IMG/VR virus record: IMGVR_UViG_3300045988_144418
Location: 37,631-101,630 of that record
Direction: 5' to 3' (one strand)
Source: a virus
DNA: 64,000 nt
The notes beneath the pieces are model-generated. The model was given only the letters and a program-made list of their open reading frames with translations. It made no database searches and was not told where the DNA came from. A program made the position numbers and the translations under genes. This document shows, one piece after another, positions 1 through 64,000 of the stretch. The number at the start of each line of letters is the position of its first letter. The first letter of the stretch is position 1.

Positions 1-59
1 GAAGACGCTGAGAAGAGTGGCGTGCAAGTGTGGATAACTATTAAAAATGAAAAGTGATT

Positions 60-698
60 ATGTGGAAAGTTGTCTGGAGATTTGTCTGTAGAAATTGGAA
101 GTGGGTCATGATGGGGTTGCTTGTTGTGGCTTTGCTTGCTTCTATGACTTATTCCAGAAACATGCGGTTGCGGTGGCTTCGTGAAAAGGGTAATACGGAG
201 GCACTTACCATGAAATATCGGTTGTCCGAGACAAAGCGGGGTGAAGCAGTGACCACCATTCAGGAGTTGCAATATACGGTTGATGAGTTTAAGAAGCGTC
301 AAGCAGATGATGCTGCAACCATAAAAGAACTAAAGATTCGTGCAAGTGAGGTGCGTGAGGTGGTGAAGACGGTCGTTGAGACGAAGATTATGTATAAAGA
401 TACAGTGATTTTGATGCGACCTGATTCTATTCTACACTGGAATCGTGATACAAAGTGGTGGTCAGTGCAACAGACGATAGATTTGGCAAAAAATCCGCCT
501 ATTACGGAATTTAATCTACATACTCGGGATAGTTTGACACATTACCTGTATTGTGTCCCTAAATGTCGGTTTTTAGGTTTGCATTTTGGTGCTAAAAGGT
601 ATGAGATAAAGGTTGTGAATCACAACCCTAATTCTACGATAAGCTATGCGAGGTGGATTTCTGTGTCAAAGGATAAACAAAAAAGGTATAGAGAATAG
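60..698 (+). CDS. hypothetical membrane-anchored coiled-coil protein
   Basis: ORF track 54..698; first ATG is at 60. It has an N-terminal hydrophobic segment (WVMMGLLVVALLASM) followed by a charged helical region. No family recognised. Confidence 0.5.
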   Translation: MWKVVWRFVCRNWKWVMMGLLVVALLASMTYSRNMRLRWLREKGNTEALTMKYRLSETKRGEAVTTIQELQYTVDEFKKRQADDAATIKELKIRASEVREVVKTVVETKIMYKDTVILMRPDSILHWNRDTKWWSVQQTIDLAKNPPITEFNLHTRDSLTHYLYCVPKCRFLGLHFGAKRYEIKVVNHNPNSTISYARWISVSKDKQKRYRE

Positions 699-3236
699 AT
701 GGCTTCATTTGTATTGGCGGAGTTTCCGCAGGTCGGGACAGGATTCACGGTAAAGACACAGTCAATTCCATTGGCTGGACTTGTCTGTGTTATGCGTATG
801 GCGAGAGCTAACTCCGGAAGCCTATTTAGATATTCGCTTGATGGTGGGCTGACATACACTGAATGGTTCACTGTCAATGATGAATCTCTAAAGGCGTGTC
901 TTGATATGAAGGATACGTTTGAGGTGGTGCTTGACTATGTAACCAAGGTTAAGGGTTCAGATCCTTCAGGAAGGATAGTTTTTAATAAGGACATTTTGAA
1001 TATGCCGTCCAGCGGTGCTCCAGTACAGAATGGCATATCTTCCAGTGATGAGTGGGAGATAACCATTGGTGCTGAAAGTGAATCTACCGAGCCTATTGAA
1101 GATGGAATGCAGCCTGTTGATTCAGTGGTGTATGACAGAACAGGCTTTAAAAGTTTCTTTGATGTAAATGATCTGGATGTTGTTGGGTGGGCTTGGAACG
1201 TTCTCGAAAAGATGTATATACATGGAGTTGTTCCCATCTATATTTCCAGAATTAATGCTGATGACTTTAATTCCTTCTTTTTGGCCATTACCCATTTATT
1301 TGCGATAATAGTGGTCTATGGACGAAAGTATCGCAGAATAGAGGACAGTGAGGTTTTGATGAAGACGTTTCTGGAGCAGTGGGGTATTGTATATGAGACA
1401 ATATTCACTCAAGAGGAACGAACCAATATTTTCAATGATTGGATAGGGGTCTTCAGCGAGAGGGGCACTTCGCAGATTGCTGACGAGGGTGTGCCCAATA
1501 GAGAGCTTCGCAGATTGCTTGGATATGGTAGGCCAAGTGAGTTTCTATTTGCCGTTCTGGAACCTTGTAATGTTGGGTGGTGTGTCGGTTATTCCTCTCC
1601 TATGTGGTACGGCACGGAATCAGTGAATGCCGTTTCAAAAGGGTGGGACTATGGTTTGGATTGGCTTCGTGGTAGTGAGATGAGAGGTGTTGGTTCTATG
1701 CAGCACTATCCTGTTGTTGGCAGTATTTCCAGAATCAACACGACTGATGGGTATGTTTTTCAGACAGGTTCCGGACGATGCGGTCTATATTCCACTAACA
1801 AGTCCAAGGCTATTGAGGTTTATTCCGGAATGGACTATGAAGTGACTGTTTGGGTTAAGGCTTTATCAAGTGGTGCGCAGAATATTGACTTTGGTGTCAA
1901 CTGTTTTGATGCCAATGGTGGAGTTTTGAAACAGGTCGGCCTTACCGATCTCCGAATCTCGGATAGCTTTTTTGATAGGGATGCTGATCATAGCCCTTGC
2001 CTTGTTCCTAACGTGTGGTATAGGTTACGGGGTGTTATTTATAACGTGCTTGCTGACAGGGATTTAAATTTAGCATTGAATTTTAAGGGTGGGAGACCTT
2101 TGAAGTTTGCCAACGGTACGGCATATCTGGCTCCATACATTATTCAAGATGGTCAGTCCAGTGTCACGATGCAGATTGGCGGTGTGACGGTGAAGCCGTT
2201 GTATCTTTTTCCAAGACACCAGACATACAATGTATCTATTGGTGATTCAGTTCCTATGCTGATGGATGGATATCCAGTGCAGGAACATTCGTGGAAGAAC
2301 GGTGCTGGAAATGATATGGTTACGACCATATCTCCAGTGGGGCAGGGTTTTTTGGGGTCAAAGGATGTTGTAGCCATTTATTCGCAGATTAATTCCGCCA
2401 GAACCAAGAAGGATGTAGAGTTATTTATTAGGAATTATCTTCTCTCCTATAAGGAGGTCTTCTGGGGTGCATGGCTTGATTATATTCGTCGTTCATCCTA
2501 TTATCTTACATTTGCCGTGACAAAGGCAATTAATGGGGTTCCTCTTGAGGGTGTTGTTGTTACATTAAGTAATGGTTTGTCGGGAACAACGGATGAGGAG
2601 GGTTATATTCGATTTGAGGTTGAGACAGGCGTCACAGTGAACTGGGATGCTGTGATGAAGGGTGTTCGTGAGGTTGGCACAGTACAGATGACTGATGATA
2701 GGCTGGTGGAGGTGGCCTTGAATTTGCCTGTGAATGTGAATGTTTCCATTTATCAGGACGGTTGGGGTACGGTTAAGGTTGGAGGTTCTCTTATTCCTGG
2801 ATCCATTATGACGTTGACAGCTGTTGGTAAGAAAGGGTTCACGTTTAAGTCCTGGGAGGTGAACTATGAAGGGTTTACGGTTAATCCATTGAATTATCCT
2901 ATTACAGGTTATGTGGATCCTATTGATGTGCTTGCCATTTTTGAGCGAAGTGGTGAGTTTGTGTTTGTTCCTCATAGGGTTGAGATTCCTTATGATGGGG
3001 GAACTGCTATTGTTCAGGCCTTATCATCCAAGAAGTGGGCTTTGGATGCTATTGATGCAGATTGGGTGTCTGTAAGTCCGAAGTCAGGAGGGGCAGGGGC
3101 GACTGAGATAAGAATTAATGTAAGTGACACTACCTATGACAAGTTCACTGTAAAGTCTGAGGGTTCTGATGGCTATGAAGCCTTTACCTGTGAGACCGGA
3201 GGAAGTATTGCTGATGAATTGTTTGTAAAAAAATAA
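699..3236 (+). CDS. multidomain tail fibre / receptor-binding protein with C-terminal BACON domain
   Basis: 845 aa. The middle resembles a CBM/jelly-roll (AIEVYSGMDYEVTVWVKALSSGAQNIDFGVNCFD). A carboxypeptidase-regulatory-like segment follows (GVVVTLSNGLSGTTDEEGYIRFEV), then an InlB-B-repeat-like segment (GSIMTLTAVGKKGFTFKSWEVN). The C-terminal BACON-like segment reads WALDAIDADWVSVSPKSGGAGATEIRINVSD. Confidence 0.6.
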   Translation: MASFVLAEFPQVGTGFTVKTQSIPLAGLVCVMRMARANSGSLFRYSLDGGLTYTEWFTVNDESLKACLDMKDTFEVVLDYVTKVKGSDPSGRIVFNKDILNMPSSGAPVQNGISSSDEWEITIGAESESTEPIEDGMQPVDSVVYDRTGFKSFFDVNDLDVVGWAWNVLEKMYIHGVVPIYISRINADDFNSFFLAITHLFAIIVVYGRKYRRIEDSEVLMKTFLEQWGIVYETIFTQEERTNIFNDWIGVFSERGTSQIADEGVPNRELRRLLGYGRPSEFLFAVLEPCNVGWCVGYSSPMWYGTESVNAVSKGWDYGLDWLRGSEMRGVGSMQHYPVVGSISRINTTDGYVFQTGSGRCGLYSTNKSKAIEVYSGMDYEVTVWVKALSSGAQNIDFGVNCFDANGGVLKQVGLTDLRISDSFFDRDADHSPCLVPNVWYRLRGVIYNVLADRDLNLALNFKGGRPLKFANGTAYLAPYIIQDGQSSVTMQIGGVTVKPLYLFPRHQTYNVSIGDSVPMLMDGYPVQEHSWKNGAGNDMVTTISPVGQGFLGSKDVVAIYSQINSARTKKDVELFIRNYLLSYKEVFWGAWLDYIRRSSYYLTFAVTKAINGVPLEGVVVTLSNGLSGTTDEEGYIRFEVETGVTVNWDAVMKGVREVGTVQMTDDRLVEVALNLPVNVNVSIYQDGWGTVKVGGSLIPGSIMTLTAVGKKGFTFKSWEVNYEGFTVNPLNYPITGYVDPIDVLAIFERSGEFVFVPHRVEIPYDGGTAIVQALSSKKWALDAIDADWVSVSPKSGGAGATEIRINVSDTTYDKFTVKSEGSDGYEAFTCETGGSIADELFVKK

Positions 3237-3248
3237 ATAGATTGCGAT

Positions 3249-4133
3249 ATGAGCAGAATTAATATTCACAGAGGAACATTCTTGGAGAAAGAGGAGCTTG
3301 TGCGAATGTTGTCATTCCTGGAGGACAGAGATGATATATCAGCGGTTCTTTCCTCCTCTTTGACATACGGCATTGTTTCTCCAGGAGCAAAGGCAGGAAC
3401 GGCATTTTCTATCTCTATTTCGGCGAAGGGTAATGCGGTCGACGTTGTAGGAGGATACATTATTACATCAGCTAATAAGGCCTTTAGATTACCTGATACG
3501 ACAGAGTTTGCTATTCCAGAGGACAATCAGTTCTATTGGCTGAAGATTAGTCCAAGGGAACGGAACTATGAGGATGGAACTGTTCAAGTGGATGTGTCTG
3601 GAAATGTTTCCGGAAGTGTATCCTTTAATGGTGTTGTTCGTAGTCAGTCATCGGGTGTTCCTACGTGTATTAAGTTTGTGAAGGATAATGGTTTCACACC
3701 GAAGAACAGTCAGGTTTATCAGGTTGTGGATATTGTGGATGATAATAATATCATTCTATCTGGCGGTCAGGCGTTTGTGAAGGAATCTGATCTCAAGGTT
3801 GTGGTGCTTGGTTCCATTCCGATGGGTAGGAGGTTTACTGATGAACAGTTGGAGGGTCTTTATACCTTTACTGATGTAGAGATTAGTCTTGTTGAGGAAG
3901 TGGTTACTGGGGAAGCTCCACAGAAAGACAATGATGAATACTATATTGCCAGAATAAAGAACAACGGTGGAAATATTGTGTGGAGTGATGAACGTTCTGA
4001 ATTTTGGAGTCTTGGAGGTGGTGGGGGTGTTCCAGTACCACAAGGATATGAAAGTTTTCAGGTTCTTACCGAAACTGGCTTGTATGAGAACTTTGAGGTT
4101 ATTGACGGGATTTTGCAGGTGGTTGAACAGTAA
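3249..4133 (+). CDS. hypothetical protein, probably virion/tail associated by position
   Basis: 294-aa ORF packed tightly after the fibre gene. No motif recognised. Confidence 0.45.
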   Translation: MSRINIHRGTFLEKEELVRMLSFLEDRDDISAVLSSSLTYGIVSPGAKAGTAFSISISAKGNAVDVVGGYIITSANKAFRLPDTTEFAIPEDNQFYWLKISPRERNYEDGTVQVDVSGNVSGSVSFNGVVRSQSSGVPTCIKFVKDNGFTPKNSQVYQVVDIVDDNNIILSGGQAFVKESDLKVVVLGSIPMGRRFTDEQLEGLYTFTDVEISLVEEVVTGEAPQKDNDEYYIARIKNNGGNIVWSDERSEFWSLGGGGGVPVPQGYESFQVLTETGLYENFEVIDGILQVVEQ

Positions 4134-4145
4134 AGGAAGTGAATT

Positions 4146-4721
4146 ATGCAACTCTACTATACAACGACAACAGGCTATAATGCTATTCAGACAAATCCAA
4201 GCAGGTCACTTGGAGGATTTAAGTCATCAACGCTTGTTATTAATGATGATTTTTCTAATCTTTTTGATGACGTGTCCATTATGACGGTGCGTAATGCACG
4301 TCCGGAATATAGGGCTATCATTCTGAGGAATGAATTTATGAGTCAGGTTCGCAAGGTGAAAGTGTCGGTGAAGAATGCGGCAGATTCTATATGCCGATAT
4401 AAGATGGCTGTGGAATATCTTGTTACGACTGACAAGTATGGTACAAAGAAAATGAGTAACGTTCAGTCGGCTCAGAGTAGGCCGTTTGCCGCACAGTTTG
4501 TGGATATGTCAGAGGGTGTGGTGCTTGATCTTGCAGAAACGCTTAATTCGGGTCAGGAAGTTGGTATCTGGATATGTCGTGAAATTGACAAAGTAAAGGC
4601 TAAAGAGCAATATGACAATGTCTGCAAGCCTGATCCGACAGATCCTACTGGAAGACGCTATGTGGCGGTGGAACGACTAACCGAGGAAGCCGTTGATATA
4701 GTGGTTGACTGGAAAGGTTAG
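4146..4721 (+). CDS. hypothetical protein
   Basis: 191-aa ORF, same strand and close spacing. No motif recognised. Confidence 0.45.
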   Translation: MQLYYTTTTGYNAIQTNPSRSLGGFKSSTLVINDDFSNLFDDVSIMTVRNARPEYRAIILRNEFMSQVRKVKVSVKNAADSICRYKMAVEYLVTTDKYGTKKMSNVQSAQSRPFAAQFVDMSEGVVLDLAETLNSGQEVGIWICREIDKVKAKEQYDNVCKPDPTDPTGRRYVAVERLTEEAVDIVVDWKG

Positions 4722-4752
4722 TCAGTCTGATTAAGTTAGAAATGATTTCGTT

Positions 4753-5280
4753 ATGTTGTATGACACAGACATTTATCAGAACATTGTTCTGACTCTATAT
4801 GATTATCTTCAACGAAGTGTGAAGAAGATGCCACGTTCCATAAAGTGGGAAAAACCGTCTCATCGAAAGACGGTTATTTCTTTTATAGAAAGTCTTCCTG
4901 ATACAGCAGGGGTACAGTTTATTTGGGATTTTCTGGTTTTCCAGTTTTACATCTATAATTTTCAGGATCAAAAGTTGCGACCTCTTCCCGCTTGGTTTAT
5001 GGGTAAGGAAGCGTGGGATCGGTGGAAATCTTATGATAGTGGTGCAAGGTATCACGCTTTTGAATGGGCAGGTGAACATCATATAGAAAATCCATTGAGA
5101 AATGTAAATTATAAAAATGTTGCACAGAGTGTGTTGGAAGCGGAAAGGCTGAGAATGTCTCGTATATCTGGGCCGAATTATTGTGGTTTGAAGTATGATA
5201 ACCCCTATGATGGATCCAGTAGAATGTGCATGTCATGTCCATTTGTATGGGACTGTGATACTCTTTATGGAGGGAAATGA
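4753..5280 (+). CDS. hypothetical protein
   Basis: 175-aa ORF preceded by the conserved agaaatgatttcgttATG initiation motif. Confidence 0.45.
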   Translation: MLYDTDIYQNIVLTLYDYLQRSVKKMPRSIKWEKPSHRKTVISFIESLPDTAGVQFIWDFLVFQFYIYNFQDQKLRPLPAWFMGKEAWDRWKSYDSGARYHAFEWAGEHHIENPLRNVNYKNVAQSVLEAERLRMSRISGPNYCGLKYDNPYDGSSRMCMSCPFVWDCDTLYGGK

Positions 5281-5281
5281 T

Positions 5282-5677
5282 ATGGGTGTAAAGGGAGTTT
5301 GTCGTAAGTGTGGACGTGAGACAGTGATAGTTAATAAGACGCACTGTTTGTGTAGTGGCTGTAATTATAGGCGACTGCATAATGGTCTGTCACGGTTTGA
5401 ATATAAGTTTATGACGATGAAGTTTCCGGAGCGAGCACGGAAAAAGCGTACTGGGGAGGCGGAGCTTTTTAGGGAGATATGGGCGGAGCGACCACACATT
5501 TGTTCACATTGTGGCCGACAGCTTCCTCCTCCTATGCGAGCAGGTTATTTCAGCCATATTCATTCCAAGGGGGCAAGACCTGACTTGCGGCTTTGCAAGG
5601 ATAATATAGAATTGTTATGTCTGGAGTGTCATTCACGGCACGAATTTGGATTTAATTATGAAAGAGATTCTCATTAA
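5282..5677 (+). CDS. HNH endonuclease-like zinc-finger protein
   Basis: Has Cys pairs CRKCG...CSGC and an HNH-like signature SHIHSKGARPDLRLCKDNIELLCLECH. The ATG at 5282 is 1 nt after the upstream stop; the track start at 5195 would overlap 86 nt. Confidence 0.6.
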   Translation: MGVKGVCRKCGRETVIVNKTHCLCSGCNYRRLHNGLSRFEYKFMTMKFPERARKKRTGEAELFREIWAERPHICSHCGRQLPPPMRAGYFSHIHSKGARPDLRLCKDNIELLCLECHSRHEFGFNYERDSH

Positions 5678-6047
5678 GTTAAAGTTACTGGCTGACTCCT
5701 TAGGAATAGGTGCTGTGTCAGCGGAGGTTGAAAAGATTATGCTTCAGGAACAGCAGGTGTCAACGGAAACGGTTCTTCGTCTGCTTGGCGAGTTGCTGTC
5801 AATGCTGTCCACTATGGGCAGAAGGATGATGCACTTTAGGGACAGGACAGGCCAGATTCTTTCCAAGGGCTTTATCATTATGTTCCGTAAGAGTGAGACA
5901 GTTGAGGGTGAGCCTACTATTGTTATCAATGACTTTGGTGCAGGACTAAAGGCGGAGAACAACCCTGTTATAGAACTGGAGCTTGTTTATGACGATGTTG
6001 ACGTGCGTGATGAGGACTTTGACACGTTATTATTAATGAAAAACTAA
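5658..6047 (+). CDS. hypothetical protein
   Basis: ORF track 5646..6047 starts at TTG; first ATG is at 5658. No motif recognised, and its position beside HNH/terminase is the only context. Confidence 0.4.
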   Translation: MKEILIKLKLLADSLGIGAVSAEVEKIMLQEQQVSTETVLRLLGELLSMLSTMGRRMMHFRDRTGQILSKGFIIMFRKSETVEGEPTIVINDFGAGLKAENNPVIELELVYDDVDVRDEDFDTLLLMKN

Positions 6048-6060
6048 AAATGATTTTGTT

Positions 6061-6720
6061 ATGAATTCCACGATTAGGTACATAATTGTTGGTGACAGTG
6101 AGACTGGAGGGCTTCCTAATAAGGGCAAACAGGCTTTCTATGACATTGCACTGTGTGAATTTGCCTTTGTCGTTATAGATATTCAGGAAATGAAAGTGGT
6201 GGAGGAATGGAGTACACTCTTTAGACCCTATAAGGACAATCTTGAGTATAACCCCCAGGCACTTGAGGTCAATGGTCTTACGGTTGAACAGTTGCAGAAA
6301 AGCGGTGATGACCTGAAGAACATCTATAAGGAAATGATCATGTTGTTTAAGAAGTATAAGAATCCTCGTATAGGAGCGGTACTTGCAGGACATAATTTTC
6401 AGCCGTTTGATATGCCTTTTCTCACTAATATGTTTGAGTTTTGCGGTGATAGCATCTGGAATTATGTCACGTTCGTGGAGGACACCATGAAGCTGGCTTG
6501 GTATCGTGCCAAGGAGCAGGAAAATTACAAGCTCGGAACGTGCTGTCGTATGGAGGGTGTTGATTTGGTTAACGCTCATCGTGCGCTTGCTGACACAAAG
6601 GCGAACGCCCTGTTGCTTTTGAAATACATTTCCTATATGCGTGGCTCTGGAGAGGGTTCGAGCGTTGCGATTCCAAGAATGAAGCCGTCTTCCTTTAGAG
6701 AGACCTTTCAACTTGTGTAG
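6061..6720 (+). CDS. DnaQ-like DEDDh 3'-5' exonuclease
   Basis: ExoI VGDSETGG, ExoII HNFQPFDMPFL, ExoIII HRALADTKANA. Confidence 0.75.
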   Translation: MNSTIRYIIVGDSETGGLPNKGKQAFYDIALCEFAFVVIDIQEMKVVEEWSTLFRPYKDNLEYNPQALEVNGLTVEQLQKSGDDLKNIYKEMIMLFKKYKNPRIGAVLAGHNFQPFDMPFLTNMFEFCGDSIWNYVTFVEDTMKLAWYRAKEQENYKLGTCCRMEGVDLVNAHRALADTKANALLLLKYISYMRGSGEGSSVAIPRMKPSSFRETFQLV

Positions 6721-6722
6721 TG

Positions 6723-8822
6723 ATGATTGAGTTTAATGAGAATAACAGTCTTTCTTTTCGGCAGCTGGATAGTATTATAGACACCACAACGAGAATAGTG
6801 CAGAATCTCCCTGTAAAAGCCATAAATCAGCTTATGGAGGGGTATAGGGGGGATCAGGATGCTATGTTGTCAGAGATGTTTCGTCAGACAGAGAATGTTC
6901 TGAAGTTGAACACTACATTGGAAACTGAACGTCTTTCCTATGTCGATCAGCTTATTGAGAGCATGGATGAGTCCTTGAAGATAATGTCATACAATTACTT
7001 CAAGACTACAATGCTTCCTAATTTTAGACAGGGGTGGAGAAATCTTGAGTGGGGTAATATGATTCAGCTGTACCCGAATAGTGCTTATCTTGCGGCTCGT
7101 TCTCATGGGAAGTGCTTTTTGGCTGGAACTCACATCTTGATGGCTGATTGGACAGTGAAGAATGTGGAGGACATCTATCCTGGGATGGAGGTGATGGGTA
7201 TGGACTTTACCCCAAGAAAGGTTTTCACACGGCATATTGGTCGGTCACAGATGTTTACGGTGCACCAGGAGAATGGCATTTCCTATACCGTGAATAGATT
7301 CCACATTCTCTGCCTATGGGATACAAAGAGGAAACACTATGTTGAGGTTCCGATGGGAAATTTTCTGAAATATCCTCAAGAAAAACAGAATAGGTTTAGA
7401 GGGTACAGAGTGTTTTCGAGCGACAACCCTATACTGGAATATTCTCCTATAGCGGTTGAACCGTATGGTGATGGATCCTACTATGGTTTTGCCTGTGACG
7501 GTGATCATAAGTTTCTTCTGGAGGACAATACTGTTGTTCATAATTCGTATGAATTTTGTATGGGGCTTCCTCTGTGGAGGATGTACTCCTATCGTAGACC
7601 AAATTTTATGAAGCCTGATATTCCGGACAATAGGAATAGAAAGGAAACTTGCATTATAACCAACACGGAGACACTCGGTAAGGAGCATCTGGATAAGATT
7701 AAGGAGGAGATTCATACCAATGAAGCACTTTCAGCGGTGCTTAATCCGAACGGCAAGGCTTCGCTTGGAGCTACTGGCTTTGAGTGTGAGAATGGATCCA
7801 AACTGCATCTTAGAGGGAAGGACGGATTCATTCGAGGTCTTCACGTGGGTGCGGCTGTGTCTGATGACCTCCCTGATGATAGCTCCATCTATAGTCTGGA
7901 GCAGAGAGAGAAGTTGAGAGACCTGTTTAAGGGTGCTATCACCCCTATTGTAGAGCCGTATGGATATAATATCGTGGATGGCACACCGTATCAGGCACAG
8001 GATCTTTATTATGAGTTGAAGCAGGATCCGAAATTTATGGTGTTTGAGTATCCAGCCATATTTCCTGACGGCAGACTTTTGGCACCTGATCGTTTTACGT
8101 TTGACAAGTTGATGGAGGAAAAGAAGTCCGTGGGTACGCTTGTGTTTAGCCGTGAGTATCTTGTTGTTCCTATTTCTGACGATTCCACCATTTTTCCTAT
8201 GGAGATATTAATGCGAAGCACGATAGGAATGGAGAATGTGCGACTTGTAGATAATATTGAATCGTTTCCATTCAAGTTGTCCAGAGTGGTTGTAGGGTGT
8301 GATTTTGCCGTGTCAGGAAATGTGGGTGCTGACTACACTTGTTATACGGTATGGGGGAAGGATTTGAATGGTTCCTATTATCTTCTGTACATCTATCGGG
8401 AAAAAGGTTTGTCACATAATGAGCAGATAAACAAGATAGAGTACTTGAACACGGTGTTTAAGCCGAATGAGATTGTGGTGGAGAATAACGGTTTTCAGTC
8501 CATTCTTGCTGATATGTGTGTACAGAGAGGAATCAAAAATATATATCCGTTTACCACTACTTCAGGAAACAAGAAGGACTTGCGAACAGGGTGGGCGTCG
8601 CTTGCAGCTCTATTTGAGAGAGGTGATATACGATGTCCGTATCATCCTGACACACGACAGAGGATAGACACTATGTTTGGGGAGTTTACATCTATTGCGT
8701 TTCGTTCTGATAAAGGTACACTGGAATCCATTAGCGGTCACGATGACACAGTATCATCCTCGTTTATGGCAATAAATAGATTACGTGAATCAGCTGTTCA
8801 GATAAAGGTTGATGCAGTATAA
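6723..8822 (+). CDS. terL: terminase large subunit, intein-containing
   Basis: The Walker-A loop AARSHGK|S is interrupted by an intein. The C-terminal half looks like an RNaseH-fold nuclease region (VVGCDFAVSG...DYTCYTVWG, GHDDTVSS). ATG at 6723; the track's GTG at 6720 overlaps the upstream stop. Confidence 0.8.
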   Translation: MIEFNENNSLSFRQLDSIIDTTTRIVQNLPVKAINQLMEGYRGDQDAMLSEMFRQTENVLKLNTTLETERLSYVDQLIESMDESLKIMSYNYFKTTMLPNFRQGWRNLEWGNMIQLYPNSAYLAARSHGKCFLAGTHILMADWTVKNVEDIYPGMEVMGMDFTPRKVFTRHIGRSQMFTVHQENGISYTVNRFHILCLWDTKRKHYVEVPMGNFLKYPQEKQNRFRGYRVFSSDNPILEYSPIAVEPYGDGSYYGFACDGDHKFLLEDNTVVHNSYEFCMGLPLWRMYSYRRPNFMKPDIPDNRNRKETCIITNTETLGKEHLDKIKEEIHTNEALSAVLNPNGKASLGATGFECENGSKLHLRGKDGFIRGLHVGAAVSDDLPDDSSIYSLEQREKLRDLFKGAITPIVEPYGYNIVDGTPYQAQDLYYELKQDPKFMVFEYPAIFPDGRLLAPDRFTFDKLMEEKKSVGTLVFSREYLVVPISDDSTIFPMEILMRSTIGMENVRLVDNIESFPFKLSRVVVGCDFAVSGNVGADYTCYTVWGKDLNGSYYLLYIYREKGLSHNEQINKIEYLNTVFKPNEIVVENNGFQSILADMCVQRGIKNIYPFTTTSGNKKDLRTGWASLAALFERGDIRCPYHPDTRQRIDTMFGEFTSIAFRSDKGTLESISGHDDTVSSSFMAINRLRESAVQIKVDAV
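7113..7544 (+). mobile_element. mini-intein (144 aa, no homing-endonuclease domain) in the terminase P-loop
   Basis: Starts with Cys (tgc at 7113-7115; CFLAGTHILMADW). Ends ...YYGFACDGDHKFLLEDNTVVHN (aat at 7542-7544), followed by the +1 Ser (tcg at 7545-7547). These are classic block A and block F/G signatures. Confidence 0.8.
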
Positions 8823-8842
8823 TAAAATAGAAATGATTTTGT

Positions 8843-10381
8843 ATGCAGACAAAGAAATTTGATGCGGTCTTGAGTCCGACATTTGTTGAAGAAATGCTTC
8901 GGCTCGCATATTCCAACAAGACATTCGCAGGGCTTGTGGTTGAGAATGTTAATGTAAGCAATTTTCCTCGTGAGCTTGGTGCGTGTAAGGCAATGCTCAA
9001 GGTACTGGCTGATAACTATCGTAATGGAGTATTTGCCACCTTGGGAATGGTTGAGATGGCCTTTCCGAAGAGTGATGAAGTAGCCAAGAAGATTTCTGAA
9101 ATTAAGAATATGCCTGTTCCTCCCTATGATGGGATGGTTAAGCAGTTGGAAACATTCATTCGTCGGCAGACATTTGTGGCTGTGCAGCATGAAGTGAGTG
9201 ATATGTATAATGAGGGTAAGCCTGACGAAGCGATGGACTTGTTGGGGCGCAGGATGTCTGAAATACTGTCCTTTTCTTTGAAGCAGGGTGCAAAGGGGAA
9301 ATTTTCCAGAATATATAGGGACTTTGTGCGTAACATAGCGATTGCACAGCAGAAGCAGGATGATGAGGTTAAGCGTCCAAAGATTCCTCTTGGCATCACG
9401 TCTTTGGATGATTTAACTGACGGTGGTGTTCCTCGGCAGGATACTGTTCTTTGGATTATGCGTTCCGGAGTGGGAAAATCCACGGCCTTGAAATATCATG
9501 CTTGGTACAATACGTCAATATCACATAATCACTGTCTTCACATCCAGCTGGAGGGTGGTGAGCAGGAGGCAGTGGTGAAGTTTGATCAGATGCTTGCACA
9601 GACAACCTATGCAAAGGTTTTGCGAGGTGATATTACGTCTGACACTCAGAAGCGTGTGCAGTCACTTATCAGAAGGGCTGTTACGGTGAATTCTGATATA
9701 GACGTGTATGCTTCCGAGGAGATGATGGAAATGACGATAGCTGACATTGTCAAGGTGGTGGAGGATTATTATCTGGAGTATGGCTATTATCCTGATCTGA
9801 TAACAGTTGATTCCATTGATCTTTTGCTTACAGGGCAGAACAGCAAGATAGACTATGATCCTAACTTTATTAAGTATAGACTACAGAAGTGTGCACAGCG
9901 GTTAAAGGATCTTGCCACGAAGTATGATTGTGTCGTGATGACAGCCACTCAGACCTGTGATGTTCCTATGGAACTATGGAACGATCCATCTCGTGTCATA
10001 ACACGTCAGCACACAGAGGGTGATAGAACACTGGTCAAGCCGTTTTCCTTTGTGTTTACAGGTAATGTAACCATTGAGGAGGGTGCTCAGAACGTTATGC
10101 GTATATTCTGTGATAAGTTTCGAAATTATCGAAATAACGGAATAATTGTGAAGATACCGACCAACTATGAGAACGGCTTCTTTTACGACCTAAAACGTTC
10201 CGTAAAGGAGGAACAGGTACTTGATATGAACGCTATGCTGAAGATGGATGGCGCTCCTACACGCAGAAGACGCACAAGTGATGGCAGACAGACGGAGACA
10301 AAGACGGTTGAGGTGTCAAGCGGTGTGTTCGTGACTCAGAATGTTGAGAAGAAGAAAGTGCCGCAGAAAAGGGGTGTCTGA
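8843..10381 (+). CDS. DnaB-like replicative helicase (RecA-fold C-terminal domain)
   Basis: IPLGITSLDDLTDGGVPRQDTVLWIMRSGVGKSTALKY matches the DnaB/gp4 C-terminal Walker-A context. A Walker-B-like LITVDSIDLL is also present. Confidence 0.7.
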   Translation: MQTKKFDAVLSPTFVEEMLRLAYSNKTFAGLVVENVNVSNFPRELGACKAMLKVLADNYRNGVFATLGMVEMAFPKSDEVAKKISEIKNMPVPPYDGMVKQLETFIRRQTFVAVQHEVSDMYNEGKPDEAMDLLGRRMSEILSFSLKQGAKGKFSRIYRDFVRNIAIAQQKQDDEVKRPKIPLGITSLDDLTDGGVPRQDTVLWIMRSGVGKSTALKYHAWYNTSISHNHCLHIQLEGGEQEAVVKFDQMLAQTTYAKVLRGDITSDTQKRVQSLIRRAVTVNSDIDVYASEEMMEMTIADIVKVVEDYYLEYGYYPDLITVDSIDLLLTGQNSKIDYDPNFIKYRLQKCAQRLKDLATKYDCVVMTATQTCDVPMELWNDPSRVITRQHTEGDRTLVKPFSFVFTGNVTIEEGAQNVMRIFCDKFRNYRNNGIIVKIPTNYENGFFYDLKRSVKEEQVLDMNAMLKMDGAPTRRRRTSDGRQTETKTVEVSSGVFVTQNVEKKKVPQKRGV

Positions 10382-11415
10382 TGAAGTACGATAAGGAGAA
10401 TATTATTGACGAGCTTGGGCTTGTTCCGTTCGGTTCTCAGGGGTGGTTATCGAACAAGGAGATGGTCTGTCCGTTTTGTGGTAAGTCCGGAAAATGGGGT
10501 GTTATATTTAATGATACTGGAGGGGCGACATTTCATTGCTGGAAGTGTCCACGTAAGACTTCTTTGTATGAATTTCTTAAAAAGATAGGTAGAACGGATC
10601 TTGCAAGGGTTACATACACGGCCAAGCCTGATGAGGTGTGCCCAAGGATAGGTGAGGAGCAGACGGAGGAATCACAGTGGATGACCTCCATGGAGTTGCA
10701 GCCTTTGGAGTTGCAGCCTGTTGCGCTTCCATTGCGACTGAAACCACTTGTGGGGGATGAGTATCTTGAAAGCAGGGGGTTCAATGACTATCACTATAGA
10801 CTATTTGAACCATCCTACACAAATACACCACTGGAGCCGAAGTTGAAAAACTATATTGTGTTTAAGATGAAGATGAACGGTGTGTGTGTGGCTTGGTGGG
10901 CGAGAAGTCGTTATTCAAAGGAATGGCATAAGGAGAATCTGGAACTTTATAAGCAGCATAAGGCTGAGCTTGTGCTTCGGTATAGGAACTCAGAAAGCAA
11001 TTTTCAGGACTTGCTTGGTGGTTATGATCAACTTGTTGAGGGTGTTACACAGACAGTGATTCTGGTGGAAGGCATTTTTGATATGATTAATATCACGAAC
11101 ATTCTTGGACTTGCTGATGTGAATGATGTTAAGTGCTGTTTTACATTCGGTAATAGCATAGGAAAGGGACAGATAGAGTCATTGTTGAGGAAAAAAGTTA
11201 GGAATATAGTACTTTTGTATGATGATGGGACAATAGACGAAAGTCGTGAAGCGGCCTTGCGGATGAGGGAACTGTTTGATACTGTGATGGTGGCGGCTAT
11301 ACGACGCAGAGGTGTTGATCCTGGAAACATAGACATAGACTATCTGATGGAGGTGTTGGAGTCAGCGTGTGATTCTCTAACATTCTCTTACAATAGGCTT
11401 GAAATGAAGATTTGA
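10381..11415 (+). CDS. DNA primase (zinc finger + TOPRIM)
   Basis: Zinc ribbon CPFCGKSGKWGV...FHCWKCP. TOPRIM-like VILVEGIFDM ... NIVLLYDDGT. Confidence 0.7.
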   Translation: MKYDKENIIDELGLVPFGSQGWLSNKEMVCPFCGKSGKWGVIFNDTGGATFHCWKCPRKTSLYEFLKKIGRTDLARVTYTAKPDEVCPRIGEEQTEESQWMTSMELQPLELQPVALPLRLKPLVGDEYLESRGFNDYHYRLFEPSYTNTPLEPKLKNYIVFKMKMNGVCVAWWARSRYSKEWHKENLELYKQHKAELVLRYRNSESNFQDLLGGYDQLVEGVTQTVILVEGIFDMINITNILGLADVNDVKCCFTFGNSIGKGQIESLLRKKVRNIVLLYDDGTIDESREAALRMRELFDTVMVAAIRRRGVDPGNIDIDYLMEVLESACDSLTFSYNRLEMKI

Positions 11416-11418
11416 GGT

Positions 11419-11877
11419 ATGAGCAAGGAAATGATTAGGTCTCAGAAGGAATTTATTCACAAGTTGGAAATGGAGTATCTTACACACAAGTTGAGATCAC
11501 TTGTGTATCGTAAGATGAAGTACATAAAGCTCTCCAGAGATATGGCTGTGAAGAAGAAGGAAAAGATTCAGGCACTCGGCATGAAGTTTGGCATTTCTAC
11601 AATGTTTGATACAGGTGTAGAGAAGTTCGTGAATGAGCATTTCTGGAATAAGTGTGGGCTTCCAAATTTTTCCTATAAGGATAGTGAGCAGAAGCGTGTG
11701 CAGGGTAATTATGACGCTTGGTATCTTCTCTATCGTGGGGTTGTGATAATGTATAATGGTGAGCCTTATACTGTTGTAAGCAACAACCCTTCGACAAGGA
11801 CAGTTCAGGTGCTTGATGGTTGTTTTGCAATGAGTTATGATGAGATATCTCTTGTGAACGATTATGACTGGGAATAA
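11419..11877 (+). CDS. hypothetical protein
   Basis: 152-aa ORF. No motif recognised. Confidence 0.45.
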   Translation: MSKEMIRSQKEFIHKLEMEYLTHKLRSLVYRKMKYIKLSRDMAVKKKEKIQALGMKFGISTMFDTGVEKFVNEHFWNKCGLPNFSYKDSEQKRVQGNYDAWYLLYRGVVIMYNGEPYTVVSNNPSTRTVQVLDGCFAMSYDEISLVNDYDWE

Positions 11878-11904
11878 CGTTTTACTAAAAAGACAAAATA
11901 AAAG

Positions 11905-12360
11905 ATGATTAAGGTAAGGATTTTTAATGAAAGTAAGTTTCTGGGGTCGGAGTATTTTCCAGAATATAAGAGTTTGGGTGCGTCAGGCGTGGATCTTAGG
12001 GCTGACATCGGTGAGGATATTGTGCTTCATCCAATGCAGCGAATGTTGATTTCAACAGGTCTGCGAATAGCTATTCCTCAGAATTATGAGGCACAGGTTC
12101 GCTCTCGTTCAGGGCTTACAGTGAAGAACGGTGTTATTGTTCTTTCTCCAGGTACCATAGATAGTGATTATAGAGGGGTTATTGGTGTTCCTTTGGCCAA
12201 TCTGGGTGATGAGGATTTTGTAATTCATAGAGGGGATTGTATTGCACAGCTTGTTTTTCAGAAAGTGGAAAGAGTTTGGTTTGAGGGTGTCAGCTCTATT
12301 GAAGCACTTGGTCTAACTGATCGCGGTGAAGGAGGCTTTGGTCATACAGGCGTGAAATAG
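11905..12360 (+). CDS. dut: dUTP diphosphatase (trimeric dUTPase)
   Basis: Canonical motifs GASGVDLRA, SRSGL, GTIDSDYRG, DRGEGGFGHTG. Confidence 0.9.
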   Translation: MIKVRIFNESKFLGSEYFPEYKSLGASGVDLRADIGEDIVLHPMQRMLISTGLRIAIPQNYEAQVRSRSGLTVKNGVIVLSPGTIDSDYRGVIGVPLANLGDEDFVIHRGDCIAQLVFQKVERVWFEGVSSIEALGLTDRGEGGFGHTGVK

Positions 12361-12379
12361 AAATTTTCAAGAATATTCT

Positions 12380-12409
12380 TTGGATATCTAAGATAAGTGA
12401 CTATATTTG
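12380..12409 (+). promoter_or_regulatory. conserved phage promoter, copy 1
   Basis: TTGGATATCTAAGATAAGTGAC-TATATTTG, with the leader ...aattaaatca... before the ATG at 12446. Confidence 0.6.
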
Positions 12410-12445
12410 CACTGTGAAATTTTAACAATTAAATCAAAAACGTTT

Positions 12446-13039
12446 ATGGAACAGAAAGAATTGTCCGTAAGGATGAAAATTCGTAAGTTTAAGAATGACG
12501 CTGCCAAGCTGTCAGAAATCATTGAGTCAGAGGCTTCCACCGAACTGGAAAAGAAAGTGGCTTCGGAGTATCTTGCCAAGTTGCAGGAACTCCCGCAGTC
12601 TGAACAGCCAGAAGCACCGCAAGCTCCGGAGGAGACGACACTTTTTCCTGAGGAAGAGGAGAAGTCAGCCCCTAAGAAGGAAGAGTCTATCAGTTCCGAG
12701 CTTACTCCTGAGGAAGTCGCTCGTCTTGATGCAGCGGAGAAGAAGTTCGATGAGCGTCAGGCCAGTCGTAAGACACCATCAAAGGGTGACAAGAATATGC
12801 GTGAGGAGCGTAAGAAGAAAAGTTCAACGGCTAATCTGCATGAGGGCAAACGTGAGAATCTTGAAGAATCCACGGAGGTTCCTGGTCTGAAGGTTGGTTC
12901 TACTGTAAAGGTGGGTAATGAGGAAGGCTCTGTCATTCGTGTCTATCGTAGCACCGACGGCAAGGAGAAGTGTATGGTCAAGATCGGAGACGGCAAGCCT
13001 GTCAAGAAGCGTGTTACTTCCGTGGAACTTGTAAAATAG
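12446..13039 (+). CDS. hypothetical Lys/Glu-rich protein with small beta-rich C-terminal domain
   Basis: The track start at 12407 is a TTG inside the promoter -7 box; first ATG is at 12446 (MEQKELSV). Low-complexity E/K/P middle. Confidence 0.5.
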   Translation: MEQKELSVRMKIRKFKNDAAKLSEIIESEASTELEKKVASEYLAKLQELPQSEQPEAPQAPEETTLFPEEEEKSAPKKEESISSELTPEEVARLDAAEKKFDERQASRKTPSKGDKNMREERKKKSSTANLHEGKRENLEESTEVPGLKVGSTVKVGNEEGSVIRVYRSTDGKEKCMVKIGDGKPVKKRVTSVELVK

Positions 13040-13048
13040 TCGGGATTT

Positions 13049-13783
13049 ATGGTTACGGATTCAGGAACCATAATTCTTATCAAGGGGGTCAGTGGAAGCG
13101 GTAAATCCACAAGGGTTTATTGCTTCCTTGATTTCCTGGAAAGCATTGGAATGAAACTGAAGCCATATCAGTTTGTGAATATACTTGGACAGACACAGGA
13201 GATAGGCTTGTATTCAGAGGAGTTGAATATGCTTTTTCTGGGAAAGTTCTATGACGACAATGGTGTTCGTAGGTGGCAGGGGTTGGATGCTGTTACAGGG
13301 CGATTGCACACGGCTGAGGGTCTTTCCTATTTCCTGAAGTGGGCTGGTCAGCGGAAGTTGAATGTTGTGCTGGAGGGGGCTGGAACGTCCGTGACGTGGC
13401 GATTGCGTCCGATGGAGATATGTGCCGAGTATGAGTATCTAAATATTCTCTATTTGGTCTATACGTTCAAACTGGAGCAGTATGATGACTATATCAGGAG
13501 AATAGAGTATCGCTCGGGCAAGGCTCCGAAAAGCGACGCTATGTGGCGGAAGCGCAAGGGGTTTGAATCAGACTATACTCAGACTGTTGCGGAAGCGAAG
13601 GACTTGAATGCAGCAGGAGCGGACATTGTCATCAAGTACAATCTTTTCGATGTTGAAGCATGGGATCTCGGTGTAAGCATTATGCAGTATTTCGGTCTTG
13701 ACGAGTTGTGCGATGAGTTCAAGCTGTTTGTGGAGGGTGGTGGTTATATTGGGCAGAATTCCTATGAAAACATTGGTAGATGA
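13049..13783 (+). CDS. P-loop kinase (candidate 5-hmdU DNA kinase-type enzyme)
   Basis: Walker A IKGVSGSGKST near the N-terminus. It overlaps the next gene by 4 nt. The function is inferred from context only. Confidence 0.5.
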   Translation: MVTDSGTIILIKGVSGSGKSTRVYCFLDFLESIGMKLKPYQFVNILGQTQEIGLYSEELNMLFLGKFYDDNGVRRWQGLDAVTGRLHTAEGLSYFLKWAGQRKLNVVLEGAGTSVTWRLRPMEICAEYEYLNILYLVYTFKLEQYDDYIRRIEYRSGKAPKSDAMWRKRKGFESDYTQTVAEAKDLNAAGADIVIKYNLFDVEAWDLGVSIMQYFGLDELCDEFKLFVEGGGYIGQNSYENIGR

Positions 13784-14793
13784 GTAAAATAGTTCCAAAT
13801 GACAATTTGACGTACCTCTTCTATTGGTGCTGTGAACGAATGAACATATTCTGGAAGCGGTATAATGGAGAGCAGTATCCATGGACTGATGATGAGATAT
13901 TACAGCAGTATAAGTTCACAAATGTGTATCGGGTGCTGGATAGGTCAAGTCAGTATATGCTTCGTAACGTTATCTATAATGGTAAGCAGTATTCTCCGGA
14001 GGATATGTTTTTTCGTATTTTACTTTATAAGCATTTTAATCTTCCTGACACGTGGGGTGCCCTGATTAAGGAGTTTGGTGATATTACATACGACACCGGA
14101 TGGGAGAACATTGCACGTTTTCTGGATGATAGAGGTAGACAGGACATCACCATCTATTCTAATGCCTTTATGTTGACAGGGTGGTTTTATTCTCTTCCGG
14201 AGTATGCTAATATTCGTGGGACTTCAAAACATCGTGGATATTTTGAGGTGTTTAAGCGTCGAATTTTTGATAATGGTAAGATTGATGCTTTTCTCAGTGC
14301 TGCAAGTTTTGAAGAGCTTTTTGGTATGTTTAAGGAGCTTGAACCATTTAGCGACTTCATGTCACAGCAGTATTGTCTTGACATGAATTATTCCCCTTTA
14401 TACAACTTTACTGAGAATGACTTTGTGGTTGTCGGCCCTGGAAGTAAAAGGGGGATTCAATTTGCATTTAAGGGGGATCATAGAGATGACGGTGAAGTTG
14501 TTATCAGGTGGATGCAGGAGCACTTTGAGGAACTGATGACAAAGTTCTGTCAGGATTCAGGTATGATTTGGAATCCATTGCCGTGGGAGCCAGTGCCTAC
14601 ACTGACGAACATTCAAAATTGTTTTTGTGAGCTATCAAAGTATGCTAAATGTATGGGTGTGCAGTTTAAGAAGAATACTAAAGGTAGGATGAAAAATCTT
14701 TATACTACACCAAAATCAGAAATTTCTTATATGTTTCCACGGAAATGGAATGTTAAGATGCCGTTAAAAGGGCAGATAGAAACTTATAAATAA
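13780..14793 (+). CDS. DNA base hypermodification-family protein (aGPT-Pplase / 5-hmdU-kinase helical-domain-like)
   Basis: The N-terminal pattern ERMNIFWKRYNGEQYPWTDDEILQQYKFTNVYRVLDRSSQ resembles, from memory, proteins annotated as putative DNA base hypermodification / nucleotide kinase domain proteins. Not verified by search. Confidence 0.4.
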   Translation: MSKIVPNDNLTYLFYWCCERMNIFWKRYNGEQYPWTDDEILQQYKFTNVYRVLDRSSQYMLRNVIYNGKQYSPEDMFFRILLYKHFNLPDTWGALIKEFGDITYDTGWENIARFLDDRGRQDITIYSNAFMLTGWFYSLPEYANIRGTSKHRGYFEVFKRRIFDNGKIDAFLSAASFEELFGMFKELEPFSDFMSQQYCLDMNYSPLYNFTENDFVVVGPGSKRGIQFAFKGDHRDDGEVVIRWMQEHFEELMTKFCQDSGMIWNPLPWEPVPTLTNIQNCFCELSKYAKCMGVQFKKNTKGRMKNLYTTPKSEISYMFPRKWNVKMPLKGQIETYK

Positions 14794-14802
14794 AAAACGA
14801 TT

Positions 14803-15930
14803 ATGGATTTTGTATTTGATAATCTTAGTCAGGCTTTTGTTGGGCTTTTAAGGGATCTTAAGGCTTTTGGTACTTGGACACAGAGGGGAACCAATTCAGC
14901 AGGAAATATGTGCTTGGAATTTCCAGAGCCAGTGCTTATAAAGATATATAATCCACTGAATAGATATGTTTTTGTTCCGGAGCGCAAGTGGAACAAGACG
15001 TTGGGGTGGATTGAATCACTCTGGATTGCCAGAGGTGACAACTCGCTTGAAATGCCGTCAGCCTATGTCAAGAACCTGTTGACGTTCTCCGATGACGGTG
15101 AGACAATGCGTGCAGGATACGGCCCGAGGATTCGTGCCTTTGGTGGTCATCTGTGGAAGAAAGGTGTTCGATTTGAAGAGGGTTCACCGCTATACTGGAT
15201 GAAGCAGCAGTATGATTCCAGATATGGGAATGGTACGGTTGCCGTTGTGGATCAGTTGAAATTTGTGATTGACAAATTTAAGCAGGATCCAACCACGAGG
15301 GAGGCTGTCATTACGATTCATGACCCTATGGCTGATGACTTCAGTGGCAAGGAGATTCTTAGAACGAAGGACACCCCTTGCACACGCTCCATTCACTTTA
15401 TGATCGTAGATGGCAAGATGAACTGTTACGTGGATATGAGATCTAATGATCTGTTCTGGGGCTTCAGTGCTGTCAATGTCTTCAATTTCACTTTGATGCA
15501 GGAGTATGTCGCCGCGATGGTGGGTGTGCCTGTGGGGGTATATTATCACAAAGTTGATAATTTGCACATGTACGAAGGATCTTTGCCTATGGCTAGGAAT
15601 ATTACTTCTATTTATGGAACAATGGCAGCAGTTGAAAAATGGTCTGACTTATATAGTTTTGATGAGGAATTAGATTGGCACGGTTATAAACATACATTTA
15701 CCACATTGGAGGTCTTTGACAATCTAATAGCGTTGCTATCTGAGTTTGAGCGTGGGATGCGTGGTGTCGATGATTTGCCGTACAGCAAGGATGAAGCTCT
15801 GGAAACAATGAACATGATGTTTGGGGGTGAGCCGATGTTTATGGACTGGGCAAAGGTTATCTATCGTAAGTGGTCAAAGGACACGACCGTGACATTTGAC
15901 AATCCGTATCTGACAAAGTTATTTGTCTGA
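14803..15930 (+). CDS. thymidylate synthase-family enzyme (ThyA-like; possible dUMP hydroxymethylase)
   Basis: Catalytic-Cys context KDTPCTRSIHF and MRSNDLFWGFSAVNVFNF (compare TS QRSxDxxLGxPFN). The 375-aa length includes a C-terminal extension beyond typical ThyA. Confidence 0.7.
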   Translation: MDFVFDNLSQAFVGLLRDLKAFGTWTQRGTNSAGNMCLEFPEPVLIKIYNPLNRYVFVPERKWNKTLGWIESLWIARGDNSLEMPSAYVKNLLTFSDDGETMRAGYGPRIRAFGGHLWKKGVRFEEGSPLYWMKQQYDSRYGNGTVAVVDQLKFVIDKFKQDPTTREAVITIHDPMADDFSGKEILRTKDTPCTRSIHFMIVDGKMNCYVDMRSNDLFWGFSAVNVFNFTLMQEYVAAMVGVPVGVYYHKVDNLHMYEGSLPMARNITSIYGTMAAVEKWSDLYSFDEELDWHGYKHTFTTLEVFDNLIALLSEFERGMRGVDDLPYSKDEALETMNMMFGGEPMFMDWAKVIYRKWSKDTTVTFDNPYLTKLFV

Positions 15931-16050
15931 AGTTACTTTGTAGAAACCATAAGAACAGCCGTGCAACCTCTGGTCGGGAAGCCTGTGATAGGTAAGGAGG
16001 AAGTTCGAGACTTCTCACGGCTGCAAGAACTAAATAAAAATGATTTCGTT

Positions 16051-16590
16051 ATGAACTACAAAAAGATTGACTATCTACTTCAGATGAAGCAGATACAGAG
16101 ACTTCCAAATGTCCCCCATCATAGAAGTTATAATATTCTTGAGCACAGCTTTGTAGTCGGTATGCTTTTCAGGTGGTTTGCTTCCGCCTGTGATGTCTCC
16201 TACGATATAAATGTGTGGGATAAGGTGCTTATGCACGACTATCTTGAAGCATTTACAGGGGATTTGAACTTTGTTGTTAAGAATTTGACAGAGAAGACAT
16301 CAAGTGCGTGGGCGACGATAGAGAAGGAGGTCTGTGATCATGACACTGTTTTGAATCATTATTCTGATGAAGCCATAAAGTCCGCCATGACGGAGGAGCA
16401 GCGCATTCTCTTTAAGGTGTGTGACTATCTTGATTTGTGGATTTTCTGCAAGCAGGAGGAGGCACTTGGTAATACCACGATTGGAAACAAGACCGTTATA
16501 GATAACTGTAAGAAGCTCATCTATGGTCTCTGTGGGCAGGATAGAAAGTGGTTTCCTATCTTTGATTTTATGTGCAAATATACAGCGTAG
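16051..16590 (+). CDS. HD-domain phosphohydrolase, YfbR-like 5'-deoxynucleotidase
   Basis: HHRSYNILEHSFVVG and LMHDYLEAFTGDLNFVVK match the YfbR-type H..HD..D pattern. The ATG at 16051 follows the aaaaatgatttcgttATG motif; the track start at 15961 is a GTG. Confidence 0.6.
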   Translation: MNYKKIDYLLQMKQIQRLPNVPHHRSYNILEHSFVVGMLFRWFASACDVSYDINVWDKVLMHDYLEAFTGDLNFVVKNLTEKTSSAWATIEKEVCDHDTVLNHYSDEAIKSAMTEEQRILFKVCDYLDLWIFCKQEEALGNTTIGNKTVIDNCKKLIYGLCGQDRKWFPIFDFMCKYTA

Positions 16591-16592
16591 CT

Positions 16593-17255
16593 ATGGATGA
16601 AAGAACCCCAGTTGAGATATATGCCTTTGTCGGGGTGATTGGCTCCGGCAAGAGCTATCGGCTTGAGCAGATGAAGAGAGAATACAATGGTGTCGGTCAG
16701 GTTGTCATTACCGCTGACTTTTCAGATGGTATTCGAGATCTAACACGTCAGCTTTTGGGGTATGGTGCTAACTTCGGTGATGTGAATTCACAGGAATATC
16801 GTGACTGGAAGGAGAACGTGGCCTGTGTGACAGTTCACAATGGAGCGGTGGTGAATTCTTTCACTGGACGTGATGTGTTGCGTAATGTGGGAGAGTCCAC
16901 GAAGTGTATTGCAGGTCAGAACGTGTGGGCGAGATATACGACACAGTCCTTATATTCACGCATAGCGTATCAGGCATTTCGCTCTGATTTATGTGTGAGT
17001 GGTGTTCGGGTGCTTATAGGGTCAGTGCGATTCAAGTGCGAGGCTCGGAGCATATTTGAGCTCTTTAGCGATGTAGCAGCCAATATGGATAGCTTTATGA
17101 ATCCGTCCTTGCACTTTATATTCTGCGACTATCACTCGTCGAGCTATGATGCGGCAAGTGGTCACGTCAGTGAGGCACTTGCACAGATCGTGTTGAATAC
17201 AGGCAAGTACAAGGATGGTGATGATATCACCGAACTGATAGACACAATGGTATGA
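16593..17255 (+). CDS. P-loop dNMP kinase-like protein
   Basis: N-terminal Walker A YAFVGVIGSGKSY. The ATG at 16593 is 2 nt after the upstream stop. Function assigned by analogy with phage dNMP kinases. Confidence 0.45.
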   Translation: MDERTPVEIYAFVGVIGSGKSYRLEQMKREYNGVGQVVITADFSDGIRDLTRQLLGYGANFGDVNSQEYRDWKENVACVTVHNGAVVNSFTGRDVLRNVGESTKCIAGQNVWARYTTQSLYSRIAYQAFRSDLCVSGVRVLIGSVRFKCEARSIFELFSDVAANMDSFMNPSLHFIFCDYHSSSYDAASGHVSEALAQIVLNTGKYKDGDDITELIDTMV

Positions 17256-20200
17256 GACAGGAATTTGAACAGTATCTACAGAGGAACCTGATGTCATATA
17301 CGGAGGTCAGTCCTTATGTGTATGAAATAGATGGTAGGACATTCGAACTCTATAAGCCTGACAATGATGGCGCATTGTTTGACGATGACTTCAGGTTTAC
17401 AGGCATTCCGGCCAATTTAGCGAGATACACCTCCACTGAGAAAACGGTGGACACACAGTGTGACTTTTATGCCTATAAGTTTGGAGGAGTGTGGTATATG
17501 CTTCCAAGGGATGATAGAGACAAGGTTAAGTTGAAGCGCCTGAAATATCTTGGGGAAGCGGTGCAGGAGATTCCAACACCTGTCTTTATGGGTGTTCATG
17601 GTCAGTATGAGATTATGTCGGGCTCCGGAACGTATGCTGATTGGTGTGCAAAGGCGAAGTTCTACGGTGTTACGACACTTGGTATCTGTGAGAAGAACAC
17701 TTTGTCGGGTGTCTTGAAATTTCAGGTGGAATGTCAGAAGAACGGCCTGAAGCCTGTTATCGGGATGGAATGCACTGTATATGATATTGTCAAGGACTTT
17801 AGGTTCACGGCCAAGGTGTTTGTCAGAAATGAGGTGGGTTGGCAGAGCATCCTCACTATGTCGGAAGCCATTAACTGTGATAATCCTGGGTATATTCTCA
17901 TTGACCAGTTTAGAGAGGAAATAAGCCGAAATGCGGAAGGATTGGTGGTGGTTGCAGACCCCAAGACGACTGACTATGACAAGTTCGCTGAAATCGGTCT
18001 AAAAATAGATTACTATCAACTTGACCCTGTTAGATATGCGGAAGAATCTCGTGATGAAGTGTATTTGAAGAACCTGAGAAAATTTTATCATAGTGGTATG
18101 CTTGCTCTTCCTATGGCTGATGCTTGGTATCTGGACGAGGAGTATAGCTGTATCAGATCGAGACTTGCAAGCATAGGTGGATCTAACTTTTATGACAGTG
18201 ATGATCAGTGGTTTAAGCCGAATGATGTATTGTTCTGTCAGCTTGCTGACATGTTTCCAAGCACGGATGATGGTCTGGGGCTTGCGTACCAGGACTTTTT
18301 AGATGGGCTTGAAAGGTTGATGGATCTTGCTGATAGCATTGGCTTTATCGTGGACACAACCAAACGCCATCTTCTACGCTACATTATGACAGAGGATGAA
18401 GCCGCTAAGTATGTCACCAATGAGGATATGTTCTGGGGGCTTATTGACGAGGGACTTCAGCGGCATCCTGAGCTGATTGAACAGTACGGTGAGGATGTGG
18501 TGATGGAACGCATTGATAGAGAAGTTGGTGTAATTAAGTTGGGGGATACAATCGATTACTTCCTAATTACGAGGGATATTGTGAATTGGTGTCATCATAA
18601 TGATATTATGACAGGTATATCCAGAGGTTCGGCAGGAGGGTGTCTTATCTCGTATCTTCTTGGGATCACAAAGTTGGATCCAATAGGCTATAATCTACTT
18701 TTTGAGAGGTTTTTGAACGAGGGTCGTGTAAAGAAAAGTCTTCCTGATATAGATACGGATTTCCCTGGAGAAGACCGAGGAAAAGTCAAGCAGTATATGG
18801 AACAACGATTTGGGGAGGTTAATGTCTGTTCTGTGGGTACTTATTCCGCCTTGCAGCTGAGAGCGGCTATCAAGGACATGTCTCGTGTGTATGGGCTGGA
18901 GTTTCAAGAGGTGAATGATATGATGAAACTCTTTGCCGTGGATGATCGTAAGCCTGAAGACCTGTTTAGGATAGCGTGTGCACAGCCACGTGTGAAGAAG
19001 TTTGTTAGAGAGCATTCTGACTTGGTGAATGAGGTGATGCTGATTATGCCAGCCCCCAAGGCACGTTCCGTTCACGCCTGTGCCACTATGATATTTCCGA
19101 AGGAGCACGATATGTTTCACTGGACACCTATTCGCAAACAGAACGGAGAGTATGTGACTGAGTGGGAGGGTGGTGAAATGGACGGTGCAGGATTTCTGAA
19201 GAATGATATCTTGGGTATTAAGCAGCTTGATAAATTTCAGAATATGGTGCGTCTTGTCAAGGAGAACGAGGGTGTTGATGTGGATATTTTCAATGTGCCG
19301 CTTGACGATTCAGAGGTGTATCGTTACTTTCAGAACGGCTGGACGGAGGATAATTTTCACTTCGGCTCTCGTGGTTTGACAGGCTACTGTAAGGAGATGA
19401 AGCCTGAAAACATAGAGGACTTGATTGTGGCCATCGCCCTGTATCGTCCTGGAGCAATGGAGAACGGCTTCCATACGGAGTATGTTAAGCGTAAGGAGGG
19501 TGCGCCTGTAAGTTACTTTGTAGGTTCCGAGGAAATTCTTTCCAATACTTATGGGATTTTCTGTTTTCAGGAACAGATCATGGAGTTGTGTAAGCATCTT
19601 GGGGGGCTTTCACTTGTGGAAGCTGATGACGTGCGAAAGGCGATGGTGAAGAAGAAGTACGAAGCACTTCATCAGTATCATCCAAGATTTGTTGACAACT
19701 ATGTGACACAGTTCGGTGTCACGAATGAATATGCTGAAAGTGTGTGGGATGCTATTGACAAGGCTTCCACTTACCTGTTTAACCGTTCTCATGCTGTCGC
19801 CTATGCTCTTACTGGCTATATCTCGCAGTGGATGAAAGTACACTACCCAATAGAATACTGGAGTGTTGCGTTCAAGGAAGCGATGACGGAGGATTACCCT
19901 CGCTATATTGCTGAGATTAACAAGACAGGTGTCTGCACGGTGAGGTCTGTGGATATCAATCTGTCGGGAACAGGCGTGTATATTGACTTTGCGGCCAGAA
20001 CGCTCTATTGGTCTGTCACAGGCGTTAAGCAGGTGGCTGAAAAGGCGGCTACACAGATACTCAAGGAACGTGATGAGAATGGTAGGTATTGGTCTTTGGA
20101 TGACTTTGTGACACGACATAAGTGGAAAGGGTCAGCGGTGAACACGAGGGTTGTGCAGAATCTTATTCTCGCAGGGGCATTTGATGACGTGGAGAACATC

Positions 20201-20734
20201 ACTGATGCCTCTCAGAGGGTGGAACTATTGATATCCTATCTTGCTTCCACAAAAAACAAGTTGAATGAGACTGATCCTATTATAGCAGGGTTTGACATTC
20301 ACAGGAATGATGCTTGGTGGTGGCAGCTTATGCAGAAGAAACTTTCAGGGCTTGCATTCTTTGACTATGCAGGTCTTTATGACAAGGTGAAGCAGTTTTT
20401 CCCTGTTGACTATGAGTATTATACCTTTGAGGAATGTAGTGACGTGGAATATCGTCCTAACAGGGGATATGTCATTGTTGGTGGGTATGTGTCAGCGATA
20501 GACCTGAAAAAAACCAAGAAAGGAGACATTCTATGCCGTATAACACTGGAGAACAACTATGAGTTTCTGGACTTGGTTGTATTCCAGACGGAATATGAGC
20601 GGCTTCAGGAGGAGATTGCTGCAAGCAAGGATAATATCGTGCTTTTGAATGCAACACTTTACTATGACGCACGGAATGATAAAAACGCCTTGCGTGCTGA
20701 TATGGAGACATCCATTGTGACATTTAAGTTATAA
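17252..20734 (+). CDS. dnaE: DNA polymerase III alpha subunit (DnaE-type, N-terminal PHP domain)
   Basis: 1160 aa. PHP start FMGVHGQYEIMSGSGT, palm signature GRVKKSLPDIDTDFP, then GISRGSAGGCLISYLLGITKLDP and FNRSHAVAYA. Confidence 0.85.
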   Translation: MRQEFEQYLQRNLMSYTEVSPYVYEIDGRTFELYKPDNDGALFDDDFRFTGIPANLARYTSTEKTVDTQCDFYAYKFGGVWYMLPRDDRDKVKLKRLKYLGEAVQEIPTPVFMGVHGQYEIMSGSGTYADWCAKAKFYGVTTLGICEKNTLSGVLKFQVECQKNGLKPVIGMECTVYDIVKDFRFTAKVFVRNEVGWQSILTMSEAINCDNPGYILIDQFREEISRNAEGLVVVADPKTTDYDKFAEIGLKIDYYQLDPVRYAEESRDEVYLKNLRKFYHSGMLALPMADAWYLDEEYSCIRSRLASIGGSNFYDSDDQWFKPNDVLFCQLADMFPSTDDGLGLAYQDFLDGLERLMDLADSIGFIVDTTKRHLLRYIMTEDEAAKYVTNEDMFWGLIDEGLQRHPELIEQYGEDVVMERIDREVGVIKLGDTIDYFLITRDIVNWCHHNDIMTGISRGSAGGCLISYLLGITKLDPIGYNLLFERFLNEGRVKKSLPDIDTDFPGEDRGKVKQYMEQRFGEVNVCSVGTYSALQLRAAIKDMSRVYGLEFQEVNDMMKLFAVDDRKPEDLFRIACAQPRVKKFVREHSDLVNEVMLIMPAPKARSVHACATMIFPKEHDMFHWTPIRKQNGEYVTEWEGGEMDGAGFLKNDILGIKQLDKFQNMVRLVKENEGVDVDIFNVPLDDSEVYRYFQNGWTEDNFHFGSRGLTGYCKEMKPENIEDLIVAIALYRPGAMENGFHTEYVKRKEGAPVSYFVGSEEILSNTYGIFCFQEQIMELCKHLGGLSLVEADDVRKAMVKKKYEALHQYHPRFVDNYVTQFGVTNEYAESVWDAIDKASTYLFNRSHAVAYALTGYISQWMKVHYPIEYWSVAFKEAMTEDYPRYIAEINKTGVCTVRSVDINLSGTGVYIDFAARTLYWSVTGVKQVAEKAATQILKERDENGRYWSLDDFVTRHKWKGSAVNTRVVQNLILAGAFDDVENITDASQRVELLISYLASTKNKLNETDPIIAGFDIHRNDAWWWQLMQKKLSGLAFFDYAGLYDKVKQFFPVDYEYYTFEECSDVEYRPNRGYVIVGGYVSAIDLKKTKKGDILCRITLENNYEFLDLVVFQTEYERLQEEIAASKDNIVLLNATLYYDARNDKNALRADMETSIVTFKL

Positions 20735-20750
20735 CTAATACACACGAATT

Positions 20751-21281
20751 ATGATAATTACAACACACTTTGCGAATGTTCCGGTGGAACTGGAGACAAA
20801 CGGCTTTGACGGTCGAATAGACATAGACCGCCTGACAAGTATTGACTATCAGAATCTGTTCGGAGAGGCCGTCACCGTAAGTGCCCTCCTTAACAAGGTG
20901 GGTCTCCTGAGAGCGGAAGCCGAAAAGGCTGTGGCTGAGAAGAAACTGGAGAAGGACATCTATGAAGCCGACAGGAAGAAATTCTATCGTAGACAGGCGC
21001 AGAAGAACGGTGGTAAGTTCTTCTTTGACAATGACGAGATAAAGATGTCAGAAAAGGCTCTTGAGGAGGTTATTCTCCTTGATGAGGACTATCAGCAGCT
21101 GTCCTGTGAACTTATAGAAGCCCAGAAGAACTTCGCCATTCTGGACACGTTACAGTGGTCAGTGCAGGACAAGAGCCGCAAGCTGAACAATCTCCTGAAG
21201 CCTGTCACTCCAGCGGAGTTTCTGCAGGAGCTTGTGGAGGGTGAAGTGAACTCCTTCCTAATACGTAAGAAAGGATTTTGA
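20751..21281 (+). CDS. hypothetical coiled-coil protein
   Basis: 176-aa ORF. No motif recognised. Confidence 0.45.
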   Translation: MIITTHFANVPVELETNGFDGRIDIDRLTSIDYQNLFGEAVTVSALLNKVGLLRAEAEKAVAEKKLEKDIYEADRKKFYRRQAQKNGGKFFFDNDEIKMSEKALEEVILLDEDYQQLSCELIEAQKNFAILDTLQWSVQDKSRKLNNLLKPVTPAEFLQELVEGEVNSFLIRKKGF

Positions 21282-21300
21282 AGAATTCCTGATAAACTTC

Positions 21301-21330
21301 TTGGATATTCAAGAAAATTGACTACCTTTG
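21301..21330 (+). promoter_or_regulatory. conserved phage promoter, copy 2
   Basis: TTGGATATTCAAGAAAATTGAC-TACCTTTG, with the leader gtaatcattaaatca before the ATG at 21356. Confidence 0.65.
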
Positions 21331-21355
21331 CAGTGTAATCATTAAATCACACGTT

Positions 21356-21619
21356 ATGAAAACACTTACAAGCAAAGAAATTGCACAGTTGATTCAGGAA
21401 AAGGTTCAGGATCGCAAGATTGAGTTAGGTGTTAACTTTACATATTACGATAAGATTCTTAAAAAGGATCGTTCAGATGTTCTTTGTGCAGTAGATTATT
21501 TATATAGAGGTAATTGCTGTCATGTCGGTGTTCAATTATTGAATGAAGGGTGGGTTAATTATAGGGACTTCAACTATTCAGATAGAAGACAGCTTGAACT
21601 GTTCATTAGGAATGCTTAA
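21356..21619 (+). CDS. hypothetical protein
   Basis: 87-aa ORF directly downstream of a promoter plus leader motif. Confidence 0.45.
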   Translation: MKTLTSKEIAQLIQEKVQDRKIELGVNFTYYDKILKKDRSDVLCAVDYLYRGNCCHVGVQLLNEGWVNYRDFNYSDRRQLELFIRNA

Positions 21620-21661
21620 TGAGAAATCGTTTATTTATTAACAAATTCATAACAACGAATT

Positions 21662-23077
21662 ATGGCAAGTTTTAACAGAGACAGATTTAGGGCTACTCCC
21701 CTGTCAACGGTGAATTCAACTGTCACCGAGACGAAGCAGTACGACACCTTTTACGGTGGAAACAGTGATTATGCACCGTTCTTTAAGAATGTGGAGGGCG
21801 TGACCGTCAAGAGGGTGCTTCCAGCGCACGAGCCTGGAGACAGCCCGTATGTTCCTATGATGACCTCAATGCTTGAGTGTGAGGTTGAGGACAAGAAGGA
21901 CGGTGTGGTTATTGGCAAGAAGATTGCCAAGAAGAAGATCTTCATCGCCACGCTTCATGCAGGGTCAAAGTATGACATCATTGATGAGTACATCAAGAGG
22001 GTCTATGCCCTTGCAGAGCAGTATCAGGACAAGGACGAGCGTAGCCGCTTCCTTAACCCCATAACTGGGTATCGTATGGGCAAGCAGTGGGTGTCAGGAA
22101 TTCGTCCACAGCTGGAGTACGTTTACTATGCGCTTATCAACGGTCAGATCTATAGGGACAGCCTGAAGCCGAAGCAGATGGAAGCCCTCAACAAGGAATC
22201 CGCTGAGATGTGTGCTCAGGATGACACAGCCGCAATCGACATCTTCAGTGACCCTACGACTGGATATCCTATTCAGTGGTCACGTGAAAAGGATGAGAAC
22301 GGCAAGACGGTTGAGGTGCTCAAGGCATTGCCGCTCCCTCGTACAATGTCCTGGGATCAGTACTTTGAGAAGTATGCCGTTCCTGACAGGGTGCTGGAGG
22401 ATCTTCTCAAGCTTCCTTCCCTGAAAAGCCTGTATGTCGGCTCCTATCGCAAGAAGGACTTTGAGTATGCACTGGATGGTCTGAAGAGGTTTGATCAGAA
22501 CAATAACTACAACATCTTCGCTGATGAGGACTATCTGGACTACATCGAGCGAGCGGAAGCCGAGCTTTCCAAGAAGTGGGGGTCAGAGGGTGATGATTCA
22601 GCCTCACAGCCACAGGCAACATCTCAGGTGGAAACTTCAGTGAAGCCGAAGCCTCTTGCAAAGAAGCCGACGGCTAAAAAGGCCGCTCCGGAGGAGACGA
22701 AGGAGCCGACGCTGGAGGAGAAGTTGAAAGTAATCAACGAGGAGTTCGTTAGGCAGTACGGCAACGAGTATGAGGACATCACCGCTGATGTCCTTGGTGA
22801 TGACCTTGATTCCACCTATGCTCTTGCAGTCAAGAAGGAGGATCTCGGTTACGACCTTGACCATGTTCCTGGATGGGACGCAAAGCCTGAAGTTCCTGCA
22901 AAGCCGAAGCCAAAGGCAGCACCAAAGGTGGAGGAACCGAAGTCGGAACCTGAAGCAGCCCCAGAACCACAGCCGCAGACAGCAGCCGCTCCACAGCCAT
23001 CAGGCAACGCAACGGCACAGTCCGCTCTTGAACGAATCAAGGCTATGCGTGAGAGAGCCAAGCAGAACAAGCAGTAA
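21662..23077 (+). CDS. hypothetical protein with Pro/Lys/Ala/Glu-rich C-terminal tail (possible ssDNA-binding or recombination-mediator role)
   Basis: 471-aa ORF. The C-terminal 150 aa are low complexity (KPKPLAKKPTAKKAAPEE ... PKPKAAPKVEEPKSEPEAAPEP). It sits between a strong promoter and a clean terminator, just upstream of SbcD/RecA/SbcC. The function is a guess. Confidence 0.45.
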   Translation: MASFNRDRFRATPLSTVNSTVTETKQYDTFYGGNSDYAPFFKNVEGVTVKRVLPAHEPGDSPYVPMMTSMLECEVEDKKDGVVIGKKIAKKKIFIATLHAGSKYDIIDEYIKRVYALAEQYQDKDERSRFLNPITGYRMGKQWVSGIRPQLEYVYYALINGQIYRDSLKPKQMEALNKESAEMCAQDDTAAIDIFSDPTTGYPIQWSREKDENGKTVEVLKALPLPRTMSWDQYFEKYAVPDRVLEDLLKLPSLKSLYVGSYRKKDFEYALDGLKRFDQNNNYNIFADEDYLDYIERAEAELSKKWGSEGDDSASQPQATSQVETSVKPKPLAKKPTAKKAAPEETKEPTLEEKLKVINEEFVRQYGNEYEDITADVLGDDLDSTYALAVKKEDLGYDLDHVPGWDAKPEVPAKPKPKAAPKVEEPKSEPEAAPEPQPQTAAAPQPSGNATAQSALERIKAMRERAKQNKQ

Positions 23078-23095
23078 CAAAGTGATGGTATGATT

Positions 23096-23125
23096 GAGGG
23101 GTGGCTGAAACCACCCCTTTATTTC
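23096..23125 (+). terminator. rho-independent terminator
   Basis: aggggtgg-ctgaaa-ccacccct followed by ttatttc. Confidence 0.7.
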
Positions 23126-23132
23126 AATTCTT

Positions 23133-24158
23133 ATGAAACAACCTTTAGCGATAATCAGCACCGATTGGCATCTCAAGACTGACAACAAGGAATCTATTTT
23201 GAGCATTGCGAAGCAGGAGATTCAGTCGGCTCAGGATCGTGGTGTGGACACGGTTATATGGCTTGGTGATATGTTTGACAGCAGAACAAGCCAGAGTCAG
23301 GAACTTCTTACCTTTATGGATAGCATTCTGAATATGTACTATCTTGCAGGGTTGACCGTACACTGCATTCCTGGAAACCACGATAAGACAGACTATGGGG
23401 ATGACAGAAGTTTTTTGACAGTGTTCAAGTATCATCCTGACTTTCATCTTCATGAAACGCCTGATATGGTGGATTTTGGTGGCGTGAAGTTCTGGTTTAT
23501 GCCGTTTTATCGGCAGGATGTGTATCTGGATAGATTTCAGATGTGTATGCCGTTGGGTCGATGTGTTCTGTTTAGTCATACGGCTATCTCAGGTTCAATT
23601 AACAATGACGGCAGTAAGGTGGAATCACCTATCAATGCTTCACTGTTTAAGGGGTTTGAAAAGGTCTTTCTTGGGCACTATCATAATAGACAGCAGCCAG
23701 CGAAGAATATCTTTCATCTACCGAGTGTTCAGCAGAACAATTTTGGGGAGGATGAGGATAAGGGTTTTACCGTGCTATATGATGACTTATCCTTTGAACT
23801 TGTAAGGTCGGTTTTTAAGCCTTACAAAGAGATTGTGGTTGATGCACGGACAGTCACCTCGGAGGAACTTGTGGAACTCTCTAAATCGTCCGTTGATGGG
23901 GTGAACTTGCGTCTTACATTCACGGGAGATCAACAGGCGGTGAAGAAGATTGATCGTAAGAAGTTTACAGCCGTCGGCATAAGTGTGCAGGTCAAGTATG
24001 ATGATGTTGATGTGGATGAAGTGGATAGACAGCAGGACATTGTTGCTATGACTGGAACAAATATTGCAGAGAAATTTGAGGAATTCTGTAAGGAAAAAGG
24101 TTATGATTATGTAAGGGGCTATGAATTATTAAAGGAGGTAATGAAATGGCAGGAATAG
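23133..24158 (+). CDS. sbcD: SbcD/Mre11-family nuclease
   Basis: Calcineurin-like phosphoesterase motifs: ISTDWHL, LGDMFD, IPGNHD, LGHYH. Confidence 0.8.
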   Translation: MKQPLAIISTDWHLKTDNKESILSIAKQEIQSAQDRGVDTVIWLGDMFDSRTSQSQELLTFMDSILNMYYLAGLTVHCIPGNHDKTDYGDDRSFLTVFKYHPDFHLHETPDMVDFGGVKFWFMPFYRQDVYLDRFQMCMPLGRCVLFSHTAISGSINNDGSKVESPINASLFKGFEKVFLGHYHNRQQPAKNIFHLPSVQQNNFGEDEDKGFTVLYDDLSFELVRSVFKPYKEIVVDARTVTSEELVELSKSSVDGVNLRLTFTGDQQAVKKIDRKKFTAVGISVQVKYDDVDVDEVDRQQDIVAMTGTNIAEKFEEFCKEKGYDYVRGYELLKEVMKWQE

Positions 24159-25108
24159 AAGAACTTGTATCAACATTGCAGAAGAAGTTCGGCAAGGAGA
24201 TTGTGGCTGGAAACACTTCACAGGAGGTAACTTTCATATCATCAGGCAGTATGGGTCTTGACTTGGCTCTGGGTGGTGGATACCCTCTCGGCAGAATAGT
24301 GGAACTCAGAGGGTATGAATCCAGTGGCAAGACAACGCTTGCTCTGACAGCTTGTGCAAGCATACAGAAACAGACAGGCAAGGCGATTGTCTATGTGGAC
24401 AGAGAGAACGCCATTGATATGGACTATGTTAAGGCACTGGGTGTGGATATTTCACCACAGATGTTCATTCTTACACAGGCCGGAACGGCTGAGGAGTGTC
24501 TGGAGATTATACGTGAATCAGCGAAGTCTGATGCAGTGGGTGGCATCGTTATGGATTCAGTGGCCGCTATGTTTCCACGATGCTATCTGGAAGCGGAGGT
24601 GGGGGATGCCAAGATGGGTGTTCTGGCACGTCTGATGTCAGCGTGGCTTCCAGGGATTGTGGGTGACTTGAAAAGAAACAACATTATCGCTTTATTTATC
24701 AATCAGTATCGTGAAAAGATAGGTGTGATGTATGGTTCGCCTAAGACAACCCCAGGAGGAAAGAGTTTGGGTTTTTACGCAAGTCAGATTCTGGATATTG
24801 CCAAGTCAGGTGTTATTGGTGACAAGGGTGAGGAATCAGCCATTCACGTTAAGGTGCGTGTGGAAAAGAACAAGGTTGCTCCACCGTTGCGTAAGGCGGA
24901 GTTTGATATTCGCTTCGGTGAGGGTGTGGACAGAGCGTCCGAGGTGCTTGACCTTGCCGTTGAATATGGTGTTGTGGACAAGAAAGGATCGTTCTTCCGT
25001 TATAACGGTGACTTAATCGGTCAGGGTTCGGAAAAGGCAAGGACTTTTCTTGCTGACAATCTTGAACTGATGCAGGAGATAGAAGCAAAGGTGACTGAAA
25101 AGATTTAG
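24146..25108 (+). CDS. recA: RecA recombinase
   Basis: SGSMGLDLALGGGYPLGRIVELRGYESSGKTTLAL and a bacterial RecA-like core throughout. Confidence 0.9.
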   Translation: MAGIEELVSTLQKKFGKEIVAGNTSQEVTFISSGSMGLDLALGGGYPLGRIVELRGYESSGKTTLALTACASIQKQTGKAIVYVDRENAIDMDYVKALGVDISPQMFILTQAGTAEECLEIIRESAKSDAVGGIVMDSVAAMFPRCYLEAEVGDAKMGVLARLMSAWLPGIVGDLKRNNIIALFINQYREKIGVMYGSPKTTPGGKSLGFYASQILDIAKSGVIGDKGEESAIHVKVRVEKNKVAPPLRKAEFDIRFGEGVDRASEVLDLAVEYGVVDKKGSFFRYNGDLIGQGSEKARTFLADNLELMQEIEAKVTEKI

Positions 25109-25112
25109 GCTT

Positions 25113-27107
25113 ATGAGGCTGGAAACGTTAAGATTAAAGAATTTTCTCTCTTTTAAGGAATTGAACCATACATTTCGTAATGGGGCAATCCTTATACAGG
25201 GGCGCAACCTTACGGAGGACAGTAAGGAGACAAACGGTGCAGGAAAGTCAACGATGGAAGCAGGAATCTCCTATGCGTTGATGGCCACACCACTTCGTAA
25301 GCAGACACTTGATAGAGATTTGATAAGGTGGGGTGAGGATGAAGCGGAGATTGAACTGACGGTGTTCTGTCCAGTGCGTAGTCAGCGACTACGTATATTT
25401 AGGAGGATACGTGTTAAGGGGTCAGCGACACTGGAACTGTACCTGAATGAACAGTCTGTGCAGTTTGCTTCCGTGCTGGAGGGTAATAGGTATATTCTGG
25501 ACTGGATAGCGATAACACCTGAGGACTTGAAGTCCTTTTACATCCTGAACAAGGAGAACTACAAGTCATTTTTGAGCGCATCCAACACGGACAAGCTCGC
25601 TTTGATCAATCGTTTTATGAAAGCGGAGCGACTGGAGGCGGCTGATGATGTCATAAAGGAGCAAAGTGCTCCTTATGTTGAGAAGCGTGATGCGGCTCAG
25701 AGAAAGGTCTTTTCCATTGAAGGCGAATTAAACGCCTATAAGGGTCAGTTGGTCTATGAGCAGTCCCGTAACCTTGATGAGGAGCTGGAGCAGCAGGTGG
25801 CGACGATTAACGAGCAAATAGAGCAGTATGGGCGGAAGATTCAGGCATGTGATGATGATAGTAGGCGAGTGGAGAAATCCAGGGGTGAAGTTGAAGCCGA
25901 TATCACGCAGAGGAGGGAAAGCCTGGACACGGTGAAGCGGTCACTCGAAGCGATGGTCGCCGACAACAGCCTTGAACGGCAGAAGGAATCCATTAGGCAG
26001 GAGCGTCAAGGGTTGGACAATGCCGCCTTTGAAGCCAGAAACTTTCGCAGTGAGGAACATAGACAACTTGATGAAACGAACAGAAAGTTGGCTGAACTAA
26101 ACAAAATGCTTGCAGGTGTGGTCACGTGTCCACACTGTCATCACAGATTCCTACTTAATGATACGGAACGTTCTGTTGCTGAACTGGAGAATGAGAAAGT
26201 TGCTGTAACATACGATGTGGACGCTCACAGTAGTGCAATAGAGGAGGTTAATGCGGTGCTTGATGAACTTGCGGCTGATCTTTCCACTTATGACTGCAAG
26301 GAAAAGGAGCTTGCTGAAGCGATGAACAGGCGTGATGCTGAGATGTCAACATTGCGTAGGCAGGTGGCTGACGCCGAGCGTGTTATCTATGCCAAGGAGG
26401 CCGTATTGGGTCAGTGCAGTGAAACTGTTAGGCGTAATAACTCCACCATTGAAAGTCTGCGGAAGGACATTCAGCAGGAACAGCAAAGGATTGCTGTGCT
26501 TATGGAGGATGGTATTCAGACCAAGGTCGAGGATTATAAGGGACTGATAACCCTGACAGAGAAGAAGCTGGATCGTGCTCAGAAGGAACTTGAAAAGGCG
26601 GAGGGTGAGCTTGGAGAACTTCAGCAGTGGGGTCAGCGGTTTAAGGACTTCAGAATGTCACTTGCCTGTGGACAGTTAAAGGTTATTCAGGATGTGGCCA
26701 ATCTGTCCCTGGAAAGGCAGAAGTCTGAGCTTCGTGTGTCCATTGACGGCTTTAAGGTGAACGCCAAGGGTCAGATCAAGAGTGAGATTACGGTGCTTGT
26801 TATTAACGGTGAGGGTGAGTATAAGAGTTTCTGGTCGTACAGTGGCGGTGAGCGTGCCAGAGTGGAGATGGCTATGATTCAGGCCTTTCAGGAAATGCTG
26901 AATGCTACCAATCCTTATGGTGGGCTGGATTTTTTGATGATTGATGAAGTGCTGGAGGGGACTGACCCTCTTGGCTTGAACCTACTTATTGAATCGTTGA
27001 AGGATGTTGAAAATCCAGTTTATATCATTAGTCACGTGATGAACATTAAGGCTGGAGTGCCGACCTTGACTATCACGAAGGAAAACGGTATAAGCAGAAT
27101 AGAATGA
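25113..27107 (+). CDS. sbcC: SbcC/Rad50-family ATPase
   Basis: Walker A ETNGAGKST, long coiled coil with zinc hook CPHCHH, ABC signature YSGGERARV, Walker B FLMIDEV. Confidence 0.8.
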   Translation: MRLETLRLKNFLSFKELNHTFRNGAILIQGRNLTEDSKETNGAGKSTMEAGISYALMATPLRKQTLDRDLIRWGEDEAEIELTVFCPVRSQRLRIFRRIRVKGSATLELYLNEQSVQFASVLEGNRYILDWIAITPEDLKSFYILNKENYKSFLSASNTDKLALINRFMKAERLEAADDVIKEQSAPYVEKRDAAQRKVFSIEGELNAYKGQLVYEQSRNLDEELEQQVATINEQIEQYGRKIQACDDDSRRVEKSRGEVEADITQRRESLDTVKRSLEAMVADNSLERQKESIRQERQGLDNAAFEARNFRSEEHRQLDETNRKLAELNKMLAGVVTCPHCHHRFLLNDTERSVAELENEKVAVTYDVDAHSSAIEEVNAVLDELAADLSTYDCKEKELAEAMNRRDAEMSTLRRQVADAERVIYAKEAVLGQCSETVRRNNSTIESLRKDIQQEQQRIAVLMEDGIQTKVEDYKGLITLTEKKLDRAQKELEKAEGELGELQQWGQRFKDFRMSLACGQLKVIQDVANLSLERQKSELRVSIDGFKVNAKGQIKSEITVLVINGEGEYKSFWSYSGGERARVEMAMIQAFQEMLNATNPYGGLDFLMIDEVLEGTDPLGLNLLIESLKDVENPVYIISHVMNIKAGVPTLTITKENGISRIE

Positions 27108-27607
27108 GTGGTGTTAAAACTATAATAGGGGTGGATCCTGGAAAGGAGGGGTATATTACATTGATGATAGGTGCTTGCTTTAGACACTATCCTATTCCTA
27201 TGATAGGAAACAAGGAACTGGATATGGTGGCACTTTCATCATTGATTGTTGAGATAGCGAGCCTATGTGATCCAAGCAAAACACAGGTTGTCATAGAGGA
27301 CGTTCACGCAATATATGGAAGTTCCGCTGGAGCGACCTTTACATTCGGTGGAATAGCGTATGCGTTGCGAATGGGATTCCTTATGGTGGGGCTTCCTGTT
27401 GTGCTTGTGTCACCGAAGAAGTGGCAGAAGGAGATGTTTGAGGGGATAAAACCTGATCCAGACAAGAAAGTGATGTCCATTGCAGCAGCAAAGCGTCTGT
27501 GTCCGACAGCGGACTTGCGACGCACGCCACGATGCACCAAGCCTGATAACAACCTCACGGATTCACTCCTCATAGCGATATACGGATCAAGACACTATGT
27601 ACTATGA
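27104..27607 (+). CDS. RuvC-like Holliday junction resolvase
   Basis: IIGVDPGKEGY, VVIEDVHAIYG, LTDSLLIAIYG give the acidic catalytic residues in RuvC-fold order. Confidence 0.65.
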   Translation: MSGVKTIIGVDPGKEGYITLMIGACFRHYPIPMIGNKELDMVALSSLIVEIASLCDPSKTQVVIEDVHAIYGSSAGATFTFGGIAYALRMGFLMVGLPVVLVSPKKWQKEMFEGIKPDPDKKVMSIAAAKRLCPTADLRRTPRCTKPDNNLTDSLLIAIYGSRHYVL

Positions 27608-27957
27608 AATGGGTTTTGAAGTGTTCAAATAGAGCGAATTGTAAATTTGCTCAGGATGACAGGTGGCTGGAATCAGGTCACTATGTGCTGAAGTATGACA
27701 GGAAGCGTAAGCGAATGTTTCCAGCCTCAGATGAGGAAGTGAGGTGTCCAGTGTGCGGTGAGCCGCTTCGATGGGAGGAACAGACGGTTCCTATATCGGA
27801 CTTTGGTGTCAGCACGTTTAACGGCCTTTCAGATGAAGCGAAGAAAAAGGTGTTACGGGAGCGCTTTGATGCTGACAATAGACGCACTGGGGATGACATT
27901 AAGGCAAACAACCATCGTAGAGCGGTGGAAAAGATGATAGGTTATGACAAGCAATGA
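27604..27957 (+). CDS. hypothetical zinc-ribbon protein
   Basis: 117 aa with CSNRANC ... CPVCGEPL. Confidence 0.45.
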   Translation: MKWVLKCSNRANCKFAQDDRWLESGHYVLKYDRKRKRMFPASDEEVRCPVCGEPLRWEEQTVPISDFGVSTFNGLSDEAKKKVLRERFDADNRRTGDDIKANNHRRAVEKMIGYDKQ

Positions 27958-28261
27958 AATGTTTTTGGATGCCTGTCAGGGCATCGTGATGAACTGCAAC
28001 AGGCAGATTCTTGTGATTAGGATTATGGATGAGTGGCGTGCAGTGCTCACGCAGTATGTTCGTCTTCCTAACAGGGAGGTTCGCTATTCAGAGGTGTCAG
28101 GTCAGGACATAACTCGAATTGTGAAGAATGTTCAGAGTAATTTCCAGAGCATGACGGAACAGCGTCTGGATGAGTTGGTGCAGTCAATATGTGTTCAGAC
28201 ATTTAAGTTTGAAACGAAGGATTATATCTGGCTGACCAAGGTGGATTTGAATCGAGGCTGA
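27944..28261 (+). CDS. hypothetical protein
   Basis: 105-aa ORF overlapping the upstream gene by 14 nt. Confidence 0.4.
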   Translation: MTSNEMFLDACQGIVMNCNRQILVIRIMDEWRAVLTQYVRLPNREVRYSEVSGQDITRIVKNVQSNFQSMTEQRLDELVQSICVQTFKFETKDYIWLTKVDLNRG

Positions 28262-28308
28262 TATAATCGATGTGAAATGATTAAATTTGGGTCGTATATT
28301 AATGCTTT

Positions 28309-28932
28309 ATGATGATGAATACGACACAGATTGTAAGTTCGGCGATTGATACAGGCAAGGCGATTGGCGACGTTGGTATGATGGCCGTTACGGCTGGATT
28401 TTTTCTTGTTCTTTCCGGGATTTTGATGGTGGTGTGCTTTAAGTGGTTCATTCGCCTGATTAATAGCATGCTTCAGGATCAGAAACGAACGATGGAAGAA
28501 CTCTTGAAGGAGACACGAGATCAAAATTCAAAACTTGCGGAACTATCAGAATGTCTTGCTCCTGGAAATCAGTTAAAGACAAAAGTGATTTCAAATGCTT
28601 TCTTTGATTTAGGTGTCGAAAAGGTTTGCCGTGTTATCAAAAAGGTTAGGGCAGAAAATCACATTGTTGACAGGGAAACAACAACGGCAAAGGTTCATAA
28701 ATTGCTGAAGAATTTGCATGATGACAGGAATAGTAAACTGGATTCATTTACTTATTTAGGCCGACCTCTTTCAAGTTACACTGATGAAAAATGGGTTGTT
28801 AAGGTTGCGGAAGTCGTTCTTAGCGAAATTTATAATGAAAATGGAGCTAATGATGAAAGAGCCTGTACAAATGTTACAGCCGTGTATGATCAAATAAAGT
28901 TGGATTTTTATAGTAATATGATGCAGAGATAG
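28309..28932 (+). CDS. hypothetical membrane protein
   Basis: N-terminal TM helix (MMAVTAGFFLVLSGILMVVCF). It is the first gene of the effector cassette. Confidence 0.5.
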   Translation: MMMNTTQIVSSAIDTGKAIGDVGMMAVTAGFFLVLSGILMVVCFKWFIRLINSMLQDQKRTMEELLKETRDQNSKLAELSECLAPGNQLKTKVISNAFFDLGVEKVCRVIKKVRAENHIVDRETTTAKVHKLLKNLHDDRNSKLDSFTYLGRPLSSYTDEKWVVKVAEVVLSEIYNENGANDERACTNVTAVYDQIKLDFYSNMMQR

Positions 28933-28934
28933 TT

Positions 28935-30068
28935 ATGGGTCTTTTTGAATTTATAGCTAAATCACGTTCTGGAGTTTATAAGAATACTTCAGAAAATCGT
29001 AGACTCCATCGTGTGGGGCAAAGATATGGTGAGCAGAGGCAACTGGCGGATGAGGGTGAACTGATTCCAGGAATGCCTAATTTCACCAAGGTGAATCTGA
29101 AGAAGTATTTGTCTGACAAGATAAAGAAACAGGTGGATGACTATATTGTTAATGTCTCAACCACTCCAGGATGGAATAATCCTGAGCAGGTCTCCCTTAT
29201 GGTAAAAGTTGTGCAGAAGCACTTCAATGAAGCTTTTGATGATATGACCAAGGCGCAGAGAGCCTACTGGGTGGAATTGGCAAAGCGGCTTTTGGGGCGA
29301 ATGGAATCTCTTAATGCAGGTGGCGACAAGGAGGAATCCGTTAAGCCTGAAGAGACACCAAAGCCTACATTGAAGGAACGTGTTGACAATTTTGAACAGA
29401 AGGAAAAAGCGAAGAATATCTTTGAACAGGCAGCACAGAAGTACGGAATTGAACATGGTAAGCCGATGTCCATTGATAGAGCTGATCGTAAGCACGCCAA
29501 CCCGAAATTTCTGACGCTTGTAGATGGAAGTTTTCGTCCATACACTTCAAACTGTCAGACCTGTGTGGTTGCCTATGAACTTCGTAAGAGGGGTTATGAC
29601 GTTGAAGCAAAGGGTGTTGGTGTTAAGCCGAAGTCCTATGTAAATAATTTTCAAAGAGAAATGGCCTATGATAGTACCTTTGCTTTTGCTGATAAGGATA
29701 TAGATCTTATTAGGCCGAACTTTACAGGTGAGATTAAGTTCAATACGGATAAGGGTCGTAGGCAGTTTCGAATGAAAATTTTTGACGCCATAAAAGAGCA
29801 GGGAACTTATTTCTTATCTTTTAAGAACAAGGGGCGTCAGAGTGGTCATATTGTGGTGCTTGAACACACGACTAATAATTTTTTGTTGATAGATCCACAG
29901 TCCAATAGAAGAATTGATCTTAAATCTGACGAATTCATGCAGTATCTTGCTGGAGTGGATGTTACACATAAAAATAATAGACTATTTAGGGTGAATGACT
30001 TGACATTCAAACCTGAGGTATTTTCTGTGATGGAAAAGGCAAATACAGAACCAGATATATATGATTAA
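28935..30068 (+). CDS. effector with shared N-terminal leader and C-terminal papain-fold toxin-like (glutamine-deamidase-like) domain
   Basis: N-terminus MGLFEFIAKSRSGVYKNTSENRRLHRVGQRYG is shared with the 30355 gene. The C-terminus has TSNCQTCVVAYELRKRGYDV ... SGHIVVLEHTTNNFLLIDPQSN, a Cys...His...Asp pattern that resembles, from memory, the Pfam 'papain fold toxin 1'. Confidence 0.5.
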   Translation: MGLFEFIAKSRSGVYKNTSENRRLHRVGQRYGEQRQLADEGELIPGMPNFTKVNLKKYLSDKIKKQVDDYIVNVSTTPGWNNPEQVSLMVKVVQKHFNEAFDDMTKAQRAYWVELAKRLLGRMESLNAGGDKEESVKPEETPKPTLKERVDNFEQKEKAKNIFEQAAQKYGIEHGKPMSIDRADRKHANPKFLTLVDGSFRPYTSNCQTCVVAYELRKRGYDVEAKGVGVKPKSYVNNFQREMAYDSTFAFADKDIDLIRPNFTGEIKFNTDKGRRQFRMKIFDAIKEQGTYFLSFKNKGRQSGHIVVLEHTTNNFLLIDPQSNRRIDLKSDEFMQYLAGVDVTHKNNRLFRVNDLTFKPEVFSVMEKANTEPDIYD

Positions 30069-30297
30069 TGAAAAGGATATTTTGAAAATCTGCGAAGCGG
30101 CAGGTTGGAAAGGCGGCGAACTGATTTACGGTGGGTTTGCTGACGGCAAGTATTATGTCTCCTATGGAGCTGAGAGTGACGGTGCAGAACTTGCGTGTGT
30201 GGGCGCTCCTATAATTCTTGTCGTGGAGAACGGCAGATGTAGGACAGCTACTGACAAGGAATGGGTTTATTTTTATGAAAATTTTGTGAAAGATTAA
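30061..30297 (+). CDS. small protein, candidate immunity/antidote to the upstream effector
   Basis: 78 aa, overlapping the upstream stop by 8 nt (translational coupling). No motif recognised. Confidence 0.4.
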   Translation: MINEKDILKICEAAGWKGGELIYGGFADGKYYVSYGAESDGAELACVGAPIILVVENGRCRTATDKEWVYFYENFVKD

Positions 30298-30307
30298 GGA
30301 TTAATCC

Positions 30308-30337
30308 TTGGATATTTCAGAATAATGATTATATTTG
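30308..30337 (+). promoter_or_regulatory. conserved phage promoter, copy 3
   Basis: ggattaatccTTGGATATTTCAGAATAATGAT-TATATTTG, upstream of the SAS-like gene. Confidence 0.65.
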
Positions 30338-30354
30338 CGTAGTAAAATTCAATT

Positions 30355-31083
30355 ATGGGTTTATTTGAATACATAGTTAAGTCCAGATCAGGTGTCTATA
30401 AGGATAATTCTGAAAATAGGCGGCTTCACAGGGCTGGACTGCAATATGGTCAGAAAAAGCAGCAGGAAAGCGTTCCTGATGTAAACAAGAAGGATCTTGA
30501 ACTTGCGGAAGCAAAGGTTAAGAAAATGCTTGTCGTGAAGCAGAACTTTGATGATGTTTCACAGGCGGTGTGTCAGGAGGTTGGCTGTATTGTTTCTCCT
30601 ACTAATATTAAAAAGCCCGTAAGAATTGCTCAGAAAATGGCTTCTGATGGTTCTACTATTGATGAGATTAAGGATGTTATGCGTAACACCTTTGTTGTTA
30701 ATAGTGACGATGATGTTGGCAAGGTTATAGAAGCCATATCCAAGCATTATAAAGTTGTTAGGGTAAAGTATCAAACGCCCGACAGGTTCGCTGGATATAG
30801 CGGCAATATTGTCAATGTGGAGCTTCCTAATGATGAAATTGGTGAAATGCAGGTGAATACGCCACAAATGATATTTGGCAAGGAAGTTGAACGTGATGCC
30901 AGAATGATTTTGGGTGATGGCCTATGGGAACGATTGAAAGCCAATGCAGGAAATCTTATTCCAGGACTTGGTCATAGGATGTATGAGGTGCTTCGGGATG
31001 ATTCCATTGACGATGAAAGGCTTGATATTGTCGAACGCAATAGTAGAATTTATTATGATAGAATTAGAAAGATTTCGCTATGA
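30355..31083 (+). CDS. effector with shared N-terminal leader and RelA/SpoT-like nucleotidyltransferase (small alarmone synthetase / toxSAS-like) domain
   Basis: N-terminus MGLFEYIVKSRSGVYKDNSENRRLHRAGLQYG. Synthetase-like motifs: KKPVRIAQKM, IKDVMRNTFVV, AGYSGNIVNVEL, IGEMQVNTPQMIF (compare DIxGxRV, GYRSxH, EIQIRT). Confidence 0.6.
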   Translation: MGLFEYIVKSRSGVYKDNSENRRLHRAGLQYGQKKQQESVPDVNKKDLELAEAKVKKMLVVKQNFDDVSQAVCQEVGCIVSPTNIKKPVRIAQKMASDGSTIDEIKDVMRNTFVVNSDDDVGKVIEAISKHYKVVRVKYQTPDRFAGYSGNIVNVELPNDEIGEMQVNTPQMIFGKEVERDARMILGDGLWERLKANAGNLIPGLGHRMYEVLRDDSIDDERLDIVERNSRIYYDRIRKISL

Positions 31084-31328
31084 GAACTGTAACTAACAAG
31101 GAACTGGGGGAGTTGCTCCGCTCCAATGAAATGGTCTATCTTCTGGACGACACTGATGAAATCGCATGGGGATTTCTCGGTGATGGAAAGAACCGTAGAA
31201 GAGTGGTGAGCAAGGCAAAGGGCAGGGAACCTGTTGAGCACAATCCCAAGCAGCAGAACTCCAATAGTATGATTCGTGCCTATCTGAATAAGGATGTGAT
31301 GACCAAGGAGGAGTTTGAAAACTATTAG
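31080..31328 (+). CDS. small protein, translationally coupled to the SAS-like gene (candidate antitoxin/immunity)
   Basis: 82 aa, with an ATGA start/stop overlap at 31080-31083. Confidence 0.4.
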   Translation: MRTVTNKELGELLRSNEMVYLLDDTDEIAWGFLGDGKNRRRVVSKAKGREPVEHNPKQQNSNSMIRAYLNKDVMTKEEFENY

Positions 31329-31336
31329 AATTTTCC

Positions 31337-31366
31337 TTGGAAATTCAAGAACAATGACTATATTTG
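31337..31366 (+). promoter_or_regulatory. conserved phage promoter, copy 4
   Basis: TTGGAAATTCAAGAACAATGAC-TATATTTG, upstream of the alarmone hydrolase gene. Confidence 0.65.
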
Positions 31367-31394
31367 CACTGTGAAAATTAAAAATGATTTTGTT

Positions 31395-31847
31395 ATGATT
31401 AAGATTGTCACTAAATCTCAGGACAGATTTCGTCAGGCCGTTGAAATAGCTGTCCAGGCACATCAGGGTCAGGTTGACCGAAATGGTGTTCCGTATATCT
31501 GTCATTCTATTGCCGTTGCTCAAAAGTGCTCATTCTATACAGCCAAGTGTGTGGCTATGCTTCACGATGTGCTGGAGGACACGGAGGTTACGGCACAGGA
31601 TCTATTTAAGATGGGTGTTGAGGAATATATCATTGAATGTGTGGAAAAATTGACGCACGATCCAAAGGTTCCATATCTGGATTATATTCAAAGCATAATT
31701 GACACCAGAGATGCTAATATCATATCGGTTAAGTACGCTGATCTATGTGATAATCTCGATCCTACGAGGGGTGGAATGAATGAAAAGAAAGTGCCTCTGT
31801 ATCGCAAGGCCAGAAGAATGATGGAGGAAGCATTATGTTTCATATAG
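31395..31847 (+). CDS. HD-domain small alarmone hydrolase (SpoT/Mesh1-like)
   Basis: AVEIAVQAHQGQVDRNGVPYICHSIAVAQ and AMLHDVLEDTEVT are the SpoT hydrolase HD signature. The ATG at 31395 follows aaaatgattttgttATG; the track start at 31371 is a GTG. Confidence 0.75.
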   Translation: MIKIVTKSQDRFRQAVEIAVQAHQGQVDRNGVPYICHSIAVAQKCSFYTAKCVAMLHDVLEDTEVTAQDLFKMGVEEYIIECVEKLTHDPKVPYLDYIQSIIDTRDANIISVKYADLCDNLDPTRGGMNEKKVPLYRKARRMMEEALCFI

Positions 31848-33769
31848 AACTAAGAAATGAAATCCTCCGTTTGAATTCTCTGTATAGGCAGGGCAAGCCG
31901 GAGGTCAGTGATGTTGAGTACGATTCACTTGTGGAGCAACTGAGGGCTATATCTCCTGATGATGATTTCTTCAAGTCTGGTGTTGCTGAAAAGGCAACGG
32001 ATAGAATGCAGAAACTCCCTCTTCCTATGTTTTCTCTGGAGAAAATAAAGACGTTTAAGGAGTTTTTGACGTGGGTTGATAGGATGGTTATGGCTGGGTG
32101 TAAAAATCTCGTAATAACGCCTAAATATGACGGAATAAGTCTTCTTATCAGTGAACTGTCACAGGCTGCCTGGACAAGGGGTGACGGTGTGCAGGGTCAG
32201 CGGAGTGACGCACACTTTTCACGAATGAAGAATGGTGAGGTTGAACAGCCTGTGTTTGAATACATATGGGGTGAAGCTATCTGTTCCAAAAAGGATTTTG
32301 AATCCGTTAAGGGTGAGTACAAGAATGCTCGCAATATGGTTGCAGGTTTGTTCAATTCTCCTATGGGGGCTAATACAGAACAGATAGGGGCTGTCACCTT
32401 TGTAAGGTATGGCATTGATTCTGATGAAAATAAATCCGTTCAACTGGATTATCTTAATGGTCGTTACCAATATACTACAACATACAGACTGATACAGATT
32501 GAAAACATTCTTATGTATAATGAGAATGATGTGCTGGATATGTTGGATAGGTTTTATAGAGAATGGAAGCTGGAGTATCAAATAGACGGTCTGGTGATTG
32601 AAGCTAATGAAAACAGTGTTCGAAAGAAGCTGGGTCGTAAGCCGAATGGAAATCCTGACTATGCTATTGCATTTAAGAGGGAGGAGTGGTTGCAGTTCTA
32701 TACAACGACCGTGGAAAAGGTTGAATGGAATGTTAGCAAGGATGGCTGTCTGTGTCCTGTGGTATGCGTAAAGCCTGTTGAAATGGAGAGTGCTACTGTT
32801 TCCAAGGTGACAGGGTATAATGCTAAATATATTCTTGACAATCATATTGCAGGTGGTTCTACAATAGACATCATTCGTAGTGGCGACGTCATTCCAAAGC
32901 ACATTAGAACACTTGGTTATTCTCCAGAAATATGTTCGAAGGAATTTCCTACTGTCTGTCCATGCTGTGGTAAGCCTGTTCAATGGGATGCTACGCATAC
33001 TGAGCTTGTATGTGTGAATGAGAACTGTAAACAGCAGGTCATTTCTCGTATGGTGTATTTCTTCAGGACGATGGGCTGCGAGGGTTTTGATGAACCTATT
33101 GTACGTCGCCTGTATGACGCTGGAATGGATAGTGTTCAGCTTGTTGTGGCAAGTAGGTCAATGGCATTTATGCACATACTTGGGGAGAACAAGGGGCTGG
33201 CTGTGTATAATGAGATTCAGAATAGGGTGCTTAATACAAAGAACCCTGTCGCAAGACTTATGACTGCATATAATGTTTTTGGAGGCGTTCTTGCCGAAAA
33301 GACGGCTCAAAGCATTATAGATGGCAGTGAAGCAGTTCAATATCTGTTGGATATCCATGAACCTATCAGGGATAATGATATTCTGGCAGATATTCTGGCA
33401 GTTCTTCGTGCGGAGCTTTGTTCTATTCCTGGTGTGGGTGCTGTCACGGCTGATACATTCATCACAGGTATGAATAAGTTTTTGGATATGAGATGCCTGT
33501 ATCTTTATTACATTTGCACTCCTAAGAAAATTTTGGCTGACAACTGTATGTATGTCTGCATGACAGGTTTTAGGGATAAGGAACTGGAGAATGAGCTTAT
33601 AAAACAGGGACATGAGGTTCTGAATGGCGTTACGGCCAAGTGTACAGTTCTTGTGGTGGCTGATTTGAATTCAACAAGCAGTAAGATGCAAAAGGCTCAG
33701 AAGATGGGAATTCGTATTGTGGACAGAAAGACATTTGAAAATGAAATATACGGCAAAGAAAATAAGTAA
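31835..33769 (+). CDS. ligA: NAD-dependent DNA ligase
   Basis: Adenylation motif ITPKYDGISL, zinc finger CPCCGKPVQWD...LVCVNENC, HhH region, C-terminal BRCT-like MYVCMTGFRDKELENELIKQG. Confidence 0.9.
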   Translation: MFHIELRNEILRLNSLYRQGKPEVSDVEYDSLVEQLRAISPDDDFFKSGVAEKATDRMQKLPLPMFSLEKIKTFKEFLTWVDRMVMAGCKNLVITPKYDGISLLISELSQAAWTRGDGVQGQRSDAHFSRMKNGEVEQPVFEYIWGEAICSKKDFESVKGEYKNARNMVAGLFNSPMGANTEQIGAVTFVRYGIDSDENKSVQLDYLNGRYQYTTTYRLIQIENILMYNENDVLDMLDRFYREWKLEYQIDGLVIEANENSVRKKLGRKPNGNPDYAIAFKREEWLQFYTTTVEKVEWNVSKDGCLCPVVCVKPVEMESATVSKVTGYNAKYILDNHIAGGSTIDIIRSGDVIPKHIRTLGYSPEICSKEFPTVCPCCGKPVQWDATHTELVCVNENCKQQVISRMVYFFRTMGCEGFDEPIVRRLYDAGMDSVQLVVASRSMAFMHILGENKGLAVYNEIQNRVLNTKNPVARLMTAYNVFGGVLAEKTAQSIIDGSEAVQYLLDIHEPIRDNDILADILAVLRAELCSIPGVGAVTADTFITGMNKFLDMRCLYLYYICTPKKILADNCMYVCMTGFRDKELENELIKQGHEVLNGVTAKCTVLVVADLNSTSSKMQKAQKMGIRIVDRKTFENEIYGKENK

Positions 33770-33959
33770 AGGGCATTATTTGTATCGTGGTTATCGTATC
33801 AATTGTGTTGGTTATTATGCCCCTGATAAACATAAATGTTGGGAAGCAGTTGATAAGGACGGTACTGGATTCGCTCATTCTTATTCTTTGCGTATGACCA
33901 AGGCACTTGTGGATGACGAGGTGGCCAGAAAGGAACGTGGTGAGGAGGACGGATGGTGA
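33741..33959 (+). CDS. hypothetical small protein
   Basis: The track ORF 33717..33959 starts at TTG; first ATG is at 33741. It overlaps the end of the ligase gene. Confidence 0.35.
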   Translation: MKYTAKKISKGHYLYRGYRINCVGYYAPDKHKCWEAVDKDGTGFAHSYSLRMTKALVDDEVARKERGEEDGW

Positions 33960-35623
33960 TGCGGTATTTCTATCGTGACAGTGCTTGGTGGCACATCGGG
34001 TTTAGTTATGATCCAGAGTTGGTAAAGGAAGTCAAGTCCTTTGCCAATTCCGGATTTAACCCTGAATTGCGTGAATGGTATGTTCCTGTTCATATAACTA
34101 CATCGGCAGCGGTGCAGAAGTGGCTTGCAGACCACAATTTTCGGGAAGAAAGGGTATATACACCATCCAAGAGAGTTGTGGAGTATCAGGAACCACCTGA
34201 AGTGATTACGGCTGACGATGTGCTTGCGGCATGTAAGGAAGTTAGCCTGAAGCGCACACCACGACACTATCAGGCGGAGGGCATTGCCTATATGATTAAT
34301 CACGGTAACTGCATCAATGGAGATGGCTGTGGGCTTGGTAAAACCGGACAATCTATTGTTACTGTAGAGCTTATGGATGTCTTTCCTACGCTTGTCATCT
34401 GTCCAGCGTCCGTTAAATACAACTGGAAAAAGGAGTGGCAGAAGTGGAATCCAGCCAGAACGGTGGGTATAGTGGAATCGGGAAAGAAGTATGATGAATC
34501 CGTATGGAACAGTGACGTGGTGGTTATAAACTTTGATATTCTCGGTGAGCGAAGTACGGATAAGCCAAAGGTGAAATACAAGGAGCTTCTGAAAAAATAC
34601 TGGGGTTCGTGTATAATTGATGAGATCCACTTTTTAAAGTCAGAAAAGGCGATACGCACCCGAATGACTAAGAAGATAACGAAGCATATTGCTCACGTGT
34701 GGGGGTTGACTGGAACGCTGACGCAGAACCGTCCTTTGGAACTCATTCAGCCTTACCAGATACTTCGTAGGTTCAGCGAAATCTTTGGTGACACTCTTGC
34801 ATTCAAGTTCAGGTACTGTGATGCAAAGAAGACGATGTTTGGTTTTGATGCGAGTGGATTCAGCAACTTGGAGGAGCTTCACGAATTGTTGCGAATGGCT
34901 GGATATATTCGACGGGATAAGAGGGATGTGCTTACGGAACTTCCACCTGTCATAGAGCAGATTGTGGATGCTCCTATAAGCAATGCGAGAGAATATCATC
35001 ATGCGAAGGATGATCTATTGAATTATCTGGAAACAATAGACGTGGAAAAGACAAGTTCAGCGGCCAATGCTCCTCATCTTGTTATGTTGAATACACTTCG
35101 TACGTTGAGCATTGTCGGGAAGATGGCCTTTATTAAGTCCTATATTCAGGAATGGCTGGAATCCAACGAGGAGAAGCAGCTTGCTGTCTTTGGTGTGCAT
35201 CGTGAGCTGCTTCAGGAGCTTGCTGATCATTTTAAGGCTCCAGTCATACAGGGTGGTGTGTCCATAGAGAACAAGCAGAGAATCGTGGATGCCTTTGCGG
35301 CACGGAAGCATCGTCTTCTGTTTGCCAATATTCAGTCGGCTGGAACTGGAACGGACGGTCTTCAGACACACTGTTCGGACATGATATACATAGAGCTTCC
35401 GGATAGAAGCACTGATGTTGAGCAGACAAACGCTCGACTGGAGCGTATGGGGCAGAAGAATACCATAACAGTCACCTATCTGCTGTCACCTGAAACAATT
35501 GATGTTGAGATGAAGGAAACACTGGACGGCAAGAAGATGCTTACTGACATTGTAAATGCAGGACACAGTGAGAATGAACTTATTGCTATGAAATTCTTTA
35601 GAAATCGCAGGAGGAATTCTTGA
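33953..35623 (+). CDS. SNF2-family helicase/translocase
   Basis: Motif I GLGKTGQSI, II IIDEIHFLKS, III LTGTLTQNRPLEL, V QSAGTGTDGLQ, VI QTNARLERMGQ. Confidence 0.85.
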   Translation: MVMRYFYRDSAWWHIGFSYDPELVKEVKSFANSGFNPELREWYVPVHITTSAAVQKWLADHNFREERVYTPSKRVVEYQEPPEVITADDVLAACKEVSLKRTPRHYQAEGIAYMINHGNCINGDGCGLGKTGQSIVTVELMDVFPTLVICPASVKYNWKKEWQKWNPARTVGIVESGKKYDESVWNSDVVVINFDILGERSTDKPKVKYKELLKKYWGSCIIDEIHFLKSEKAIRTRMTKKITKHIAHVWGLTGTLTQNRPLELIQPYQILRRFSEIFGDTLAFKFRYCDAKKTMFGFDASGFSNLEELHELLRMAGYIRRDKRDVLTELPPVIEQIVDAPISNAREYHHAKDDLLNYLETIDVEKTSSAANAPHLVMLNTLRTLSIVGKMAFIKSYIQEWLESNEEKQLAVFGVHRELLQELADHFKAPVIQGGVSIENKQRIVDAFAARKHRLLFANIQSAGTGTDGLQTHCSDMIYIELPDRSTDVEQTNARLERMGQKNTITVTYLLSPETIDVEMKETLDGKKMLTDIVNAGHSENELIAMKFFRNRRRNS

Positions 35624-35658
35624 TATTTTCGTTATATGTGTAATAAATAATTTTGTGG

Positions 35659-35835
35659 ATGGAAACACTAAAAAGATTCAAGTGTCGGTTCTTTGGCAGC
35701 AAGGAACGTAAGGGTCAGATCACACGGCAGACTGTTTTTGTCACGACCTATGATCGTGCTATGGTTGAGGAAGTTCTCAACAATCAGGGGTGGATTAAGA
35801 TTAACGGTCTGAAGATAAGGGAATGCGAAGAATAG
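35659..35835 (+). CDS. hypothetical small protein
   Basis: The track ORF 35653..35835 starts at TTG; first ATG is at 35659. Confidence 0.35.
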   Translation: METLKRFKCRFFGSKERKGQITRQTVFVTTYDRAMVEEVLNNQGWIKINGLKIRECEE

Positions 35836-36299
35836 ACATATACACTGACGGCAGCTGTAACGCACGAATTAGAGTAGGTGGCTACGGTGTGTATGTTAAG
35901 GAGGAAGGACGTGAAACGGTTATTCATCAGGGCTATACTCACACCACGACGGCACGGATGGAAATGAGGGCTGTGCTTCATGCGATACGCTTGGTATCCA
36001 ACGAATCCATGGACGTTTATATTCATTCTGATTCTCAATTTGTGGTAAATGCGTTTAAGGAAGGATGGCTGTCCAGATGGCGGCTATCTAATTTTGTTGG
36101 GGTGAAGAACACTCCTATCTGGAAGGCTATTGCGCTTGAATTGGCAAAAAGACCACAGGTTCATTTTCACATTAGATGGCTTCACGGACACCAGAAGGAT
36201 ATTCTGGACGAGACCGTGTTCGGGAACACGGTGGCGGATGCACTTGCCGACTACAAGAATCAGGAATCATACATTAAAGACACTGATGACAATATATGA
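35823..36299 (+). CDS. rnhA: ribonuclease HI
   Basis: IDIYTDGSC, TNARMEMRAVLHAI, IHSDSQFVVNA, GNTVADALA give the DEDD order of RNase H1. Confidence 0.85.
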   Translation: MRRIDIYTDGSCNARIRVGGYGVYVKEEGRETVIHQGYTHTTTARMEMRAVLHAIRLVSNESMDVYIHSDSQFVVNAFKEGWLSRWRLSNFVGVKNTPIWKAIALELAKRPQVHFHIRWLHGHQKDILDETVFGNTVADALADYKNQESYIKDTDDNI

Positions 36300-37750
36300 C
36301 ACCAGACAAGTATCAACAGGCGGTGATTGATGAATATAGGCGCACCAATCACAATATCTTTATAAGCGCGACGGCAGGAAGTGGCAAGACCACCTGTCTT
36401 TTGGAACTTGCCAAGAGAACTCCTCCTATTAAGTCTTCCATCTTTCTTGCATTTAACAAGTCTATTGCCGAGGAACTTGGCAGGAAGCTTCCTCCTACGG
36501 TTAAGGCTATGACGCTTCACGGATGTGCACTGGCGGCTCTTTGTAAGGCGTTTTCTCTGAAGTTTACAATCAAGGAAAACAAGTATTTTAGTATAGCGAG
36601 TGAGATTCTGGAATCACATAAGGTGCATTTCAAGCGGATTCCTGGACTTGCCGTGCGTATGTGCAGACTGCACGATCTTATGCGATACAATCTTGTCAGT
36701 GGTGGTGTGGATGAGATCTGTGTCCTTGCTGAGAGATACGGTGAGGACTGTGATGAGAAAATGGCTGGATACGCCTATGAGCTGTATTCAGCGGCAAGGC
36801 GAGCGGCTGACACGTTCTTTTCAGGTGGCGGTCAGGGAACCATCTCCATGGACTTCACGGATATGCTTGTGTGGGCGGTGAAATATGTACCTCAAGCGGA
36901 GTTCAAGCAGTATAGTGTGGTGATGTGTGATGAGTGTCAGGACATTAGTGCATTACAATATGAGTTGATAAAGAGATTGAAGACTCCAAAGGGGCGTCTT
37001 GTGGCTGTGGGTGATCCAAGACAGTCCATCTATTCATTTCAGGGTTCTAATCTGGATTCGCTCCATGCCATACAGAATTCGCTTAATACAGTGACGCTAC
37101 CTTTGTCCATCACCTATCGTTGTGCCAAGGCCATTGTCAAGGAGGCTCAAAGGGTGTTTCCGGAGGGCATAGAAGCGGCTCCGACAGCTGTTGAGGGTAC
37201 GGTCACGAGGGGGCGACTTAATGAGGCCGTTGAGGGTGACTTCATCCTATGTCGTAATAATGCACCATTGATAGATGCTTGGTTGAAGCTTGTTAAGATG
37301 GGTCGTAGGTGCGTGATACTCGGCAAGGATTTCGGTGATGCTCTTATGGAGCTTCTGGACAATGCGGAGTGTGTGGATGACCTGGAGAAGCCGCTTGTGG
37401 ATCTTCTGGAGCGACTGCATCGTAAGGGCATTGAAAGACCTGAGAGAACAGAGGCATACGCCAATCTGGATGAAAAGGTGAATATTCTGCTGAACCTGTT
37501 TGACTTCTTTGGTAGCCTTGAGGCAGTGAGAGAAAGAATTTTTGATATTTTTGTGGAAAACGCTGATGAGAAGCACGTTATTTTATCAACAATTCACAAA
37601 TCCAAGGGGCTTGAAGCTGATAGAGTGTTCTTCCTTGAACCAGAGTTGATTCCAAGCAGGTTTGCGACAACGGAATTGTCTATGTATGCCGAGAAGTGCC
37701 TTATGTTTGTGGCTATTACACGAGCGAAGAAAGAATTGATTTACATATAG
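36296..37750 (+). CDS. UvrD/PcrA-like superfamily-1 helicase (copy 1)
   Basis: Walker A ISATAGSGKTT, motif II VMCDECQD, VGDPRQSIYSFQG, TIHKSKGLEADRVF, VAITRAK. Confidence 0.8.
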   Translation: MTPDKYQQAVIDEYRRTNHNIFISATAGSGKTTCLLELAKRTPPIKSSIFLAFNKSIAEELGRKLPPTVKAMTLHGCALAALCKAFSLKFTIKENKYFSIASEILESHKVHFKRIPGLAVRMCRLHDLMRYNLVSGGVDEICVLAERYGEDCDEKMAGYAYELYSAARRAADTFFSGGGQGTISMDFTDMLVWAVKYVPQAEFKQYSVVMCDECQDISALQYELIKRLKTPKGRLVAVGDPRQSIYSFQGSNLDSLHAIQNSLNTVTLPLSITYRCAKAIVKEAQRVFPEGIEAAPTAVEGTVTRGRLNEAVEGDFILCRNNAPLIDAWLKLVKMGRRCVILGKDFGDALMELLDNAECVDDLEKPLVDLLERLHRKGIERPERTEAYANLDEKVNILLNLFDFFGSLEAVRERIFDIFVENADEKHVILSTIHKSKGLEADRVFFLEPELIPSRFATTELSMYAEKCLMFVAITRAKKELIYI

Positions 37751-37752
37751 TT

Positions 37753-38172
37753 ATGGAAAAAAAAAAGGAATTTAAGATTTACATTATTGTACCAAGGGGT
37801 AAGAATCGTGTATTGCTTAACTGTAATAACATGAAGTCTATGCAGGGCTTAACACCGACAGCTGAGATTCTTGCCACACATTTTCAAGCGGAGCGGGTGC
37901 GTGTGGAAATCTGGAAAAGAGACCACCCCGAATGGTGTAGATTATCAGTTAATCAAAAAAGGGCTTCAGCGGAACAGTCTTACAGGCCACAGCCTCTCTA
38001 CATCGAAACGGAGCCTGACAGGTTCCAGGACATTGTGGACGAGGTTAAGAATAAGGTTACTGGATGTAATGACTTATCACATATTGCTCTGACAATGGGT
38101 TCCGTCTATATACCTTGCTGTATCATAAGTGCGTTCCATCCTGAGGAATACGAAAAACAATCCATTAAATAA
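37753..38172 (+). CDS. hypothetical protein
   Basis: First ATG is at 37753 (MEKKKEFKIY), 2 nt after the upstream stop. Confidence 0.45.
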   Translation: MEKKKEFKIYIIVPRGKNRVLLNCNNMKSMQGLTPTAEILATHFQAERVRVEIWKRDHPEWCRLSVNQKRASAEQSYRPQPLYIETEPDRFQDIVDEVKNKVTGCNDLSHIALTMGSVYIPCCIISAFHPEEYEKQSIK

Positions 38173-38184
38173 AAGAAGATTACG

Positions 38185-39801
38185 ATGAACACAAGAATTC
38201 TTTTTGGAAAGGACGCAAGAGCAGCTCTGCTCGCTGGAGCGGAGGAGCTCTATTCAGCGGTGGCGTCCACACTCGGACCGAGAGGTCACACGGTTGCGAT
38301 TGATAAGGGGTACGGCATACCTCATATCACCAAGGATGGTGTGACGGTGGCTCGTGCCTATGACATTGATGATCCGATGAAGCGAATGGGCGCAACACTC
38401 GTTAAGATGGTGGCTGCAAAGACCTGTGATCAAGCAGGTGACGGAACCACCACGGCCACGATATTGTCCTACGCTATGATGAAGCGTGGTGTGTGTGGCT
38501 CGGTGAACATACAGAATCCGCATGAGTATCGCAGAGGTATGGAAGACGCACTGGATGAGGCTGTCAGCTATATTAAGTCCAGTGCTGTAAAGATAGAGCC
38601 TGACGAGATTGACAAAATCAGACAGGTGGCCAAGGTGTCAGCCAACGGTGATGATATGGTGGCTGATCTTATTACATCGGCGATAGAGAGTGTCGGCAAT
38701 GACGGCATCATTACCGTTGAGGAGAGCACCAAGGGAGATGAATCCACGGTGGAGGTTACAACTGGCTTTCAGTGGAGTAAGGGGATTATAAATCCATATT
38801 TTGTTACTGACAGTGAGCGAATGGAGTGTGTTCTGGATAAGCCGTATGTTCTTATCTGGGGTCAAAACATCAATTATGTTCAGGAGATTCTTGCTGTGGT
38901 GCAGACTGTATATACAGCCAAGAGATCCCTTTTGATTGTAGCTCCAAACGCTTCCAATGACGTGATAAAGTTTCTTGTCACAAACGTTCAGCAGAATAAC
39001 GGTCTAAAGGCATGTTTTGTAAAGGCTCCAGGATTCGGTCAGATGCAGAAAGACTTGATGCAGGATTTGGCTGTAAAGGTGGGCGGCAAAATTGTTGGTG
39101 AGGAATACGGTAATGCCATGGAGTCATTTGGAACTGACTGGCTTGGTGAGGTGGACAAGGCCACAATCTCAGCCAATAGAACCGTTCTCGTGGGCGGTGC
39201 TGGAAAGTCTGTGGATATAGATGCTCGAATAGAATTCATCAGGAATGAAATGGCTGAAAACTCCAACACCTATGATAGAGAAAAGTATAGAGAGCGCATC
39301 AGTCGTCTTACAGGCGGTGCGGCTGTCATCTATGTAGGTGCGGACAGTGAAGTGGAGATGAATGAGCGCAAGGATAGAGTGGATGACGCCATTGCGGCCA
39401 CCAGAGCCGCTCTTGATGAGGGTTATGTTCCGGGAGGGGGGACAATTCAGTATAAGATAGCCAAGATTCTGGAAAGGTCACTGGATGACAACCCAAAATG
39501 GAGCACCGATTATTTGGAGGGCTACCGTACTGTGATTGATGCCCTGAAGAAACACTTTCACATTCTATGTGAGAATGCAGGAGTGGAGCCTATTCGGATT
39601 GAGGTTATGATGGACTTGAAGTCCACGGCATTACAGCAGGGCTACAATCCATTTACTAACAGTATAGAGGATATGTATAAGGCTGGCGTGATAGATCCAG
39701 CCAAGGTCACACGAACATCACTGGAGAATGCTGTGTCGGTGGCCGTTCAGTTCCTCGGTATGTCGTGCGCTATGTCAGGTGAGGAGGCTAAGAAAGTATG
39801 A
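38185..39801 (+). CDS. groL: GroEL-family chaperonin (Cpn60)
   Basis: DAGDGTTTATIL-type ATP motif (QAGDGTTTATIL), ITVEEST, AALDEGYVPGGG; length 538 aa. Confidence 0.9.
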   Translation: MNTRILFGKDARAALLAGAEELYSAVASTLGPRGHTVAIDKGYGIPHITKDGVTVARAYDIDDPMKRMGATLVKMVAAKTCDQAGDGTTTATILSYAMMKRGVCGSVNIQNPHEYRRGMEDALDEAVSYIKSSAVKIEPDEIDKIRQVAKVSANGDDMVADLITSAIESVGNDGIITVEESTKGDESTVEVTTGFQWSKGIINPYFVTDSERMECVLDKPYVLIWGQNINYVQEILAVVQTVYTAKRSLLIVAPNASNDVIKFLVTNVQQNNGLKACFVKAPGFGQMQKDLMQDLAVKVGGKIVGEEYGNAMESFGTDWLGEVDKATISANRTVLVGGAGKSVDIDARIEFIRNEMAENSNTYDREKYRERISRLTGGAAVIYVGADSEVEMNERKDRVDDAIAATRAALDEGYVPGGGTIQYKIAKILERSLDDNPKWSTDYLEGYRTVIDALKKHFHILCENAGVEPIRIEVMMDLKSTALQQGYNPFTNSIEDMYKAGVIDPAKVTRTSLENAVSVAVQFLGMSCAMSGEEAKKV

Positions 39802-40022
39802 GCAGAAAGATCATTGGTAAGGGCGACATTGTTCGCATACGCCACAATACGTCAGATCATTTCTTCAAGGAGAACGAGCTTGTGGTTGTCAAGGAGACGT
39901 ACCCTCTATATGAGGATGATCCTGAATATCTAAAGTGTGCCAACAGAGAGACACACTGGATGGTTAATATGGAGGACGTCACTCTGTTTGAGCGCAACCC
40001 ACACCCTGACGACGATGAATAA
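39798..40022 (+). CDS. hypothetical small protein (not recognisably GroES)
   Basis: 74 aa, coupled to groL by a 4-nt overlap. No GroES mobile-loop pattern seen. Confidence 0.4.
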   Translation: MSRKIIGKGDIVRIRHNTSDHFFKENELVVVKETYPLYEDDPEYLKCANRETHWMVNMEDVTLFERNPHPDDDE

Positions 40023-40049
40023 AGATCAAGTTTAATCAATTAAATAAAA

Positions 40050-40514
40050 ATGATTATGTATTACGAAGTAAGAGTTAAGAGAACGTGCATCACTGACGGC
40101 AACGCCTATGGCACGCTGAAGGAGTCCTATCTGGTCAATGCGGTGAGCTACACTGACGCTGAGGCAAGTGTGGCTCGCTATATGGAGACTGTTTATCCAG
40201 GAGCCGAGTACAGCGTTCAGCGCATTTCCAAGAGCAGGGTTGAGGACTATGTTCAGAAGGAATCGGCCGATGGTCAGAAAAAGCCTGAAGCTTATTACAA
40301 GGTGCGTTGTGCCTATGTGGAGGACATTGACGGTCACGCCAAGAAGCGTAAAGTGATGGTACTCGTGAACGCTTTTGACGTGGAAGAGGCCGCTTTAACG
40401 GCATTGTCCATCTATGACCCTGATGGAGATCTGAAGCATGAAGAAGTCGTGAAAGTGGAGAAGACATCCATTGTTGACGTTATAGACATAAGTGGTGAAG
40501 AACTTAGGTCATAG
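40050..40514 (+). CDS. DUF4494-like protein
   Basis: YYEVRVKRT...GTLKESYLVNAVSYTDAEASVARYM resembles, from memory, Bacteroidetes DUF4494 (WFECKVKYEK...VTEPYLVDALSFTEAEARI). An alternative ATG lies at 40056. Confidence 0.5.
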   Translation: MIMYYEVRVKRTCITDGNAYGTLKESYLVNAVSYTDAEASVARYMETVYPGAEYSVQRISKSRVEDYVQKESADGQKKPEAYYKVRCAYVEDIDGHAKKRKVMVLVNAFDVEEAALTALSIYDPDGDLKHEEVVKVEKTSIVDVIDISGEELRS

Positions 40515-40530
40515 TTTAGTGTGTGAATCA

Positions 40531-40575
40531 CCCCTGTCGTGGAGGAAGTCTTCGGCAGGGGTTAATTTCTTTTAC
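40531..40575 (+). terminator. rho-independent terminator
   Basis: cccctgtcg...cggcagggg followed by ttaatttctttt. Confidence 0.6.
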
Positions 40576-40577
40576 CT

Positions 40578-42023
40578 ATGTCGAATGGAAAATCAGTACC
40601 GAAGCGAGTGATAACTGAGCAGGACGTGGAACGCATTATGCGAACAGCTCCTGACTGGATTATGGATGCGGCTGACGAGATACATGATTTATATGTGGCG
40701 GCTGAATGGGCAAAGGAGGAGCGTGACCTGTCTCCAAAACGATATTTTGATATTACCCTGAATGCAGGCACGGCCAAGGAGAAGGAACTTCACATTGACT
40801 TCCAGCAAACGGTGAATCCGTCATCAGTTATCAAGTCATCAGGCGGCACACTGGAGGATATGCAGAGAGCCAATGGAGCACGTCTCGGCTATCTGGCTCT
40901 TGACCGTGCCTACAACAATGCTGTTCTCGCCCTGAATACGGCCTTGGGCATACGAAGTCGCAAGCCAAGGAACATCGTGGACTATACAGGCACGATAATG
41001 GAGCTGTTCGGCAAGTTCTACACTGTGGCTGACGTGCACAACGTGTTAAGCAAGGAGTATCGTATAAAGGTTCCTGAGGACGAGCTTCGTAAGTTCTATG
41101 TGGAGCATCGTGATCTGATAACCAAGCGTAGAGCCGAGTATGTACTGAATAGCAAGGAGTTCAGAATAGCCACTGAAACAGGTCGTCTGGAGGTGTTGAA
41201 CAAGCTTCTTGTGGAGTTCGAGGTGAAGAACAAGGCGGCAGGAGGAAGCAATCTGGAGATATCCAGCATGATTTTGCGCATCATTGAACAGGCACGCAAG
41301 GAGGTCAAGGGGAACGAGCTGAAGATGACCGTGGACGGACGAATAGACGTGTCAGCCACGGTTCACGCAGAATCCAACGTGATGGATGTGATGAAGCATC
41401 TGTCCATTAACGCTCTTGTCATCGGTCTGACAGCGGCCAAGGCAGGACTGAATCCAGCCGTGTTGATAGGACAGCTCGCGAACAGTTGGTATAGTCAGTT
41501 TAACGGATTCAACGGCAACATTATGGAGGGTAAGGAAGTGCGTCTTCCTTCCGCACTGATACGTTCCTATGACTGGGATGTGATAGCCAAGGAGAGCAAG
41601 GCGTTTATCGGGGAATTTAAGCCCATTACGGATGTTGTTGATGAGCAGGACACCATTGCTCGGGAACAGGGTGAAAGTCGTCGTGAGGAGCTTGTAAATC
41701 GTCTTAGAAACATAAAGAATGCGAAGAACAGAGAACAGGAAAGAGCCAACCCTTACACCACGGACGGACTGCCAGAGGAGGCCTCCGGAGGTCTGGTGGC
41801 AGCCCCTGTCACGGCAGGAGAAGGAGCAGCGGAGCCAAAGCATGAATTTGAAGTGGATTACGCCTTAAATAACAATCAGAAGCAGAAACATAACATTCGC
41901 ATTCGGGGGAAGATACGTGAATCCATTGACCGTCATGCGGCTCAGAGGGGGGTTACGGCTGAGAAAAGGCGCAAGGCCAGAGTCGTGCGTAGGAAGGACG
42001 CCAATAAGGGCAAGAATGAATAG
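40578..42023 (+). CDS. hypothetical protein with basic C-terminal tail
   Basis: 481-aa ORF between two hairpins. No catalytic motif recognised; in particular I saw no serine- or tyrosine-recombinase signature. Confidence 0.5.
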   Translation: MSNGKSVPKRVITEQDVERIMRTAPDWIMDAADEIHDLYVAAEWAKEERDLSPKRYFDITLNAGTAKEKELHIDFQQTVNPSSVIKSSGGTLEDMQRANGARLGYLALDRAYNNAVLALNTALGIRSRKPRNIVDYTGTIMELFGKFYTVADVHNVLSKEYRIKVPEDELRKFYVEHRDLITKRRAEYVLNSKEFRIATETGRLEVLNKLLVEFEVKNKAAGGSNLEISSMILRIIEQARKEVKGNELKMTVDGRIDVSATVHAESNVMDVMKHLSINALVIGLTAAKAGLNPAVLIGQLANSWYSQFNGFNGNIMEGKEVRLPSALIRSYDWDVIAKESKAFIGEFKPITDVVDEQDTIAREQGESRREELVNRLRNIKNAKNREQERANPYTTDGLPEEASGGLVAAPVTAGEGAAEPKHEFEVDYALNNNQKQKHNIRIRGKIRESIDRHAAQRGVTAEKRRKARVVRRKDANKGKNE

Positions 42024-42044
42024 AATTGCTATATTTGCAGCGTT

Positions 42045-42431
42045 ATGAAGATAGTGTATAACAAAATAATTCCCTTTAAGGGGTATCTCTGCATTAATCT
42101 GTTCGAGGTGCTCTTTGTGCGTGGTACGAGGGTGAAAAAGGAACATCGAATCACCGCCAAGGTGGTGAATCATGAGGGGATTCACACGGCACAGATGAGG
42201 GAGATGGGTTACATTTTCTTTTATCTGTGGTACTTCGTGGAATACTGTATCATCAGGCTCTTTCATCAGAAGCAGGGTTGTGCCTATCGGGACGTTTCCT
42301 TTGAGGAGGAAGCCCATCGTCACGAGAATGACTATCAATATCTGCAGAACAGACGTCACTATGCTTGGTTCAAGTACCTCAGGGCGAGAAGCAACCATTT
42401 GCATACTGGACACGGCTACTGTCAGAGGTGA
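42045..42431 (+). CDS. hypothetical HExxH metallopeptidase-like protein
   Basis: VVNHEGIHTAQMRE (HExxH). A TATATTTG box at 42030-42037 lies only 7 nt before the ATG. Confidence 0.45.
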   Translation: MKIVYNKIIPFKGYLCINLFEVLFVRGTRVKKEHRITAKVVNHEGIHTAQMREMGYIFFYLWYFVEYCIIRLFHQKQGCAYRDVSFEEEAHRHENDYQYLQNRRHYAWFKYLRARSNHLHTGHGYCQR

Positions 42432-42449
42432 TATATGTATGTAAATCAG

Positions 42450-42471
42450 GGACGCCCAGACGTGGGCGTCC
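42450..42471 (+). terminator. GC-rich hairpin upstream of the fibre gene (no T-tract)
   Basis: ggacgccca-gacg-tgggcgtcc. The lack of a U-tract makes terminator function uncertain. Confidence 0.35.
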
Positions 42472-42507
42472 TCCAAAATGTTTAATAATTATTAAATCTA
42501 ATTCATT

Positions 42508-43422
42508 ATGGCAAAACCAGATTGGATAACATTAAGCAAGACGTCAGGTACAGGCAATGATACTGTTACCGTGACGGCTGCGAAGAACACGGGCACCTCT
42601 GCAAGGAGCGGCTCAATCACTGTCAAGTCAGGATCTCTATCAAAGGTGGTGACGATAAGTCAAGAGGCGCAGACCCAGAATTCTCTCGTGTGGCCTACAA
42701 GTGGGCTGGCGTTTCCTCCGATTCAGAATTATAGTTCTAACAATTCTACTCACCTGGATGTGGATCTTAAATACTTTGACGGTTCACTCACCACACTGGA
42801 CGCTACAATCTTTATGGTGAATGGTGAGGAAGAATCCTCCAGCCGAGTTCTATCTGACTTCGGTCTATCCTTGACAGGGTCTATCATAAAGACAAACGGT
42901 GACACCACGACAGTCAGGTTCCAGGTGACAGTCACTGATTCCACCAAGCTGGAGGCCGAGCTGGACACTTCCCATTATGGAGAGGGAACCGAGACGGAGC
43001 CATATTATGGAGACATGAGTTTTTACATCACTGGATTGAAAGGTGAGGACGGTGTGGGTGTTGCAAGCGAAACGTATGCGCTTACAATCTACAAGGTAGT
43101 GCCACAAAGCCCTGTTGGTAAAATTACATTATCGCCTGAAACTGTGGAGATTGATCTTGAGGGTAATGCTTCCGTTACCGTAACTTATTCCAACATCGTT
43201 CCTTCCTCCATCCAAATAGACACAAGTGAAGTCCCTGACAGCATTACAATTGCCCCTCAGAACCTGCCTGTCGGACAGGAAATAAGTAGTGGAACACTTG
43301 ATCTCTTTATTACCGTTAGTTCAGAAGCGACAACGGATTTCAACCACGAATTTAACGTTTCAGGTCGTGATTCTGAAGGTCAGACAATCACGGCAACAGG
43401 TACAATCTATATTAGACCGTAG
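42508..43422 (+). CDS. BACON-domain tail fibre / receptor-binding protein, currently expressed variant
   Basis: The N-terminus PDWITLSKTSGTGNDTVTVTAAKNTGTSARSGSITVKSGSLSKVVTISQ is BACON-like. Codons 35-53 lie inside the left 55-bp inverted repeat. Confidence 0.65.
   Translation: MAKPDWITLSKTSGTGNDTVTVTAAKNTGTSARSGSITVKSGSLSKVVTISQEAQTQNSLVWPTSGLAFPPIQNYSSNNSTHLDVDLKYFDGSLTTLDATIFMVNGEEESSSRVLSDFGLSLTGSIIKTNGDTTTVRFQVTVTDSTKLEAELDTSHYGEGTETEPYYGDMSFYITGLKGEDGVGVASETYALTIYKVVPQSPVGKITLSPETVEIDLEGNASVTVTYSNIVPSSIQIDTSEVPDSITIAPQNLPVGQEISSGTLDLFITVSSEATTDFNHEFNVSGRDSEGQTITATGTIYIRP
42611..42665 (+). repeat. left 55-bp inverted repeat (IR-L)
   Basis: gctcaatcactgtcaagtcaggatctctatcaaaggtggtgacgataagtcaaga is the exact reverse complement of 44477-44531. 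Confidence 0.95.
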
Positions 43423-43448
43423 GTTTTGTGAATTTAATTGCAAATTCA

Positions 43449-43474
43449 AGGGAACGTCCTATTGGGCGTTCCCT
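43449..43474. terminator. shared hairpin between the two convergent fibre cassettes (bidirectional terminator candidate)
   Basis: agggaacg-tcctattgg-cgttccct, flanked by A/T-rich sequence on both sides. Confidence 0.55.
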
Positions 43475-43521
43475 AATTATTTAGAAGATTGTAGGATACA
43501 TATAAATTCTGACAATCTTCT

Positions 43522-44496
43522 TTATGATATATCAAGGAACTCATCATCACAATATAAGGTGATAATTATATCGTCCTTAATAGATACATAACCATTTAAA
43601 TCTAACAAAGATGGATTTTGCATCTCAAGCACGACAGACGAATCAAATCCAGGAACTTCTGTTCCGAAATAAGTCTCTGACAAATCAAAGGTAGGCAAAT
43701 TTAATAAACTTAAATTACCTGTTTTGATCTCTGAAATTGACACAACACCGATTTGGGTAGCTTCTATGGCAGCAAAATCAGTAACAAAGGCTAGATTATT
43801 TAGTTTGAAAACTGAGAACGGCATTGGAATGCACCTATATACATCCATCCTAAGTTCTGGTACTGATCCACCTGCATCTACACCTGTTACGTAAGGAAAT
43901 ATAGGTAAGTAACTTGTATTGTTATCCCTGTTTATTAACCAAACAAGACCGAACTTCTCACTGGTAAATTGTGATGGCATTCTGGAGAGGAAAATCGAAT
44001 CTGATCTAATGACTGCGTGGTATCTGGTTTGATATTCTTCAACAATACAATCAGATTCAAGTATAATTGAAGAATCATGAGAAGTAACGACATTCTCAAC
44101 TTTGGTAAAGAGATCTGCTTGAACTTTTGCAATTTCACATAACAAGAAGTTCTCATTGTTATAAAAGTCTGTATGTGCAGACGTTTCATTATTATAAACA
44201 GTATCAGGATTAGTGGATCCGTTTAATATATGAACATATAAGAACTGATTATATTTCCAGTCAACCTGCAACTTGTTGTATAATTCGGTAACATTAGACT
44301 TTGGAATATCAATGTATATGTATTGTGAATCCATTGATACGATTGTTCCCAAAGATAAACCATCCGTTACAGTCAAGCCATTGGTATTAATATATACTTC
44401 TGTATCATGATTCGTTACATCTAAATTTTGATCAGCATTTGATATTGCAATCTTCATTGCAACAACGGTAGAAGCATCTTGACTTATCGTCACCAC
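43522..44496 (-). CDS. start-less alternative C-terminal cassette for the BACON-domain fibre (silent in this orientation)
   Basis: This is the only convincing minus-strand ORF in the window. Its 5' end is the right inverted repeat (…SITVKSGSLSKVVTISQ|DAST…). There is no ATG in frame before or inside the repeat after the in-frame TAA at 44545-44547; the track's 'M' is a GTG at 44496. Confidence 0.55.
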   Translation of the reverse strand: MVTISQDASTVVAMKIAISNADQNLDVTNHDTEVYINTNGLTVTDGLSLGTIVSMDSQYIYIDIPKSNVTELYNKLQVDWKYNQFLYVHILNGSTNPDTVYNNETSAHTDFYNNENFLLCEIAKVQADLFTKVENVVTSHDSSIILESDCIVEEYQTRYHAVIRSDSIFLSRMPSQFTSEKFGLVWLINRDNNTSYLPIFPYVTGVDAGGSVPELRMDVYRCIPMPFSVFKLNNLAFVTDFAAIEATQIGVVSISEIKTGNLSLLNLPTFDLSETYFGTEVPGFDSSVVLEMQNPSLLDLNGYVSIKDDIIITLYCDDEFLDIS

Positions 44497-44531
44497 CTTT
44501 GATAGAGATCCTGACTTGACAGTGATTGAGC
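44477..44531 (-). repeat. right 55-bp inverted repeat (IR-R)
   Basis: The + strand reads tcttgacttatcgtcaccacctttgatagagatcctgacttgacagtgattgagc, an exact reverse complement of IR-L. Confidence 0.95.
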
Positions 44532-44566
44532 ATTTGACGGAACGTTATTTGTAAACATATATTAAA

Positions 44567-45025
44567 ATGACAGTTATGACAGAGGAAAACATTATCATTA
44601 GACGGTTGAATGAGTTATTAGGCTCACACTTCACCGTGATGACCTACGCTTGGGGCTGTCACTGGAACGTGACAGGAATGGGATTTAAGGCGGCTCATGA
44701 CTTTTTGAAGGATCTTTATGAGGCCGAGCAGGAGCGTGTGGACGCCACGGCTGAAAGAATTCGTGCTCTGGGCGGCATGGCTTCAGCATCCATAGAGGAG
44801 ATGGAGCGTAGAACGCTTATATCCGCCGACGGTGATACCGTGAACAGTCATGACATGGCTTCCGTGTGGAGCAGCCTTGCTCGTCTATGGGGCAGTCTCA
44901 TCAACATTATAGCTGATGTTCATGGGGTCACGGCTGAGGCTGACATCGCGACACGGTCATTTCTGGAGAATATGACAGAGGAGATGCAGAAGGAACTATG
45001 GATGATCACGGCAAATCTTAAATAG
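44567..45025 (+). CDS. Dps/ferritin-like protein
   Basis: CHWNVTGMGFKAAHDFLKDLYEAEQERVDATAERIRALGG matches the Dps ferroxidase-helix pattern (HWNV.G..F..lH..f.e.y......D..AERi..LG). Confidence 0.75.
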   Translation: MTVMTEENIIIRRLNELLGSHFTVMTYAWGCHWNVTGMGFKAAHDFLKDLYEAEQERVDATAERIRALGGMASASIEEMERRTLISADGDTVNSHDMASVWSSLARLWGSLINIIADVHGVTAEADIATRSFLENMTEEMQKELWMITANLK

Positions 45026-45028
45026 GTT

Positions 45029-45460
45029 ATGAAATACAGTATCTGGAAGAGAATAATGATGGTATTCAGTCCAAGGCGGCTGGAACAGGCCATCGATGAG
45101 GAAGTGCAGAGGGTGAACTTGGGGTGGCATAAGGTGTTGAACTCCATCTACACTGACAGACCTCTTGATCCCGACGTTACACCATTCGTGTCACGTCACG
45201 TGACCAAGGCTGGAATCTGGTGTAACGGCAAAAAATGGCGCAGAAGTGATGTCATGTTCCAGCAGAGATCCGGAGGGCAAGCAATGGACTTTAGTCCGGC
45301 TGTTATGCAGGAGTTCTGGGGTGAGGTTACAAAGGCGCTCGGTGCGTACATCCTGGAGCACGGCTATGGTCAGGTAGTGCTGTCCACCGATCCTATGGAC
45401 AGTAGGGTGAAGATTGCCAATGTACGGTTGAACGCCTATAATCCAGAGATAGATAGGTAA
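45029..45460 (+). CDS. hypothetical protein
   Basis: 143-aa ORF followed by a strong terminator. Confidence 0.45.
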   Translation: MKYSIWKRIMMVFSPRRLEQAIDEEVQRVNLGWHKVLNSIYTDRPLDPDVTPFVSRHVTKAGIWCNGKKWRRSDVMFQQRSGGQAMDFSPAVMQEFWGEVTKALGAYILEHGYGQVVLSTDPMDSRVKIANVRLNAYNPEIDR

Positions 45461-45496
45461 CTTTCCGCAAGTCCATTATCAAGTTTTATCAGTTGG

Positions 45497-45530
45497 AAAT
45501 GGTCAGAATGTATTTTCTGACCATTTTTAT
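45497..45530 (+). terminator. rho-independent terminator
   Basis: aaatggtcagaa-tgtatt-ttctgaccattt followed by ttat. Confidence 0.75.
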
Positions 45531-45549
45531 GAATTATCTGGAGTAATTC

Positions 45550-45580
45550 TTGGATATTCCAGGACGATTATGCAACTTTG
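45550..45580 (+). promoter_or_regulatory. conserved phage promoter, copy 5
   Basis: TTGGATATTCCAGGACGATTATG-CAACTTTG. Confidence 0.55.
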
Positions 45581-45607
45581 CATTCGTAATTAAAAACACA
45601 CTGAACA

Positions 45608-45922
45608 ATGAAGTCACTAAAGAAATTATTGATGAATCTTTTGACTAAACCTGTGTCGGATCACGTCTACATGAACGGCAAGTCAGTCAAGGAAAAGCTG
45701 GAACTGATAGCCAGAGCGCACACAATCTACTTCAGTAGGGTTAATCTCATAAACTATGAGGCCACCGTGCGTGGGTGGTTTGAAGCCGCTGGGTTTGTGG
45801 TGCGGCAGAGCTATTCTAATATCACACCGTTCACGGCCAGAATCACCGTTAACCTCTTCTATCCGAACGGTGATGGCAGCGTGATGTCACATATTGTGGA
45901 GCTGTTTACCAGAACTGCATAG
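45608..45922 (+). CDS. hypothetical protein
   Basis: 104-aa ORF downstream of a promoter motif. Confidence 0.45.
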   Translation: MKSLKKLLMNLLTKPVSDHVYMNGKSVKEKLELIARAHTIYFSRVNLINYEATVRGWFEAAGFVVRQSYSNITPFTARITVNLFYPNGDGSVMSHIVELFTRTA

Positions 45923-45924
45923 AT

Positions 45925-46524
45925 ATGGCATACGTTATGAAGAGAACAAGGAGGGAAGCGGACTTCTTTCTTGTGCAGAGGGCAATCTGCGGTGATCAGT
46001 CCGCCTACACCAAGATATATGAGGACTATCAGAAGTCCGTTCGATATGTTGTGACCAAAATTTTATATAGAAGACCGATGGAAGTGGAGGATGTGTGCAT
46101 GGAGACGTTCGAGAGGGCGTTCTCCCTACTGCACAGATTTCAGCCTGACTATCAGCTATCGGCTTGGCTTGTGAGGATAGCGTCCAACAGAGCGCTGGAC
46201 TGTCTACGGAGGGGCAATAGACTGGACGTCACGGCTGATGATGACAGCCCTGTTCTGGAGTTGCAACTGATGGATGACGCACCTCTTCCCATGGAGCAGG
46301 TGGAACGTACACAGGACATCTCCTATCTGAACAGTCTTATGGAGGAGCTTCCAGACAATGAGCGTGACGCACTTCGCATGAGATGTCTGGACGGCCTTTC
46401 AAGCGACGAGTGCGCAGAGCAGATGGGAACCACCAGACGCACGGTGCGTCACTCCGTGCGTGACGGCATACACCACCTGAAGAGTATGGTGGACAAGACT
46501 GATGTTGAACTTAGAAGCAAATAG
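45925..46524 (+). CDS. ECF-type sigma-70 family RNA polymerase sigma factor
   Basis: Region 2: VEDVCMETFERAFSLLHRFQPDYQLSAWLVRIASNRALDCLRR. Region 4: LPDNERDALRMRCLDGLSSDECAEQMGTTRRTVRHSVRDG. Confidence 0.8.
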   Translation: MAYVMKRTRREADFFLVQRAICGDQSAYTKIYEDYQKSVRYVVTKILYRRPMEVEDVCMETFERAFSLLHRFQPDYQLSAWLVRIASNRALDCLRRGNRLDVTADDDSPVLELQLMDDAPLPMEQVERTQDISYLNSLMEELPDNERDALRMRCLDGLSSDECAEQMGTTRRTVRHSVRDGIHHLKSMVDKTDVELRSK

Positions 46525-46530
46525 TGTGTT

Positions 46531-46833
46531 ATGGCAACAAATGGAATGGACTCTCTTGTGCGCAGAATAAGGCAGGGGGCAGGTGTCGTGGTGGATCGCG
46601 GCACATTAAGGTGTGACTGGATTGAGGGTGGCAGCAACGGAGTGCAGACGTTCTTCATGACGGCTGAGGAGCTGGAGGCCTTTAACGAGAGGCAGATGAA
46701 GAAATTTGGGCGTATAAATCTACGAACGCTGCAAACAGAGCACTGGGTGAAGGATCACTGGGAGGTGGATGAGGATGGGGAGCCGACCGCCAATGATATG
46801 GAGGACACTGACTATGATGAGGAAAATGAATAG
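46531..46833 (+). CDS. hypothetical protein with acidic C-terminal tail
   Basis: 100 aa, immediately after the sigma factor. An anti-sigma or partner role is speculative. Confidence 0.45.
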   Translation: MATNGMDSLVRRIRQGAGVVVDRGTLRCDWIEGGSNGVQTFFMTAEELEAFNERQMKKFGRINLRTLQTEHWVKDHWEVDEDGEPTANDMEDTDYDEENE

Positions 46834-47299
46834 TATGGATCCACGTGTGGAAGCCGTTCGGCAGTCCATAGACAAGAGCTCCATTCCTGAGGAGATGGCT
46901 TCCTGCATGGTTATGGCCACAGCCATGGAGACAGTGATGAATGACGTCATGGAACGCATCAGGATGAAATACAAGGCCGTGGGTCTGGATGTTAGGCGCA
47001 ATGACGTGCTCAAGGGGCTGAAAGGCTACTGTCAGGCCGTGAAGACGGCTGGATACTGGTTTGATAGAGAGGTTGAGCCGAGAAACGTTGAGTGTACCTT
47101 TGGAACATACGGAACGGCCTCCTCCTATGACGGCTTTCGCGCAAGATGCGGTGAGGTGGCAGAGCTGATGTCCATGATTGTGCAGGCAAGCAAGGATCCC
47201 TCCGCAATGGAGAAAATTAGAGATGCAGCGAGAGAGGCCGCTCGTGACCGAGGAGTTACCCTTGAGGACTGGACAAGACTGCATCTAAGGACGGATTAA
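46826..47299 (+). CDS. hypothetical protein
   Basis: Track ORF 46769..47299. The start is uncertain, with in-frame ATGs at 46769, 46826 and 46835; 46826 gives an 8-nt overlap. Confidence 0.4.
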   Translation: MNSMDPRVEAVRQSIDKSSIPEEMASCMVMATAMETVMNDVMERIRMKYKAVGLDVRRNDVLKGLKGYCQAVKTAGYWFDREVEPRNVECTFGTYGTASSYDGFRARCGEVAELMSMIVQASKDPSAMEKIRDAAREAARDRGVTLEDWTRLHLRTD

Positions 47300-47871
47300 T
47301 GACTAACATTATAAAAAGGAGAATTATGAACTTTTACGAGGCAGCGATAAGGACGGTCTGCACGGCCTATGACATAACACCGGAGGTGTTGAGGGGGGAT
47401 CGCAGAGATGAGCGAATAGTTGAGGCACGAAAGTGGTACTGCCTACTCACGACGCCACGACCCCTGGAGAGGTCAGGCAGATACATCAATCGTGATCACG
47501 CCACCGTTCTGCACCACAGAAGAGAGATGCGTGAGGCCATAGGCATCTATCCTCTCCATGAGGAAAGATGGCGTGTGATGAAGCGCCTATTCAACAGCAT
47601 TCTTGTGGAGGAACGAATGAATGGGTGTCACGTGGGTGTGAAGGAATACAGGGCTGAATGGAGAAACTATCAGGATCTACTGTCAGCCGCTGAGAATGCG
47701 AGACATAGACTGGAGGAGCTGTCCACGGCCGTCACGGGGGAGCCGTGCGTGGTGTGTGAGAACGGTGACGGTGGATTCCATGTGGTGAAAGTGAGGGACA
47801 GGATTGGCAGACCGCTGCCGTTGGTCTATATGCTGAACGTCATAAGGAGGAGAGATGGACAACCAATATAA
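47299..47871 (+). CDS. DnaA C-terminal-domain-like helix-turn-helix DNA-binding protein
   Basis: ITPEVLRGDRRDERIVEARKWYCLL...GRYINRDHATVLHHRREM matches DnaA domain IV (..R...i..aRq.amyL......iG..f.rDHtTVlha). Confidence 0.6.
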   Translation: MTNIIKRRIMNFYEAAIRTVCTAYDITPEVLRGDRRDERIVEARKWYCLLTTPRPLERSGRYINRDHATVLHHRREMREAIGIYPLHEERWRVMKRLFNSILVEERMNGCHVGVKEYRAEWRNYQDLLSAAENARHRLEELSTAVTGEPCVVCENGDGGFHVVKVRDRIGRPLPLVYMLNVIRRRDGQPI

Positions 47872-47883
47872 AGAAAAGAAGCC

Positions 47884-48270
47884 ATGAATATTGATGAATG
47901 TATTAAGATTCTGGATGCCGTAAGGCAGCAGAAGCCTGTTGAGTATCGCTTTAGGGGTGATGATGTCTGGAAGGACTTGCTGATGGAGGATTCTCGGATG
48001 GATAACGTGACCCTGAACTTCCACAAGAAGGAATACAGGTTGAAGAAGCCCATCAGGTATAGATCCTACACCGGAGTGGACGAGTTTGTGAATGAGGCCT
48101 GTAATCATGAGTGTATGCTTATGAGAAGGAGAGATACAGGGGTAGTTCTTGTTCCATCCACAATCACCAATGACGGTGTTCAGTGCGGTGATTATTACAT
48201 CAATTATTCCGAGCTTCTGGATAGGGTGGTGTGGTATGACGATGGAACGCCTGTGGGGATGAAGATATAG
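47884..48270 (+). CDS. hypothetical protein
   Basis: 128-aa ORF, followed by the terminator at 48341-48388. Confidence 0.45.
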   Translation: MNIDECIKILDAVRQQKPVEYRFRGDDVWKDLLMEDSRMDNVTLNFHKKEYRLKKPIRYRSYTGVDEFVNEACNHECMLMRRRDTGVVLVPSTITNDGVQCGDYYINYSELLDRVVWYDDGTPVGMKI

Positions 48271-48340
48271 AGTAGAGACAGGTGCATAATTAAATCTTAT
48301 CACCCTCGATAAGCAGAACTTATAGTTGATCATAATTGAT

Positions 48341-48388
48341 AGACACACAGAGAATCCGGAGATTGGTCTTGACCCTGTGTGTCTTTTC
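48341..48388 (+). terminator. rho-independent terminator (long loop)
   Basis: agacacacag...ctgtgtgtct followed by tttc. Confidence 0.55.
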
Positions 48389-48414
48389 GTGTGAACTCCG
48401 TAGGATGTTCACAC
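48389..48414 (+). other. hairpin (8-bp stem)
   Basis: gtgtgaac-tccgtaggat-gttcacac. Confidence 0.6.
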
Positions 48415-48416
48415 AT

Positions 48417-48439
48417 GGAACGTTCGAACAGAACGTTCC
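48417..48439 (+). other. hairpin / palindrome (9-bp stem)
   Basis: ggaacgttc-gaaca-gaacgttcc. Confidence 0.6.
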
Positions 48440-49131
48440 CCAACTCCCTGATATTCAGAACACTTCACTATTTCTATGATAAGCATTTCTTATAATGGGT
48501 GATAATCCTTCCTTATATGGAGCACTTGAATACAGGCATTGAGGGTGTGGAGGTGAATGACATCAAGGGAGAGGGTTCAGTCAGGAGACTCGGTTTAGGA
48601 GGGTATGGAATGGGTTTAGGAGGAGAGGGTCGGTTGGGGTGTATTGATTCAGGTTCAGTATGGGGTATCTTGAGGTCGGTTTGGATTGAGAGGTTCTGGG
48701 TATTTAGAGCCGTGCGGAACCATCCGCTCCCAAATCCCTTTCGCTCACGTCGTGGCTGTTTTCGGGCGAAATTAGCCGATGACAGGGTGCTTCCGACATG
48801 GATGCACCACCTATGAGCGGCCAGTTCCCTAAACTCCGGGATTTTCGGTACTTAACGGAAGCTCATCGGGATAGGCGGATGCCGAGATTTTGTGAAAAAC
48901 TGGGTGTGAAAATGCCGTGAAAAATATAATTCGCTGATAATGAGTGACTGATTTCAAATGTTAAGTGGTTGATACCAAAATCCCGGAGAGTATTAAAACG
49001 AAATTAAGCAAAAATCCCGAAATTACGTAAAATGTTAAGCAGTTTTTGAAGTCCGTTCCTATAACTCCACTCAGGTATCCCGAGTTATGATGATTAAAAT
49101 TGTAAGTAATAGAATTTTCGTGAAAACTTCA

Positions 49132-49161
49132 TTGGATATTCAAGAAAATACACCAACTTTG
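49132..49161 (+). promoter_or_regulatory. conserved phage promoter, copy 6
   Basis: TTGGATATTCAAGAAAATACAC-CAACTTTG, with the leader gtaatcgttaaaatcattaaa. Confidence 0.6.
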
Positions 49162-49189
49162 CACCGTAATCGTTAAAATCATTAAAATT

Positions 49190-49453
49190 ATGGATGCACA
49201 GAAACAACTTCAGGAGCGTATCAGATGTTCCGAAGCTTTGATTAAGGGGCTGGATTTGCAGATTAGTCAAAAAATCAACGAACTTCATAATCTGCAGAGC
49301 CGTATGGTAAGGAATAGGGATAGGCTTGCTGCCATCAGGGACGCAAGGGGCGGCATCTACGATAAGTGGTATCGGCATCATAGGGAGGACAATTTTGCAT
49401 ACGACACACAGTGGGAAATAGAGAAAGGGCTTATGTTGTTAGAGGGGGTATGA
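49190..49453 (+). CDS. hypothetical coiled-coil protein
   Basis: 87-aa ORF right after a promoter plus leader motif. Confidence 0.5.
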   Translation: MDAQKQLQERIRCSEALIKGLDLQISQKINELHNLQSRMVRNRDRLAAIRDARGGIYDKWYRHHREDNFAYDTQWEIEKGLMLLEGV

Positions 49454-49506
49454 GGGTGAATTCAAGGTTGTGGAGGGGTAATAACTTTTGCTTATAATTA
49501 AAACTT

Positions 49507-49689
49507 ATGGATATGACACAGAAGGAACGAAACGCACACATCGTACGAAATGCGGTGGCCACGTCGGACACCGTCACAATACGTCTCGGGGATGGAACCG
49601 AGCTCTGCTTCTATCGCAGCCAAGCCTTGGCTGCACGGCAGTTCAGGGAGGAACTCGGCAGAATAGTGGAACAGTATCTATTGGCATGA
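49507..49689 (+). CDS. hypothetical small protein
   Basis: 60 aa with protein-like composition. Preferred over the overlapping frame 49488..49700, which is Gly/Arg/His junk. Confidence 0.4.
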   Translation: MDMTQKERNAHIVRNAVATSDTVTIRLGDGTELCFYRSQALAARQFREELGRIVEQYLLA

Positions 49690-49711
49690 CAAACCTATAA
49701 TCAGAATCTAT

Positions 49712-49876
49712 ATGAACACACCTACATGGAGAATCTCCTGGTTGGAGAAAGGGTCAGAGGTCGTTCACACGACACGCCTCACAAGACAGTGCAGTCGTAT
49801 TGAAGCGGAGCGGTACATAAAGAGAATAAGGCCGGACATTGTGTGGTGTGAGGTCGTTCTCGAGGGTATAAGGTAG
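49712..49876 (+). CDS. hypothetical small protein (54 aa, below the track's length cutoff)
   Basis: My own translation: MNTPTWRISWLEKGSEVVHTTRLTRQCSRIEAERYIKRIRPDIVWCEVVLEGIR*. It fills an otherwise empty gap on the coding strand. Confidence 0.3.
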   Translation: MNTPTWRISWLEKGSEVVHTTRLTRQCSRIEAERYIKRIRPDIVWCEVVLEGIR

Positions 49877-49904
49877 AACTGATGAGTGGAGAGCCTTGCT
49901 TCTC

Positions 49905-49926
49905 CATTTATCATATATGATAAATG
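49905..49926. promoter_or_regulatory. 22-bp perfect palindrome, candidate operator
   Basis: catttatcata|tatgataaatg, ending 4 nt before the ATG at 49931. Confidence 0.5.
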
Positions 49927-49930
49927 AAAA

Positions 49931-50164
49931 ATGAACGATAGGAAATATTGCTGTGCAAGTTGCAGACACTGGGAGCCAGGAGATTCGTGGAGAACCACTC
50001 CCATAGGTATGGAACGCAGGGTTCCAACGGCTATTATGGCACAGGGCACGTGTCATGTCACGGATAGACCCTATGGACGAATGAACTATATGAAGCCCTG
50101 TAAGAGATTCGAATGCAGACTATATGAAAATCTAGGATTAATTTCACGAAATTTTCAGAAATAG
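49931..50164 (+). CDS. hypothetical Cys-rich small protein
   Basis: 77 aa (CCASCRHW...C...C..C), preceded by a 22-bp perfect palindrome. Confidence 0.45.
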   Translation: MNDRKYCCASCRHWEPGDSWRTTPIGMERRVPTAIMAQGTCHVTDRPYGRMNYMKPCKRFECRLYENLGLISRNFQK

Positions 50165-50166
50165 TC

Positions 50167-50197
50167 TTGGAAGATTCAAGAAATAGCCCCAACTTTG
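50167..50197 (+). promoter_or_regulatory. conserved phage promoter, copy 7
   Basis: TTGGAAGATTCAAGAAATAGCCC-CAACTTTG. Confidence 0.55.
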
Positions 50198-50260
50198 TAT
50201 CGTTGGTTCAGTTGAGCGCTGCCAACAAGGGTTAAAGTTTAATATCTAAATCATTTCGTT

Positions 50261-50767
50261 ATGAACGCTACAATCATTCTTCCGGACGTCGATCAGTCAT
50301 TCAGGTCACACATTCTCGCCAAGGACAAGACGGCTATGAAATATGTTACCACGGCACAGATTCAGAGAGAGCTTCACCTTTTATATGAGGCAGTTCGCAA
50401 AGCTGGGGCAAACATTATCATACCACGCAGAGAGGTGAAGTCCAAGACTGATCTTATGGACATATACGGCTGTTTCTATAGGGAATGCGAGAAGTATAAT
50501 GCGGAGGTTCTGGCTGAGCGTCAGGCCAAGGTGGAGCAGGAATCAGCGGAAAGGGCACTGAAGTCATCCAATAGGCACGAGCGTAAGGCCGCACGTCTGA
50601 GTGACGCTGAGGAAAGGTTCACACGTTACAGCGAAGAGCTTGCCAAGCGTGAGGCAGGAGACATGATGGGGCTGGACGCAAAGGGGCAGAAGCATCGCAT
50701 AGCCAGTCTGAAGCGTAAGATTGCTCGTGCTGAAGCGAGCCTGAAGAAACTTCAGGAGAATTCATAG
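50261..50767 (+). CDS. hypothetical protein
   Basis: 168 aa. The C-terminal helix SLKRKIARAEASLKKLQ is paralogous to the end of the next gene. Confidence 0.5.
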   Translation: MNATIILPDVDQSFRSHILAKDKTAMKYVTTAQIQRELHLLYEAVRKAGANIIIPRREVKSKTDLMDIYGCFYRECEKYNAEVLAERQAKVEQESAERALKSSNRHERKAARLSDAEERFTRYSEELAKREAGDMMGLDAKGQKHRIASLKRKIARAEASLKKLQENS

Positions 50768-50775
50768 GGTGGTTC

Positions 50776-50806
50776 TTGGATATTCCAGAAATTCACCCCA
50801 ACTTTG
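50776..50806 (+). promoter_or_regulatory. conserved phage promoter, copy 8
   Basis: TTGGATATTCCAGAAATTCACCC-CAACTTTG, with the leader gtaatcgttaaatcatt. Confidence 0.6.
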
Positions 50807-50835
50807 TGGGCGTAATCGTTAAATCATTATTAACT

Positions 50836-51405
50836 ATGGCAGCAGCATCAAAGTCAATCGCTATTCAGCAGTCGTTTCTTGATCTCGGTCTTACGGCAAG
50901 CGAGATTCAGTTCATAAAGGATGTTATCCTTAACGGCTATTGGGGTGACGCCTCCATTGAAATCAACGGTGCCGTCGTACTGTCTAATGGGTACATCATC
51001 AATAATAATCAAGTCTATGGGACTTATAAGGGCAAGCAGGTAAGTGGTTATGCAAGCAGCGTGTCCAGAAAATTGGACGCTCATCAATGTTCGTTTATGA
51101 AGCACTGCCCTGACTACTGGGGAGACGGTGGCGGAGATGTCTTCTTCTTTTCAGAAGCCTTTGCCTCCTATGACGAACTGATGAAGTGGGCAAAGTCATC
51201 CACCAAAGCCGAAAGGCTTGAGCGTAAGCACAATGAGCGCATCAAGGCCGTTGAGGATAGGCGTGACAGCTATATGGCCGAGTTCTATAAGTGTCAGGAC
51301 AGGAAGCGCAACGCATCCCTGTTGCGCAAGATAGCCAGAGCGGAAGCCAGACTGGAGGTGCTCCGCTCCATTGACGGCCTGTTTAGGAAACCTGAAGAAA
51401 AGTAG
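50836..51405 (+). CDS. hypothetical protein
   Basis: The track start at 50776 is a TTG inside the promoter; first ATG is at 50836 (MAAASKS). C-terminal helix: LLRKIARAEARLEVLRS. Confidence 0.5.
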   Translation: MAAASKSIAIQQSFLDLGLTASEIQFIKDVILNGYWGDASIEINGAVVLSNGYIINNNQVYGTYKGKQVSGYASSVSRKLDAHQCSFMKHCPDYWGDGGGDVFFFSEAFASYDELMKWAKSSTKAERLERKHNERIKAVEDRRDSYMAEFYKCQDRKRNASLLRKIARAEARLEVLRSIDGLFRKPEEK

Positions 51406-51414
51406 AGAAGTTCC

Positions 51415-51443
51415 TGGGAAATCCAGGACTCCCTTATATTTGC
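51415..51443 (+). promoter_or_regulatory. conserved phage promoter, copy 9 (variant)
   Basis: CTGGGAAATCCAGGACTCCCT-TATATTTG, with the leader gtaatcattaattca. Confidence 0.55.
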
Positions 51444-51469
51444 ATCGTAATCATTAATTCATACACGTT

Positions 51470-52369
51470 ATGTCACATTTCAACAGCATCACATCGTTTC
51501 AGAATCTCAAGGATCAGTACAGAATCCTTGCTATGGCCAACCACCCTGACAGGGGCGGTGACACAGCCACTATGCAGGAGATCAATGCCGAATACAGCCG
51601 CCTGTACGCCATCTGGGTGAACAGGATAGAGGACGCAAACGTTCGCCCCACGATGACGGCCGAGCAGTCCATCCACCACTTCTACACGCAGAACGGATGG
51701 GAGGGTTCCAACTATGACTCCAGTCTCAGCACCAAGGACATCGCCGCTCTGGTTCGTGAATACTGCAAGCAGAACTGGAATCAGTGGAAGTTCTCTATCA
51801 GATGCCACTTTGCCTCCATGTGCAGCGAAATTAGGGTATATCTTCAGGGTGGCCCGATAGCTTCAGGTCTGGTCGGGGAGCAGGGTGAATGCTGTCAGGA
51901 GTTCGGCTACCAGACGAGATACCAATACAGAAGTGAGCGTGACGACAGGGTGGCACCTGAGGCGGAGATTGTGATGCAGGACGTCATCGCCTACCTTAAA
52001 TCCTTCAACTATTACGACAGTGACAGTATGATCGACTACTTCGACACGAACTTCTATCTGTCTGAATACATCGCTGGCAGCAAGGAATGGAAGCACGTCC
52101 AGAGACAGGCTCGCATCACAGCCCCACAACCTACACCGAGTGAGGAACAGGCCTCAGCCCCAGGCCTTGGCGAGGGTGTGGACATCATCACCTATTCTGA
52201 CAGGGCTCTGGCCGTGGTGGGGGATACCAAGCCGCTGAGAGCACGCCTGAAGGAGCTCAAGGGTCGCTTCAATCCAGGCCTGACGGTGGATGGTGTTAGG
52301 AGGGCTGGATGGGTGTTCAGCGCAAAGACCTACACGGTTGACACCCTGAGACAGGCGATATTCGCCTGA
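51470..52369 (+). CDS. J-domain (DnaJ-like) protein with unrelated C-terminal domain
   Basis: N-terminal J domain LKDQYRILAMANHPDRGGDTATMQEINAEYSRLY (HPD motif). No DnaJ zinc finger or G/F region. Confidence 0.7.
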   Translation: MSHFNSITSFQNLKDQYRILAMANHPDRGGDTATMQEINAEYSRLYAIWVNRIEDANVRPTMTAEQSIHHFYTQNGWEGSNYDSSLSTKDIAALVREYCKQNWNQWKFSIRCHFASMCSEIRVYLQGGPIASGLVGEQGECCQEFGYQTRYQYRSERDDRVAPEAEIVMQDVIAYLKSFNYYDSDSMIDYFDTNFYLSEYIAGSKEWKHVQRQARITAPQPTPSEEQASAPGLGEGVDIITYSDRALAVVGDTKPLRARLKELKGRFNPGLTVDGVRRAGWVFSAKTYTVDTLRQAIFA

Positions 52370-52462
52370 ATTTGCGTTAAAATCACGAAAATTAGGAGGT
52401 GTTGCTCCCCATCTGATACATCCGGCAGGACACACCTCCACAATCGTAAATAATGACACAAT

Positions 52463-52804
52463 ATGACGTTTTTACAAATCAACATAGGCACGAGAAAGGT
52501 GGCGTCACTGGAATGCGGCAAGGCCGTGTCTGATTCAGTCAAGGGCTTCTTCCGCATTCCAGTGACGGAATTAAGGGCGTGCGTTCTGGACGAGCGCAGC
52601 GGCTTCCTATCTCTGAGGATGCGACATGAGACGCTTAACCTCCACTCCACGGGCTGGAAATGGGAAGATCTTCTGGACGCATTCGTCGCGACCACTGAAG
52701 CCCTGATGAGCCACTATGCCGACAGACCTGACATGGAGAGCATGATAACCATAACCGAGACAGGAAACATCACAACACTTGTAAATCTATATTACGATGA
52801 ATAG
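52463..52804 (+). CDS. hypothetical protein
   Basis: 113-aa ORF. Confidence 0.45.
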   Translation: MTFLQINIGTRKVASLECGKAVSDSVKGFFRIPVTELRACVLDERSGFLSLRMRHETLNLHSTGWKWEDLLDAFVATTEALMSHYADRPDMESMITITETGNITTLVNLYYDE

Positions 52805-53708
52805 TAGAAAAGAAACACAGGCCGAGCCGTTCTTGAAGTGGGTCGGTGGAAAGGCTCGCAGGGTGAATGAGATACTTGACCTTATGCCTGAACAGATTGA
52901 TTACTACATGGAGCCGTTCCTGGGAGGTGGTGCGGTGGCACTGGAGGTTCTCCGGAGAAATCCTGATTGCAAGGCTCTGCTCTCGGATCTAAATCCACAC
53001 CTCATCGACTGTTGGCGACAGGTCAAGGAGAACCCACAGGATGTCATACGTTCCGTCCACGCACTGGATGACCGCTATCTGCGTCTAAAGTTCGCCTCTG
53101 AGCAGAAGTCGTTCTATATGGCCGTGCGTGAAAGGTGGAACATATATATGGCCGTGCTTGAGCGGTGTAACGAGAGTATGGGTGATGATGACAGCGGTGG
53201 CGAGGCTGGCAGAGCCGGAATGTTCCTGTGGCTGAATCGCAACTGTTTTCAGGGGATGTGGCGTGTGAACTCCAGGGGTGAGTTCAACGTTCCTTCAAGA
53301 CAGTCCCGCACAAGGGAGAGTCGTGTGAACTATGAGGCGATAGAACAGGCGTCCGCTCTGCTGAGAAACGCTGATATCCAGCAGGGAGGCTTTGATGAAT
53401 TCGTTATGGCTCCAGGAACGGTCGTCTTCGTGGATCCACCCTATATACGTGAAAATAACGGTCGTGGATTCACGGCATACACCAAGGACGGCTTCACCGA
53501 TGCGGATCATCTTGCACTGGCCGAGAAGCTGAGGCTAAGCGGAGCCACCTATGTGCTGACGATAGGCGGTGATGAGGACATCGTGCGTGAGATATACGGA
53601 CAGCCTGACAGCGTGTCAGAGATTCCCTGTACGTTTGCAGCCACCAACGCAGGAAGACGGACGAGAAATGAGTTTATAATTACAAACAATCTACGTAAAT
53701 TAAAATAA
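52797..53708 (+). CDS. dam: Dam-family (D12 class) N6-adenine DNA methyltransferase
   Basis: FLKWVGGK near the N-terminus and the catalytic VFVDPPYI. It contains a 30-bp in-frame tandem duplication at 53115-53174. Confidence 0.85.
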   Translation: MNSRKETQAEPFLKWVGGKARRVNEILDLMPEQIDYYMEPFLGGGAVALEVLRRNPDCKALLSDLNPHLIDCWRQVKENPQDVIRSVHALDDRYLRLKFASEQKSFYMAVRERWNIYMAVLERCNESMGDDDSGGEAGRAGMFLWLNRNCFQGMWRVNSRGEFNVPSRQSRTRESRVNYEAIEQASALLRNADIQQGGFDEFVMAPGTVVFVDPPYIRENNGRGFTAYTKDGFTDADHLALAEKLRLSGATYVLTIGGDEDIVREIYGQPDSVSEIPCTFAATNAGRRTRNEFIITNNLRKLK

Positions 53709-53720
53709 CGGAGAAGAATT

Positions 53721-54104
53721 ATGAACGATAAACTAAAAGAACTAATTCAGCCTTACTGGGTTGAGGAGCAACAGGGGGTATATATTCCATTGATTGATAA
53801 AGTGTTGCTTAAAGACAATGTTCCTGCGATGCCATATCACGATTTTATGGAATATGCAAAATCCAATGGAGTTCAAATTGCTACAAAAGACGAACTCCTA
53901 CAAATATATCTTCAGAGAGATCAAATCAATAAGATACTTAAAAAGCATAATGGAGACATTCTTGCATTTACTTGGTTTGGTTCTTCATCGAAGTCTGATT
54001 CAGATATGGAGTTGGTCGTTCATCTTGGCTCAGGCGTTAGCAACTACACATATATGGATTATTATTATGCCAGTAAGGCGGTCGTAGATTTGAAATCAAA
54101 ATAA
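53721..54104 (+). CDS. hypothetical protein (AT-rich island)
   Basis: 127-aa ORF in a visibly AT-rich stretch. Confidence 0.45.
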   Translation: MNDKLKELIQPYWVEEQQGVYIPLIDKVLLKDNVPAMPYHDFMEYAKSNGVQIATKDELLQIYLQRDQINKILKKHNGDILAFTWFGSSSKSDSDMELVVHLGSGVSNYTYMDYYYASKAVVDLKSK

Positions 54105-54110
54105 GTAAAT

Positions 54111-54563
54111 ATGGAACAGTTTAATTTAGCAAAATATCTTGAAAATCCCAATCGAAAGATTGTCACAAGAGATGGTGAAAGTGTAAGAATTATCTGTACC
54201 GATAGAAAAAGTGAAAATCGCCCAATTGTAGCACTTATTCAAGACAATCCTTACAATGAGGAGTATGTATATTATTATACAATAGATGGTAAGTTGGCTT
54301 TTAATAGAATGAAATCGATGGACTTATTTTTCGCTACAGAAAAACAAGAGTGCCCCTTTAAAAAGGGTGACAGGGTACTGGTTCGTGATTATGATAACGA
54401 AAGCTGGCGTCCTCGCATCTTCAGCAGTTACGACAGTTACGACAAAGAATGTAAGTATAAGTATGAGTGCGAGGGTGATGATGATAAATATATACAGTGT
54501 ATCCCTTATAACGAACACACATGGAAATTATTAGACACGACTGATGAATACAAGGAGGAATAA
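54111..54563 (+). CDS. hypothetical protein (AT-rich island)
   Basis: 150-aa ORF. Confidence 0.45.
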   Translation: MEQFNLAKYLENPNRKIVTRDGESVRIICTDRKSENRPIVALIQDNPYNEEYVYYYTIDGKLAFNRMKSMDLFFATEKQECPFKKGDRVLVRDYDNESWRPRIFSSYDSYDKECKYKYECEGDDDKYIQCIPYNEHTWKLLDTTDEYKEE

Positions 54564-54725
54564 TATGAAGCAGCATTCCAAAAAGAGAATTTGTATTATT
54601 GGCAGAAGCAAATTGTTGTGGAATTTGTAGGGTGTAGGGGAGATGGGAAGTACATATTTAACACCAAGATCAAGTGCAAACTCAAATATCTGAAGACCAA
54701 TAGAATTGAAATAATCATAATCATT

Positions 54726-54944
54726 ATGGCAACAATAATAGATAAGGCGAGAGAATATTCTCCTGACAATAATGAAAGTAAGGATGCGTTCCTGAACGGT
54801 GCTCTGTGGATGCTTGAAAAAGCAATAGACTGGTTGCAGGGGCATGTAAACGACTACCTCTTTGATGATGGCACTCCTGAAAGACCGTGGTTAAAGTGTA
54901 AATCAGAGATGTTCGTTGATTTCAAGAAAGCAATGGAGAAATAA
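54726..54944 (+). CDS. hypothetical small protein (AT-rich island)
   Basis: The track ORF 54591..54944 has a non-ATG start; first ATG is at 54726 (MATIIDKAREY). Confidence 0.4.
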   Translation: MATIIDKAREYSPDNNESKDAFLNGALWMLEKAIDWLQGHVNDYLFDDGTPERPWLKCKSEMFVDFKKAMEK

Positions 54945-54954
54945 TTATATATTT

Positions 54955-55029
54955 AAGGCAATCGGGTGGGAGGGGCACTTTACGAGTAGAGAGTATCTAA
55001 AATCGGATTTGCACATTCCCGATTGCCTT
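54955..55029. repeat. 12-bp inverted repeat pair with about 51-nt spacer at the edge of the AT-rich island
   Basis: aaggcaatcggg (54955-54966) and cccgattgcctt (55018-55029). Confidence 0.6.
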
Positions 55030-55064
55030 TCATTAGTGATACAGTTATTATAAATTCTAAATTT

Positions 55065-55451
55065 ATGAGCAAGCGAACGAATGAAGCTGAGGGTCTGCTG
55101 AATAGGCTTATGGAGATGCACGACGGATGGGTAGCCTACGGATGTGAGCCTGGAGACATCATGAAACTGACAGCCGCCATGATGGCCGTGCTGACACAAA
55201 AGGCATTTCCACGGAATCCTACCCAGAGTGATCTTATGGAGTTCCCAACTCGTCTGCTGAACTGCAATATGGTGTGGGAGAAGTTCGTGTCCGGACACAG
55301 GGACGCACTCTTCTACACAGCTGACATGTTCCGAAAATGGGTCTGGGGGCTGTATCGTGGCCACACGAAAACGAGGGCTGGTCTATGGAAGATACTCGGG
55401 TGGGAGACGTTCAACACCGATGATGAGGAGGTGAACAATGAAAAAGAATAA
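55065..55451 (+). CDS. hypothetical protein
   Basis: The track start at 55023 is a TTG inside an inverted-repeat arm; first ATG is at 55065 (MSKRTNEAEG). Confidence 0.45.
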   Translation: MSKRTNEAEGLLNRLMEMHDGWVAYGCEPGDIMKLTAAMMAVLTQKAFPRNPTQSDLMEFPTRLLNCNMVWEKFVSGHRDALFYTADMFRKWVWGLYRGHTKTRAGLWKILGWETFNTDDEEVNNEKE

Positions 55452-55791
55452 GGGACACGTCAACGGTGACATTCGCAAGGTCGTCGATGACGTGCTGATG
55501 AAAGGCTCCGAACGCTGCCCCTATGCCGGACTTGCAGGAAGCCTGTTCGGTATGACACCTGACGACTATCGTCTGGATGGATGGACAGAGTGTGCATCGT
55601 TTACGACCAAAGCCACGCTTACGCACATGAAGAGCACCATCGAGGAGAATATGAAGAAATGCAACGTGGAAGACGTGATAGGCGTGTCCTATGGGTCTGG
55701 ATATCGTCAGGGTGTGCGGGACGTGCTGGACTTGCTTGATGAGATGATTAAACAACTAAATGAAGAAGACAATGCTAAACGGATGGATTAG
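55438..55791 (+). CDS. hypothetical protein
   Basis: 117-aa ORF. Confidence 0.45.
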   Translation: MKKNKGHVNGDIRKVVDDVLMKGSERCPYAGLAGSLFGMTPDDYRLDGWTECASFTTKATLTHMKSTIEENMKKCNVEDVIGVSYGSGYRQGVRDVLDLLDEMIKQLNEEDNAKRMD

Positions 55792-56194
55792 ATGGTTCAG
55801 CATTCTGATGGGAGTGATGAATCTGGCGTGCTGCATCTATAATGGGTGCACAGACAAATGGGAGGTGGCGTGCTGTGAATTCACGACCTCTATGGTGTTC
55901 CTTACGCTTGCCCTGCATGACTGGGCGGTGAAGCGAATACTTTCAGTCACACGTCGAAGATGGTTCCGCAACGGATGGATACAGTGTCAAAGCACAATGG
56001 ATGAGAAGCTTTTGAATCGATACAGACTACTTCTACAGTGGAAGCAGTCCACGTCAAATCCACGTGTGAACGAGGTGAATCATATTCGATGCCACACAGT
56101 TTATAGCCTAAGGGATTCCCTCAGAAATAGAATGATAAATGACAATTTTGAGCACTACGACTATGAAAGCAAGAATAGCACTGAAGATTGTTAG
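55760..56194 (+). CDS. hypothetical protein, probably membrane-associated
   Basis: Hydrophobic N-terminal half (WFSILMGVMNLACCIY ... TTSMVFLTLAL). Start uncertain. Confidence 0.4.
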   Translation: MKKTMLNGWIRWFSILMGVMNLACCIYNGCTDKWEVACCEFTTSMVFLTLALHDWAVKRILSVTRRRWFRNGWIQCQSTMDEKLLNRYRLLLQWKQSTSNPRVNEVNHIRCHTVYSLRDSLRNRMINDNFEHYDYESKNSTEDC

Positions 56195-56396
56195 GCGTAT
56201 TCAAGAGAGACCTGAACTCTTCCGCTCCTATAATAGAAGAACAGTAGAGCGTGCCGTAAACACGGTGTATTGTAGAAATCGACTTGCATCATGGATGAAG
56301 TCTCACGTGAGACTTCGCCTTGATGACAGAACGGTAGTTATGATGCCGGACGGGACATTCAGTTTTATTCTAAACGAGCAATTTGACAAATTATGA
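56139..56396 (+). CDS. hypothetical small protein
   Basis: 85-aa ORF. An alternative ATG lies at 56163. Confidence 0.4.
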   Translation: MTILSTTTMKARIALKIVRRIQERPELFRSYNRRTVERAVNTVYCRNRLASWMKSHVRLRLDDRTVVMMPDGTFSFILNEQFDKL

Positions 56397-56623
56397 ATGC
56401 ACGACAGACACGACGAGCCAGACGGCTCATAGCCCGAAAGGGGTACTGGAAAGCACGATGGCTTCAAATGAGGATGAATCTAAGGGATCTTCAACTGGAC
56501 TATACCACCTACACGAATGAAATAGACGGTGACGCCAATATGGATCCTGGATTATTTCAGTGGTACAGAGACAGATATGTAAGAATATCCAAGAAAATAG
56601 CATACTACGAGAGAAAAATGTAA
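56393..56623 (+). CDS. hypothetical small basic protein
   Basis: 76 aa, with a 4-nt overlap with the upstream gene. Confidence 0.4.
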   Translation: MNARQTRRARRLIARKGYWKARWLQMRMNLRDLQLDYTTYTNEIDGDANMDPGLFQWYRDRYVRISKKIAYYERKM

Positions 56624-56706
56624 CGAAAAAGCGTTATATATATGAATGAGTTTAGTCATAGCTAAAATGACAAATCAATTGTCTTAGGTGAATTAATGAT
56701 TATCAG

Positions 56707-56740
56707 AAACAGGGTCGCAGGGATGCGCTCCTGTTTTTCT
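56707..56740 (+). terminator. rho-independent terminator
   Basis: aaacagg...cctgttt running into tttttcttt. Confidence 0.65.
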
Positions 56741-56797
56741 TTAGCGGAATCACGAATTCTATATTATGAAATTTCAGAATAATTCTTAGAATTTATC

Positions 56798-56828
56798 TTG
56801 GATATTTCAAGAATTCACCCCAACTTTG
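56798..56828 (+). promoter_or_regulatory. conserved phage promoter, copy 10
   Basis: TTGGATATTTCAAGAATTCACCC-CAACTTTG, with the leader gtaatcattaaaaca. Confidence 0.6.
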
Positions 56829-56856
56829 CCGTGTAATCATTAAAACATCACGTCTT

Positions 56857-57213
56857 ATGGCAAACAGATCAAAGCAAAGCCCGAAGGGCATTTTATTCAT
56901 CAAGTGGCATCACAAAAATTCCACTTGCATCTGTTACGGCACACTCGCAGGTCTTGTCAGTGAGGTGTTCAACTATACGCTTGAATGCGGTCATTCCTGG
57001 GATCCTTCCATTTCTATGGAACCAAAGAGCCTCAAGTCGCTCGTAAGAGCCCTAAACAACTCCTATGACGTTCTTAACAGGTACTCTACTTATGTGGAGG
57101 AAAGCAACTTTCAGGAGTTCCTTCAGGCTTATGGCAGTGACTTTGATAGAGGAATTCTTACCGCAAAGGCGGCTATTGACCCTATGTTTCACGATAGAAT
57201 TGAAGTAAGATAA
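56857..57213 (+). CDS. hypothetical protein
   Basis: 118 aa, directly after a promoter plus leader motif. Confidence 0.5.
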   Translation: MANRSKQSPKGILFIKWHHKNSTCICYGTLAGLVSEVFNYTLECGHSWDPSISMEPKSLKSLVRALNNSYDVLNRYSTYVEESNFQEFLQAYGSDFDRGILTAKAAIDPMFHDRIEVR

Positions 57214-57227
57214 GGAGGGGGTACATC

Positions 57228-57587
57228 ATGAACAACACGATAAACATTTTCGAAATCAACATCAGTATCCCTATATGGACTATTGAACAACAGACAGGCT
57301 ACAAGCCTGAGACAACGTTCTGGCAGGACTTTTCCATCGCTGAAAAGGTGGGTGGTCTAAAGAGCATCCAGGAAACGTTTGACAGGGTATTTAAGGAATG
57401 GTCAGACAAGTACAGGTATCTCACGGAGCTTGTTCTTGTGCTCAACTGGAAGTGTTGGGATTGGTATGATCAGGGCGATGATGATCTGTCAATGCTGTAT
57501 CAGAATCTCTTTTATCAGGCAAGAGAATACGCACTGGACAACCTTAAGGACGAGGAACTTTCCTATTTCGTGGAAACTACGGATTAA
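57228..57587 (+). CDS. hypothetical acidic protein
   Basis: 119 aa, preceded by an SD-like aaggaggggg. Confidence 0.5.
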   Translation: MNNTINIFEINISIPIWTIEQQTGYKPETTFWQDFSIAEKVGGLKSIQETFDRVFKEWSDKYRYLTELVLVLNWKCWDWYDQGDDDLSMLYQNLFYQAREYALDNLKDEELSYFVETTD

Positions 57588-57590
57588 TCC

Positions 57591-57620
57591 TTGGATATTT
57601 CAAAAATATGACTACCTTTG
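57591..57620 (+). promoter_or_regulatory. conserved phage promoter, copy 11
   Basis: ggattaatccTTGGATATTTCAAAAATATGAC-TACCTTTG, with the leader ttaatcattaaatca. Confidence 0.65.
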
Positions 57621-57649
57621 TGGCAGTTAATCATTAAATCATCTACATT

Positions 57650-59143
57650 ATGGGATTCACACCGAGCAAGTATCAGCAGCGCATCTACGATTTCATCGAA
57701 AGGGGATCAGGCAATGCGGTCATCAACGCAGTCGCGGGAAGCGGCAAGACAACGACTCTAATCAGTCTTCTGGAGCGTGTTCCGTCCACAAGCAGGGTTC
57801 TCTTCCTTGCGTTCAACAAGTCCATCGTGGAGGAGCTTAAGATAAAGACCTCACGATTCAGTAACGTGGATGTCAAAACTCTGCACTCACTCGGGTGCTC
57901 GGCTCTTCGCAAGCAGATATCCACCATCGGTGACATCAACAGCAGCAAGTATCGTCAGTACGTCACGGAGCAGCTGAAGTCCGGTGCATACGCACCTACA
58001 AGGGAGCTGTCACTGGAGGAGAAGTCCGAGTATAAGTCCAACATTATCAACCTCATTGACCTTGCACGTGTCAATCTGTGTCAGTCCACACAGGACATCA
58101 TCAGTGTGGCTCACAAGCACGGCATCTTCCTGTACGATAACGAGGTTCAGCTCGTCACGAATGCAATCGTCTGGGGTCGCAGCGAAAGCGGTCTATCCAC
58201 CATTGACTTCACGGACATGATTTACCTCCCGTGTTATCTCAAGGACATCAGGTTCTTCAGATACGACCTTGTCCTTATAGATGAGTGCCAGGACTTGAAT
58301 GCGGCACAGAGAACCCTGTTCCTGAAGACCATCAAGCGCAACGGACGCTTCGTGGCGGTGGGCGACCCACGTCAGGCTATCTACGGCTTTGCAGGTGCGG
58401 ACGTGGAGTCCTTCACGCTTCTCACCAAGCTCCCTAACACGGTGGAGCTTCCACTTTCAGTATGCTATCGCTGTGACATGGACATCATCAAGAGGGCACA
58501 GACTGAGGTTCCCCAGATTGAATGGAGAGAGGGTGCTGGTGCTGGCATTGTAAATGATTCTGCAAAGGTCGCTGACATCCAGGACGGTGACATGGTTCTG
58601 TGCCGTCTTTCAGCCCCTCTGGTGGCACTCTGCATCAAGTACATCGGAGAGGGTGTCAAGGCCTACATCAAGGGTCGTGACATCGGTGTTAATCTCATCA
58701 ATATGCTCAAGAAGACCAACAAGGTTCGCATCAGGGACGCACTCAAGATAATGGACAAGGAGCTTGCACGTGTTCAGGCTGAAATCGTAAAGACCACTGG
58801 GTTGACTGTTGACGAAGCTGTCCAGCACACGTCCTACATCCTCTATGCTGACAAGATTAAGGCTATTGAGGTCATCAGTGAGGGTCTCACCAAGGTTGAG
58901 GAGGTCTGTGATCGCATCAACGCCATCTTCAGTGACGAGAGCAAGCAGGGCATCTGCCTGTCCACCGTTCACAAGTCCAAGGGTCTGGAGGCTGACAGGG
59001 TGTTCATTCTGTGTCCGGACAAGTTCCTTCTGAAAAGAGCTATGCAGATAGACTGGATGGCCGAGCAGGAGCACAATCTCATCTACGTGGCCTACACAAG
59101 AGCAAAGCACTATCTCGGCTTCGTAACGGACTTCAAGATATAG
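57650..59143 (+). CDS. UvrD/PcrA-like superfamily-1 helicase (copy 2)
   Basis: Walker A INAVAGSGKTT, VLIDECQD, VGDPRQAIYGFAG, TVHKSKGLEADRVF, VAYTRAK. It is a paralogue of 36296..37750. Confidence 0.8.
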   Translation: MGFTPSKYQQRIYDFIERGSGNAVINAVAGSGKTTTLISLLERVPSTSRVLFLAFNKSIVEELKIKTSRFSNVDVKTLHSLGCSALRKQISTIGDINSSKYRQYVTEQLKSGAYAPTRELSLEEKSEYKSNIINLIDLARVNLCQSTQDIISVAHKHGIFLYDNEVQLVTNAIVWGRSESGLSTIDFTDMIYLPCYLKDIRFFRYDLVLIDECQDLNAAQRTLFLKTIKRNGRFVAVGDPRQAIYGFAGADVESFTLLTKLPNTVELPLSVCYRCDMDIIKRAQTEVPQIEWREGAGAGIVNDSAKVADIQDGDMVLCRLSAPLVALCIKYIGEGVKAYIKGRDIGVNLINMLKKTNKVRIRDALKIMDKELARVQAEIVKTTGLTVDEAVQHTSYILYADKIKAIEVISEGLTKVEEVCDRINAIFSDESKQGICLSTVHKSKGLEADRVFILCPDKFLLKRAMQIDWMAEQEHNLIYVAYTRAKHYLGFVTDFKI

Positions 59144-59159
59144 TTTCCTGGATTGCTCC

Positions 59160-59189
59160 TTGGATATCCAAGGAGCAGCCTTATATTTA
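59160..59189 (+). promoter_or_regulatory. conserved phage promoter, copy 12
   Basis: The upstream element here is a perfect palindrome, CCTTGGATATCCAAGG (59158-59173). The -7 variant is TATATTTA. Confidence 0.55.
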
Positions 59190-59212
59190 CACACGAATTA
59201 AACACATACGAT

Positions 59213-59683
59213 ATGACAAAGGAGCTTACAATCACCCTTGACGGATGGGCAAGGAACTACAGCGTGACCGAAATAACGGCCAATGAGGACGGAACGGTAA
59301 CGCTTCGATGCACACCTCAGGAACAAGAGGCGGAAGTCGCCCAGAGGGCGGAAAACTCGGGAGCCGTGACACGACCACGCATCCGCTCCTATATGCACTG
59401 TTCAGGTCTTGTCCGTCTGCTTGTGAACGGCAGAATGGTCACAGCGGCTGTCACGCACTGCACGGACAGAGCTGTGCGTGTATTAAATCTGGATCTCGGT
59501 GTGGCCTGGATGCCGAAGAATGTGCTTCGGTGGTCAGAGGTCGCTGGAATGCTCTGTGTGGTGGACGCAGACTACTGGCCGGACTTCACCACGAAAATCA
59601 GTGATTCCATGGCGGAGTATCCTGTCCTGTTTAATGCAGAGGAGCTCTATGATAGAGAATTCTGTCAAAATACCTACCTTTAA
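59213..59683 (+). CDS. hypothetical protein
   Basis: The track start at 59153 lies inside the promoter palindrome; first ATG is at 59213 (MTKELTITL). Confidence 0.45.
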   Translation: MTKELTITLDGWARNYSVTEITANEDGTVTLRCTPQEQEAEVAQRAENSGAVTRPRIRSYMHCSGLVRLLVNGRMVTAAVTHCTDRAVRVLNLDLGVAWMPKNVLRWSEVAGMLCVVDADYWPDFTTKISDSMAEYPVLFNAEELYDREFCQNTYL

Positions 59684-59709
59684 TCCCACTTTGGAAACCA
59701 CATATAATT

Positions 59710-59871
59710 ATGAAAATGGAAGAAATAGTGGATGGAACACTTCTGTGGCTTGGTAGCCTGAATATCGTCAGCAGAATGATGGCCGTGGTCGCCATAATGC
59801 TTGGAGCGGTCATTGTGGGGGCACTTCTGGCCTTTGCTATGGTGGGAATTCTATGCCTGATAGCCAATTAG
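59710..59871 (+). CDS. small hydrophobic protein, holin candidate (53 aa, below the track's length cutoff)
   Basis: My own translation: MKMEEIVDGTLLWLGSLNIVSRMMAVVAIMLGAVIVGALLAFAMVGILCLIAN*. It has two hydrophobic stretches and lies immediately upstream of the endolysin. Confidence 0.45.
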   Translation: MKMEEIVDGTLLWLGSLNIVSRMMAVVAIMLGAVIVGALLAFAMVGILCLIAN

Positions 59872-59887
59872 TTAAACTAAAATAGAA

Positions 59888-60403
59888 ATGATTATGAAAG
59901 AAAGAACACTATGGCCTGTCGTGCTTGGAATAGTGACACTTGTGGGCATCACGATAGGCGTGTCACGATGCACACACAAAAATGATGAACTAACGGAGGA
60001 TCATGAAAGGGAACGCCATTTTAATGACAGCGTGCAGAACACAGAAATCATGGAGTCCGTCTATGACAGAATCTTCCAGCTTCGTCTGGATCATCCTGAC
60101 ATCGTTATGGCTCAGTGCATACTGGAGAGCGGTGAATTCACCTCCGACCTGTTCAGAGAGGGCAACAACTGTCTCGGAATGAAAGTTTCAGGGCAGCGAC
60201 CGACGTTTGCAGTAGGTGTGTGCAGAGGGCACGCCAGATTTAAATCATGGCATGACTGCATCGCCGACTATGCTCTGTGGCAGAGCGCCTATGGAAGAGG
60301 TCTGTTAGATGACGCCTATCTCGCCTTGCTGGACAGAATATACGCTGAGGACGGCTCCTACACGGCCAAGCTAAAATCAATCATTCGTAAATATAATCTT
60401 TAG
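59888..60403 (+). CDS. endolysin, glucosaminidase (mannosyl-glycoprotein endo-beta-N-acetylglucosaminidase-like) domain with N-terminal signal anchor
   Basis: AQCILESGEFTSDLFREGNNCLGMK matches the glucosaminidase motif (..lESg.g.S.la...nN.fGiK). N-terminal TM: LWPVVLGIVTLVGITIGV. An alternative ATG lies at 59894. Confidence 0.7.
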   Translation: MIMKERTLWPVVLGIVTLVGITIGVSRCTHKNDELTEDHERERHFNDSVQNTEIMESVYDRIFQLRLDHPDIVMAQCILESGEFTSDLFREGNNCLGMKVSGQRPTFAVGVCRGHARFKSWHDCIADYALWQSAYGRGLLDDAYLALLDRIYAEDGSYTAKLKSIIRKYNL

Positions 60404-60408
60404 TGCCT

Positions 60409-60564
60409 ATGTGGAGAGTGGTGAAGTCAAGAATGGACAAGAATGAGGAATTCTTTCAGCGGATGGAGGATCAGGGGTGGAAGCTGAAGTCAGCCCTCTA
60501 CTCGTGTATGGACGGAATGTATCACTACATATTCAGGAAAAGGGATGATGAGCAACAAAGGTAG
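60409..60564 (+). CDS. hypothetical small protein (51 aa, below the track's length cutoff)
   Basis: My own translation: MWRVVKSRMDKNEEFFQRMEDQGWKLKSALYSCMDGMYHYIFRKRDDEQQR*. It fills the gap after the endolysin. Confidence 0.3.
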   Translation: MWRVVKSRMDKNEEFFQRMEDQGWKLKSALYSCMDGMYHYIFRKRDDEQQR

Positions 60565-60937
60565 AGCGGAACGATTTTATCCGCACTGTCTCGTGGTTCC
60601 GGACAACGTCACACTCGTCCTGTATTACATTACACGTGTTGTCGGGAAGCCCGTGTTCGTCGGGACGCAACTCTCCATCTTTCGCACTCCTCTGTGGTGG
60701 CGGTGGATCAAGGAGAACAATCTTCCTCCATCAATAGCGAATCTTATGGACGGCACACTGGAGGAAAACTATGGATTGAAGATAGAGAACGCTGACGTAG
60801 AGACGACTAACATAAATCTTGCTGATGACAGCGCTCTTATCTGTGAACGGTGGCTGGAGGGGTGGCGCAAGCAGTGCACACATCGCTCATACAGGCAGCA
60901 CGACAGCACCGAATTTAGGTCTCTACTTGCAAATTAG
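60545..60937 (+). CDS. hypothetical protein
   Basis: 130-aa ORF. Confidence 0.45.
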   Translation: MMSNKGRAERFYPHCLVVPDNVTLVLYYITRVVGKPVFVGTQLSIFRTPLWWRWIKENNLPPSIANLMDGTLEENYGLKIENADVETTNINLADDSALICERWLEGWRKQCTHRSYRQHDSTEFRSLLAN

Positions 60938-60946
60938 ACGGACATG

Positions 60947-60966
60947 TCCACGGAATATTCCGTGGA
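60947..60966. promoter_or_regulatory. 20-bp perfect palindrome upstream of the HU-like gene
   Basis: tccacggaat|attccgtgga, between the stop at 60937 and the ATG at 61003. No T-tract follows. Confidence 0.45.
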
Positions 60967-61002
60967 ACATACGTTAAGTCTCTATATAAGTTATAAATAG
61001 AT

Positions 61003-61341
61003 ATGAGACAGTCAGAACTATGCAGGGAGATAGCGGACAGAACGTCCGTGAAGCCCAAGGAAGTAAGATCCTGTCTGGAGTCACTTTCAGATGTCCTGAA
61101 GGAGAAGACTCTGGGGGAGGGGGTGGAGGTGATAACACCGTTCGGAAAGTTCAGTCGTAAGACGTTTGCGGCAAGAAAGTGTCGCAACCCTAAGACAGGC
61201 AAGATCACCATGACACAGGAGACACGTTCTCTGGCGTTCAGCACCAGAAAGAAACTAAAGCTCCACCTGATGGAGGATGGTTCCTATGAGGCCGTCCCTC
61301 CACGCAGACGCAACCCTCATAAATCAACATCAAACAGATAG
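61003..61341 (+). CDS. HU/IHF-family DNA-binding protein
   Basis: MRQSELCREIADRTSVKPKEVRSCLESLSDVL...FGKFSRKTFAARKCRNPKTGKITMTQETRSLAFSTRKKLK matches the HU fold pattern, including R.ARxGRNPxTGe. Confidence 0.8.
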   Translation: MRQSELCREIADRTSVKPKEVRSCLESLSDVLKEKTLGEGVEVITPFGKFSRKTFAARKCRNPKTGKITMTQETRSLAFSTRKKLKLHLMEDGSYEAVPPRRRNPHKSTSNR

Positions 61342-61347
61342 ACGGCC

Positions 61348-61836
61348 ATGGCAGCAACGAGGAATAAAACAGCGACAGCGACCGTGACGGCTCCAAAGTG
61401 GAATGCACGGTTCGAGATTCAGCCTGTGCAGTTTGATCTCTTCAATCACATTGACTTTCATCACAGATGGTGGCCAAGGGTTATCTGGATGGATGGCGTA
61501 TGGCCGAAGCATAACAGCAACATTGTCGTGGACGTCACAGGGCAGACGTACACGTTTCGTCAGGTGTCAGTTCGCTCCACAGGCATGGAGACACCGTTCC
61601 CGACAGAGAGCCTTTACCTGATAGAGACCCCGAACACCGTCACCGTGTGCACCTATGCGTCCTTCTGGAGCTATGGTGGAAAGGTTCTTGCCGAGAGACG
61701 CAAGGGGGAGCGTATGTGGCCGTCCTATCTCCACTATCTAATGGAATTCGCCCTTGTGACGTATAGCCGTGAGGACTGGGACAGGCTTCAGGCAGAGGGT
61801 CACATCACCATCGTGGAAAATCAAATCAAACAGTAA
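61348..61836 (+). CDS. hypothetical protein
   Basis: 162-aa ORF. Confidence 0.45.
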   Translation: MAATRNKTATATVTAPKWNARFEIQPVQFDLFNHIDFHHRWWPRVIWMDGVWPKHNSNIVVDVTGQTYTFRQVSVRSTGMETPFPTESLYLIETPNTVTVCTYASFWSYGGKVLAERRKGERMWPSYLHYLMEFALVTYSREDWDRLQAEGHITIVENQIKQ

Positions 61837-61844
61837 CGTATATC

Positions 61845-62255
61845 ATGAAGAAGTGGATAAAGAAAAGGTTTAAGGGGTTCCTTGAATGGGCTTTCAGTGA
61901 GGAATTCGACAACATGAGAACCACCTGTGAGCAGCAGCAGCGCACAACCACACAGATGCAGAAGGAGATTGAGGACTTGCGTATCCTCCAGAATCAGCTC
62001 GGCATCTATGAGAAGAAGCTGAAATCTCTACTGGGAACCATCTCCGTCTCAGCCAATCTGCCGAAGAAGGCCGAGAACTGGGCTGTCATCTCCATTCAGG
62101 GTGAGAAGATAGACTATGTAAAGTTCATCGCTCTACCTAAGAATGACATGATTGCCATCAGCAGGTTCCTTGCACAGTTTCAGGATCACGCACTGGAGAC
62201 AAGTCCAGCCAACTATGATCTTATAAACGGTAAGATAATCGAAATCAAACAGTAA
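61845..62255 (+). CDS. hypothetical coiled-coil protein
   Basis: 136-aa ORF. Confidence 0.45.
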   Translation: MKKWIKKRFKGFLEWAFSEEFDNMRTTCEQQQRTTTQMQKEIEDLRILQNQLGIYEKKLKSLLGTISVSANLPKKAENWAVISIQGEKIDYVKFIALPKNDMIAISRFLAQFQDHALETSPANYDLINGKIIEIKQ

Positions 62256-62283
62256 TAAGAATGAAACTATCCGAAAAAGAATT

Positions 62284-63030
62284 GTGTTTGTCGACATGGA
62301 CGACACTCTAATCAAGACAGTGTCAGACGGGACATTTTCTCTGGGCATATATGACATGACACTCCGCCTGGACGTGTTCGCCAAGATAAAGATGCTTGCA
62401 CCTAATGCGGTGTTCATCGTGTCCAATCAGGGCGGCATTGAGGCAGGGTATGTCAATCCGACACTCTTTCAGCACAAGTTTATGTATGTTCTGGCGGCTC
62501 TGCAGGGGTTTCTTGGACTGCACACCTTTGTGGCAGGGAGATTCTGTCCGACTCAGAACCCGAAGTTCGAGGGACGCAAGCCGAACACGGCAATGCTGAC
62601 CATCATGCTGGACGAGTTCGAACAGATAGTCAAGGACTATAGGTTCTCCAAGGAAGAATGTGTCTACATCGGTGACACGCTTATTGACACGGAGCGCAGA
62701 ACGGCAGAAAACTTCGGCTGTGACTTCGTGCCTGTGGAGGACTTTCTCCGTATGCACATTGACCCTCCGACATATCGTATCGTCAGCAAGAAGGACTGTT
62801 CCGACTATGACGGTCGCGTCATTAGCAAGGCGGAGGCCGTGCAGATAGTGCGTGAACACACTAACGAGAACGGTGAGACCGAGTGGGACATCGTGCCGAG
62901 CAAGTTCCTGCCTCTAAAACTTGATGCAGCTCCGGAGCCTGAGAACAGACCAAAACTGAAGAAGGAAGCCAAGGTGGTCGTTCCTCCATTCGCGAAAAAA
63001 GCGACTGAGAAAGAAAAACTGAAAAACTAA
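62284..63030 (+). CDS. HAD-IIIA-type phosphatase (GmhB/HisB-N or polynucleotide 3'-phosphatase-like)
   Basis: DxDxT FVDMDDTLIK, VSNQGGI, GRKPNTAML, YIGDTLIDT. A GTG start at 62284 is forced, because the in-frame TAA at 62254-62256 leaves no ATG before the catalytic Asp. Confidence 0.65.
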   Translation: MFVDMDDTLIKTVSDGTFSLGIYDMTLRLDVFAKIKMLAPNAVFIVSNQGGIEAGYVNPTLFQHKFMYVLAALQGFLGLHTFVAGRFCPTQNPKFEGRKPNTAMLTIMLDEFEQIVKDYRFSKEECVYIGDTLIDTERRTAENFGCDFVPVEDFLRMHIDPPTYRIVSKKDCSDYDGRVISKAEAVQIVREHTNENGETEWDIVPSKFLPLKLDAAPEPENRPKLKKEAKVVVPPFAKKATEKEKLKN

Positions 63031-63034
63031 GATT

Positions 63035-63060
63035 TTCGGGAAGTAATCCCCGAATTTCTT
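63035..63060 (+). terminator. rho-independent terminator
   Basis: ttcggg-aagtaatc-cccgaa followed by tttctt. Confidence 0.55.
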
Positions 63061-63098
63061 ATGAATATCAGTTATATCATCAATAAACATTTAGAATT

Positions 63099-63788
63099 AT
63101 GAATTCAGTAAATTACTTTTACTATTTTGTGTTTAAGGATATGGATAGTTCCTGTGGTCGGGTCAAGGAGATGGTCTTTCCTATGGAGAATCCAAGCAAG
63201 AACAGCCTAAAGAAAAAGGTTAAGAACATTATTGATAACTCCAAAAAAGTCGGAATAAATCTGGCTTTACTGGAAGCCTTTCCAGCCACAGAAAGCGTGA
63301 CTCAGAATCTACCAAGGCTGTCACGTCACACCAGAAGTGAGCACATCTATAAGTATGAAGTTATCATGGGAAACATCCATGGTGATGACATAATCAGAGA
63401 CACCGTCTATGAATGCAGCACAGCTCCATATCTTCTGAATGAGAAGCGCATTAAGGTTGTATCTGAGGAGTATGTGCAGGATGACATTCGCAGGGGCTAC
63501 GAGATACTTGGAATCGCCTATCTGGGAGAGGAAAACTTCTGCACCGAGCCTGTTAGTGATAGTGTGATGGAAAAGTCTCGCAAATCGCCTAAAAGGGATG
63601 AATATGTCTGGATAAAGGTCAAGGACGGTGACGACGGCAGCGGCATCAACTGGATTCCGGCTCGCAGAACGGCCAACGGTGAGGTCGTGTCCTTCGTGGG
63701 GCTTATGTTCACGAAGACACCTGAGGAGGACACTCGCTCGTTCACGGACTGTCCAGTCCCTGGGTACGTTATAACAACAACGATGTAG
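63099..63788 (+). CDS. hypothetical protein
   Basis: 229-aa ORF followed by a terminator. Confidence 0.45.
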   Translation: MNSVNYFYYFVFKDMDSSCGRVKEMVFPMENPSKNSLKKKVKNIIDNSKKVGINLALLEAFPATESVTQNLPRLSRHTRSEHIYKYEVIMGNIHGDDIIRDTVYECSTAPYLLNEKRIKVVSEEYVQDDIRRGYEILGIAYLGEENFCTEPVSDSVMEKSRKSPKRDEYVWIKVKDGDDGSGINWIPARRTANGEVVSFVGLMFTKTPEEDTRSFTDCPVPGYVITTTM

Positions 63789-63831
63789 CAGTGCATCGTG
63801 TCATGTATATATTCCATAGTTTAGATTGCTT

Positions 63832-63865
63832 CCCGATCGCCTGTGATAGGTCATCGGGTTTTTCT
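63832..63865 (+). terminator. rho-independent terminator
   Basis: cccgat...atcggg followed by tttttctttc. Confidence 0.6.
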
Positions 63866-63877
63866 TTCATACATTCC

Positions 63878-63908
63878 TTGGATAATTACAGACATTCCAC
63901 TATATTTG
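63878..63908 (+). promoter_or_regulatory. conserved phage promoter, copy 13
   Basis: TTGGATAATTACAGACATTCCAC-TATATTTG, with the leader ataatcattaaatca. Confidence 0.6.
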
Positions 63909-63936
63909 CCGTATAATCATTAAATCACATCACACC

Positions 63937-64000
63937 ATGAACAGTAACATCACACTAAAGTCATTCAAATATCAGAACGGCTCAGGATACGTCAAGACGG
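63937..64000 (+). CDS. hypothetical protein, 5' fragment running off the window
   Basis: An ATG at 63937 follows a full promoter plus leader motif. It reads MNSNITLKSFKYQNGSGYVKT... and stays open to the end of the window. Confidence 0.4.
   Translation, partial: MNSNITLKSFKYQNGSGYVKT

Follow-up and report, generated by a model that had tools for sequence, protein, structure and literature searches.

Known Thymidine-Modifying Systems

In the Bacillus phage SP10, whose DNA contains alpha-glutamylthymidine, a 5-hmdU DNA kinase and a PF18723 domain form one unit, the fusion protein gp186. A long ThyA-type hydroxymethylase (gp188, 382 aa) and a DNA polymerase are encoded just 3' of it, and no clade-2 transferase has been detected (PMC5889632 Table 3). 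The stretch of DNA analyzed here (the window; 64,000 nucleotides, positions 37,631 to 101,630 of IMG/VR virus record IMGVR_UViG_3300045988_144418) is alike in all these respects, with a ThyA homologue of 375 aa, except that the kinase and PF18723 genes are coupled through an ATGA overlap instead of being fused. The kinase is of the HMUD1 type in SP10 and of the HMUD2 type in the window, and the large neighbouring gp185 of SP10, a radical SAM protein according to Lee 2018, has no equivalent in the window. SP10 belongs to the Herelleviridae, whereas the window derives from a ~100-kb, DnaE-encoding, myovirus-like phage with domains typical of Bacteroidota, and whereas the SP10 product is known, the window system is known from its genes alone.

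The pathways of ViI, M6/YuA, PaMx11, phiW-14 and SH-Ab 15599, which were also compared, combine a 5-hmdU DNA kinase (5-HMUDK) with an amino-acid:DNA transferase (ADDT, or Pplase2) and, variably, PLP, radical SAM and FAD enzymes and an acetyltransferase. The window shares with them the kinase and the pre-replicative logic of a dUMP hydroxymethylase and a dUTPase, and a PF18723 paralogue likewise accompanies the kinase in ViI (gp160-type), YuA (gp14) and M6 (gp55). Unlike these phages, the window contains neither an ADDT (PF18724) nor any tailoring enzyme, and it encodes an HD nucleotidase and a trimeric dUTPase where ViI/M6-type phages have a dimeric dTTPase/dUTPase and a dCMP deaminase (PMC13458397). 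Phages of the SPO1/SP8 type, whose final base is 5-hmdU, have in common with the window the dUMP hydroxymethylase, the dUTPase, a candidate dTMP-depleting nucleotidase and a candidate dNMP kinase. SPO1 has no kinase or aGPT-Pplase-type genes, which are confined to hypermodifying phages (PMC5889632); with a kinase and PF18723 both encoded in the window, unmodified 5-hmdU is an unlikely end point for its DNA.

Organization of the Locus

The sequence-only reading had placed seven genes in order just 5' of a DnaE polymerase, and 7/7 of these ORFs were found on the plus strand with unchanged coordinates. Five of the seven have a solid family assignment by sequence comparison, namely the dUTPase, the 5-hmdU DNA kinase, PF18723, the ThyA homologue and the YfbR-type nucleotidase. 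The cluster begins with a trimeric-type dUTPase (11905..12360, + strand; Pfam PF00692, 6.2e-27; PHROG 135, 2.3e-46), which scores 160.7 bits against the dUTP diphosphatase equivalog NF001862 of NCBIfam (cut-off 103), in line with its earlier identification. The Lys/Glu-rich protein described after it is indeed encoded (12446..13039, +), and has no family assignment, with no match in Pfam, PHROGs or NCBIfam; the longest ORF of this gene begins at TTG 12407. In relatives, the interval between dUTPase and kinase holds a positional counterpart, a protein of ~240 aa without a Pfam label (240 aa in L137 and 244 aa in L139). The DnaE-type (Pol III alpha) replicative polymerase (17252..20734, +; 1160 aa) is 66% identical to its L137 counterpart, which bears PHP, DNA_pol3_alpha, DNA_pol3_finger and HHH_6 domains. 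Outside the cluster, the Dam-type methylase noted previously is a D12-class N6-adenine DNA methyltransferase (52797..53708, +; Pfam PF02086, 2.2e-41) and constitutes a second, separate DNA-modification layer.

The gene order is kept in relatives whose PF18723 proteins are 39–97% identical to that of the window, and this conservation puts the cluster far beyond chance. The conserved backbone reads dUTPase, cassette, PF18723, ThyA, YfbR, DnaE, and the cassettes inserted between kinase and PF18723 vary, including ADDT, GATase, amidoligase, acetyltransferase and glycosyltransferase genes. The minimal form found in the window is abundant and recurs in a cluster of 3,796 sequences; it is, therefore, not a decayed remnant. 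Neither the window nor the other 38 kb of a 91–97%-identical relative, which stood in for this genome in the search beyond the window, yielded any ADDT, PLP, radical-SAM or glycosyltransferase gene. For ADDT (PF18724), Pfam gave no match and the best E value of a custom HMM, which recovered its controls, was 0.37.

The ThyA Homologue and the Nucleotide Pool

The ThyA-family protein (14803..15930, +; Pfam 3.7e-17; PHROG 5131, 9e-63) is a predicted dUMP hydroxymethylase. Whether it was a methylase or a hydroxymethylase had been left undecided, and the comparisons argue for the latter: its best sequence match in the PDB is the CMP hydroxymethylase MilA (9e-24), with the best thymidylate synthase (TS) at only 9e-11; it is 34% identical to SP10 gp188 (117 bits); and it scores 37–66 bits against all TS equivalogs of NCBIfam, whose cut-offs are 108–427. 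With T4 gp42 (dCMP hydroxymethylase, dCH) and Streptomyces MilA it shares the ThyA fold, a catalytic Cys (Cys193 in the alignment with TS and hydroxymethylases), Thr instead of His after this Cys, and an Asp three residues before it. This Asp190 aligns with T4 Asp145, the substrate-water-activating residue that is part of the hydroxymethylase signature (PMC6400193). In this alignment the protein lacks Trp80, Trp83, His147 and the C-terminal tail of TS. Two features set the protein apart from T4 gp42 and MilA. The base-specificity residue in GFSAVNVFNF is Asn225, as the sequence-only reading had proposed, and aligns with Asn177 of E. coli TS (uracil), in contrast to Asp179 of T4 dCH and the Asp of MilA (cytosine); and the C-terminus carries a ~110-aa extension common to the SP10, YuA and ViI-like enzymes. 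By these sequence criteria the protein groups with pyrimidine hydroxymethylases rather than with thymidylate synthases, and, with the uracil-specifying Asn kept, it is predicted to convert dUMP and methylene-THF to 5-hmdUMP.

The dUTPase is predicted to serve as the dUMP source and to prevent dU from entering DNA. The YfbR-like HD 5'-deoxynucleotidase (16051..16590, +; Pfam PF12917, 1.5e-16), recognized as such from the start, aligns with E. coli YfbR (PDB 2paq, 3.6e-6) with the H...HD...D motif matched, and is a candidate dTMP-depleting enzyme. The last protein of the cluster (16593..17255, +; PHROG 139, 4.9e-6) had been described as dNMP-kinase-like. Its P-loop kinase fold holds, and the dNMP-kinase assignment is plausible with moderate support; the protein may convert 5-hmdUMP to 5-hmdUDP. 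Of 22 family members, three distant ones match Pfam DNMK (best 9.3e-7), and the AF2 model (pLDDT 90.4) displays a generic nucleotide or small-molecule kinase fold, for which Foldseek returned generic kinases of these kinds alone at E 1e-3 or worse. PDB and phage BLAST searches with this protein gave no match. A dedicated dTTPase or dCMP deaminase, as in known hmU phages, was not found in the window with Pfam, and full replacement of T is thus not assured.

The Kinase and Its PF18723 Partner

The P-loop protein at 13049..13783 (+; Walker A GVSGSGKST) was placed by the HMM search in the family PF18747 (HMUD2, '5-hmdU DNA kinase 2'; 5.1e-22) with 78.9 bits against a cut-off of 25. It is 32% identical over 181 aa (E 2e-19) to ViI gp243, a biochemically validated 5-hmdU DNA kinase (PMC8989533), and its predicted product is 5-phosphomethyl-dU (5-PmdU), formed from 5-hmdU in DNA by phosphorylation at the 5-hydroxymethyl group. 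The 4-nt overlap with the following gene is the ATGA; the same pairing occurs as a fusion in SP10 gp186 and as the abutting genes gp13/gp14 of YuA.

The overlapping gene (13780..14793, +) encodes a PF18723 (HMUDK_hel) protein (Pfam 3.8e-74) that includes ...YPWTDDEILQQYKFTNVYRVLDR... and whose family, formerly 'aGPT-Pplase clade 1', is annotated under that name by depositors and has been renamed '5-hmdU DNA kinase, helical domain' by the Pfam curators. The family named in the sequence-only reading was correct as far as clade 1 is concerned, but does not extend to the group-transferring clade 2. An assignment as the validated transferase was rejected, as that enzyme is clade 2 (ADDT, PF18724) and the window has the clade 1 paralogue. 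Among 153 family representatives with pairwise identity <50%, the motif Cys283-Glu284-x-x-Lys287 is retained in 148–150 and ~12 further polar residues are near-invariant. The AF2 model (pLDDT 94.3) matches SP10 gp186 best (BFVD; E 5e-12, TM 0.76) and ADDT-domain proteins weakly (E 0.012–0.6, probability 0.75–1.0, TM 0.38–0.47). A colinear but non-significant profile alignment sets Cys283 against the ADDT catalytic Cys, which is Cys247 in PaMx11 (PMC11472151). The similarity to ADDT is not significant by sequence profile, nor by Foldseek against solved structures, where the model shows weak similarity to HhH glycosylases. From the model we propose a remote structural relationship between PF18723, with its Cys, and the amino-acid:DNA transferases; PF18723 is also the sole candidate in the window for an enzyme acting after the kinase. 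PF18723 is also found without kinase or ThyA, in an Nmad2-PF18723-radical SAM arrangement, and is fused to methyltransferases, MazG, a glycosyltransferase or NADAR; 5-PmdU may, therefore, not be its only target.

Proposed Pathway and Alternatives

The kinase, PF18723 and ThyA assignments support the earlier suggestion of non-canonical thymidine arising via 5-hmdU. On this evidence, the uncultured ~100-kb phage probably replicates with 5-hmdU instead of dT and modifies this base further once it is part of the DNA; which base results in the end is beyond prediction from sequence. Before replication, with all steps drawn from homology, the dUTPase would provide dUMP, the long ThyA homologue would convert it to 5-hmdUMP, the 16593 protein or a host kinase would phosphorylate this towards 5-hmdUTP, and the YfbR-like nucleotidase would drain dTMP. 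The DnaE polymerase encoded next to the cluster would need to accept 5-hmdUTP as a substrate. After replication, the kinase, by analogy with ViI gp243, would add one phosphate to yield 5-PmdU, and the translationally coupled PF18723 protein would most likely attack C6 of the activated base and resolve it to a host-metabolite adduct or to thymine.

A less probable alternative is that the pathway ends at 5-hmdU and 5-PmdU, with PF18723 having no catalytic activity and, as an HhH-like accessory, binding DNA or presenting the base for the kinase and, in other genomes, for further DNA-modifying enzymes; in that case virion DNA would hold 5-hmdU, partly phosphorylated to 5-PmdU. The current Pfam name, the weak HhH-glycosylase resemblance and the many unrelated fused or adjacent partners (kinase, glycosyltransferase, radical SAM, MT-A70, N6/N4 methylase, MazG) are consistent with such a role, as are the formation of the group-transfer product in vitro without M6 gp55, a PF18723 paralogue, and the activity of the SP10 kinase domain alone (PMC8989533). 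Against it, the Cys-Glu-x-x-Lys motif and many polar residues are invariant among the 153 divergent representatives whatever the fusion context, which points to an active site; the Cys is placed equivalently in the weakly similar, catalytic ADDT fold; and 5-PmdU has never been reported as the final base of virion DNA.

It is improbable that the modification is transient, with the kinase and PF18723 returning essentially all 5-hmdU to thymine before packaging, so that virions carry canonical T and PF18723 is the long-sought 5-PmdU-to-thymine enzyme. SP10, phiW-14, M6 and ViI do turn non-hypermodified 5-hmdU into T via a phosphorylated intermediate, a step that lacks a gene assignment (PMC8989533), and 4/4 of them encode a PF18723 protein (PMC5889632 Table 3), which is constant across loci irrespective of the tailoring cassette. 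T is formed when borohydride reduces the methylene intermediate of ADDT (PMC8989533), which makes it chemically plausible that a Cys enzyme could work with a hydride donor. However, PF18723 has no reductant-binding domain recognisable by Pfam, kinase-less contexts exist (glycosyltransferase; Nmad2/radical-SAM), and replacing T by hmU only to restore it in full would leave incoming DNA unprotected. Ordinary nucleotide salvage, with a thymidylate synthase, nucleotide kinases and canonical DNA, is suggested by generic labels (Pfam Thymidylat_synt; PHROG 'thymidylate synthase' and 'guanylate kinase') and is very improbable given the sub-threshold TS scores, the hydroxymethylase signature with its missing TS residues and tail, a kinase above the HMUD2 cut-off and homologous to a validated DNA-base kinase, and the presence in relatives, at this locus, of cassettes with ADDT, GATase, amidoligase and acetyltransferase genes.

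The window thus carries the minimal form of a locus into which related phages have placed differing tailoring cassettes, between kinase and PF18723. As a cluster without a known amino-acid transferase, it offers a naturally simple setting in which to test PF18723, the partner family that is still uncharacterised.

Organization of the gene cluster

The seven ORFs that the sequence-only reading had described upstream of the DnaE polymerase gene were all found on the plus strand, and the observation is confirmed. The first encodes a dUTPase (Pfam, 6.2e-27; 160.7 bits with the NCBIfam equivalog model, cut-off 103) and the second a Lys/Glu-rich protein with no family match in Pfam, PHROGs or NCBIfam. 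The P-loop kinase (13049–13783) matches the Pfam family HMUD2, '5-hmdU DNA kinase 2', at 5.1e-22, and its gene overlaps the next by 4 nt, the kinase stop and the following start together forming ATGA. That next gene (13780–14793) is succeeded by a ThyA-family gene (14803–15930; Pfam, 3.7e-17; PHROG 5131, 9e-63), a YfbR-like HD 5'-deoxynucleotidase gene (16051–16590; Pfam, 1.5e-16; PDB 2paq, 3.6e-6) and a gene for a further P-loop protein (16593–17255). DnaE follows (17252–20734) as a 1160-aa ORF, 66% identical to a relative's protein with PHP and DNA_pol3_alpha domains. The Dam-type methylase at 52797 was also recovered (2.2e-41).

In one relative (locus L005, 13478–17260; PF18723 protein 91% identical to that of the window), the DnaE gene is split between ORFs of 545 and 645 aa, as opposed to the single ORF in the window; a frameshift or an insertion could account for this, as could an assembly error.

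The ThyA homologue is a predicted dUMP hydroxymethylase

The ThyA homologue, which the sequence-only reading had left between methylase and hydroxymethylase, falls on the hydroxymethylase branch. Its closest solved relative in a PDB sequence search is MilA, a CMP 5-hydroxymethylase (9e-24), compared with 9e-11 for the best true thymidylate synthase (TS). Seven NCBIfam TS models score the protein at 37–66 bits, below their equivalog cut-offs of 108–427. It shares 34% identity (117 bits) with the ThyA homologue of SP10, gp188, and SP10 is known to synthesize 5-hmdUTP.

The protein was aligned with SP10 gp188, YuA gp17, an Ackermannviridae enzyme, Molly gp103, MONT_51, T4 dCMP hydroxymethylase (dCH) and E. 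coli ThyA; the last two sequences were checked to be identical to PDB 1b49 and 1aob, respectively. In TS, Trp80, Trp83, Leu143, His147 and the C-terminal tail have roles in hydride transfer and in sealing of the active site, and in the ternary complex of T4 dCH Asp145 replaces TS Leu143 and activates the substrate water (PMC6400193). Hydroxymethylases further differ from TS in having lost the solvent shield built on Trp83 and in lacking the TS C-terminal tail (PMC6400193). At the positions of TS Trp80, Trp83, Leu143 and His147 the window protein has Leu, Phe, Asp190 and Thr194, with Asp190 lying at −3 from the nucleophile Cys193 (KDTPC), and an unrelated C-terminal extension of ~110 aa stands in place of the TS tail. 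The Cys with an Asp at −3 is common to the enzymes of the window, T4 (dCH), SP10 (gp188), YuA (gp17), phiEa2809, Molly and Montesquieu, and the hydroxymethylase features together with the C-terminal extension are found in all six phage 'long ThyA' proteins aligned (6/6). The base-specificity residue, read earlier as a uracil-type Asn, is indeed Asn225, which aligns with Asn177 of E. coli TS and stands opposite Asp179 of T4 and an Asp of MilA; its place at the Asn177 position points to a uracil nucleotide, not a cytosine nucleotide, as the substrate. The protein is predicted to be a dUMP hydroxymethylase. Assignment as a thymidylate synthase (EC 2.1.1.45) was rejected on the sub-cut-off equivalog scores and the missing TS residues and tail.

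Among cultured phages, the ThyA homologue finds its best match in Maribacter phage Molly_1 (locus L011, 1288–6047), where the ThyA-like gene directly follows genes for a UDP-glucose dehydrogenase, a nucleotide-sugar epimerase and a beta-glucosyltransferase. The Molly_1 protein, annotated only as 'thymidylate synthase', carries the hydroxymethylase Asp and the uracil Asn; in view of these residues and the neighboring sugar genes, Molly may carry glycosylated 5-hmdU.

The kinase and its PF18723 partner

The kinase scores 78.9 bits with the HMUD2 model PF18747 (cut-off 25), retains an intact P-loop (Walker A GVSGSGKST) and shares 32% identity over 181 aa (E = 2e-19) with gp243 of ViI, which was located in the Vi01 record via its accession. 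ViI gp243 puts a single phosphate on 5-hmdU in DNA (Lee et al. 2021, PMC8989533). The assignment of the window protein as a predicted 5-hmdU DNA kinase is thus supported.

The protein encoded at 13780–14793 had been tied by eye to a family annotated both as the 5-hmdU DNA kinase helical domain and as a pyrophosphorylase. The first part of that assignment stands, with a match to the curated PF18723 (HMUDK_hel) model of 250 bits and E = 3.8e-74. Its ties by tblastn and Pfam include SP10 gp186C, Se-J gp141 and Montesquieu MONT_52, and its wider phage kin comprise the C-terminal half of SP10 gp186, ViI gp160-type proteins, Microbacterium 'pyrophosphorylases' and the Montesquieu 'aGPT-Pplase clade 1' protein, all of which are PF18723 by Pfam. 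A Foldseek search of predicted viral structures (BFVD) with the AlphaFold model of the protein (pLDDT 94.3) returned SP10 gp186 (5e-12, TM 0.76) and phiW-14 gp72 (1.2e-7), and the fold is common to the window protein, SP10 gp186C, phiW-14 gp72 and the ViI gp160-type proteins. Kinase and PF18723 are paired in other phages too: the two are fused in SP10 and encoded by abutting genes in YuA, and in the window their genes are ATGA-coupled.

The second part of the assignment, that the protein is itself the transferase suggested by the older 'aGPT-Pplase' name, was rejected at the level of family membership after a positive control. In the modification cluster of YuA (gp10–gp14), gp10, the M6 gp51-type glycine:DNA transferase, matches PF18724 'ADDT', the family of the validated amino-acid:DNA transferases (formerly clade 2), at 3e-48, and gp14, which is M6 gp55-type, matches PF18723 (formerly clade 1) at 8e-59. 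No PF18724 match was obtained by Pfam for the window protein. Searches of the PDB by phmmer and with profiles gave nothing for the protein or for PF18723, and a Foldseek search of the PDB with the model did not match the solved ADDTs present there (8z2m, 25qc), returning only insignificant HhH-glycosylase matches (best E 0.64). The hhalign probability of the PF18723 profile is 0.6% against YuA gp10 alone and 1.3% against five ADDTs, so that no homology of PF18723 to ADDT is claimed from sequence. By its domain assignment, the window protein is best described as a PF18723 member and not as the validated transferase.

Search for an ADDT elsewhere in the genome

Pfam revealed no ADDT, PLP, radical-SAM, FAD, acetyltransferase or glycosyltransferase candidate in the window. 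The region beyond it was read in a relative of 102.5 kb (97% identity at the left end of the window, 91% at the right), whose circle was closed. About 38 kb (37.7 kb) of the relative lies outside the window. Pfam, applied there to all ORFs but the obviously structural U8, U10 and U11, identified a Rep3 initiator, a portal, a NUDIX-domain protein, an SU10-type capsid protein, a tail-tube initiator, a baseplate J protein and DUF5675; apart from the Rep3 initiator and the NUDIX-domain protein, the region has only structural genes. A custom HMM built from four ADDTs was run with all filters off against every six-frame ORF of the window and the relative, and found nothing better than E 0.37 in either, while the controls were recovered. 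The same model exposed an unlabelled ADDT in another relative (4e-52). The idea of an ADDT beyond the window was rejected on these Pfam and custom-HMM searches of the 102.5-kb relative.

Nucleotide-pool genes

The pool enzymes of the window are the dUTPase and the YfbR-like 5'-deoxynucleotidase; no dimeric dTTPase/dUTPase, MazG or dCMP deaminase was found there by Pfam. A dTTPase and a dCMP deaminase are described for phiW-14 and SH-Ab 15599 (PMC13458397), and since none of these kinds was found, thymidine replacement may not be complete. The P-loop protein at 16593–17255 had been called dNMP-kinase-like. Its P-loop kinase fold holds (model pLDDT 90.4), and it is linked to the DNMK family only weakly and transitively. 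Neither a tblastn search of phages nor a phmmer search of the PDB gave a match, and the protein shows no similarity to the 'dNMP kinase' of phiEa2809. A role as a putative 5-hmdUMP kinase is plausible.

The NUDIX-domain protein of the 102.5-kb relative (482 aa, 2.4e-15; relative positions 12729–14177, outside the window) is encoded between the portal and capsid genes; it could be a virion protein or help to remodel the dNTP pool, for instance by hydrolysing dTTP.

A constant backbone with a variable cassette

The neighborhoods of PF18723 genes share a constant backbone of DnaB, primase, dUTPase, cassette, PF18723, ThyA-like, YfbR-like and DnaE genes, in which PF18723 always adjoins the ThyA-like gene and the variable part is the cassette between dUTPase and PF18723. 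In the window and in P0007, a cluster of 3,796 sequences, the cassette consists of a ~240-aa unknown protein and the HMUD2 kinase. Elsewhere, it holds the kinase with a homing endonuclease (P0031), with an unknown gene and an ADDT (P0056), with a GATase, an ADDT, an unknown gene and, variably, an LMW phosphatase (P0070), or with a GATase, an ADDT, an amidoligase and an acetyltransferase (P0041). P0058 has no kinase, and carries a cytidylyltransferase-like gene and a glycosyltransferase. The minimal arrangement is widespread, which argues that it is maintained and is not a remnant.

A related phage on a contig of GCA_900163725.1 (locus L134, 6080–8999) has the same backbone, with a cytidylyltransferase-like and a group-1 glycosyltransferase gene replacing the kinase upstream of PF18723 and the ThyA-like gene, and a fusion of glycosyltransferase and PF18723 was seen in P0122 (829 aa). 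The arrangement in L134 suggests a glycosylated 5-hmdU variant.

Possible functions of PF18723

To our knowledge, all known thymidine-hypermodification pathways go via a 5-hmdU DNA kinase (5-HMUDK) and a clade-2 transferase, and PF18723, a partner as widespread as that transferase, has no assigned function. The family comprises 5,024 representatives of 50%-identity clusters (E ≤ 0.001). Its near-invariant residues, R20, F46, N48, R51, D54, Q197, D201, GPGxxRG and C283-E284-x-x-K287, are conserved in 143–153 of 153 representatives and are all present in the window protein; Cys283-Glu284-x-x-Lys287 is kept in 148–150 of the 153 and in every fusion context. Among the fusion partners are group-1 glycosyltransferase, thymidylate-kinase-like kinases, MazG with MazG_C, MT-A70, radical SAM, and NADAR together with an N6/N4 methylase. 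In BFVD, the model of the window protein also matches ADDT-domain proteins weakly (E 0.012–0.6, probability 0.75–1.0, TM 0.38–0.47), and in a colinear, non-significant profile alignment Cys283 falls on the ADDT catalytic Cys, which is Cys247 in PaMx11 gp46 (PMC11472151). The conserved Cys motif, the weak structural match and the placement of Cys283 together favor a Cys-dependent enzyme, which would act on the activated base.

Three other roles may be considered. PF18723 may be a thymine-forming enzyme; we know of no enzyme that converts phosphorylated 5-hmdU to thymine, a step missing since the work on SP10 and phiW-14 of about 1980. It may have a role in the nucleotide pool. Or it may be an accessory DNA-binding module: group transfer needs 5-HMUDK and the clade-2 enzyme and nothing beyond these two, the product is still formed when M6 gp55 is left out, and the SP10 kinase domain is active alone (PMC8989533).

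The Cys-dependent enzyme that we favor could be taken one step further. Kinase and PF18723 alone would then be a complete, ADDT-independent post-replicative system, with PF18723 as a Cys-dependent enzyme in its own right, providing either the activity that turns phosphorylated 5-hmdU into thymine in SP10, phiW-14, M6 and ViI, or a second class of nucleophile:DNA transferase giving an undescribed thymidine derivative. We put this forward tentatively, and consider it rather unlikely as it stands.

Besides kinases, PF18723 has links to dNTP pyrophosphohydrolases: in the ViI-like Salmonella phage Se-J (locus L003, 3002–5137) the gp160-type PF18723 gene is immediately preceded by that of a MazG-like pyrophosphatase, and P0167, P0171 and P0179 are PF18723-MazG-MazG_C fusions. 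Triads of Nmad2, PF18723 and radical SAM genes occur at three further loci (L130, 4984–7581; L132, 7403–9910; L133, 6585–9092), the PF18723 proteins being ~40% identical to that of the window. No kinase or ThyA gene is found in the 9.6–17 kb shown around the triads, which indicates that a different DNA-modification system uses the domain; their neighbors are ThsB/TIR, SIR2-STALD, KAP NTPase and Mrr genes, with the look of a defence island.

The phage and its genome

The rest of the window was annotated by Pfam on concatenated ORFs. It encodes a terminase with a Hint-type intein, a DnaB-like helicase, RecA, an SbcCD-like pair, an NAD-dependent ligase, an SNF2 helicase, RNase H, two UvrD helicases, GroEL, a Dps-like ferritin, an ECF sigma factor and HU, as well as a putative primase, read from the sequence of an ORF without a Pfam match. 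Nearly all window genes are carried by one strand, and the GC skew is strongly positive throughout. Scans of the whole window for tRNAs and Rfam families were empty. Megablast with the cluster gave no DNA-level match among GenBank phages, and hence no close cultured relative; the PF18723 proteins of IMG/VR relatives, on contigs of 97–107 kb, are 86–96% identical to that of the window. A literature search on this lineage or on gut-phage hmU systems found nothing specific. Comparison of RecA with GTDB genomes was uninformative as to the host (39–48% identity to many phyla), and the content of BACON, DUF4494 and DUF6549 domains alone points to a probable host among the Bacteroidota.

In the large terminase subunit (6720–8822, 700 aa), the Hint-type intein segment (Hom_end_hint, 2.2e-14) precedes the Terminase_6C nuclease domain. 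Relatives have larger terminases: that of L005 measures 1127 aa, and that of L131, which includes a LAGLIDADG domain, at least 913 aa, so that intein size varies within the lineage. The proteins encoded at 28935–30068 and 30355–31083 have near-identical N-termini (MGLFE[FY]I[AV]KSRSGVYK..SENRRLHR[VA]G) and differ in their domains, a papain-fold Gln-deamidase in one and a RelA/SpoT-like domain in the other; NRRLHRVGQEYG is also found in a 598-aa protein encoded beside the portal of the 102.5-kb relative (contig IMGVR_UViG_3300045988_135457, relative positions 6024–7820). The sequence common to the three proteins may be a targeting or packaging signal for virion-delivered effectors. Between the region of a DnaA_C-HTH protein and the gene at 50261, about 2 kb (48300–50250) contains only short ORFs on both strands, with no tRNA or Rfam match, and may be a regulatory or origin region.

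Implications

By its predicted gene functions, the cluster belongs to the known 5-hmdU-based kind of thymidine hypermodification, SP10 being the closest known system, and the cautious proposal of thymidine replacement or hypermodification via 5-hmdU is supported. Thymidine hypermodification makes phage DNA resistant to restriction enzymes and related defences, and affects phage genomes in sequencing, cloning and therapy. Judged from the genes identified, the cluster is a minimal, ADDT-less variant carried by an abundant, uncultured lineage of ~100-kb phages: a natural minimal system of predicted hydroxymethylase, predicted kinase and PF18723, free of an ADDT or tailoring enzymes, in a lineage abundant in metagenomes. 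Comparison with relatives shows the modification locus to be modular and hypervariable in this family of ~100-kb, DnaE-encoding phages. If kinase and PF18723 do form a complete system, the bracket between them would be a hotspot for swapping tailoring cassettes, and thereby for diversifying DNA chemistry.

Follow-up and report, generated by a model that had tools for sequence, protein, structure and literature searches.

The locus described here probably encodes, along with the antidotes, two phage polymorphic toxins of an N-terminal class not described before, in which a constant leader would act as a docking or packaging peptide. It lies in a 64,000-nucleotide stretch of DNA from a large gut Bacteroides-type phage (the window; positions 37,631 to 101,630 of IMG/VR record IMGVR_UViG_3300045988_144418). 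Effectors A and B share the leader and carry different toxin domains, and each is followed by a small ORF, A' or B' (Table 1). An earlier note on this DNA had proposed a constant leader, swappable toxin domains and adjacent coupled antidotes. This organization is borne out by 827 clusters of leader-bearing proteins, by toxin swaps at the same slot in related phages and by co-inherited A'- and B'-like ORFs.

Table 1. Features of the two-effector locus, in window coordinates.
Feature	Position	Strand	Remarks
TAAATTTG, Bacteroidetes-type -7 promoter element upstream of first operon	28282..28289	+	read from sequence
207-aa protein, N-terminal hydrophobic segment, function unknown	28309..28932	+	phrog_19698, E 6e-75
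Effector A, 377 aa: leader, helical module, papain-fold glutamine-deamidase toxin domain	28935..30068	+	
Leader of A, 32 aa (MGLFEFIAKSRSGVYKNTSENRRLHRVGQRYG)	28935..29030	+	25/32 identity with leader of B
Conserved helical module of A, residues ~42-130 (PN..KVNLKKYLS ... FN..FD...K..RA..LY)	29058..29324	+	
Gln_amidase (PF15644) toxin domain of A, residues 206-324	29550..29906	+	34.3 bits, cut-off 24.1
A', 78-aa candidate immunity protein for deamidase	30061..30297	+	8-nt overlap with A, translationally coupled
61-nt direct repeat, left copy (promoter box, TATATTTG at 30330-30337)	30305..30365	+	repeat D1
Effector B, 242 aa: leader, short linker, Tas1/Apk-type (p)ppApp synthetase toxin domain	30355..31083	+	
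Leader of B, 32 aa	30355..30450	+	25/32 identity with leader of A; also putative 5' homology arm for cassette exchange
Apk ((p)ppApp synthetase) domain of B, residues 58-239	30526..31071	+	phmmer to Tas1 6OX6
B', 82-aa candidate immunity protein for Apk	31080..31328	+	ATGA overlap with B, translationally coupled
61-nt direct repeat, right copy (promoter box, TATATTTG at 31359-31366)	31334..31394	+	repeat D1
Aph1-like HD-domain (p)ppApp hydrolase gene	31371..31847	+	phrog_990; start GTG 31371 or in-frame ATG 31395

The leader is conserved at the protein level

The leaders of A and B were compared at the protein and DNA levels. Only 66 of the 96 underlying nucleotides are identical, and different codons are used at 14 of the 25 conserved residues. 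What is conserved is therefore the protein sequence, and the similarity does not come from a recent DNA repeat, in line with the divergence at synonymous positions pointed out in the earlier note. The two proteins had also been described as unrelated after the leader, and in BLASTP the N-terminus alone aligns, with identity at noise level past about residue 36. A six-frame phmmer search of the whole window detected the leader in the A and B ORFs only (cross-hit E ~1e-14; next-best match E ~0.8).

The core of the leader reads KSRSGVY.D..ENRRLHRVGQ.YG, with about 20 nearly invariant residues. It is hydrophilic and basic, and inspection of the sequence revealed no signal-peptide or lipobox features. 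The AF2 model of A leaves the leader unstructured (pLDDT ~50) beside an all-helical module modelled with confidence (pLDDT 91-96), the pattern expected if the peptide folds on binding a partner. The helical module recurs in 55 of about 157 motif proteins and gave no fold match in the PDB. The leader had no match among Pfam, PHROG, NCBIfam or PADLOC models, and the motif is not quoted in the literature searched; these searches agree with the earlier view that no family with this leader had been described.

Toxin domains and candidate antidotes

Searches with the two C-terminal domains, of the kind suggested in the earlier note, upheld both of its domain readings. The reading of A as a papain-fold deamidase with a Cys/His/Asp pattern agrees with its PF15644 match, above the gathering score. 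The domain aligns with the C-termini of MuF-like proteins of Bacteroides phages (28.5% identity, E 8e-10), and the strings NCQTC, SGHIV and IDPQ are common to A and the deamidase C-terminus of the phage p00 MuF-like protein. The RelA/SpoT-synthetase-like motifs noticed in B correspond to a match with PF04607 at 25.9 bits, just under the Pfam cut-off of 27; this shortfall sits less easily with the preferred explanation. B residues 58-239 match residues 256-435 of Tas1 (6OX6_A) in phmmer (E 9.3e-17), the only significant PDB sequence match of B, and a GE(I/M)QVN(S/T)P(E/Q)MI block is conserved between the two. By homology the toxin domain of B thus belongs with Tas1 and not with the housekeeping RSH/SAS enzymes.

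The overlaps of the two small ORFs with the stop codons of the effector genes were confirmed as first read. A' has 18 homologous clusters; its homologues of 84-88 aa come after portal-linked leader-Gln_amidase genes with the same 8-nt overlap. B' has 76, and ORFs homologous to it come after Apk genes at locus L012 (29% identity, E 2e-5) and at L020-22. B' is thus encoded right after its toxin and co-inherited with it. Position and co-inheritance are what point to B' as a candidate antidote. By sequence and model it is not detectably Tis1-like: phmmer gave no match to Tis1, and Foldseek with the best model, a confident alpha/beta fold at pLDDT 90.8 from a shallow alignment whose five models ranged from 48 to 91, returned nothing below E 0.4 and did not recover Tis1.

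The HD protein, encoded by a third linked gene downstream, has the '(p)ppApp hydrolase' 7SMG as its best PDB match (E 3e-20). The specificity signature of Aph1 comprises D24, R96, D116, R119, K133 and Y134, and D24 and R119 have been shown to set specificity (PMC10083569). In the HD protein D24, N114, D116 and R119 are conserved and a Ser stands opposite R96; the alignment does not cover K133 and Y134. The HD gene is found in L013-L016, relatives that have no Apk, and is missing from L047. It belongs to the core genes of the lineage and is not a strict part of the B cassette. This loose coupling to B and the lack of Tis1 similarity in B' count somewhat against the preferred explanation.

Toxin and antidote genes vary together at defined slots

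The promoter element upstream of the first operon was called on TAnnTTTG, which we take to be the Bacteroidetes-type -7 consensus, and repeat D7 ties this TAAATTTG box to a box at 30324-30344. The two copies of repeat D1 (74% identity, spacing 1029 nt) bracket the B-B' cassette, and the left copy is its 5' boundary. Among close relatives, B-B' is missing from L013 and L014 (window 30353-31333 absent), a leader-Zeta toxin occupies the position in L015 and L016, and B is found in L017; homology of L016 extends to window position 30439 and then breaks. The B position is a real cassette slot. Slot A likewise holds Apk in L020-22 and a Zeta toxin in L047, and the antidote genes travel with their toxin domains. 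Directly before leader genes with deamidase, Apk or Zeta payloads (L001-5, L013-17, L020-22, L047) there is a homologue of the 207-aa gene, which is thus conserved on the 5' side of the toxin slot.

Homopolymer frameshifts split the leader from the payload in several relatives. It may be that the effectors can be dispensed with or that the assemblies are imperfect; the frameshifts are a point against the preferred explanation.

The leader is widespread and linked to the portal gene

The earlier proposal to look for other proteins with this leader and to catalogue their C-termini was followed with a leader profile. It matched 827 protein clusters (clusters at 50% identity), 194 of them with E<=1e-10, with the motif at the protein start or internal and with many different payloads; among the best 150 hits of the search, 84 clusters have a single N-terminal leader copy. 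Domains fused to the motif include Gln_amidase, ADPrib_exo_Tox, Zeta_toxin, RelA_SpoT (Apk), NUDIX and Kinase-PolyVal. Phage_Mu_F (Pfam) gave no match among 119 motif-bearing proteins scanned, and the motif is absent from the MuF-deamidase protein of Bacteroides phage p00; the leader is therefore not a fragment of MuF.

Leader genes occur as tandem sets in phages cultured on B. thetaiotaomicron (SJC03 and the DAC series). Carriers of the family have genomes of about 100 kb and encode their own replication machinery. The strict motif was matched once in 185,579 cellular genomes, in a 60-aa fragment of a Bacteroides MAG, and with the motif so nearly absent the carriers appear not to be resident prophages. 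They are large, apparently virulent phages of a dominant gut genus, Bacteroides.

Most often, leader genes stand directly before the portal gene. At about 30 loci on viral contigs a gene X with two internal motifs is followed by a gene Y, one or two small ORFs and then the portal gene; gene Y has an N-terminal leader and a variable C-terminus, Gln_amidase or ART-like among others. At L011 the gene for a 1411-aa motif protein has a 626-aa ORF, uncharacterised, on one side and the gene for the major capsid protein on the other, and the motif is also found inside large polyvalent proteins encoded in head modules. One 106.5-kb contig holds both an A homologue (L014) and a portal-linked pair (L018), where a separate, toxin-less MuF-like protein is encoded after the portal gene. 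As leader carriers usually lie beside the portal gene, the leader is probably a tag that loads cargo into the virus particle. The portal-linked loci and the unstructured model are consistent with a capsid-targeting, ejection or docking peptide, by analogy with known targeting sequences.

A and B themselves sit outside the head module, in the replication/repair block, where SbcCD/RuvC-like genes and the ligase gene flank them, with their own promoter boxes, a location less easily squared with packaging. They could instead be intracellular toxin-antitoxin or host-takeover modules that are never packaged and act only in the producing cell, for example in host shut-off, superinfection exclusion or abortive infection against rival phages, with the leader docking a common regulator such as a chaperone, a protease (as a degron), the membrane protein of 207 aa encoded upstream or some conserved target in the host. 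Classical toxin-antitoxin systems also include toxins of the Zeta, RelA/SpoT-like and deamidase kinds, and the early/replication-type surroundings of A and B, their own promoters and the constant 207-aa 5' neighbour of the slot would all be in keeping. A related motif also occurs in animal Ser/Thr kinases as tandem arrays, with up to 13 stretches in eukaryotic kinases, where capsids are irrelevant; its ligand may be more general than a phage head protein. We nevertheless regard this alternative as unlikely. No PADLOC defence model matched any of the six proteins, the usual place of leader genes is next to the portal gene, and the motif is built into the polyvalent proteins of head modules. Moreover, the order of toxin first and antidote second behind a trafficking-type N-terminus is the polymorphic-toxin pattern, and elsewhere these payloads occur as fusions to MuF, a head protein (PMC11699363).

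Warfare between bacteria is the classical role of polymorphic toxins, and the leader might make the infected cell release or export the toxins, for use against neighbouring bacteria or the animal host; they would then arm the phage-host pair against competitors instead of being injected. A role of this kind has been proposed for the MuF toxin Bxa, which, as cited in PMC10083569 and PMC11699363, is reported to act outside the producer cell and to confer a colonisation advantage. The character of the leader, hydrophilic, basic and with no export signal, speaks against such a route, as does the scarcity of the strict motif in cellular genomes, since the carriers appear not to be resident prophages arming a lineage. 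In addition, toxins of the (p)ppApp synthetase, Zeta and deamidase types have to reach the cytoplasm of the target cell. Export is thus very improbable.

It is equally improbable that the motif is mainly a site that the prohead protease recognises and cleaves, a processing linker for removing an N-terminal propeptide and for cutting polyvalent proteins into their separate domains, rather than a docking element: it does occur between domains (P0019: NUDIX 146-254, motifs at 289-319 and 547-574) and T4 capsid-targeting sequences combine targeting and cleavage (PMC9026906), but its nearly invariant residues far exceed what a protease site typically needs, the eukaryotic kinases carry it in tandem arrays, and such a role would still imply encapsidation and so refine the packaging explanation, not replace it.

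Proposed mechanism

Under the packaging explanation, the leader would dock a head component from the portal module (portal, core/scaffold or packaged DNA), and the capsid would take up leader-tagged proteins and deliver them to the next host along with the DNA, like MuF fusions and proteins with the T4 capsid-targeting sequence. After entry the toxins may halt the host for a time, until freshly synthesised antidotes neutralise them. The B enzyme is predicted to pyrophosphorylate ATP/ADP to (p)ppApp; A' and B' would be specific, binding-type antidotes, and the Aph1-like HD enzyme a general, enzymatic one that hydrolyses (p)ppApp. New cassettes of payload and antidote could be exchanged by recombination, with leader and promoter box as the 5' arm and the next promoter box as the 3' arm. 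Packaging, ejection, toxicity and neutralisation are the proposed part of this scheme, which builds on the observed domain identities, polymorphism, co-inheritance of toxin and antidote, and linkage to the portal gene. A bolder possibility, which we hold tentatively and by analogy, is that the motif of about 25 residues is a portable capsid-loading and ejection tag, the functional counterpart of the T4 capsid-targeting sequence, with which gut Bacteroides phages of one large clade would fill their virions with interchangeable toxins and enzymes. A leader that does act as a packaging tag could also be put to practical use, to load particles of Bacteroides phages with proteins and to deliver arbitrary cargo into Bacteroides. 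The locus also raises the question why a lytic phage keeps ATP-depleting and other toxins alongside antidotes.

Comparison with known systems

Polyvalent proteins of phages and conjugative elements are predicted to be packaged and injected (PMC5512222), and the motif lies inside large multi-domain proteins of this kind (NUDIX, Kinase-PolyVal, Zeta, ART) encoded in head modules. A and B, unlike them, are small and carry a single payload. The terms 'short motif' and 'linker' are absent from the text of PMC5512222, and the leader motif is not described there.

The T4 capsid-targeting sequence of the internal proteins IPI-III and Alt is, like the leader, a short N-terminal peptide common to otherwise unrelated proteins of a single phage, and it suffices to load diverse cargo into the head for injection (PMC9026906). 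It has about 10 residues, is cleaved by gp21, and its targeting and cleavage are experimentally proven, whereas the leader has about 32 residues and its role is proposed by analogy. The two show no demonstrated sequence relationship, and the leader motif is found at internal positions and as tandem arrays as well.

The T6SS effector Tas1/Apk1 (6OX6) has a toxin domain homologous to that of B, with the immunity gene Tis1 immediately downstream, as in B-B'. Trafficking depends there on a PAAR domain for the T6SS, in place of which B has the leader, and Tis1 and B' are unrelated in sequence and predicted fold.

The closest parallels are the MuF toxins, among them Apk2-IapK/Tis1-Aph1 and the MuF-glutamine deamidase of Bacteroidales (PMC10083569, PMC11699363, PMC12226406). 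Their payload families are those of A and B (deamidase and Tas1/Apk-type synthetase), and in the Apk case the order is also the same: toxin, small immunity ORF, Aph1-type hydrolase. For Apk2, BcTis1 and Aph1 the toxin domain was toxic in E. coli and both antidotes protected (PMC10083569). Bacteroidales MuF toxins carry ART, glutamine-deamidase and Apk2 payloads with a small ORF after each (PMC11699363). Binding-type immunities are specific and hydrolases interchangeable (PMC12226406). Both MuF toxins and the leader family combine a constant N-terminus with variable C-termini, and in A and B, as in MuF toxins, a variable C-terminal toxin domain is followed by at least one gene for a (here candidate) immunity protein. 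Leader-family members adjoin the portal gene as MuF toxins do, although A and B themselves do not. The two systems differ in that A and B have no MuF domain (no Pfam MuF match at E<=1) and the p00 MuF toxin has no leader. The constant part here, unlike MuF, is an unstructured peptide of about 32 aa with or without a helical module of about 90 aa. MuF toxins belong to temperate phages, whereas leader carriers are phages of about 100 kb with a motif nearly absent from cellular genomes, and the Apk2 system has a Tis1-type immunity, to which B' showed no likeness in sequence or model.

The toxin and antidote content is thus already known from the MuF toxins of Bacteroidales prophages, and the novelty is the leader. 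Polymorphic toxin families are named after the N-terminal trafficking module (PMC12226406), and MuF is the only phage module named in the polymorphic-toxin literature cited here. The leader would be a second, much smaller and widespread phage trafficking module. If it is indeed a tag, polymorphic toxins, those with (p)ppApp synthetase among them, would gain a third trafficking class beside the ones based on PAAR and MuF.

Effectors A and B share a leader conserved as protein

The ORFs previously placed at this locus were recovered at the same positions and with the same overlaps. They comprise two effectors, A and B, each followed by a small coupled ORF (A' and B'), between a 207-aa gene and an HD gene. 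A and B agree at 25 of their opening 32 residues. The earlier note had taken this leader to be conserved as protein and not as DNA, and the comparison bears it out: 66 of the 96 nucleotides are identical and different codons are used at 14 of the 25 conserved residues. Likewise, the likeness was confirmed to end with the N-terminus, on which alone the BLASTP alignment of A with B rests. Within the window, a six-frame phmmer scan found the leader in these two ORFs only (cross E ~1e-14, next best ~0.8). Codon divergence, the six-frame scan and the N-terminus-only alignment thus indicate that the likeness is real and that selection acts on the peptide. The same comparison rules out a recent duplication or DNA repeat (nucleotide and codon divergence) and chance similarity (cross E value). 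No match of the locus to phage genomes was obtained by megablast. The opening residues MGLFEFIA may resemble the T4 CTS (..EFIAE); the conserved leader core sits downstream of them and this possible resemblance was given no weight.

Coordinates of features in the window and in compared loci
Feature	Location	Length	Remarks
207-aa gene	28309-28932	207 aa	5' of A
A	28935-30068	377 aa	leader effector
A'	30061-30297	78 aa	8-nt overlap with A
B	30355-31083	242 aa	leader effector
B'	31080-31328	82 aa	ATGA overlap with B
HD gene	31371-31847		3' of B'
Repeated intergenic box CCTTGGA.ATT..AGAA.AATGA.TATATTTGC	30305-30365, 31334-31394, also 28276-28296		holds Bacteroidetes-type TAnnTTTG element
Polymerase	17252-20734	1160 aa
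UvrD-like helicases, paralogous	36296-37750 and 57650-59143		both phrog_1967
GroEL-type chaperonin	38185-39801		phrog_5725, E 1e-141
Leader-Zeta gene, L016	6409-7662
Leader-Zeta gene, L015	7368-8627
Leader/payload split, L001	10001-10730
Leader/payload split, L003	10001-10731
Leader/payload split, L005	10001-11121 and 11417-12146
Leader/payload split, L006	10001-11156
Tandem leader-variant genes, SJC03 (L052, MT074146)	6938-11377		3-4 genes
Tandem leader-variant genes, DAC19 (L053, MT074139)	4578-12041		3-4 genes
Intein in PolIII-alpha-like polymerase, L001	1-376		Intein_splicing; DNA_pol3_alpha
Intein in ORF 3' of portal gene, L008	11209-13218	669 aa	Intein_splicing

The intein-bearing polymerase belongs to a close relative of the window; the other intein lies in a different lineage, in an ORF that is presumably the terminase.

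Toxin domains of A and B and the HD gene

The guess that A carries a papain-fold deamidase was upheld by Pfam, as residues 206-324 match Gln_amidase (papain-fold toxin 1; 34.3 bits, cut-off 24.1). Among phage proteins, this domain is closest to the C-terminal parts of MuF-like minor head proteins from Bacteroides phages (tblastn, 28.5% identity, E 8e-10). No MuF domain was detected by Pfam in A or B. The leader is ruled out as a piece of MuF toxins, since the MuF-like protein of one Bacteroides phage (p00) bears a deamidase C-terminus without any trace of it. Comparison of A, A' and B' with PDB sequences gave no significant match.

For B, the suggested RelA/SpoT-like domain was also supported: residues 85-178 match RelA_SpoT at 25.9 bits, just under the cut-off of 27, and residues 58-239 match the Tas1 toxin domain (PDB 6OX6, E 9.3e-17), the sole significant PDB match, with a GE(I/M)QVN(S/T)P block kept between the two. 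A genome scan with this domain gave no confirmed match. The best solved relative of the HD protein is 7SMG, a '(p)ppApp hydrolase' (E 3e-20), which outranks all Rel/SpoT and SAH entries. Relative to Aph1, D24, N114, D116 and R119 are kept and R96 is not; D24 and R119 are the pair by which Aph1 was shown to be specific for adenine (PMC10083569). Comparison with L013, L014, L016, L020 and L047 located the HD gene in relatives without the Apk toxin; it is missing from L047, a relative with the Zeta toxin only. The HD gene belongs to the core of the lineage. Its Aph1-like product, a predicted hydrolase, may also act on (p)ppApp of other origin, a counter-defence against host or rival toxins beyond self-immunity.

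Small ORFs are coupled to their toxin domains

Homologous clusters number 18 for A' and 76 for B'. ORFs like A' (84-88 aa) come after leader-Gln_amidase genes in a separate portal-linked lineage, again with an 8-nt overlap (e.g. L036, L050); in L020-22, ORFs like B' come after the Apk genes, again overlapping by 4 nt. In L012 (MT835636), a fragment from an unrelated gut phage, an Apk gene that lacks the leader, an ORF of 88 aa and an HD gene come in the order seen in the window; identities are 31% to B, 29% to B' (E 2e-5) and 43% to the HD protein. This recurrence after the same toxin types indicates that the small ORFs travel with their toxin domains. No likeness of B' to Tis1 was detected: no sequence match was found, and Foldseek with its model (pLDDT 90.8) returned nothing below E 0.4 and no Tis1.

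Polymorphism of the effector slot

Several viral contigs are 81-96% identical to the window in DNA. L013 and L014 are without 30353-31333 (B and B'), and the HD gene directly follows A'. At the position of B, L017 carries B, and a leader-Zeta toxin gene encoding 417-419 aa stands there in L015 and L016. The window and L016 are homologous through the intergenic box up to leader codon 28; the homology is then interrupted and picks up again 17 nt upstream of the B' end. In more distant syntenic loci the 207-aa gene is followed by an HD gene, a leader-Apk gene (39% identical to B, E 5e-54) and a B'-like ORF (L020-22), or by a leader-Zeta toxin without HD gene (L047). Displacement of this kind is typical of polymorphic toxins.

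The B-B' cassette is flanked by the box as a 61-nt direct repeat with a spacing of 1029 nt. The box sequences suggest separate promoters for the operon of the 207-aa gene, A and A', for B and B', and for the HD-ligase genes; they would also be the arms for the recombination by which cassettes are gained and lost. Their TAnnTTTG elements, the Bacteroidota promoter consensus, point to a Bacteroidota host.

The leader-Zeta proteins extend ~145 residues beyond the Zeta domain, and in L016 there is no space for a separate small ORF before window homology resumes. Any antidote to them may form part of the toxin protein or come from another locus.

In L001, L003, L005 and L006, homopolymer-length differences split the leader from its payload. 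A single programmed frameshift site is ruled out, as position and tract differ in each case (A4 to A5, A5 to A8, a G9 tract, G2 to G3, a C6 tract). A word-indexed search with the leader returned only proteins of 43-77 aa, which are leader ORFs truncated in this manner. Errors of assembly, decay of toxic genes and phase variation could each account for the splits.

Spread and architecture of the leader family

The search for further leader proteins proposed earlier was run with a profile from eight leaders against 1.84 billion representative proteins: 827 clusters matched at E<=1e-3, of which 194 reached E<=1e-10. They share the core KSRSGVY.D..ENRRLHRVGQ.YG, and the leader varies in its first 5-10 residues. 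Among the best 150 matches, 84 clusters bear the leader once, at the N-terminus of proteins 39-804 aa long; 46 have two or three motif copies, often interdomain, and 22 have tandem arrays. Domains joined to the leader include Gln_amidase, ADPrib_exo_Tox, Zeta_toxin, RelA_SpoT, NUDIX and Kinase-PolyVal (Pfam); the majority of members have no Pfam match. A second recurrent module follows the leader in A (residues ~42-130); 55 of ~157 motif proteins have it and B does not, and the toxin domain, if any, lies C-terminal to it. AlphaFold2 modelled the leader without a stable fold (pLDDT ~50) and the module as a helical bundle (pLDDT 91-96), for which Foldseek with the leader-plus-module model returned only generic helical bundles (E>1) and no PDB fold relative. 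Leader and module matched no Pfam, PHROG, NCBIfam or PADLOC model in any protein scanned, and the motif strings occurred in no paper of the literature library. The strict motif had one match in 185,579 cellular genomes, a 60-aa remnant in a Bacteroides MAG.

Tandem runs of leader-variant genes occur in SJC03 and DAC19, cultured B. thetaiotaomicron phages of 167-179 kb. The genes are at 6938-7783, 9830-10738 and 10754-11377 in SJC03 (L052) and at 4578-5423, 6024-6716, 6959-8023 and 11097-12041 in DAC19 (L053). Their variant, ..LNLSSF....EKG.Y.D.P.NRKLGRVGQ.Y, is followed by divergence; one gene has a P-loop kinase-like domain, SJC03 has an additional 54-aa fragment, and all are annotated hypothetical. 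No virion proteome for SJC or DAC phages was found in the literature library. A related motif, Y(V/A)DNa.NR.LGRVGmp.GS, is repeated 4-13 times in tandem, with Ser/Gly-rich linkers between the copies, on the N-terminal side of the kinase domain in animal 'DDB_G0267686-like' Ser/Thr kinases (P0009, Biomphalaria pfeifferi KAK0061970.1; P0049, Hydractinia XP_057303847.1; 20 further array-type clusters). As a phage polyvalent protein (P0102) joins the motif to Kinase-PolyVal, an old phage-eukaryote link is conceivable.

Leader genes upstream of the portal gene

The comparison covered 39 loci from IMG/VR detected by the leader, plus loci reached by protein look-ups. About 30 share one layout: gene X, gene Y, one or two small ORFs, and the portal gene. 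X encodes a domain of ~90 aa at the N-terminus and, internally, two copies of the motif. In L018, X spans 4363-5925 and the portal gene 8375-10093. Y encodes the leader at the N-terminus, followed by a C-terminal part of 199-724 aa, which is Gln_amidase in L036, L046 and L050. The C-terminus of the 724-aa Y protein (L008, L024) is ADP-ribosyltransferase-like by sequence motifs only, Pfam having found nothing in its close relative P0153. X and the small ORFs matched no PADLOC or NCBIfam model. In L018 a MuF-like minor head protein gene lies 3' of the portal gene, and in L011 a 1411-aa protein (DUF5661 and two motifs) is encoded between an uncharacterised 626-aa ORF and an SU10-type major capsid protein gene. 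An A homologue (L014) and a portal-linked X-Y pair (L018) lie 40 kb apart on a single 106.5-kb contig. The phage of the window probably has such a pair past the window end.

Discussion

These results establish a family of polymorphic effectors headed by a short, constant leader; two satellite members of it lie in the window with their antidotes. The polymorphic toxin-antidote reading is very probable. That the leader specifically loads its cargo into the virion is put forward tentatively, its chances being even at best; the combined statement is moderately likely. The leader would be a docking peptide that takes cargo into the head. The situation of A and B in the replication block, and the related motif arrayed in animal kinases, speak against this. 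In another possible role, the leader would act inside the cell by binding a common regulator or target. Head loading by docking is favoured by a leader that is common to several unrelated proteins of one genome, is modelled as unstructured, replaces MuF on the same payloads and is linked to the portal gene.

The leader module, its spread and the portal-linked two-gene arrangement are undescribed in the resources searched. The toxins and antidotes are already known, since the MuF literature describes the same set. MuF-fused Apk2 of a B. caccae prophage has a Tis1-like immunity gene and Aph1 downstream; its toxin domain poisons E. coli, and the Tis1-like immunity protein and Aph1 each give protection (PMC10083569). 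Bacteroidales MuF toxins carry an ADP-ribosyltransferase, a glutamine-deamidase or Apk2, with a small ORF after each (PMC11699363). Binding-type immunities are toxin-specific and hydrolases are interchangeable (PMC12226406). MuF fusions and T4 capsid-targeting sequences load proteins into the head, as is proposed here for the leader (PMC9026906; PMC5512222).

Follow-up and report, generated by a model that had tools for sequence, protein, structure and literature searches.

The three-gene layout Apk2-BcTis1(IapK)-Aph1 is known from Bacteroides and Streptococcus prophages (PMC10083569, PMC12226406), and has been described as a "toxin with bicistronic immunity" (Ahmad et al. 2023, PMC10083569; see also Bartoli et al. 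2023). In published experiments IapK was specific for its cognate toxin, while Aph1 was interchangeable and cross-protected against non-cognate toxins. The Tas1/Apk1-Tis1 system of P. aeruginosa (6OX6) likewise has a toxin, a type VI secretion effector, with an adjoining immunity gene, and it lacks a hydrolase. In the MuF toxins of temperate phages, a constant N-terminal module is joined to interchangeable C-terminal toxins, the kinds of which include RSH, ADP-ribosyltransferase and deamidase, with an immunity gene after each (Jamet et al. 2017). The Apk2-IapK-Aph1 literature leaves unsettled whether such phage-borne polymorphic toxins are carried in the virion and injected, and how the phage benefits from them (PMC10083569).

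Here we describe a related locus in a phage of gut Bacteroidales, found in a window of 64,000 nucleotides (IMG/VR record IMGVR_UViG_3300045988_144418, positions 37,631 to 101,630), the window being the whole stretch that was analysed. The locus has three genes in the same order as Apk2-BcTis1(IapK)-Aph1 of B. caccae and S. pneumoniae prophages, with identities to the B. caccae-type locus L064 of 34% for the toxin, 27% for the 82-aa protein and 37% for the hydrolase. Unlike Apk2, which is portal-adjacent in a temperate siphophage, the cassette described here is part of the replication module, in a phage about 100 kb in size, flanked by RuvC/SbcCD and ligase and not adjacent to the portal. Megablast of positions 28300-33800 of the window against phage records gave zero matches, tblastn with the toxin matched a single unannotated record, and TerL of the phage, compared when a crAss-like affiliation was considered, was only 34% identical to that of the cultured Bacteroides phages DAC/SJC. 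Searches of a set of ORFs from the window yielded no integrase. The features of the locus are as follows.

28935-30068, plus strand: neighbouring 377-aa protein, with the leader, a 'VNLKKYLS' module and a C-terminal papain-fold glutamine-deamidase
30061-30297, plus strand: 78-aa ORF, presumed deamidase immunity, overlapping the 3′ end of the deamidase gene
30305-30338, plus strand: promoter-like repeat copy 1, 34 nt (TCCTTGGATATTTCAGAATAATGATTATATTTGC), 5′ boundary of the toxin cassette
30355-31083, plus strand: toxin gene, 242-aa ORF, containing IKDVMRNTFVV, AGYSGNIVNVEL and IGEMQVNTPQMIF
30355-30465, plus strand: toxin leader, aa 1-37 (MGLFEYIVKSRSGVYKDNSENRRLHRAGLQYGQKKQQ), predicted disordered, with the motif SGVYxDxxENRRLHRVGQxYG
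30487-31083, plus strand: predicted Tas1/Apk-type synthetase domain, aa about 45-242, from Pfam, phmmer, Foldseek and BLASTP
31080-31328, plus strand: 82-aa ORF, BcTis1/IapK-like putative immunity, its ATG overlapping the upstream toxin stop codon (ATGA)
31334-31367, plus strand: promoter-like repeat copy 2, 34 nt, 3′ boundary of the toxin cassette
31395-31847, plus strand: HD hydrolase gene, 150-aa ORF, containing HQGQVDRNGVPYICHSIAVA and MLHDVLEDTE

All of the ORFs and peptide strings quoted in the earlier note were present in the window. The hydrolase ORF has an alternative in-frame GTG start at 31371, which would give a protein of 158 aa. Each of the two enzyme genes was also said to have its own promoter copy, and this held: we located the two 34-nt copies listed above, none being expected by chance in a shuffled-sequence control, and copy 2 is the hydrolase gene's own promoter. 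Copy 1 carries a -7 box of the Bacteroidetes type (TAnnTTTG); looser copies were found in the window at 12380, 21301, 57591 and 63878. The cassette is placed within the replication module, and the same promoter type is also found upstream of nucleotide-metabolism and helicase genes; this suggests early or middle rather than late expression, which counts against loading into virions.

The toxin was compared with protein sequences, profiles and structures. Its sole significant phmmer match in PDB was Tas1 (6OX6, E 9.3e-17, 33% identity), and its AlphaFold model retrieved 6ox6_A first in Foldseek (E 3.8e-10, TM 0.79), whereas SAS1/2, Rel and CapRel were much weaker, with TM values of 0.38-0.48 normalised to the query. 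BLASTP against the Apk2 toxin domain of a Bacteroides prophage gave 34% identity (E 4e-30). The syn-motif residues K86/K94, D107, R110, Y148, E164 and Q166 were all found and were invariant across the 12 members of a family alignment, in agreement with the expectation that the catalytic acidic residues, D107 and E164 here, would be retained. D107/R110 (KDVMRNT) and E164/Q166 (GEMQVNT) align with KDLARNT and GEIQVNS of Tas1; in RelSeq, D264 is the Asp of DxxR that binds Mg, and E323 the Glu of ExQ. From sequence and fold we assign the toxin with high confidence to the Tas1/Apk-type (p)ppApp synthetases of polymorphic-toxin systems, and it probably turns ATP into (p)ppApp. The earlier note's view of the pair as toxin-like is upheld. 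Membership in the FaRel/PhRel/CapRel toxSAS, which the note had brought up, was rejected, with CapRel (7ztb) at a TM of 0.39 and 14% identity and zero PADLOC matches; PADLOC models matched none of the phage proteins of the locus.

The hydrolase was likewise close to enzymes acting on (p)ppApp. Its phmmer match in PDB was the (p)ppApp hydrolase 7SMG (E 2.7e-20), it was 37% identical to Aph1 (E 3e-26), and it matched phrog_990 in PHROG (E 3e-37). The metal ligands (H, HD and D) are kept, with H23/H37, H57-D58, E61-D62 and D119-N120 aligning with Aph1. D28, D122, R125 and Y136 align with the Aph signature D24, D116, R119 and Y134, of which D24 and R119 experimentally set the ppApp versus ppGpp specificity of Aph1 (PMC10083569). 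The other 2 of the 6 signature positions are not kept (R96 is S100 and K133 is L135 in the hydrolase), the alignment at R96 being uncertain because of a nearby indel. With the same high confidence as for the toxin, the protein is assigned to the Aph1-type (p)ppApp hydrolases, and would act as enzymatic immunity that is not specific to one toxin. The presence on the phage of a RelA-SpoT-type synthetase and a SpoT/Mesh1-type HD hydrolase, as had been proposed, is upheld. The Pfam check suggested for them succeeded only in part: the toxin scored 25.9 bits against a RelA_SpoT cut-off of 27 (E 1.3e-5) and the hydrolase 21 bits against an HD_4 cut-off of 27.2, both just under threshold, while phmmer secured both, and Foldseek the toxin as well.

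The 82-aa ORF between them had been described only as a coupled ORF that separates the two genes. The coupling is confirmed by the ATGA overlap, and the protein aligned with BcTis1 over 77 of its 82 residues at 27% identity (E 1e-5); the BcTis1 sequence was recovered from an IMG/VR contig with a 100% identical Aph1. It was also 26% identical to a 76-aa ORF downstream of the toxin in a second group of related phages, here called clade B, and blocks of the form ELxxxLxSxExVYLLDDxEE and C-terminal EF/YxxY are common to all three proteins. Searches of Pfam, PHROG, PDB sequences (phmmer), NCBIfam and PADLOC gave no match. Its AlphaFold model was of good quality (pLDDT 91) and gave chance-level matches in Foldseek against PDB (best E 0.25), the 6OX6 immunity chain being absent from the best 50 structure matches; with no significant match among solved structures, kinship to Tis1 is drawn solely from the 27% identity to BcTis1. 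The ORF was found in every toxin-bearing locus, and was missing from every toxin-free phage locus. Together with the other two family assignments, and equally firmly, we consider it a third functional part, a predicted homologue of the BcTis1/IapK structural immunity. Given this homologue and a toxin of Tas1/Apk type, the three-gene layout is one already published (PMC10083569, PMC12226406).

Comparison of sister phages showed what is new at the locus. Among near-identical phages of the same clade as the window (clade A), the toxin and 82-aa cassette is swapped or deleted between the promoter repeats, while the hydrolase is constant. The 82-aa ORF strictly tracked the toxin, and the HD gene remained where a Zeta-kinase protein replaces the toxin or where the toxin is deleted, with 92-98% identity in phages with the Zeta-kinase protein or no cassette. 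In one sister phage lacking the cassette (L011), the junction is a hybrid of promoter repeat copies 1 and 2. In clade B, HD gene, toxin and 76-aa ORF were present at 6 loci and absent at 13, always as one unit, and in the order HD-toxin-immunity, unlike the published Apk2 order. The clade A pattern matches the experimental specificity of IapK and interchangeability of Aph1, and thus the contrast of specific and universal immunity known from the Apk2 system recurs in these comparative data, which agree better with a toxin/immunity cassette than with a simple regulatory pair.

The other new element is the N-terminal leader. While Apk2 has a MuF domain, and Tas1 uses a PAAR domain and T6SS for delivery, the toxin in the window has no MuF, and Pfam found no domain of any kind N-terminal to the toxin domain; in that place stands a leader, about 37 aa long and predicted to be disordered, with an AlphaFold pLDDT under 50 throughout aa 1-39. 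In PHROG, the single 'head morphogenesis' match of the toxin (phrog_7625) was over the toxin domain and not an N-terminal module. A shared leader had been singled out in the earlier note as the unusual part, and rightly so: residues 1-36 are common to the toxin and the 377-aa ORF at 28935-30068, these two being the only leader-bearing ORFs in the window. The second of them is a toxin of another kind, with a Pfam Gln_amidase match (E 5.7e-8) exceeding the gathering score, and the 78-aa ORF, found downstream of the deamidase gene without exception in clade A, is presumed to be its cognate immunity protein; it had no match in Pfam, PHROG, PDB sequences, NCBIfam or PADLOC.

An exhaustive search of representative proteins with a leader profile gave 907 proteins at E<=1e-3, whereas a word-indexed protein search with the leader alignment returned just short fragments of 30-78 aa. 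The Bacteroides phages DAC/SJC also encode proteins with the motif. The Pfam-recognised domains behind the leader were all of toxin types (Gln_amidase, ADPrib_exo_Tox, ART and Zeta_toxin), and a literature search on the motif found nothing relevant. Most of 80 related portal loci, including those of the window's clade, had a motif-repeat gene and a gene with an N-terminal leader directly upstream of the portal gene, and in 18 of the 80 the portal-adjacent leader protein had a C-terminal glutamine-deamidase toxin; at the one such locus examined for it (L173), a small overlapping ORF follows the leader-deamidase gene. The 'VNLKKYLS' module of the 377-aa protein is also found in portal-adjacent proteins. 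Directly upstream of the portal gene, the leader-deamidase proteins occupy the position of MuF toxins, although the portal-adjacent leader proteins had no MuF match in Pfam or PHROG, and the constant module consists of a short linear motif, in some cases joined by the 'VNLKKYLS' module, instead of a domain of about 300 aa. Descent of the leader from MuF was considered and rejected, since the leader profile found zero matches in the Apk2 locus L064. A comparable arrangement is found in phage T4, where a short N-terminal capsid-targeting sequence is carried by unrelated hypervariable proteins, the internal proteins and Alt, which are packaged and injected with the DNA; the T4 internal-protein genes are located outside the head-gene cluster. 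We know of no sequence relationship between the leader and the T4 capsid-targeting sequence, and use it as an analogy only. Tandem repeats of the leader motif were also seen in a eukaryote-like protein kinase and within large phage proteins. The leader may be a general binding motif, not a dedicated packaging tag.

Homologues of the immunity genes were also found in bacteria. In 18 of 18 Bacteroidales loci examined, homologues of the 82-aa ORF, the 78-aa ORF and the Zeta C-terminal region were located behind a UzuA (Uzume) defence gene, GIY-YIG-like, together with an HD gene, intact or decayed, that is about 36% identical to the phage HD gene; the toxin domain and the leader were found in none of these 18. 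The array copies were 85-94% identical to the phage 82-aa ORF and, for the 78-aa ORF, 82% identical. Several of the sites are chromosomal, judged from neighbouring housekeeping genes. Gut Bacteroidales chromosomes thus keep copies of the antidotes without the toxin behind the UzuA gene, which is a new observation; a literature search on Uzume/UzuA found nothing relevant. The presence of such toxin-free arrays implies that the toxins reach cells able to survive the encounter. As co-directional toxin-free immunity arrays at several sites, they are similar to the orphan-immunity arrays of acquired interbacterial defence (AID/rAID-1) that Bacteroidales are known to carry (Ross et al. 2019; bioRxiv 10.1101/471110). 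They differ in that they follow the UzuA gene, rAID-1 having a XerD-like recombinase, and in that their closest cognate toxins are phage-encoded and not T6SS effectors.

With modest confidence, we explain positions 30305-31847 as a promoter-bounded toxin-immunity cassette with a general immunity gene, of the Apk2-IapK-Aph1 kind, for which delivery is proposed. We infer the enzyme products and the neutralisation from homology to tested proteins. The 242-aa protein would be an adenosine 3′-pyrophosphokinase, transferring pyrophosphate from ATP onto ATP or ADP to give (p)ppApp, and this synthesis would drain the ATP pool and block growth. The 82-aa protein, made from the same mRNA, would bind the toxin and block its acceptor site, and so be specific to this toxin, while the HD enzyme, under its own promoter, would hydrolyse (p)ppApp back to ATP/ADP and so work against any such toxin. 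Because the toxin is translationally coupled to its own predicted inhibitor, it would be inert in the cell that produces it, which argues that it acts elsewhere. The leader could be a peptide tag that brings synthetase, deamidase, Zeta-kinase and ADP-ribosyltransferase toxins into the phage head, close to the portal. On ejection the toxin would enter the next host along with the DNA, leaving the immunity proteins behind, and a burst of ATP depletion would cripple host functions until newly made 82-aa protein and hydrolase stop it. For this loading and ejection of leader toxins we judge the chance to be slightly short of even.

A reading in which nothing is packaged is unlikely by comparison. 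The locus would then be an intracellular toxin-antitoxin or exclusion module, in which loss of a labile antitoxin, for example when phage transcription is shut off by host defence or a competing phage, lets the toxin arrest the cell, and the hydrolase sets the threshold. The tight coupling of the toxin and antitoxin genes agrees with this, as do the early/middle position in the replication module, the promoter class shared with replication genes, and the dispensability and exchange of the cassette between sister phages. However, the nearest relatives are delivered polymorphic toxins (Tas1 and Apk2) and not toxSAS, and the leader, the most conserved part and common to portal-adjacent proteins and other toxins, would have no role. 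Chromosomal toxin-free arrays would also be hard to explain if the toxin acts only in the cell that makes the antitoxin.

We give a somewhat smaller chance to the hydrolase acting mainly on its own, in counter-defence or cross-protection, with its place next to the synthetase of secondary importance. Its targets would be (p)ppApp or related 3′-pyrophosphorylated nucleotides from host toxSAS, T6SS Apk toxins or co-infecting phages. An independent protective role does gain some support from the persistence of the hydrolase in synthetase-free sister phages, where the gene is kept at the high identity given above; it also has its own promoter, Aph1 enzymes cross-protect against non-cognate toxins, and Aph homologues in bacteria mostly do not adjoin toxins. 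On the other side, clade B gains or loses the HD gene only with the toxin and its small partner, and the published prophage systems also place it beside Apk toxins; such a role is, moreover, compatible with the cassette that we propose. Finally, it is very improbable that the synthetase is a (p)ppGpp-making small alarmone synthetase in a stringent-like response, or a tRNA 3′-CCA pyrophosphokinase like CapRel, FaRel2 and PhRel, since the proteins that it matches best in sequence and in fold, Tas1 and Apk2, make ppApp, with SAS1/2, Rel and CapRel much weaker, and its partner hydrolase has the ppApp-specific D24/R119 signature, even though the RSH fold is common to all these enzymes and sequence does not give the substrate with certainty, a caution to which the failure of published motif swaps to turn Apk2 into a ppGpp synthetase adds.

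Returning to the delivered cassette, a broader reading can be offered tentatively, as one that may well fail. The leader, about 35 aa, could be a portable capsid-loading and ejection tag. The polymorphic toxins that bear it in large Bacteroidales phages, with Zeta-like kinase, ADP-ribosyltransferase, glutamine deamidase or (p)ppApp synthetase domains, would then form a family delivered in virions independently of MuF, to which gut Bacteroidales would respond with the Uzume-linked arrays of captured phage immunity genes. The arrays would then be "acquired defence" against phage-injected toxins and not T6SS effectors.

We believe that the locus is a simpler handle on the questions of virion carriage and benefit to the phage, as a short separable leader stands in place of an entire MuF domain, the cassette is the only difference between natural sister phages (which have the synthetase, the Zeta-kinase or neither), and bacterial genomes retain the antidotes alone, next to a gene already known from anti-phage defence. 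Should the leader prove to be a packaging tag, cargo could be loaded into phage heads with a compact tool, and the roughly 900 protein families in which the motif is found would also be explained. Should the arrays guard against injected toxins, islands of orphan immunity would be part of anti-phage defence, and not of interbacterial warfare alone.

The open reading frames, peptide strings and gene layout described for this locus in the earlier note were all found in the window. With its neighbours, the locus reads:

28935-30068: 377-aa glutamine-deamidase protein
30061-30297: 78-aa ORF overlapping the end of the deamidase gene, presumed cognate immunity
30305-30338 and 31334-31367: two copies of a 34-nt promoter-like repeat
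30355-31083: 242-aa ORF (synthetase, toxin)
31080-31328: 82-aa ORF, its ATG overlapping the stop codon of the 242-aa ORF (ATGA)
31395-31847: 150-aa ORF (HD protein), or 158 aa if translation starts at the in-frame GTG at 31371

The claim that synthetase and hydrolase each have their own copy of a promoter-like element was borne out by the 34-nt copies, none of which is expected by chance, and that of a shared leader by residues 1-36 of the 242-aa protein, which within the window recur only at the start of the 377-aa ORF. The cassette sits within the replication module, with UvsX/SbcCD/RuvC on one side and NAD ligase/SNF2 genes on the other. A looser search for the element TTGG-N18-TAnnTTTG gave further copies ahead of guanylate-kinase-like, thymidylate synthase and helicase genes. 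A long conserved form, yyCTTGGAwATyyAAGAwnAnTGACTAyhTTTG, has six copies in the window (12380, 21301, 30308, 31337, 57591 and 63878), preceding nucleotide-metabolism, helicase and cassette genes, and probably represents early or middle promoters of a class specific to the phage. Also encoded in the window are a stand-alone LPD29 (large polyvalent-protein-associated) domain protein (51470-52369), a GroEL-like chaperonin (38185-39801), a BACON-domain protein (42508-43422) and a Dam-type methyltransferase (52797-53708).

The Pfam check proposed earlier fell narrowly short for both enzymes, RelA_SpoT scoring 25.9 bits on the 242-aa protein (cut-off 27) and HD_4 21 bits on the 150-aa protein (cut-off 27.2), and searches against solved structures were decisive. 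Residues 58-239 of the toxin matched a single solved structure, Tas1 (6OX6, E 9.3e-17), the (p)ppApp synthetase of a P. aeruginosa T6SS. In the AlphaFold model residues 45-242 were confident, and Foldseek ranked 6ox6_A first (E 3.8e-10, TM 0.79, 33% identity), with ordinary small alarmone synthetases, Rel enzymes and the tRNA-modifying CapRel much weaker. Among 12 aligned homologues the syn-motif residues were invariant, including D107/R110 and E164/Q166, the equivalents of the Mg-binding Asp and the catalytic Glu in RSH synthetases. The best solved-structure match of the 150-aa protein was 7SMG, the "(p)ppApp hydrolase" Aph1 (E 2.7e-20).

Proteins of these kinds have been described together in a B. 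caccae prophage operon of three genes, Apk2, BcTis1 and Aph1 (Ahmad et al. 2023, PMC10083569). Apk2 joins MuF to a toxin resembling Tas1, BcTis1 is small and confers immunity structurally, and Aph1 does so as an enzyme. An operon of this type was retrieved from IMG/VR with the Aph1 residues (locus L064, Aph1 100% identical). Compared with this operon, the window toxin shows 34% identity to the toxin domain of Apk2 (E 4e-30), the 82-aa ORF 27% to BcTis1 along its whole length (E 1e-5), and the HD protein 37% to Aph1 (E 3e-26). Of the six Aph-signature residues that Ahmad et al. defined, four are kept in the HD protein (D24, D116, R119 and Y134, here D28, D122, R125 and Y136), and R96 and K133 are not conserved in the alignment to Aph1. 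The four include the specificity pair D24/R119, mutation of which lets Aph1 act on ppGpp (PMC10083569). By sequence, then, the locus is homologous to the Apk-IapK/Tis-Aph triad, and by homology its products are a synthetase toxin of the (p)ppApp type, a protein that inhibits this toxin as its cognate partner, and a hydrolase of (p)ppApp. An identity as a FaRel, PhRel or CapRel toxSAS, the placement first suggested, was rejected, since the homology is to this triad, with Tas1 and Apk2 closest, and PADLOC models gave no match. The earlier interpretation was partly right, and the core system belongs to a published kind. What is new here is the leader replacing MuF/PAAR, the variation among phages in a cassette bounded by promoter repeats, and the arrays of antidote genes linked to Uzume in host genomes.

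The window falls among uncultured phages that form a group with genomes of ~100 kb; its TerL is 34% identical to those of Bacteroides phages DAC/SJC, its promoters are of the Bacteroidetes type, and it encodes a BACON-domain protein. Using a conserved 207-aa upstream gene as anchor, we collected 45 IMG/VR loci and 7 contigs from other sources, which fell into clade A (anchor 83-100% identical) and clade B (~55% identical). Clade A showed three states:

State 1 (window, L001/2, L009): [deamidase + 78 aa] [Apk + 82 aa] HD ligase
State 2 (L006/7, L010, L051): [deamidase + 78 aa] [Zeta-kinase protein] HD ligase
State 3 (L011, L012): [deamidase + 78 aa] HD ligase

Genes flanking the variable slot were 96-100% identical across these states. 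When the junction in L011 (8920-9110), which is without the toxin + 82-aa cassette, was compared with window 30230-30420 and 31260-31450, it proved an exact hybrid of both promoter repeats, and the cassette was therefore gained or lost via recombination between them. In clade B the order is HD-Apk-76aa, and the block was present in 6 loci and absent from 13, always as one unit. Selfish insertions were also seen among relatives: a Hom_end/Hint intein-type insertion in a UvrD-like helicase (L003, 11806 onward), a GIY-YIG/NUMOD3 homing-endonuclease gene between the ligase and SNF2 genes (L004, 9209-9961) and an intein-like ORF adjoining the portal gene (L144, 7167-9194).

Where Apk2 has MuF, the window toxin has the leader, and AlphaFold gave residues 1-39 of this toxin a pLDDT below 50. 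A profile built from 13 leaders was run on 1.84 billion representative proteins and matched 907 at E<=1e-3 and 263 at E<=1e-10. In many of these the leader stands at the extreme N-terminus, and the proteins, 100-800 aa long, are otherwise unrelated; others are large phage proteins with internal copies between their domains (NUDIX, P0083/P0087; DUF5661, P0082/P0088). One 899-aa protein (P0073) has ~12 tandem YVDNAxNRxLGRVG repeats before a eukaryote-type protein kinase domain, the leader core motif in the repeats and in the large phage proteins being Y-x-D-x-x-x-N-R-x-L-x-R-V-G. Most of the 79 N-terminal-leader proteins examined had no Pfam domain; those recognised behind the leader were Gln_amidase (4), ADPrib_exo_Tox (2), ART (1) and Zeta_toxin (1). 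The motif itself has no Pfam family, and no description of it was found in searchable literature. In the cultured B. thetaiotaomicron phage SJC03 (L008, MT074146.1), three neighbouring hypothetical proteins (5938-6783, 8830-9738 and 9754-10377) have the motif near their N-termini.

A scan of 80 loci around the portal gene in related phages showed, in most of them, two motif genes directly upstream of it, one with internal copies and one with an N-terminal leader, and this arrangement is present in the window's clade (L163, from L009's contig); more distant loci have one motif gene, a motif gene elsewhere, or none. The clade A portal-adjacent protein (427 aa) starts with MLMEKSRSGVYQDTSENRRLNRVGQHYG and ends in a 'VNLKKYLS...FNxxFD...KSERAxxLY' module, which also stands behind the leader in the window deamidase protein. 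In 18 of these 80 loci the leader protein beside the portal has a C-terminal glutamine-deamidase toxin (Pfam E 1e-15), and its gene in L173 overlaps a small downstream ORF with weak similarity to the window 78-aa ORF. These proteins share genomic position and architecture with MuF toxins, and no MuF domain was detectable in them with Pfam or PHROG.

Toxin homologues were found only on contigs of <=108 kb, and the four whose neighbourhoods were read are phage-like. The 82-aa protein has many homologues at 85-98% identity, and all four clusters looked up were in bacterial contexts, on MAGs titled Bacteroidales and Muribaculaceae. They occupy at least 4 different sites, the neighbours at three of those read including TrxB-like/BamD/RpoZ/RecN, Fe-ADH/LolA and YccF/peptidase M28. 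All 18 bacterial chromosomal loci (L054, 2654-6823; L062, 4576-8828; also L055-L063 and L225-L232) share one layout, a co-directional array headed by a GIY-YIG-like protein of 293 aa, to which the UzuA (Uzume) model of PADLOC aligns end to end (E 4e-80), and continuing with:

variable small secreted or lipoprotein-like ORFs
an Aph-like HD gene, intact or decayed
an 82-aa gene, 85-94% identical to that of the phage (91-95% nucleotide identity to the window in two arrays compared)
a gene homologous to the 78-aa ORF of the phage, with identity reaching 82%
in most loci a 99-aa gene that corresponds to the last 96 residues of the phage Zeta-kinase protein, with identity reaching 86%

No toxin domain or leader occurs in any of the 18. 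The last gene is exemplified by L062 8529-8828, 86% identical to the end of the leader-Zeta_toxin protein at L006 6001-7254, and P0017 joins the leader to the 99-aa-type domain alone; in the kinase toxin, these 96 residues may serve as a fused domain for immunity or regulation. An array 198-aa secreted protein has a distant homologue (24% identity, E 2e-9) near the clade A phage head module, on the minus, opposite strand (L162, 1525-2028; L163, 1520-2023). Like the AID/rAID-1 orphan-immunity clusters of Bacteroidales, the arrays are toxin-free; unlike them, they are headed by an anti-phage gene and their genes match phage toxins. The islands look like orphan-immunity arrays aimed at phage toxins, and their retention of homologues without toxins independently supports the small phage ORFs as immunity proteins.

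Translational coupling to its own inhibitor should leave the toxin inert in the producing cell. From this coupling, the leader proteins beside the portal gene and the antidote arrays in bacteria, we infer that delivery in the virion is the most economical reading. The leader would recruit toxins into the phage head, from which they would be ejected into the next host without the immunity proteins, causing a transient ATP depletion that newly made immunity proteins would end. Against such delivery, the promoter class shared with replication genes suggests early or middle expression of the cassette, and the motif, occurring in unrelated contexts, may be a general binding peptide. The main rival is an intracellular toxin-antitoxin or exclusion module. 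Another is that the hydrolase is mainly a stand-alone counter-defence enzyme; its gene persists after toxin loss in clade A and moves with the toxin in clade B. The 82-aa or 76-aa gene always accompanies the toxin in both clades, and this pattern of the two immunity genes in the phages mirrors experiments in which IapK-type immunity was cognate-specific and Aph1-type immunity interchangeable (PMC12226406). A synthetase with a different substrate, the third rival, has to be set beside Tas1 as the closest solved relative.

Returning to delivery in the virion, the toxin-free arrays imply that the toxins reach cells able to survive. Cells destroying the incoming DNA would still suffer the injected toxin, which would select for captured antidotes.
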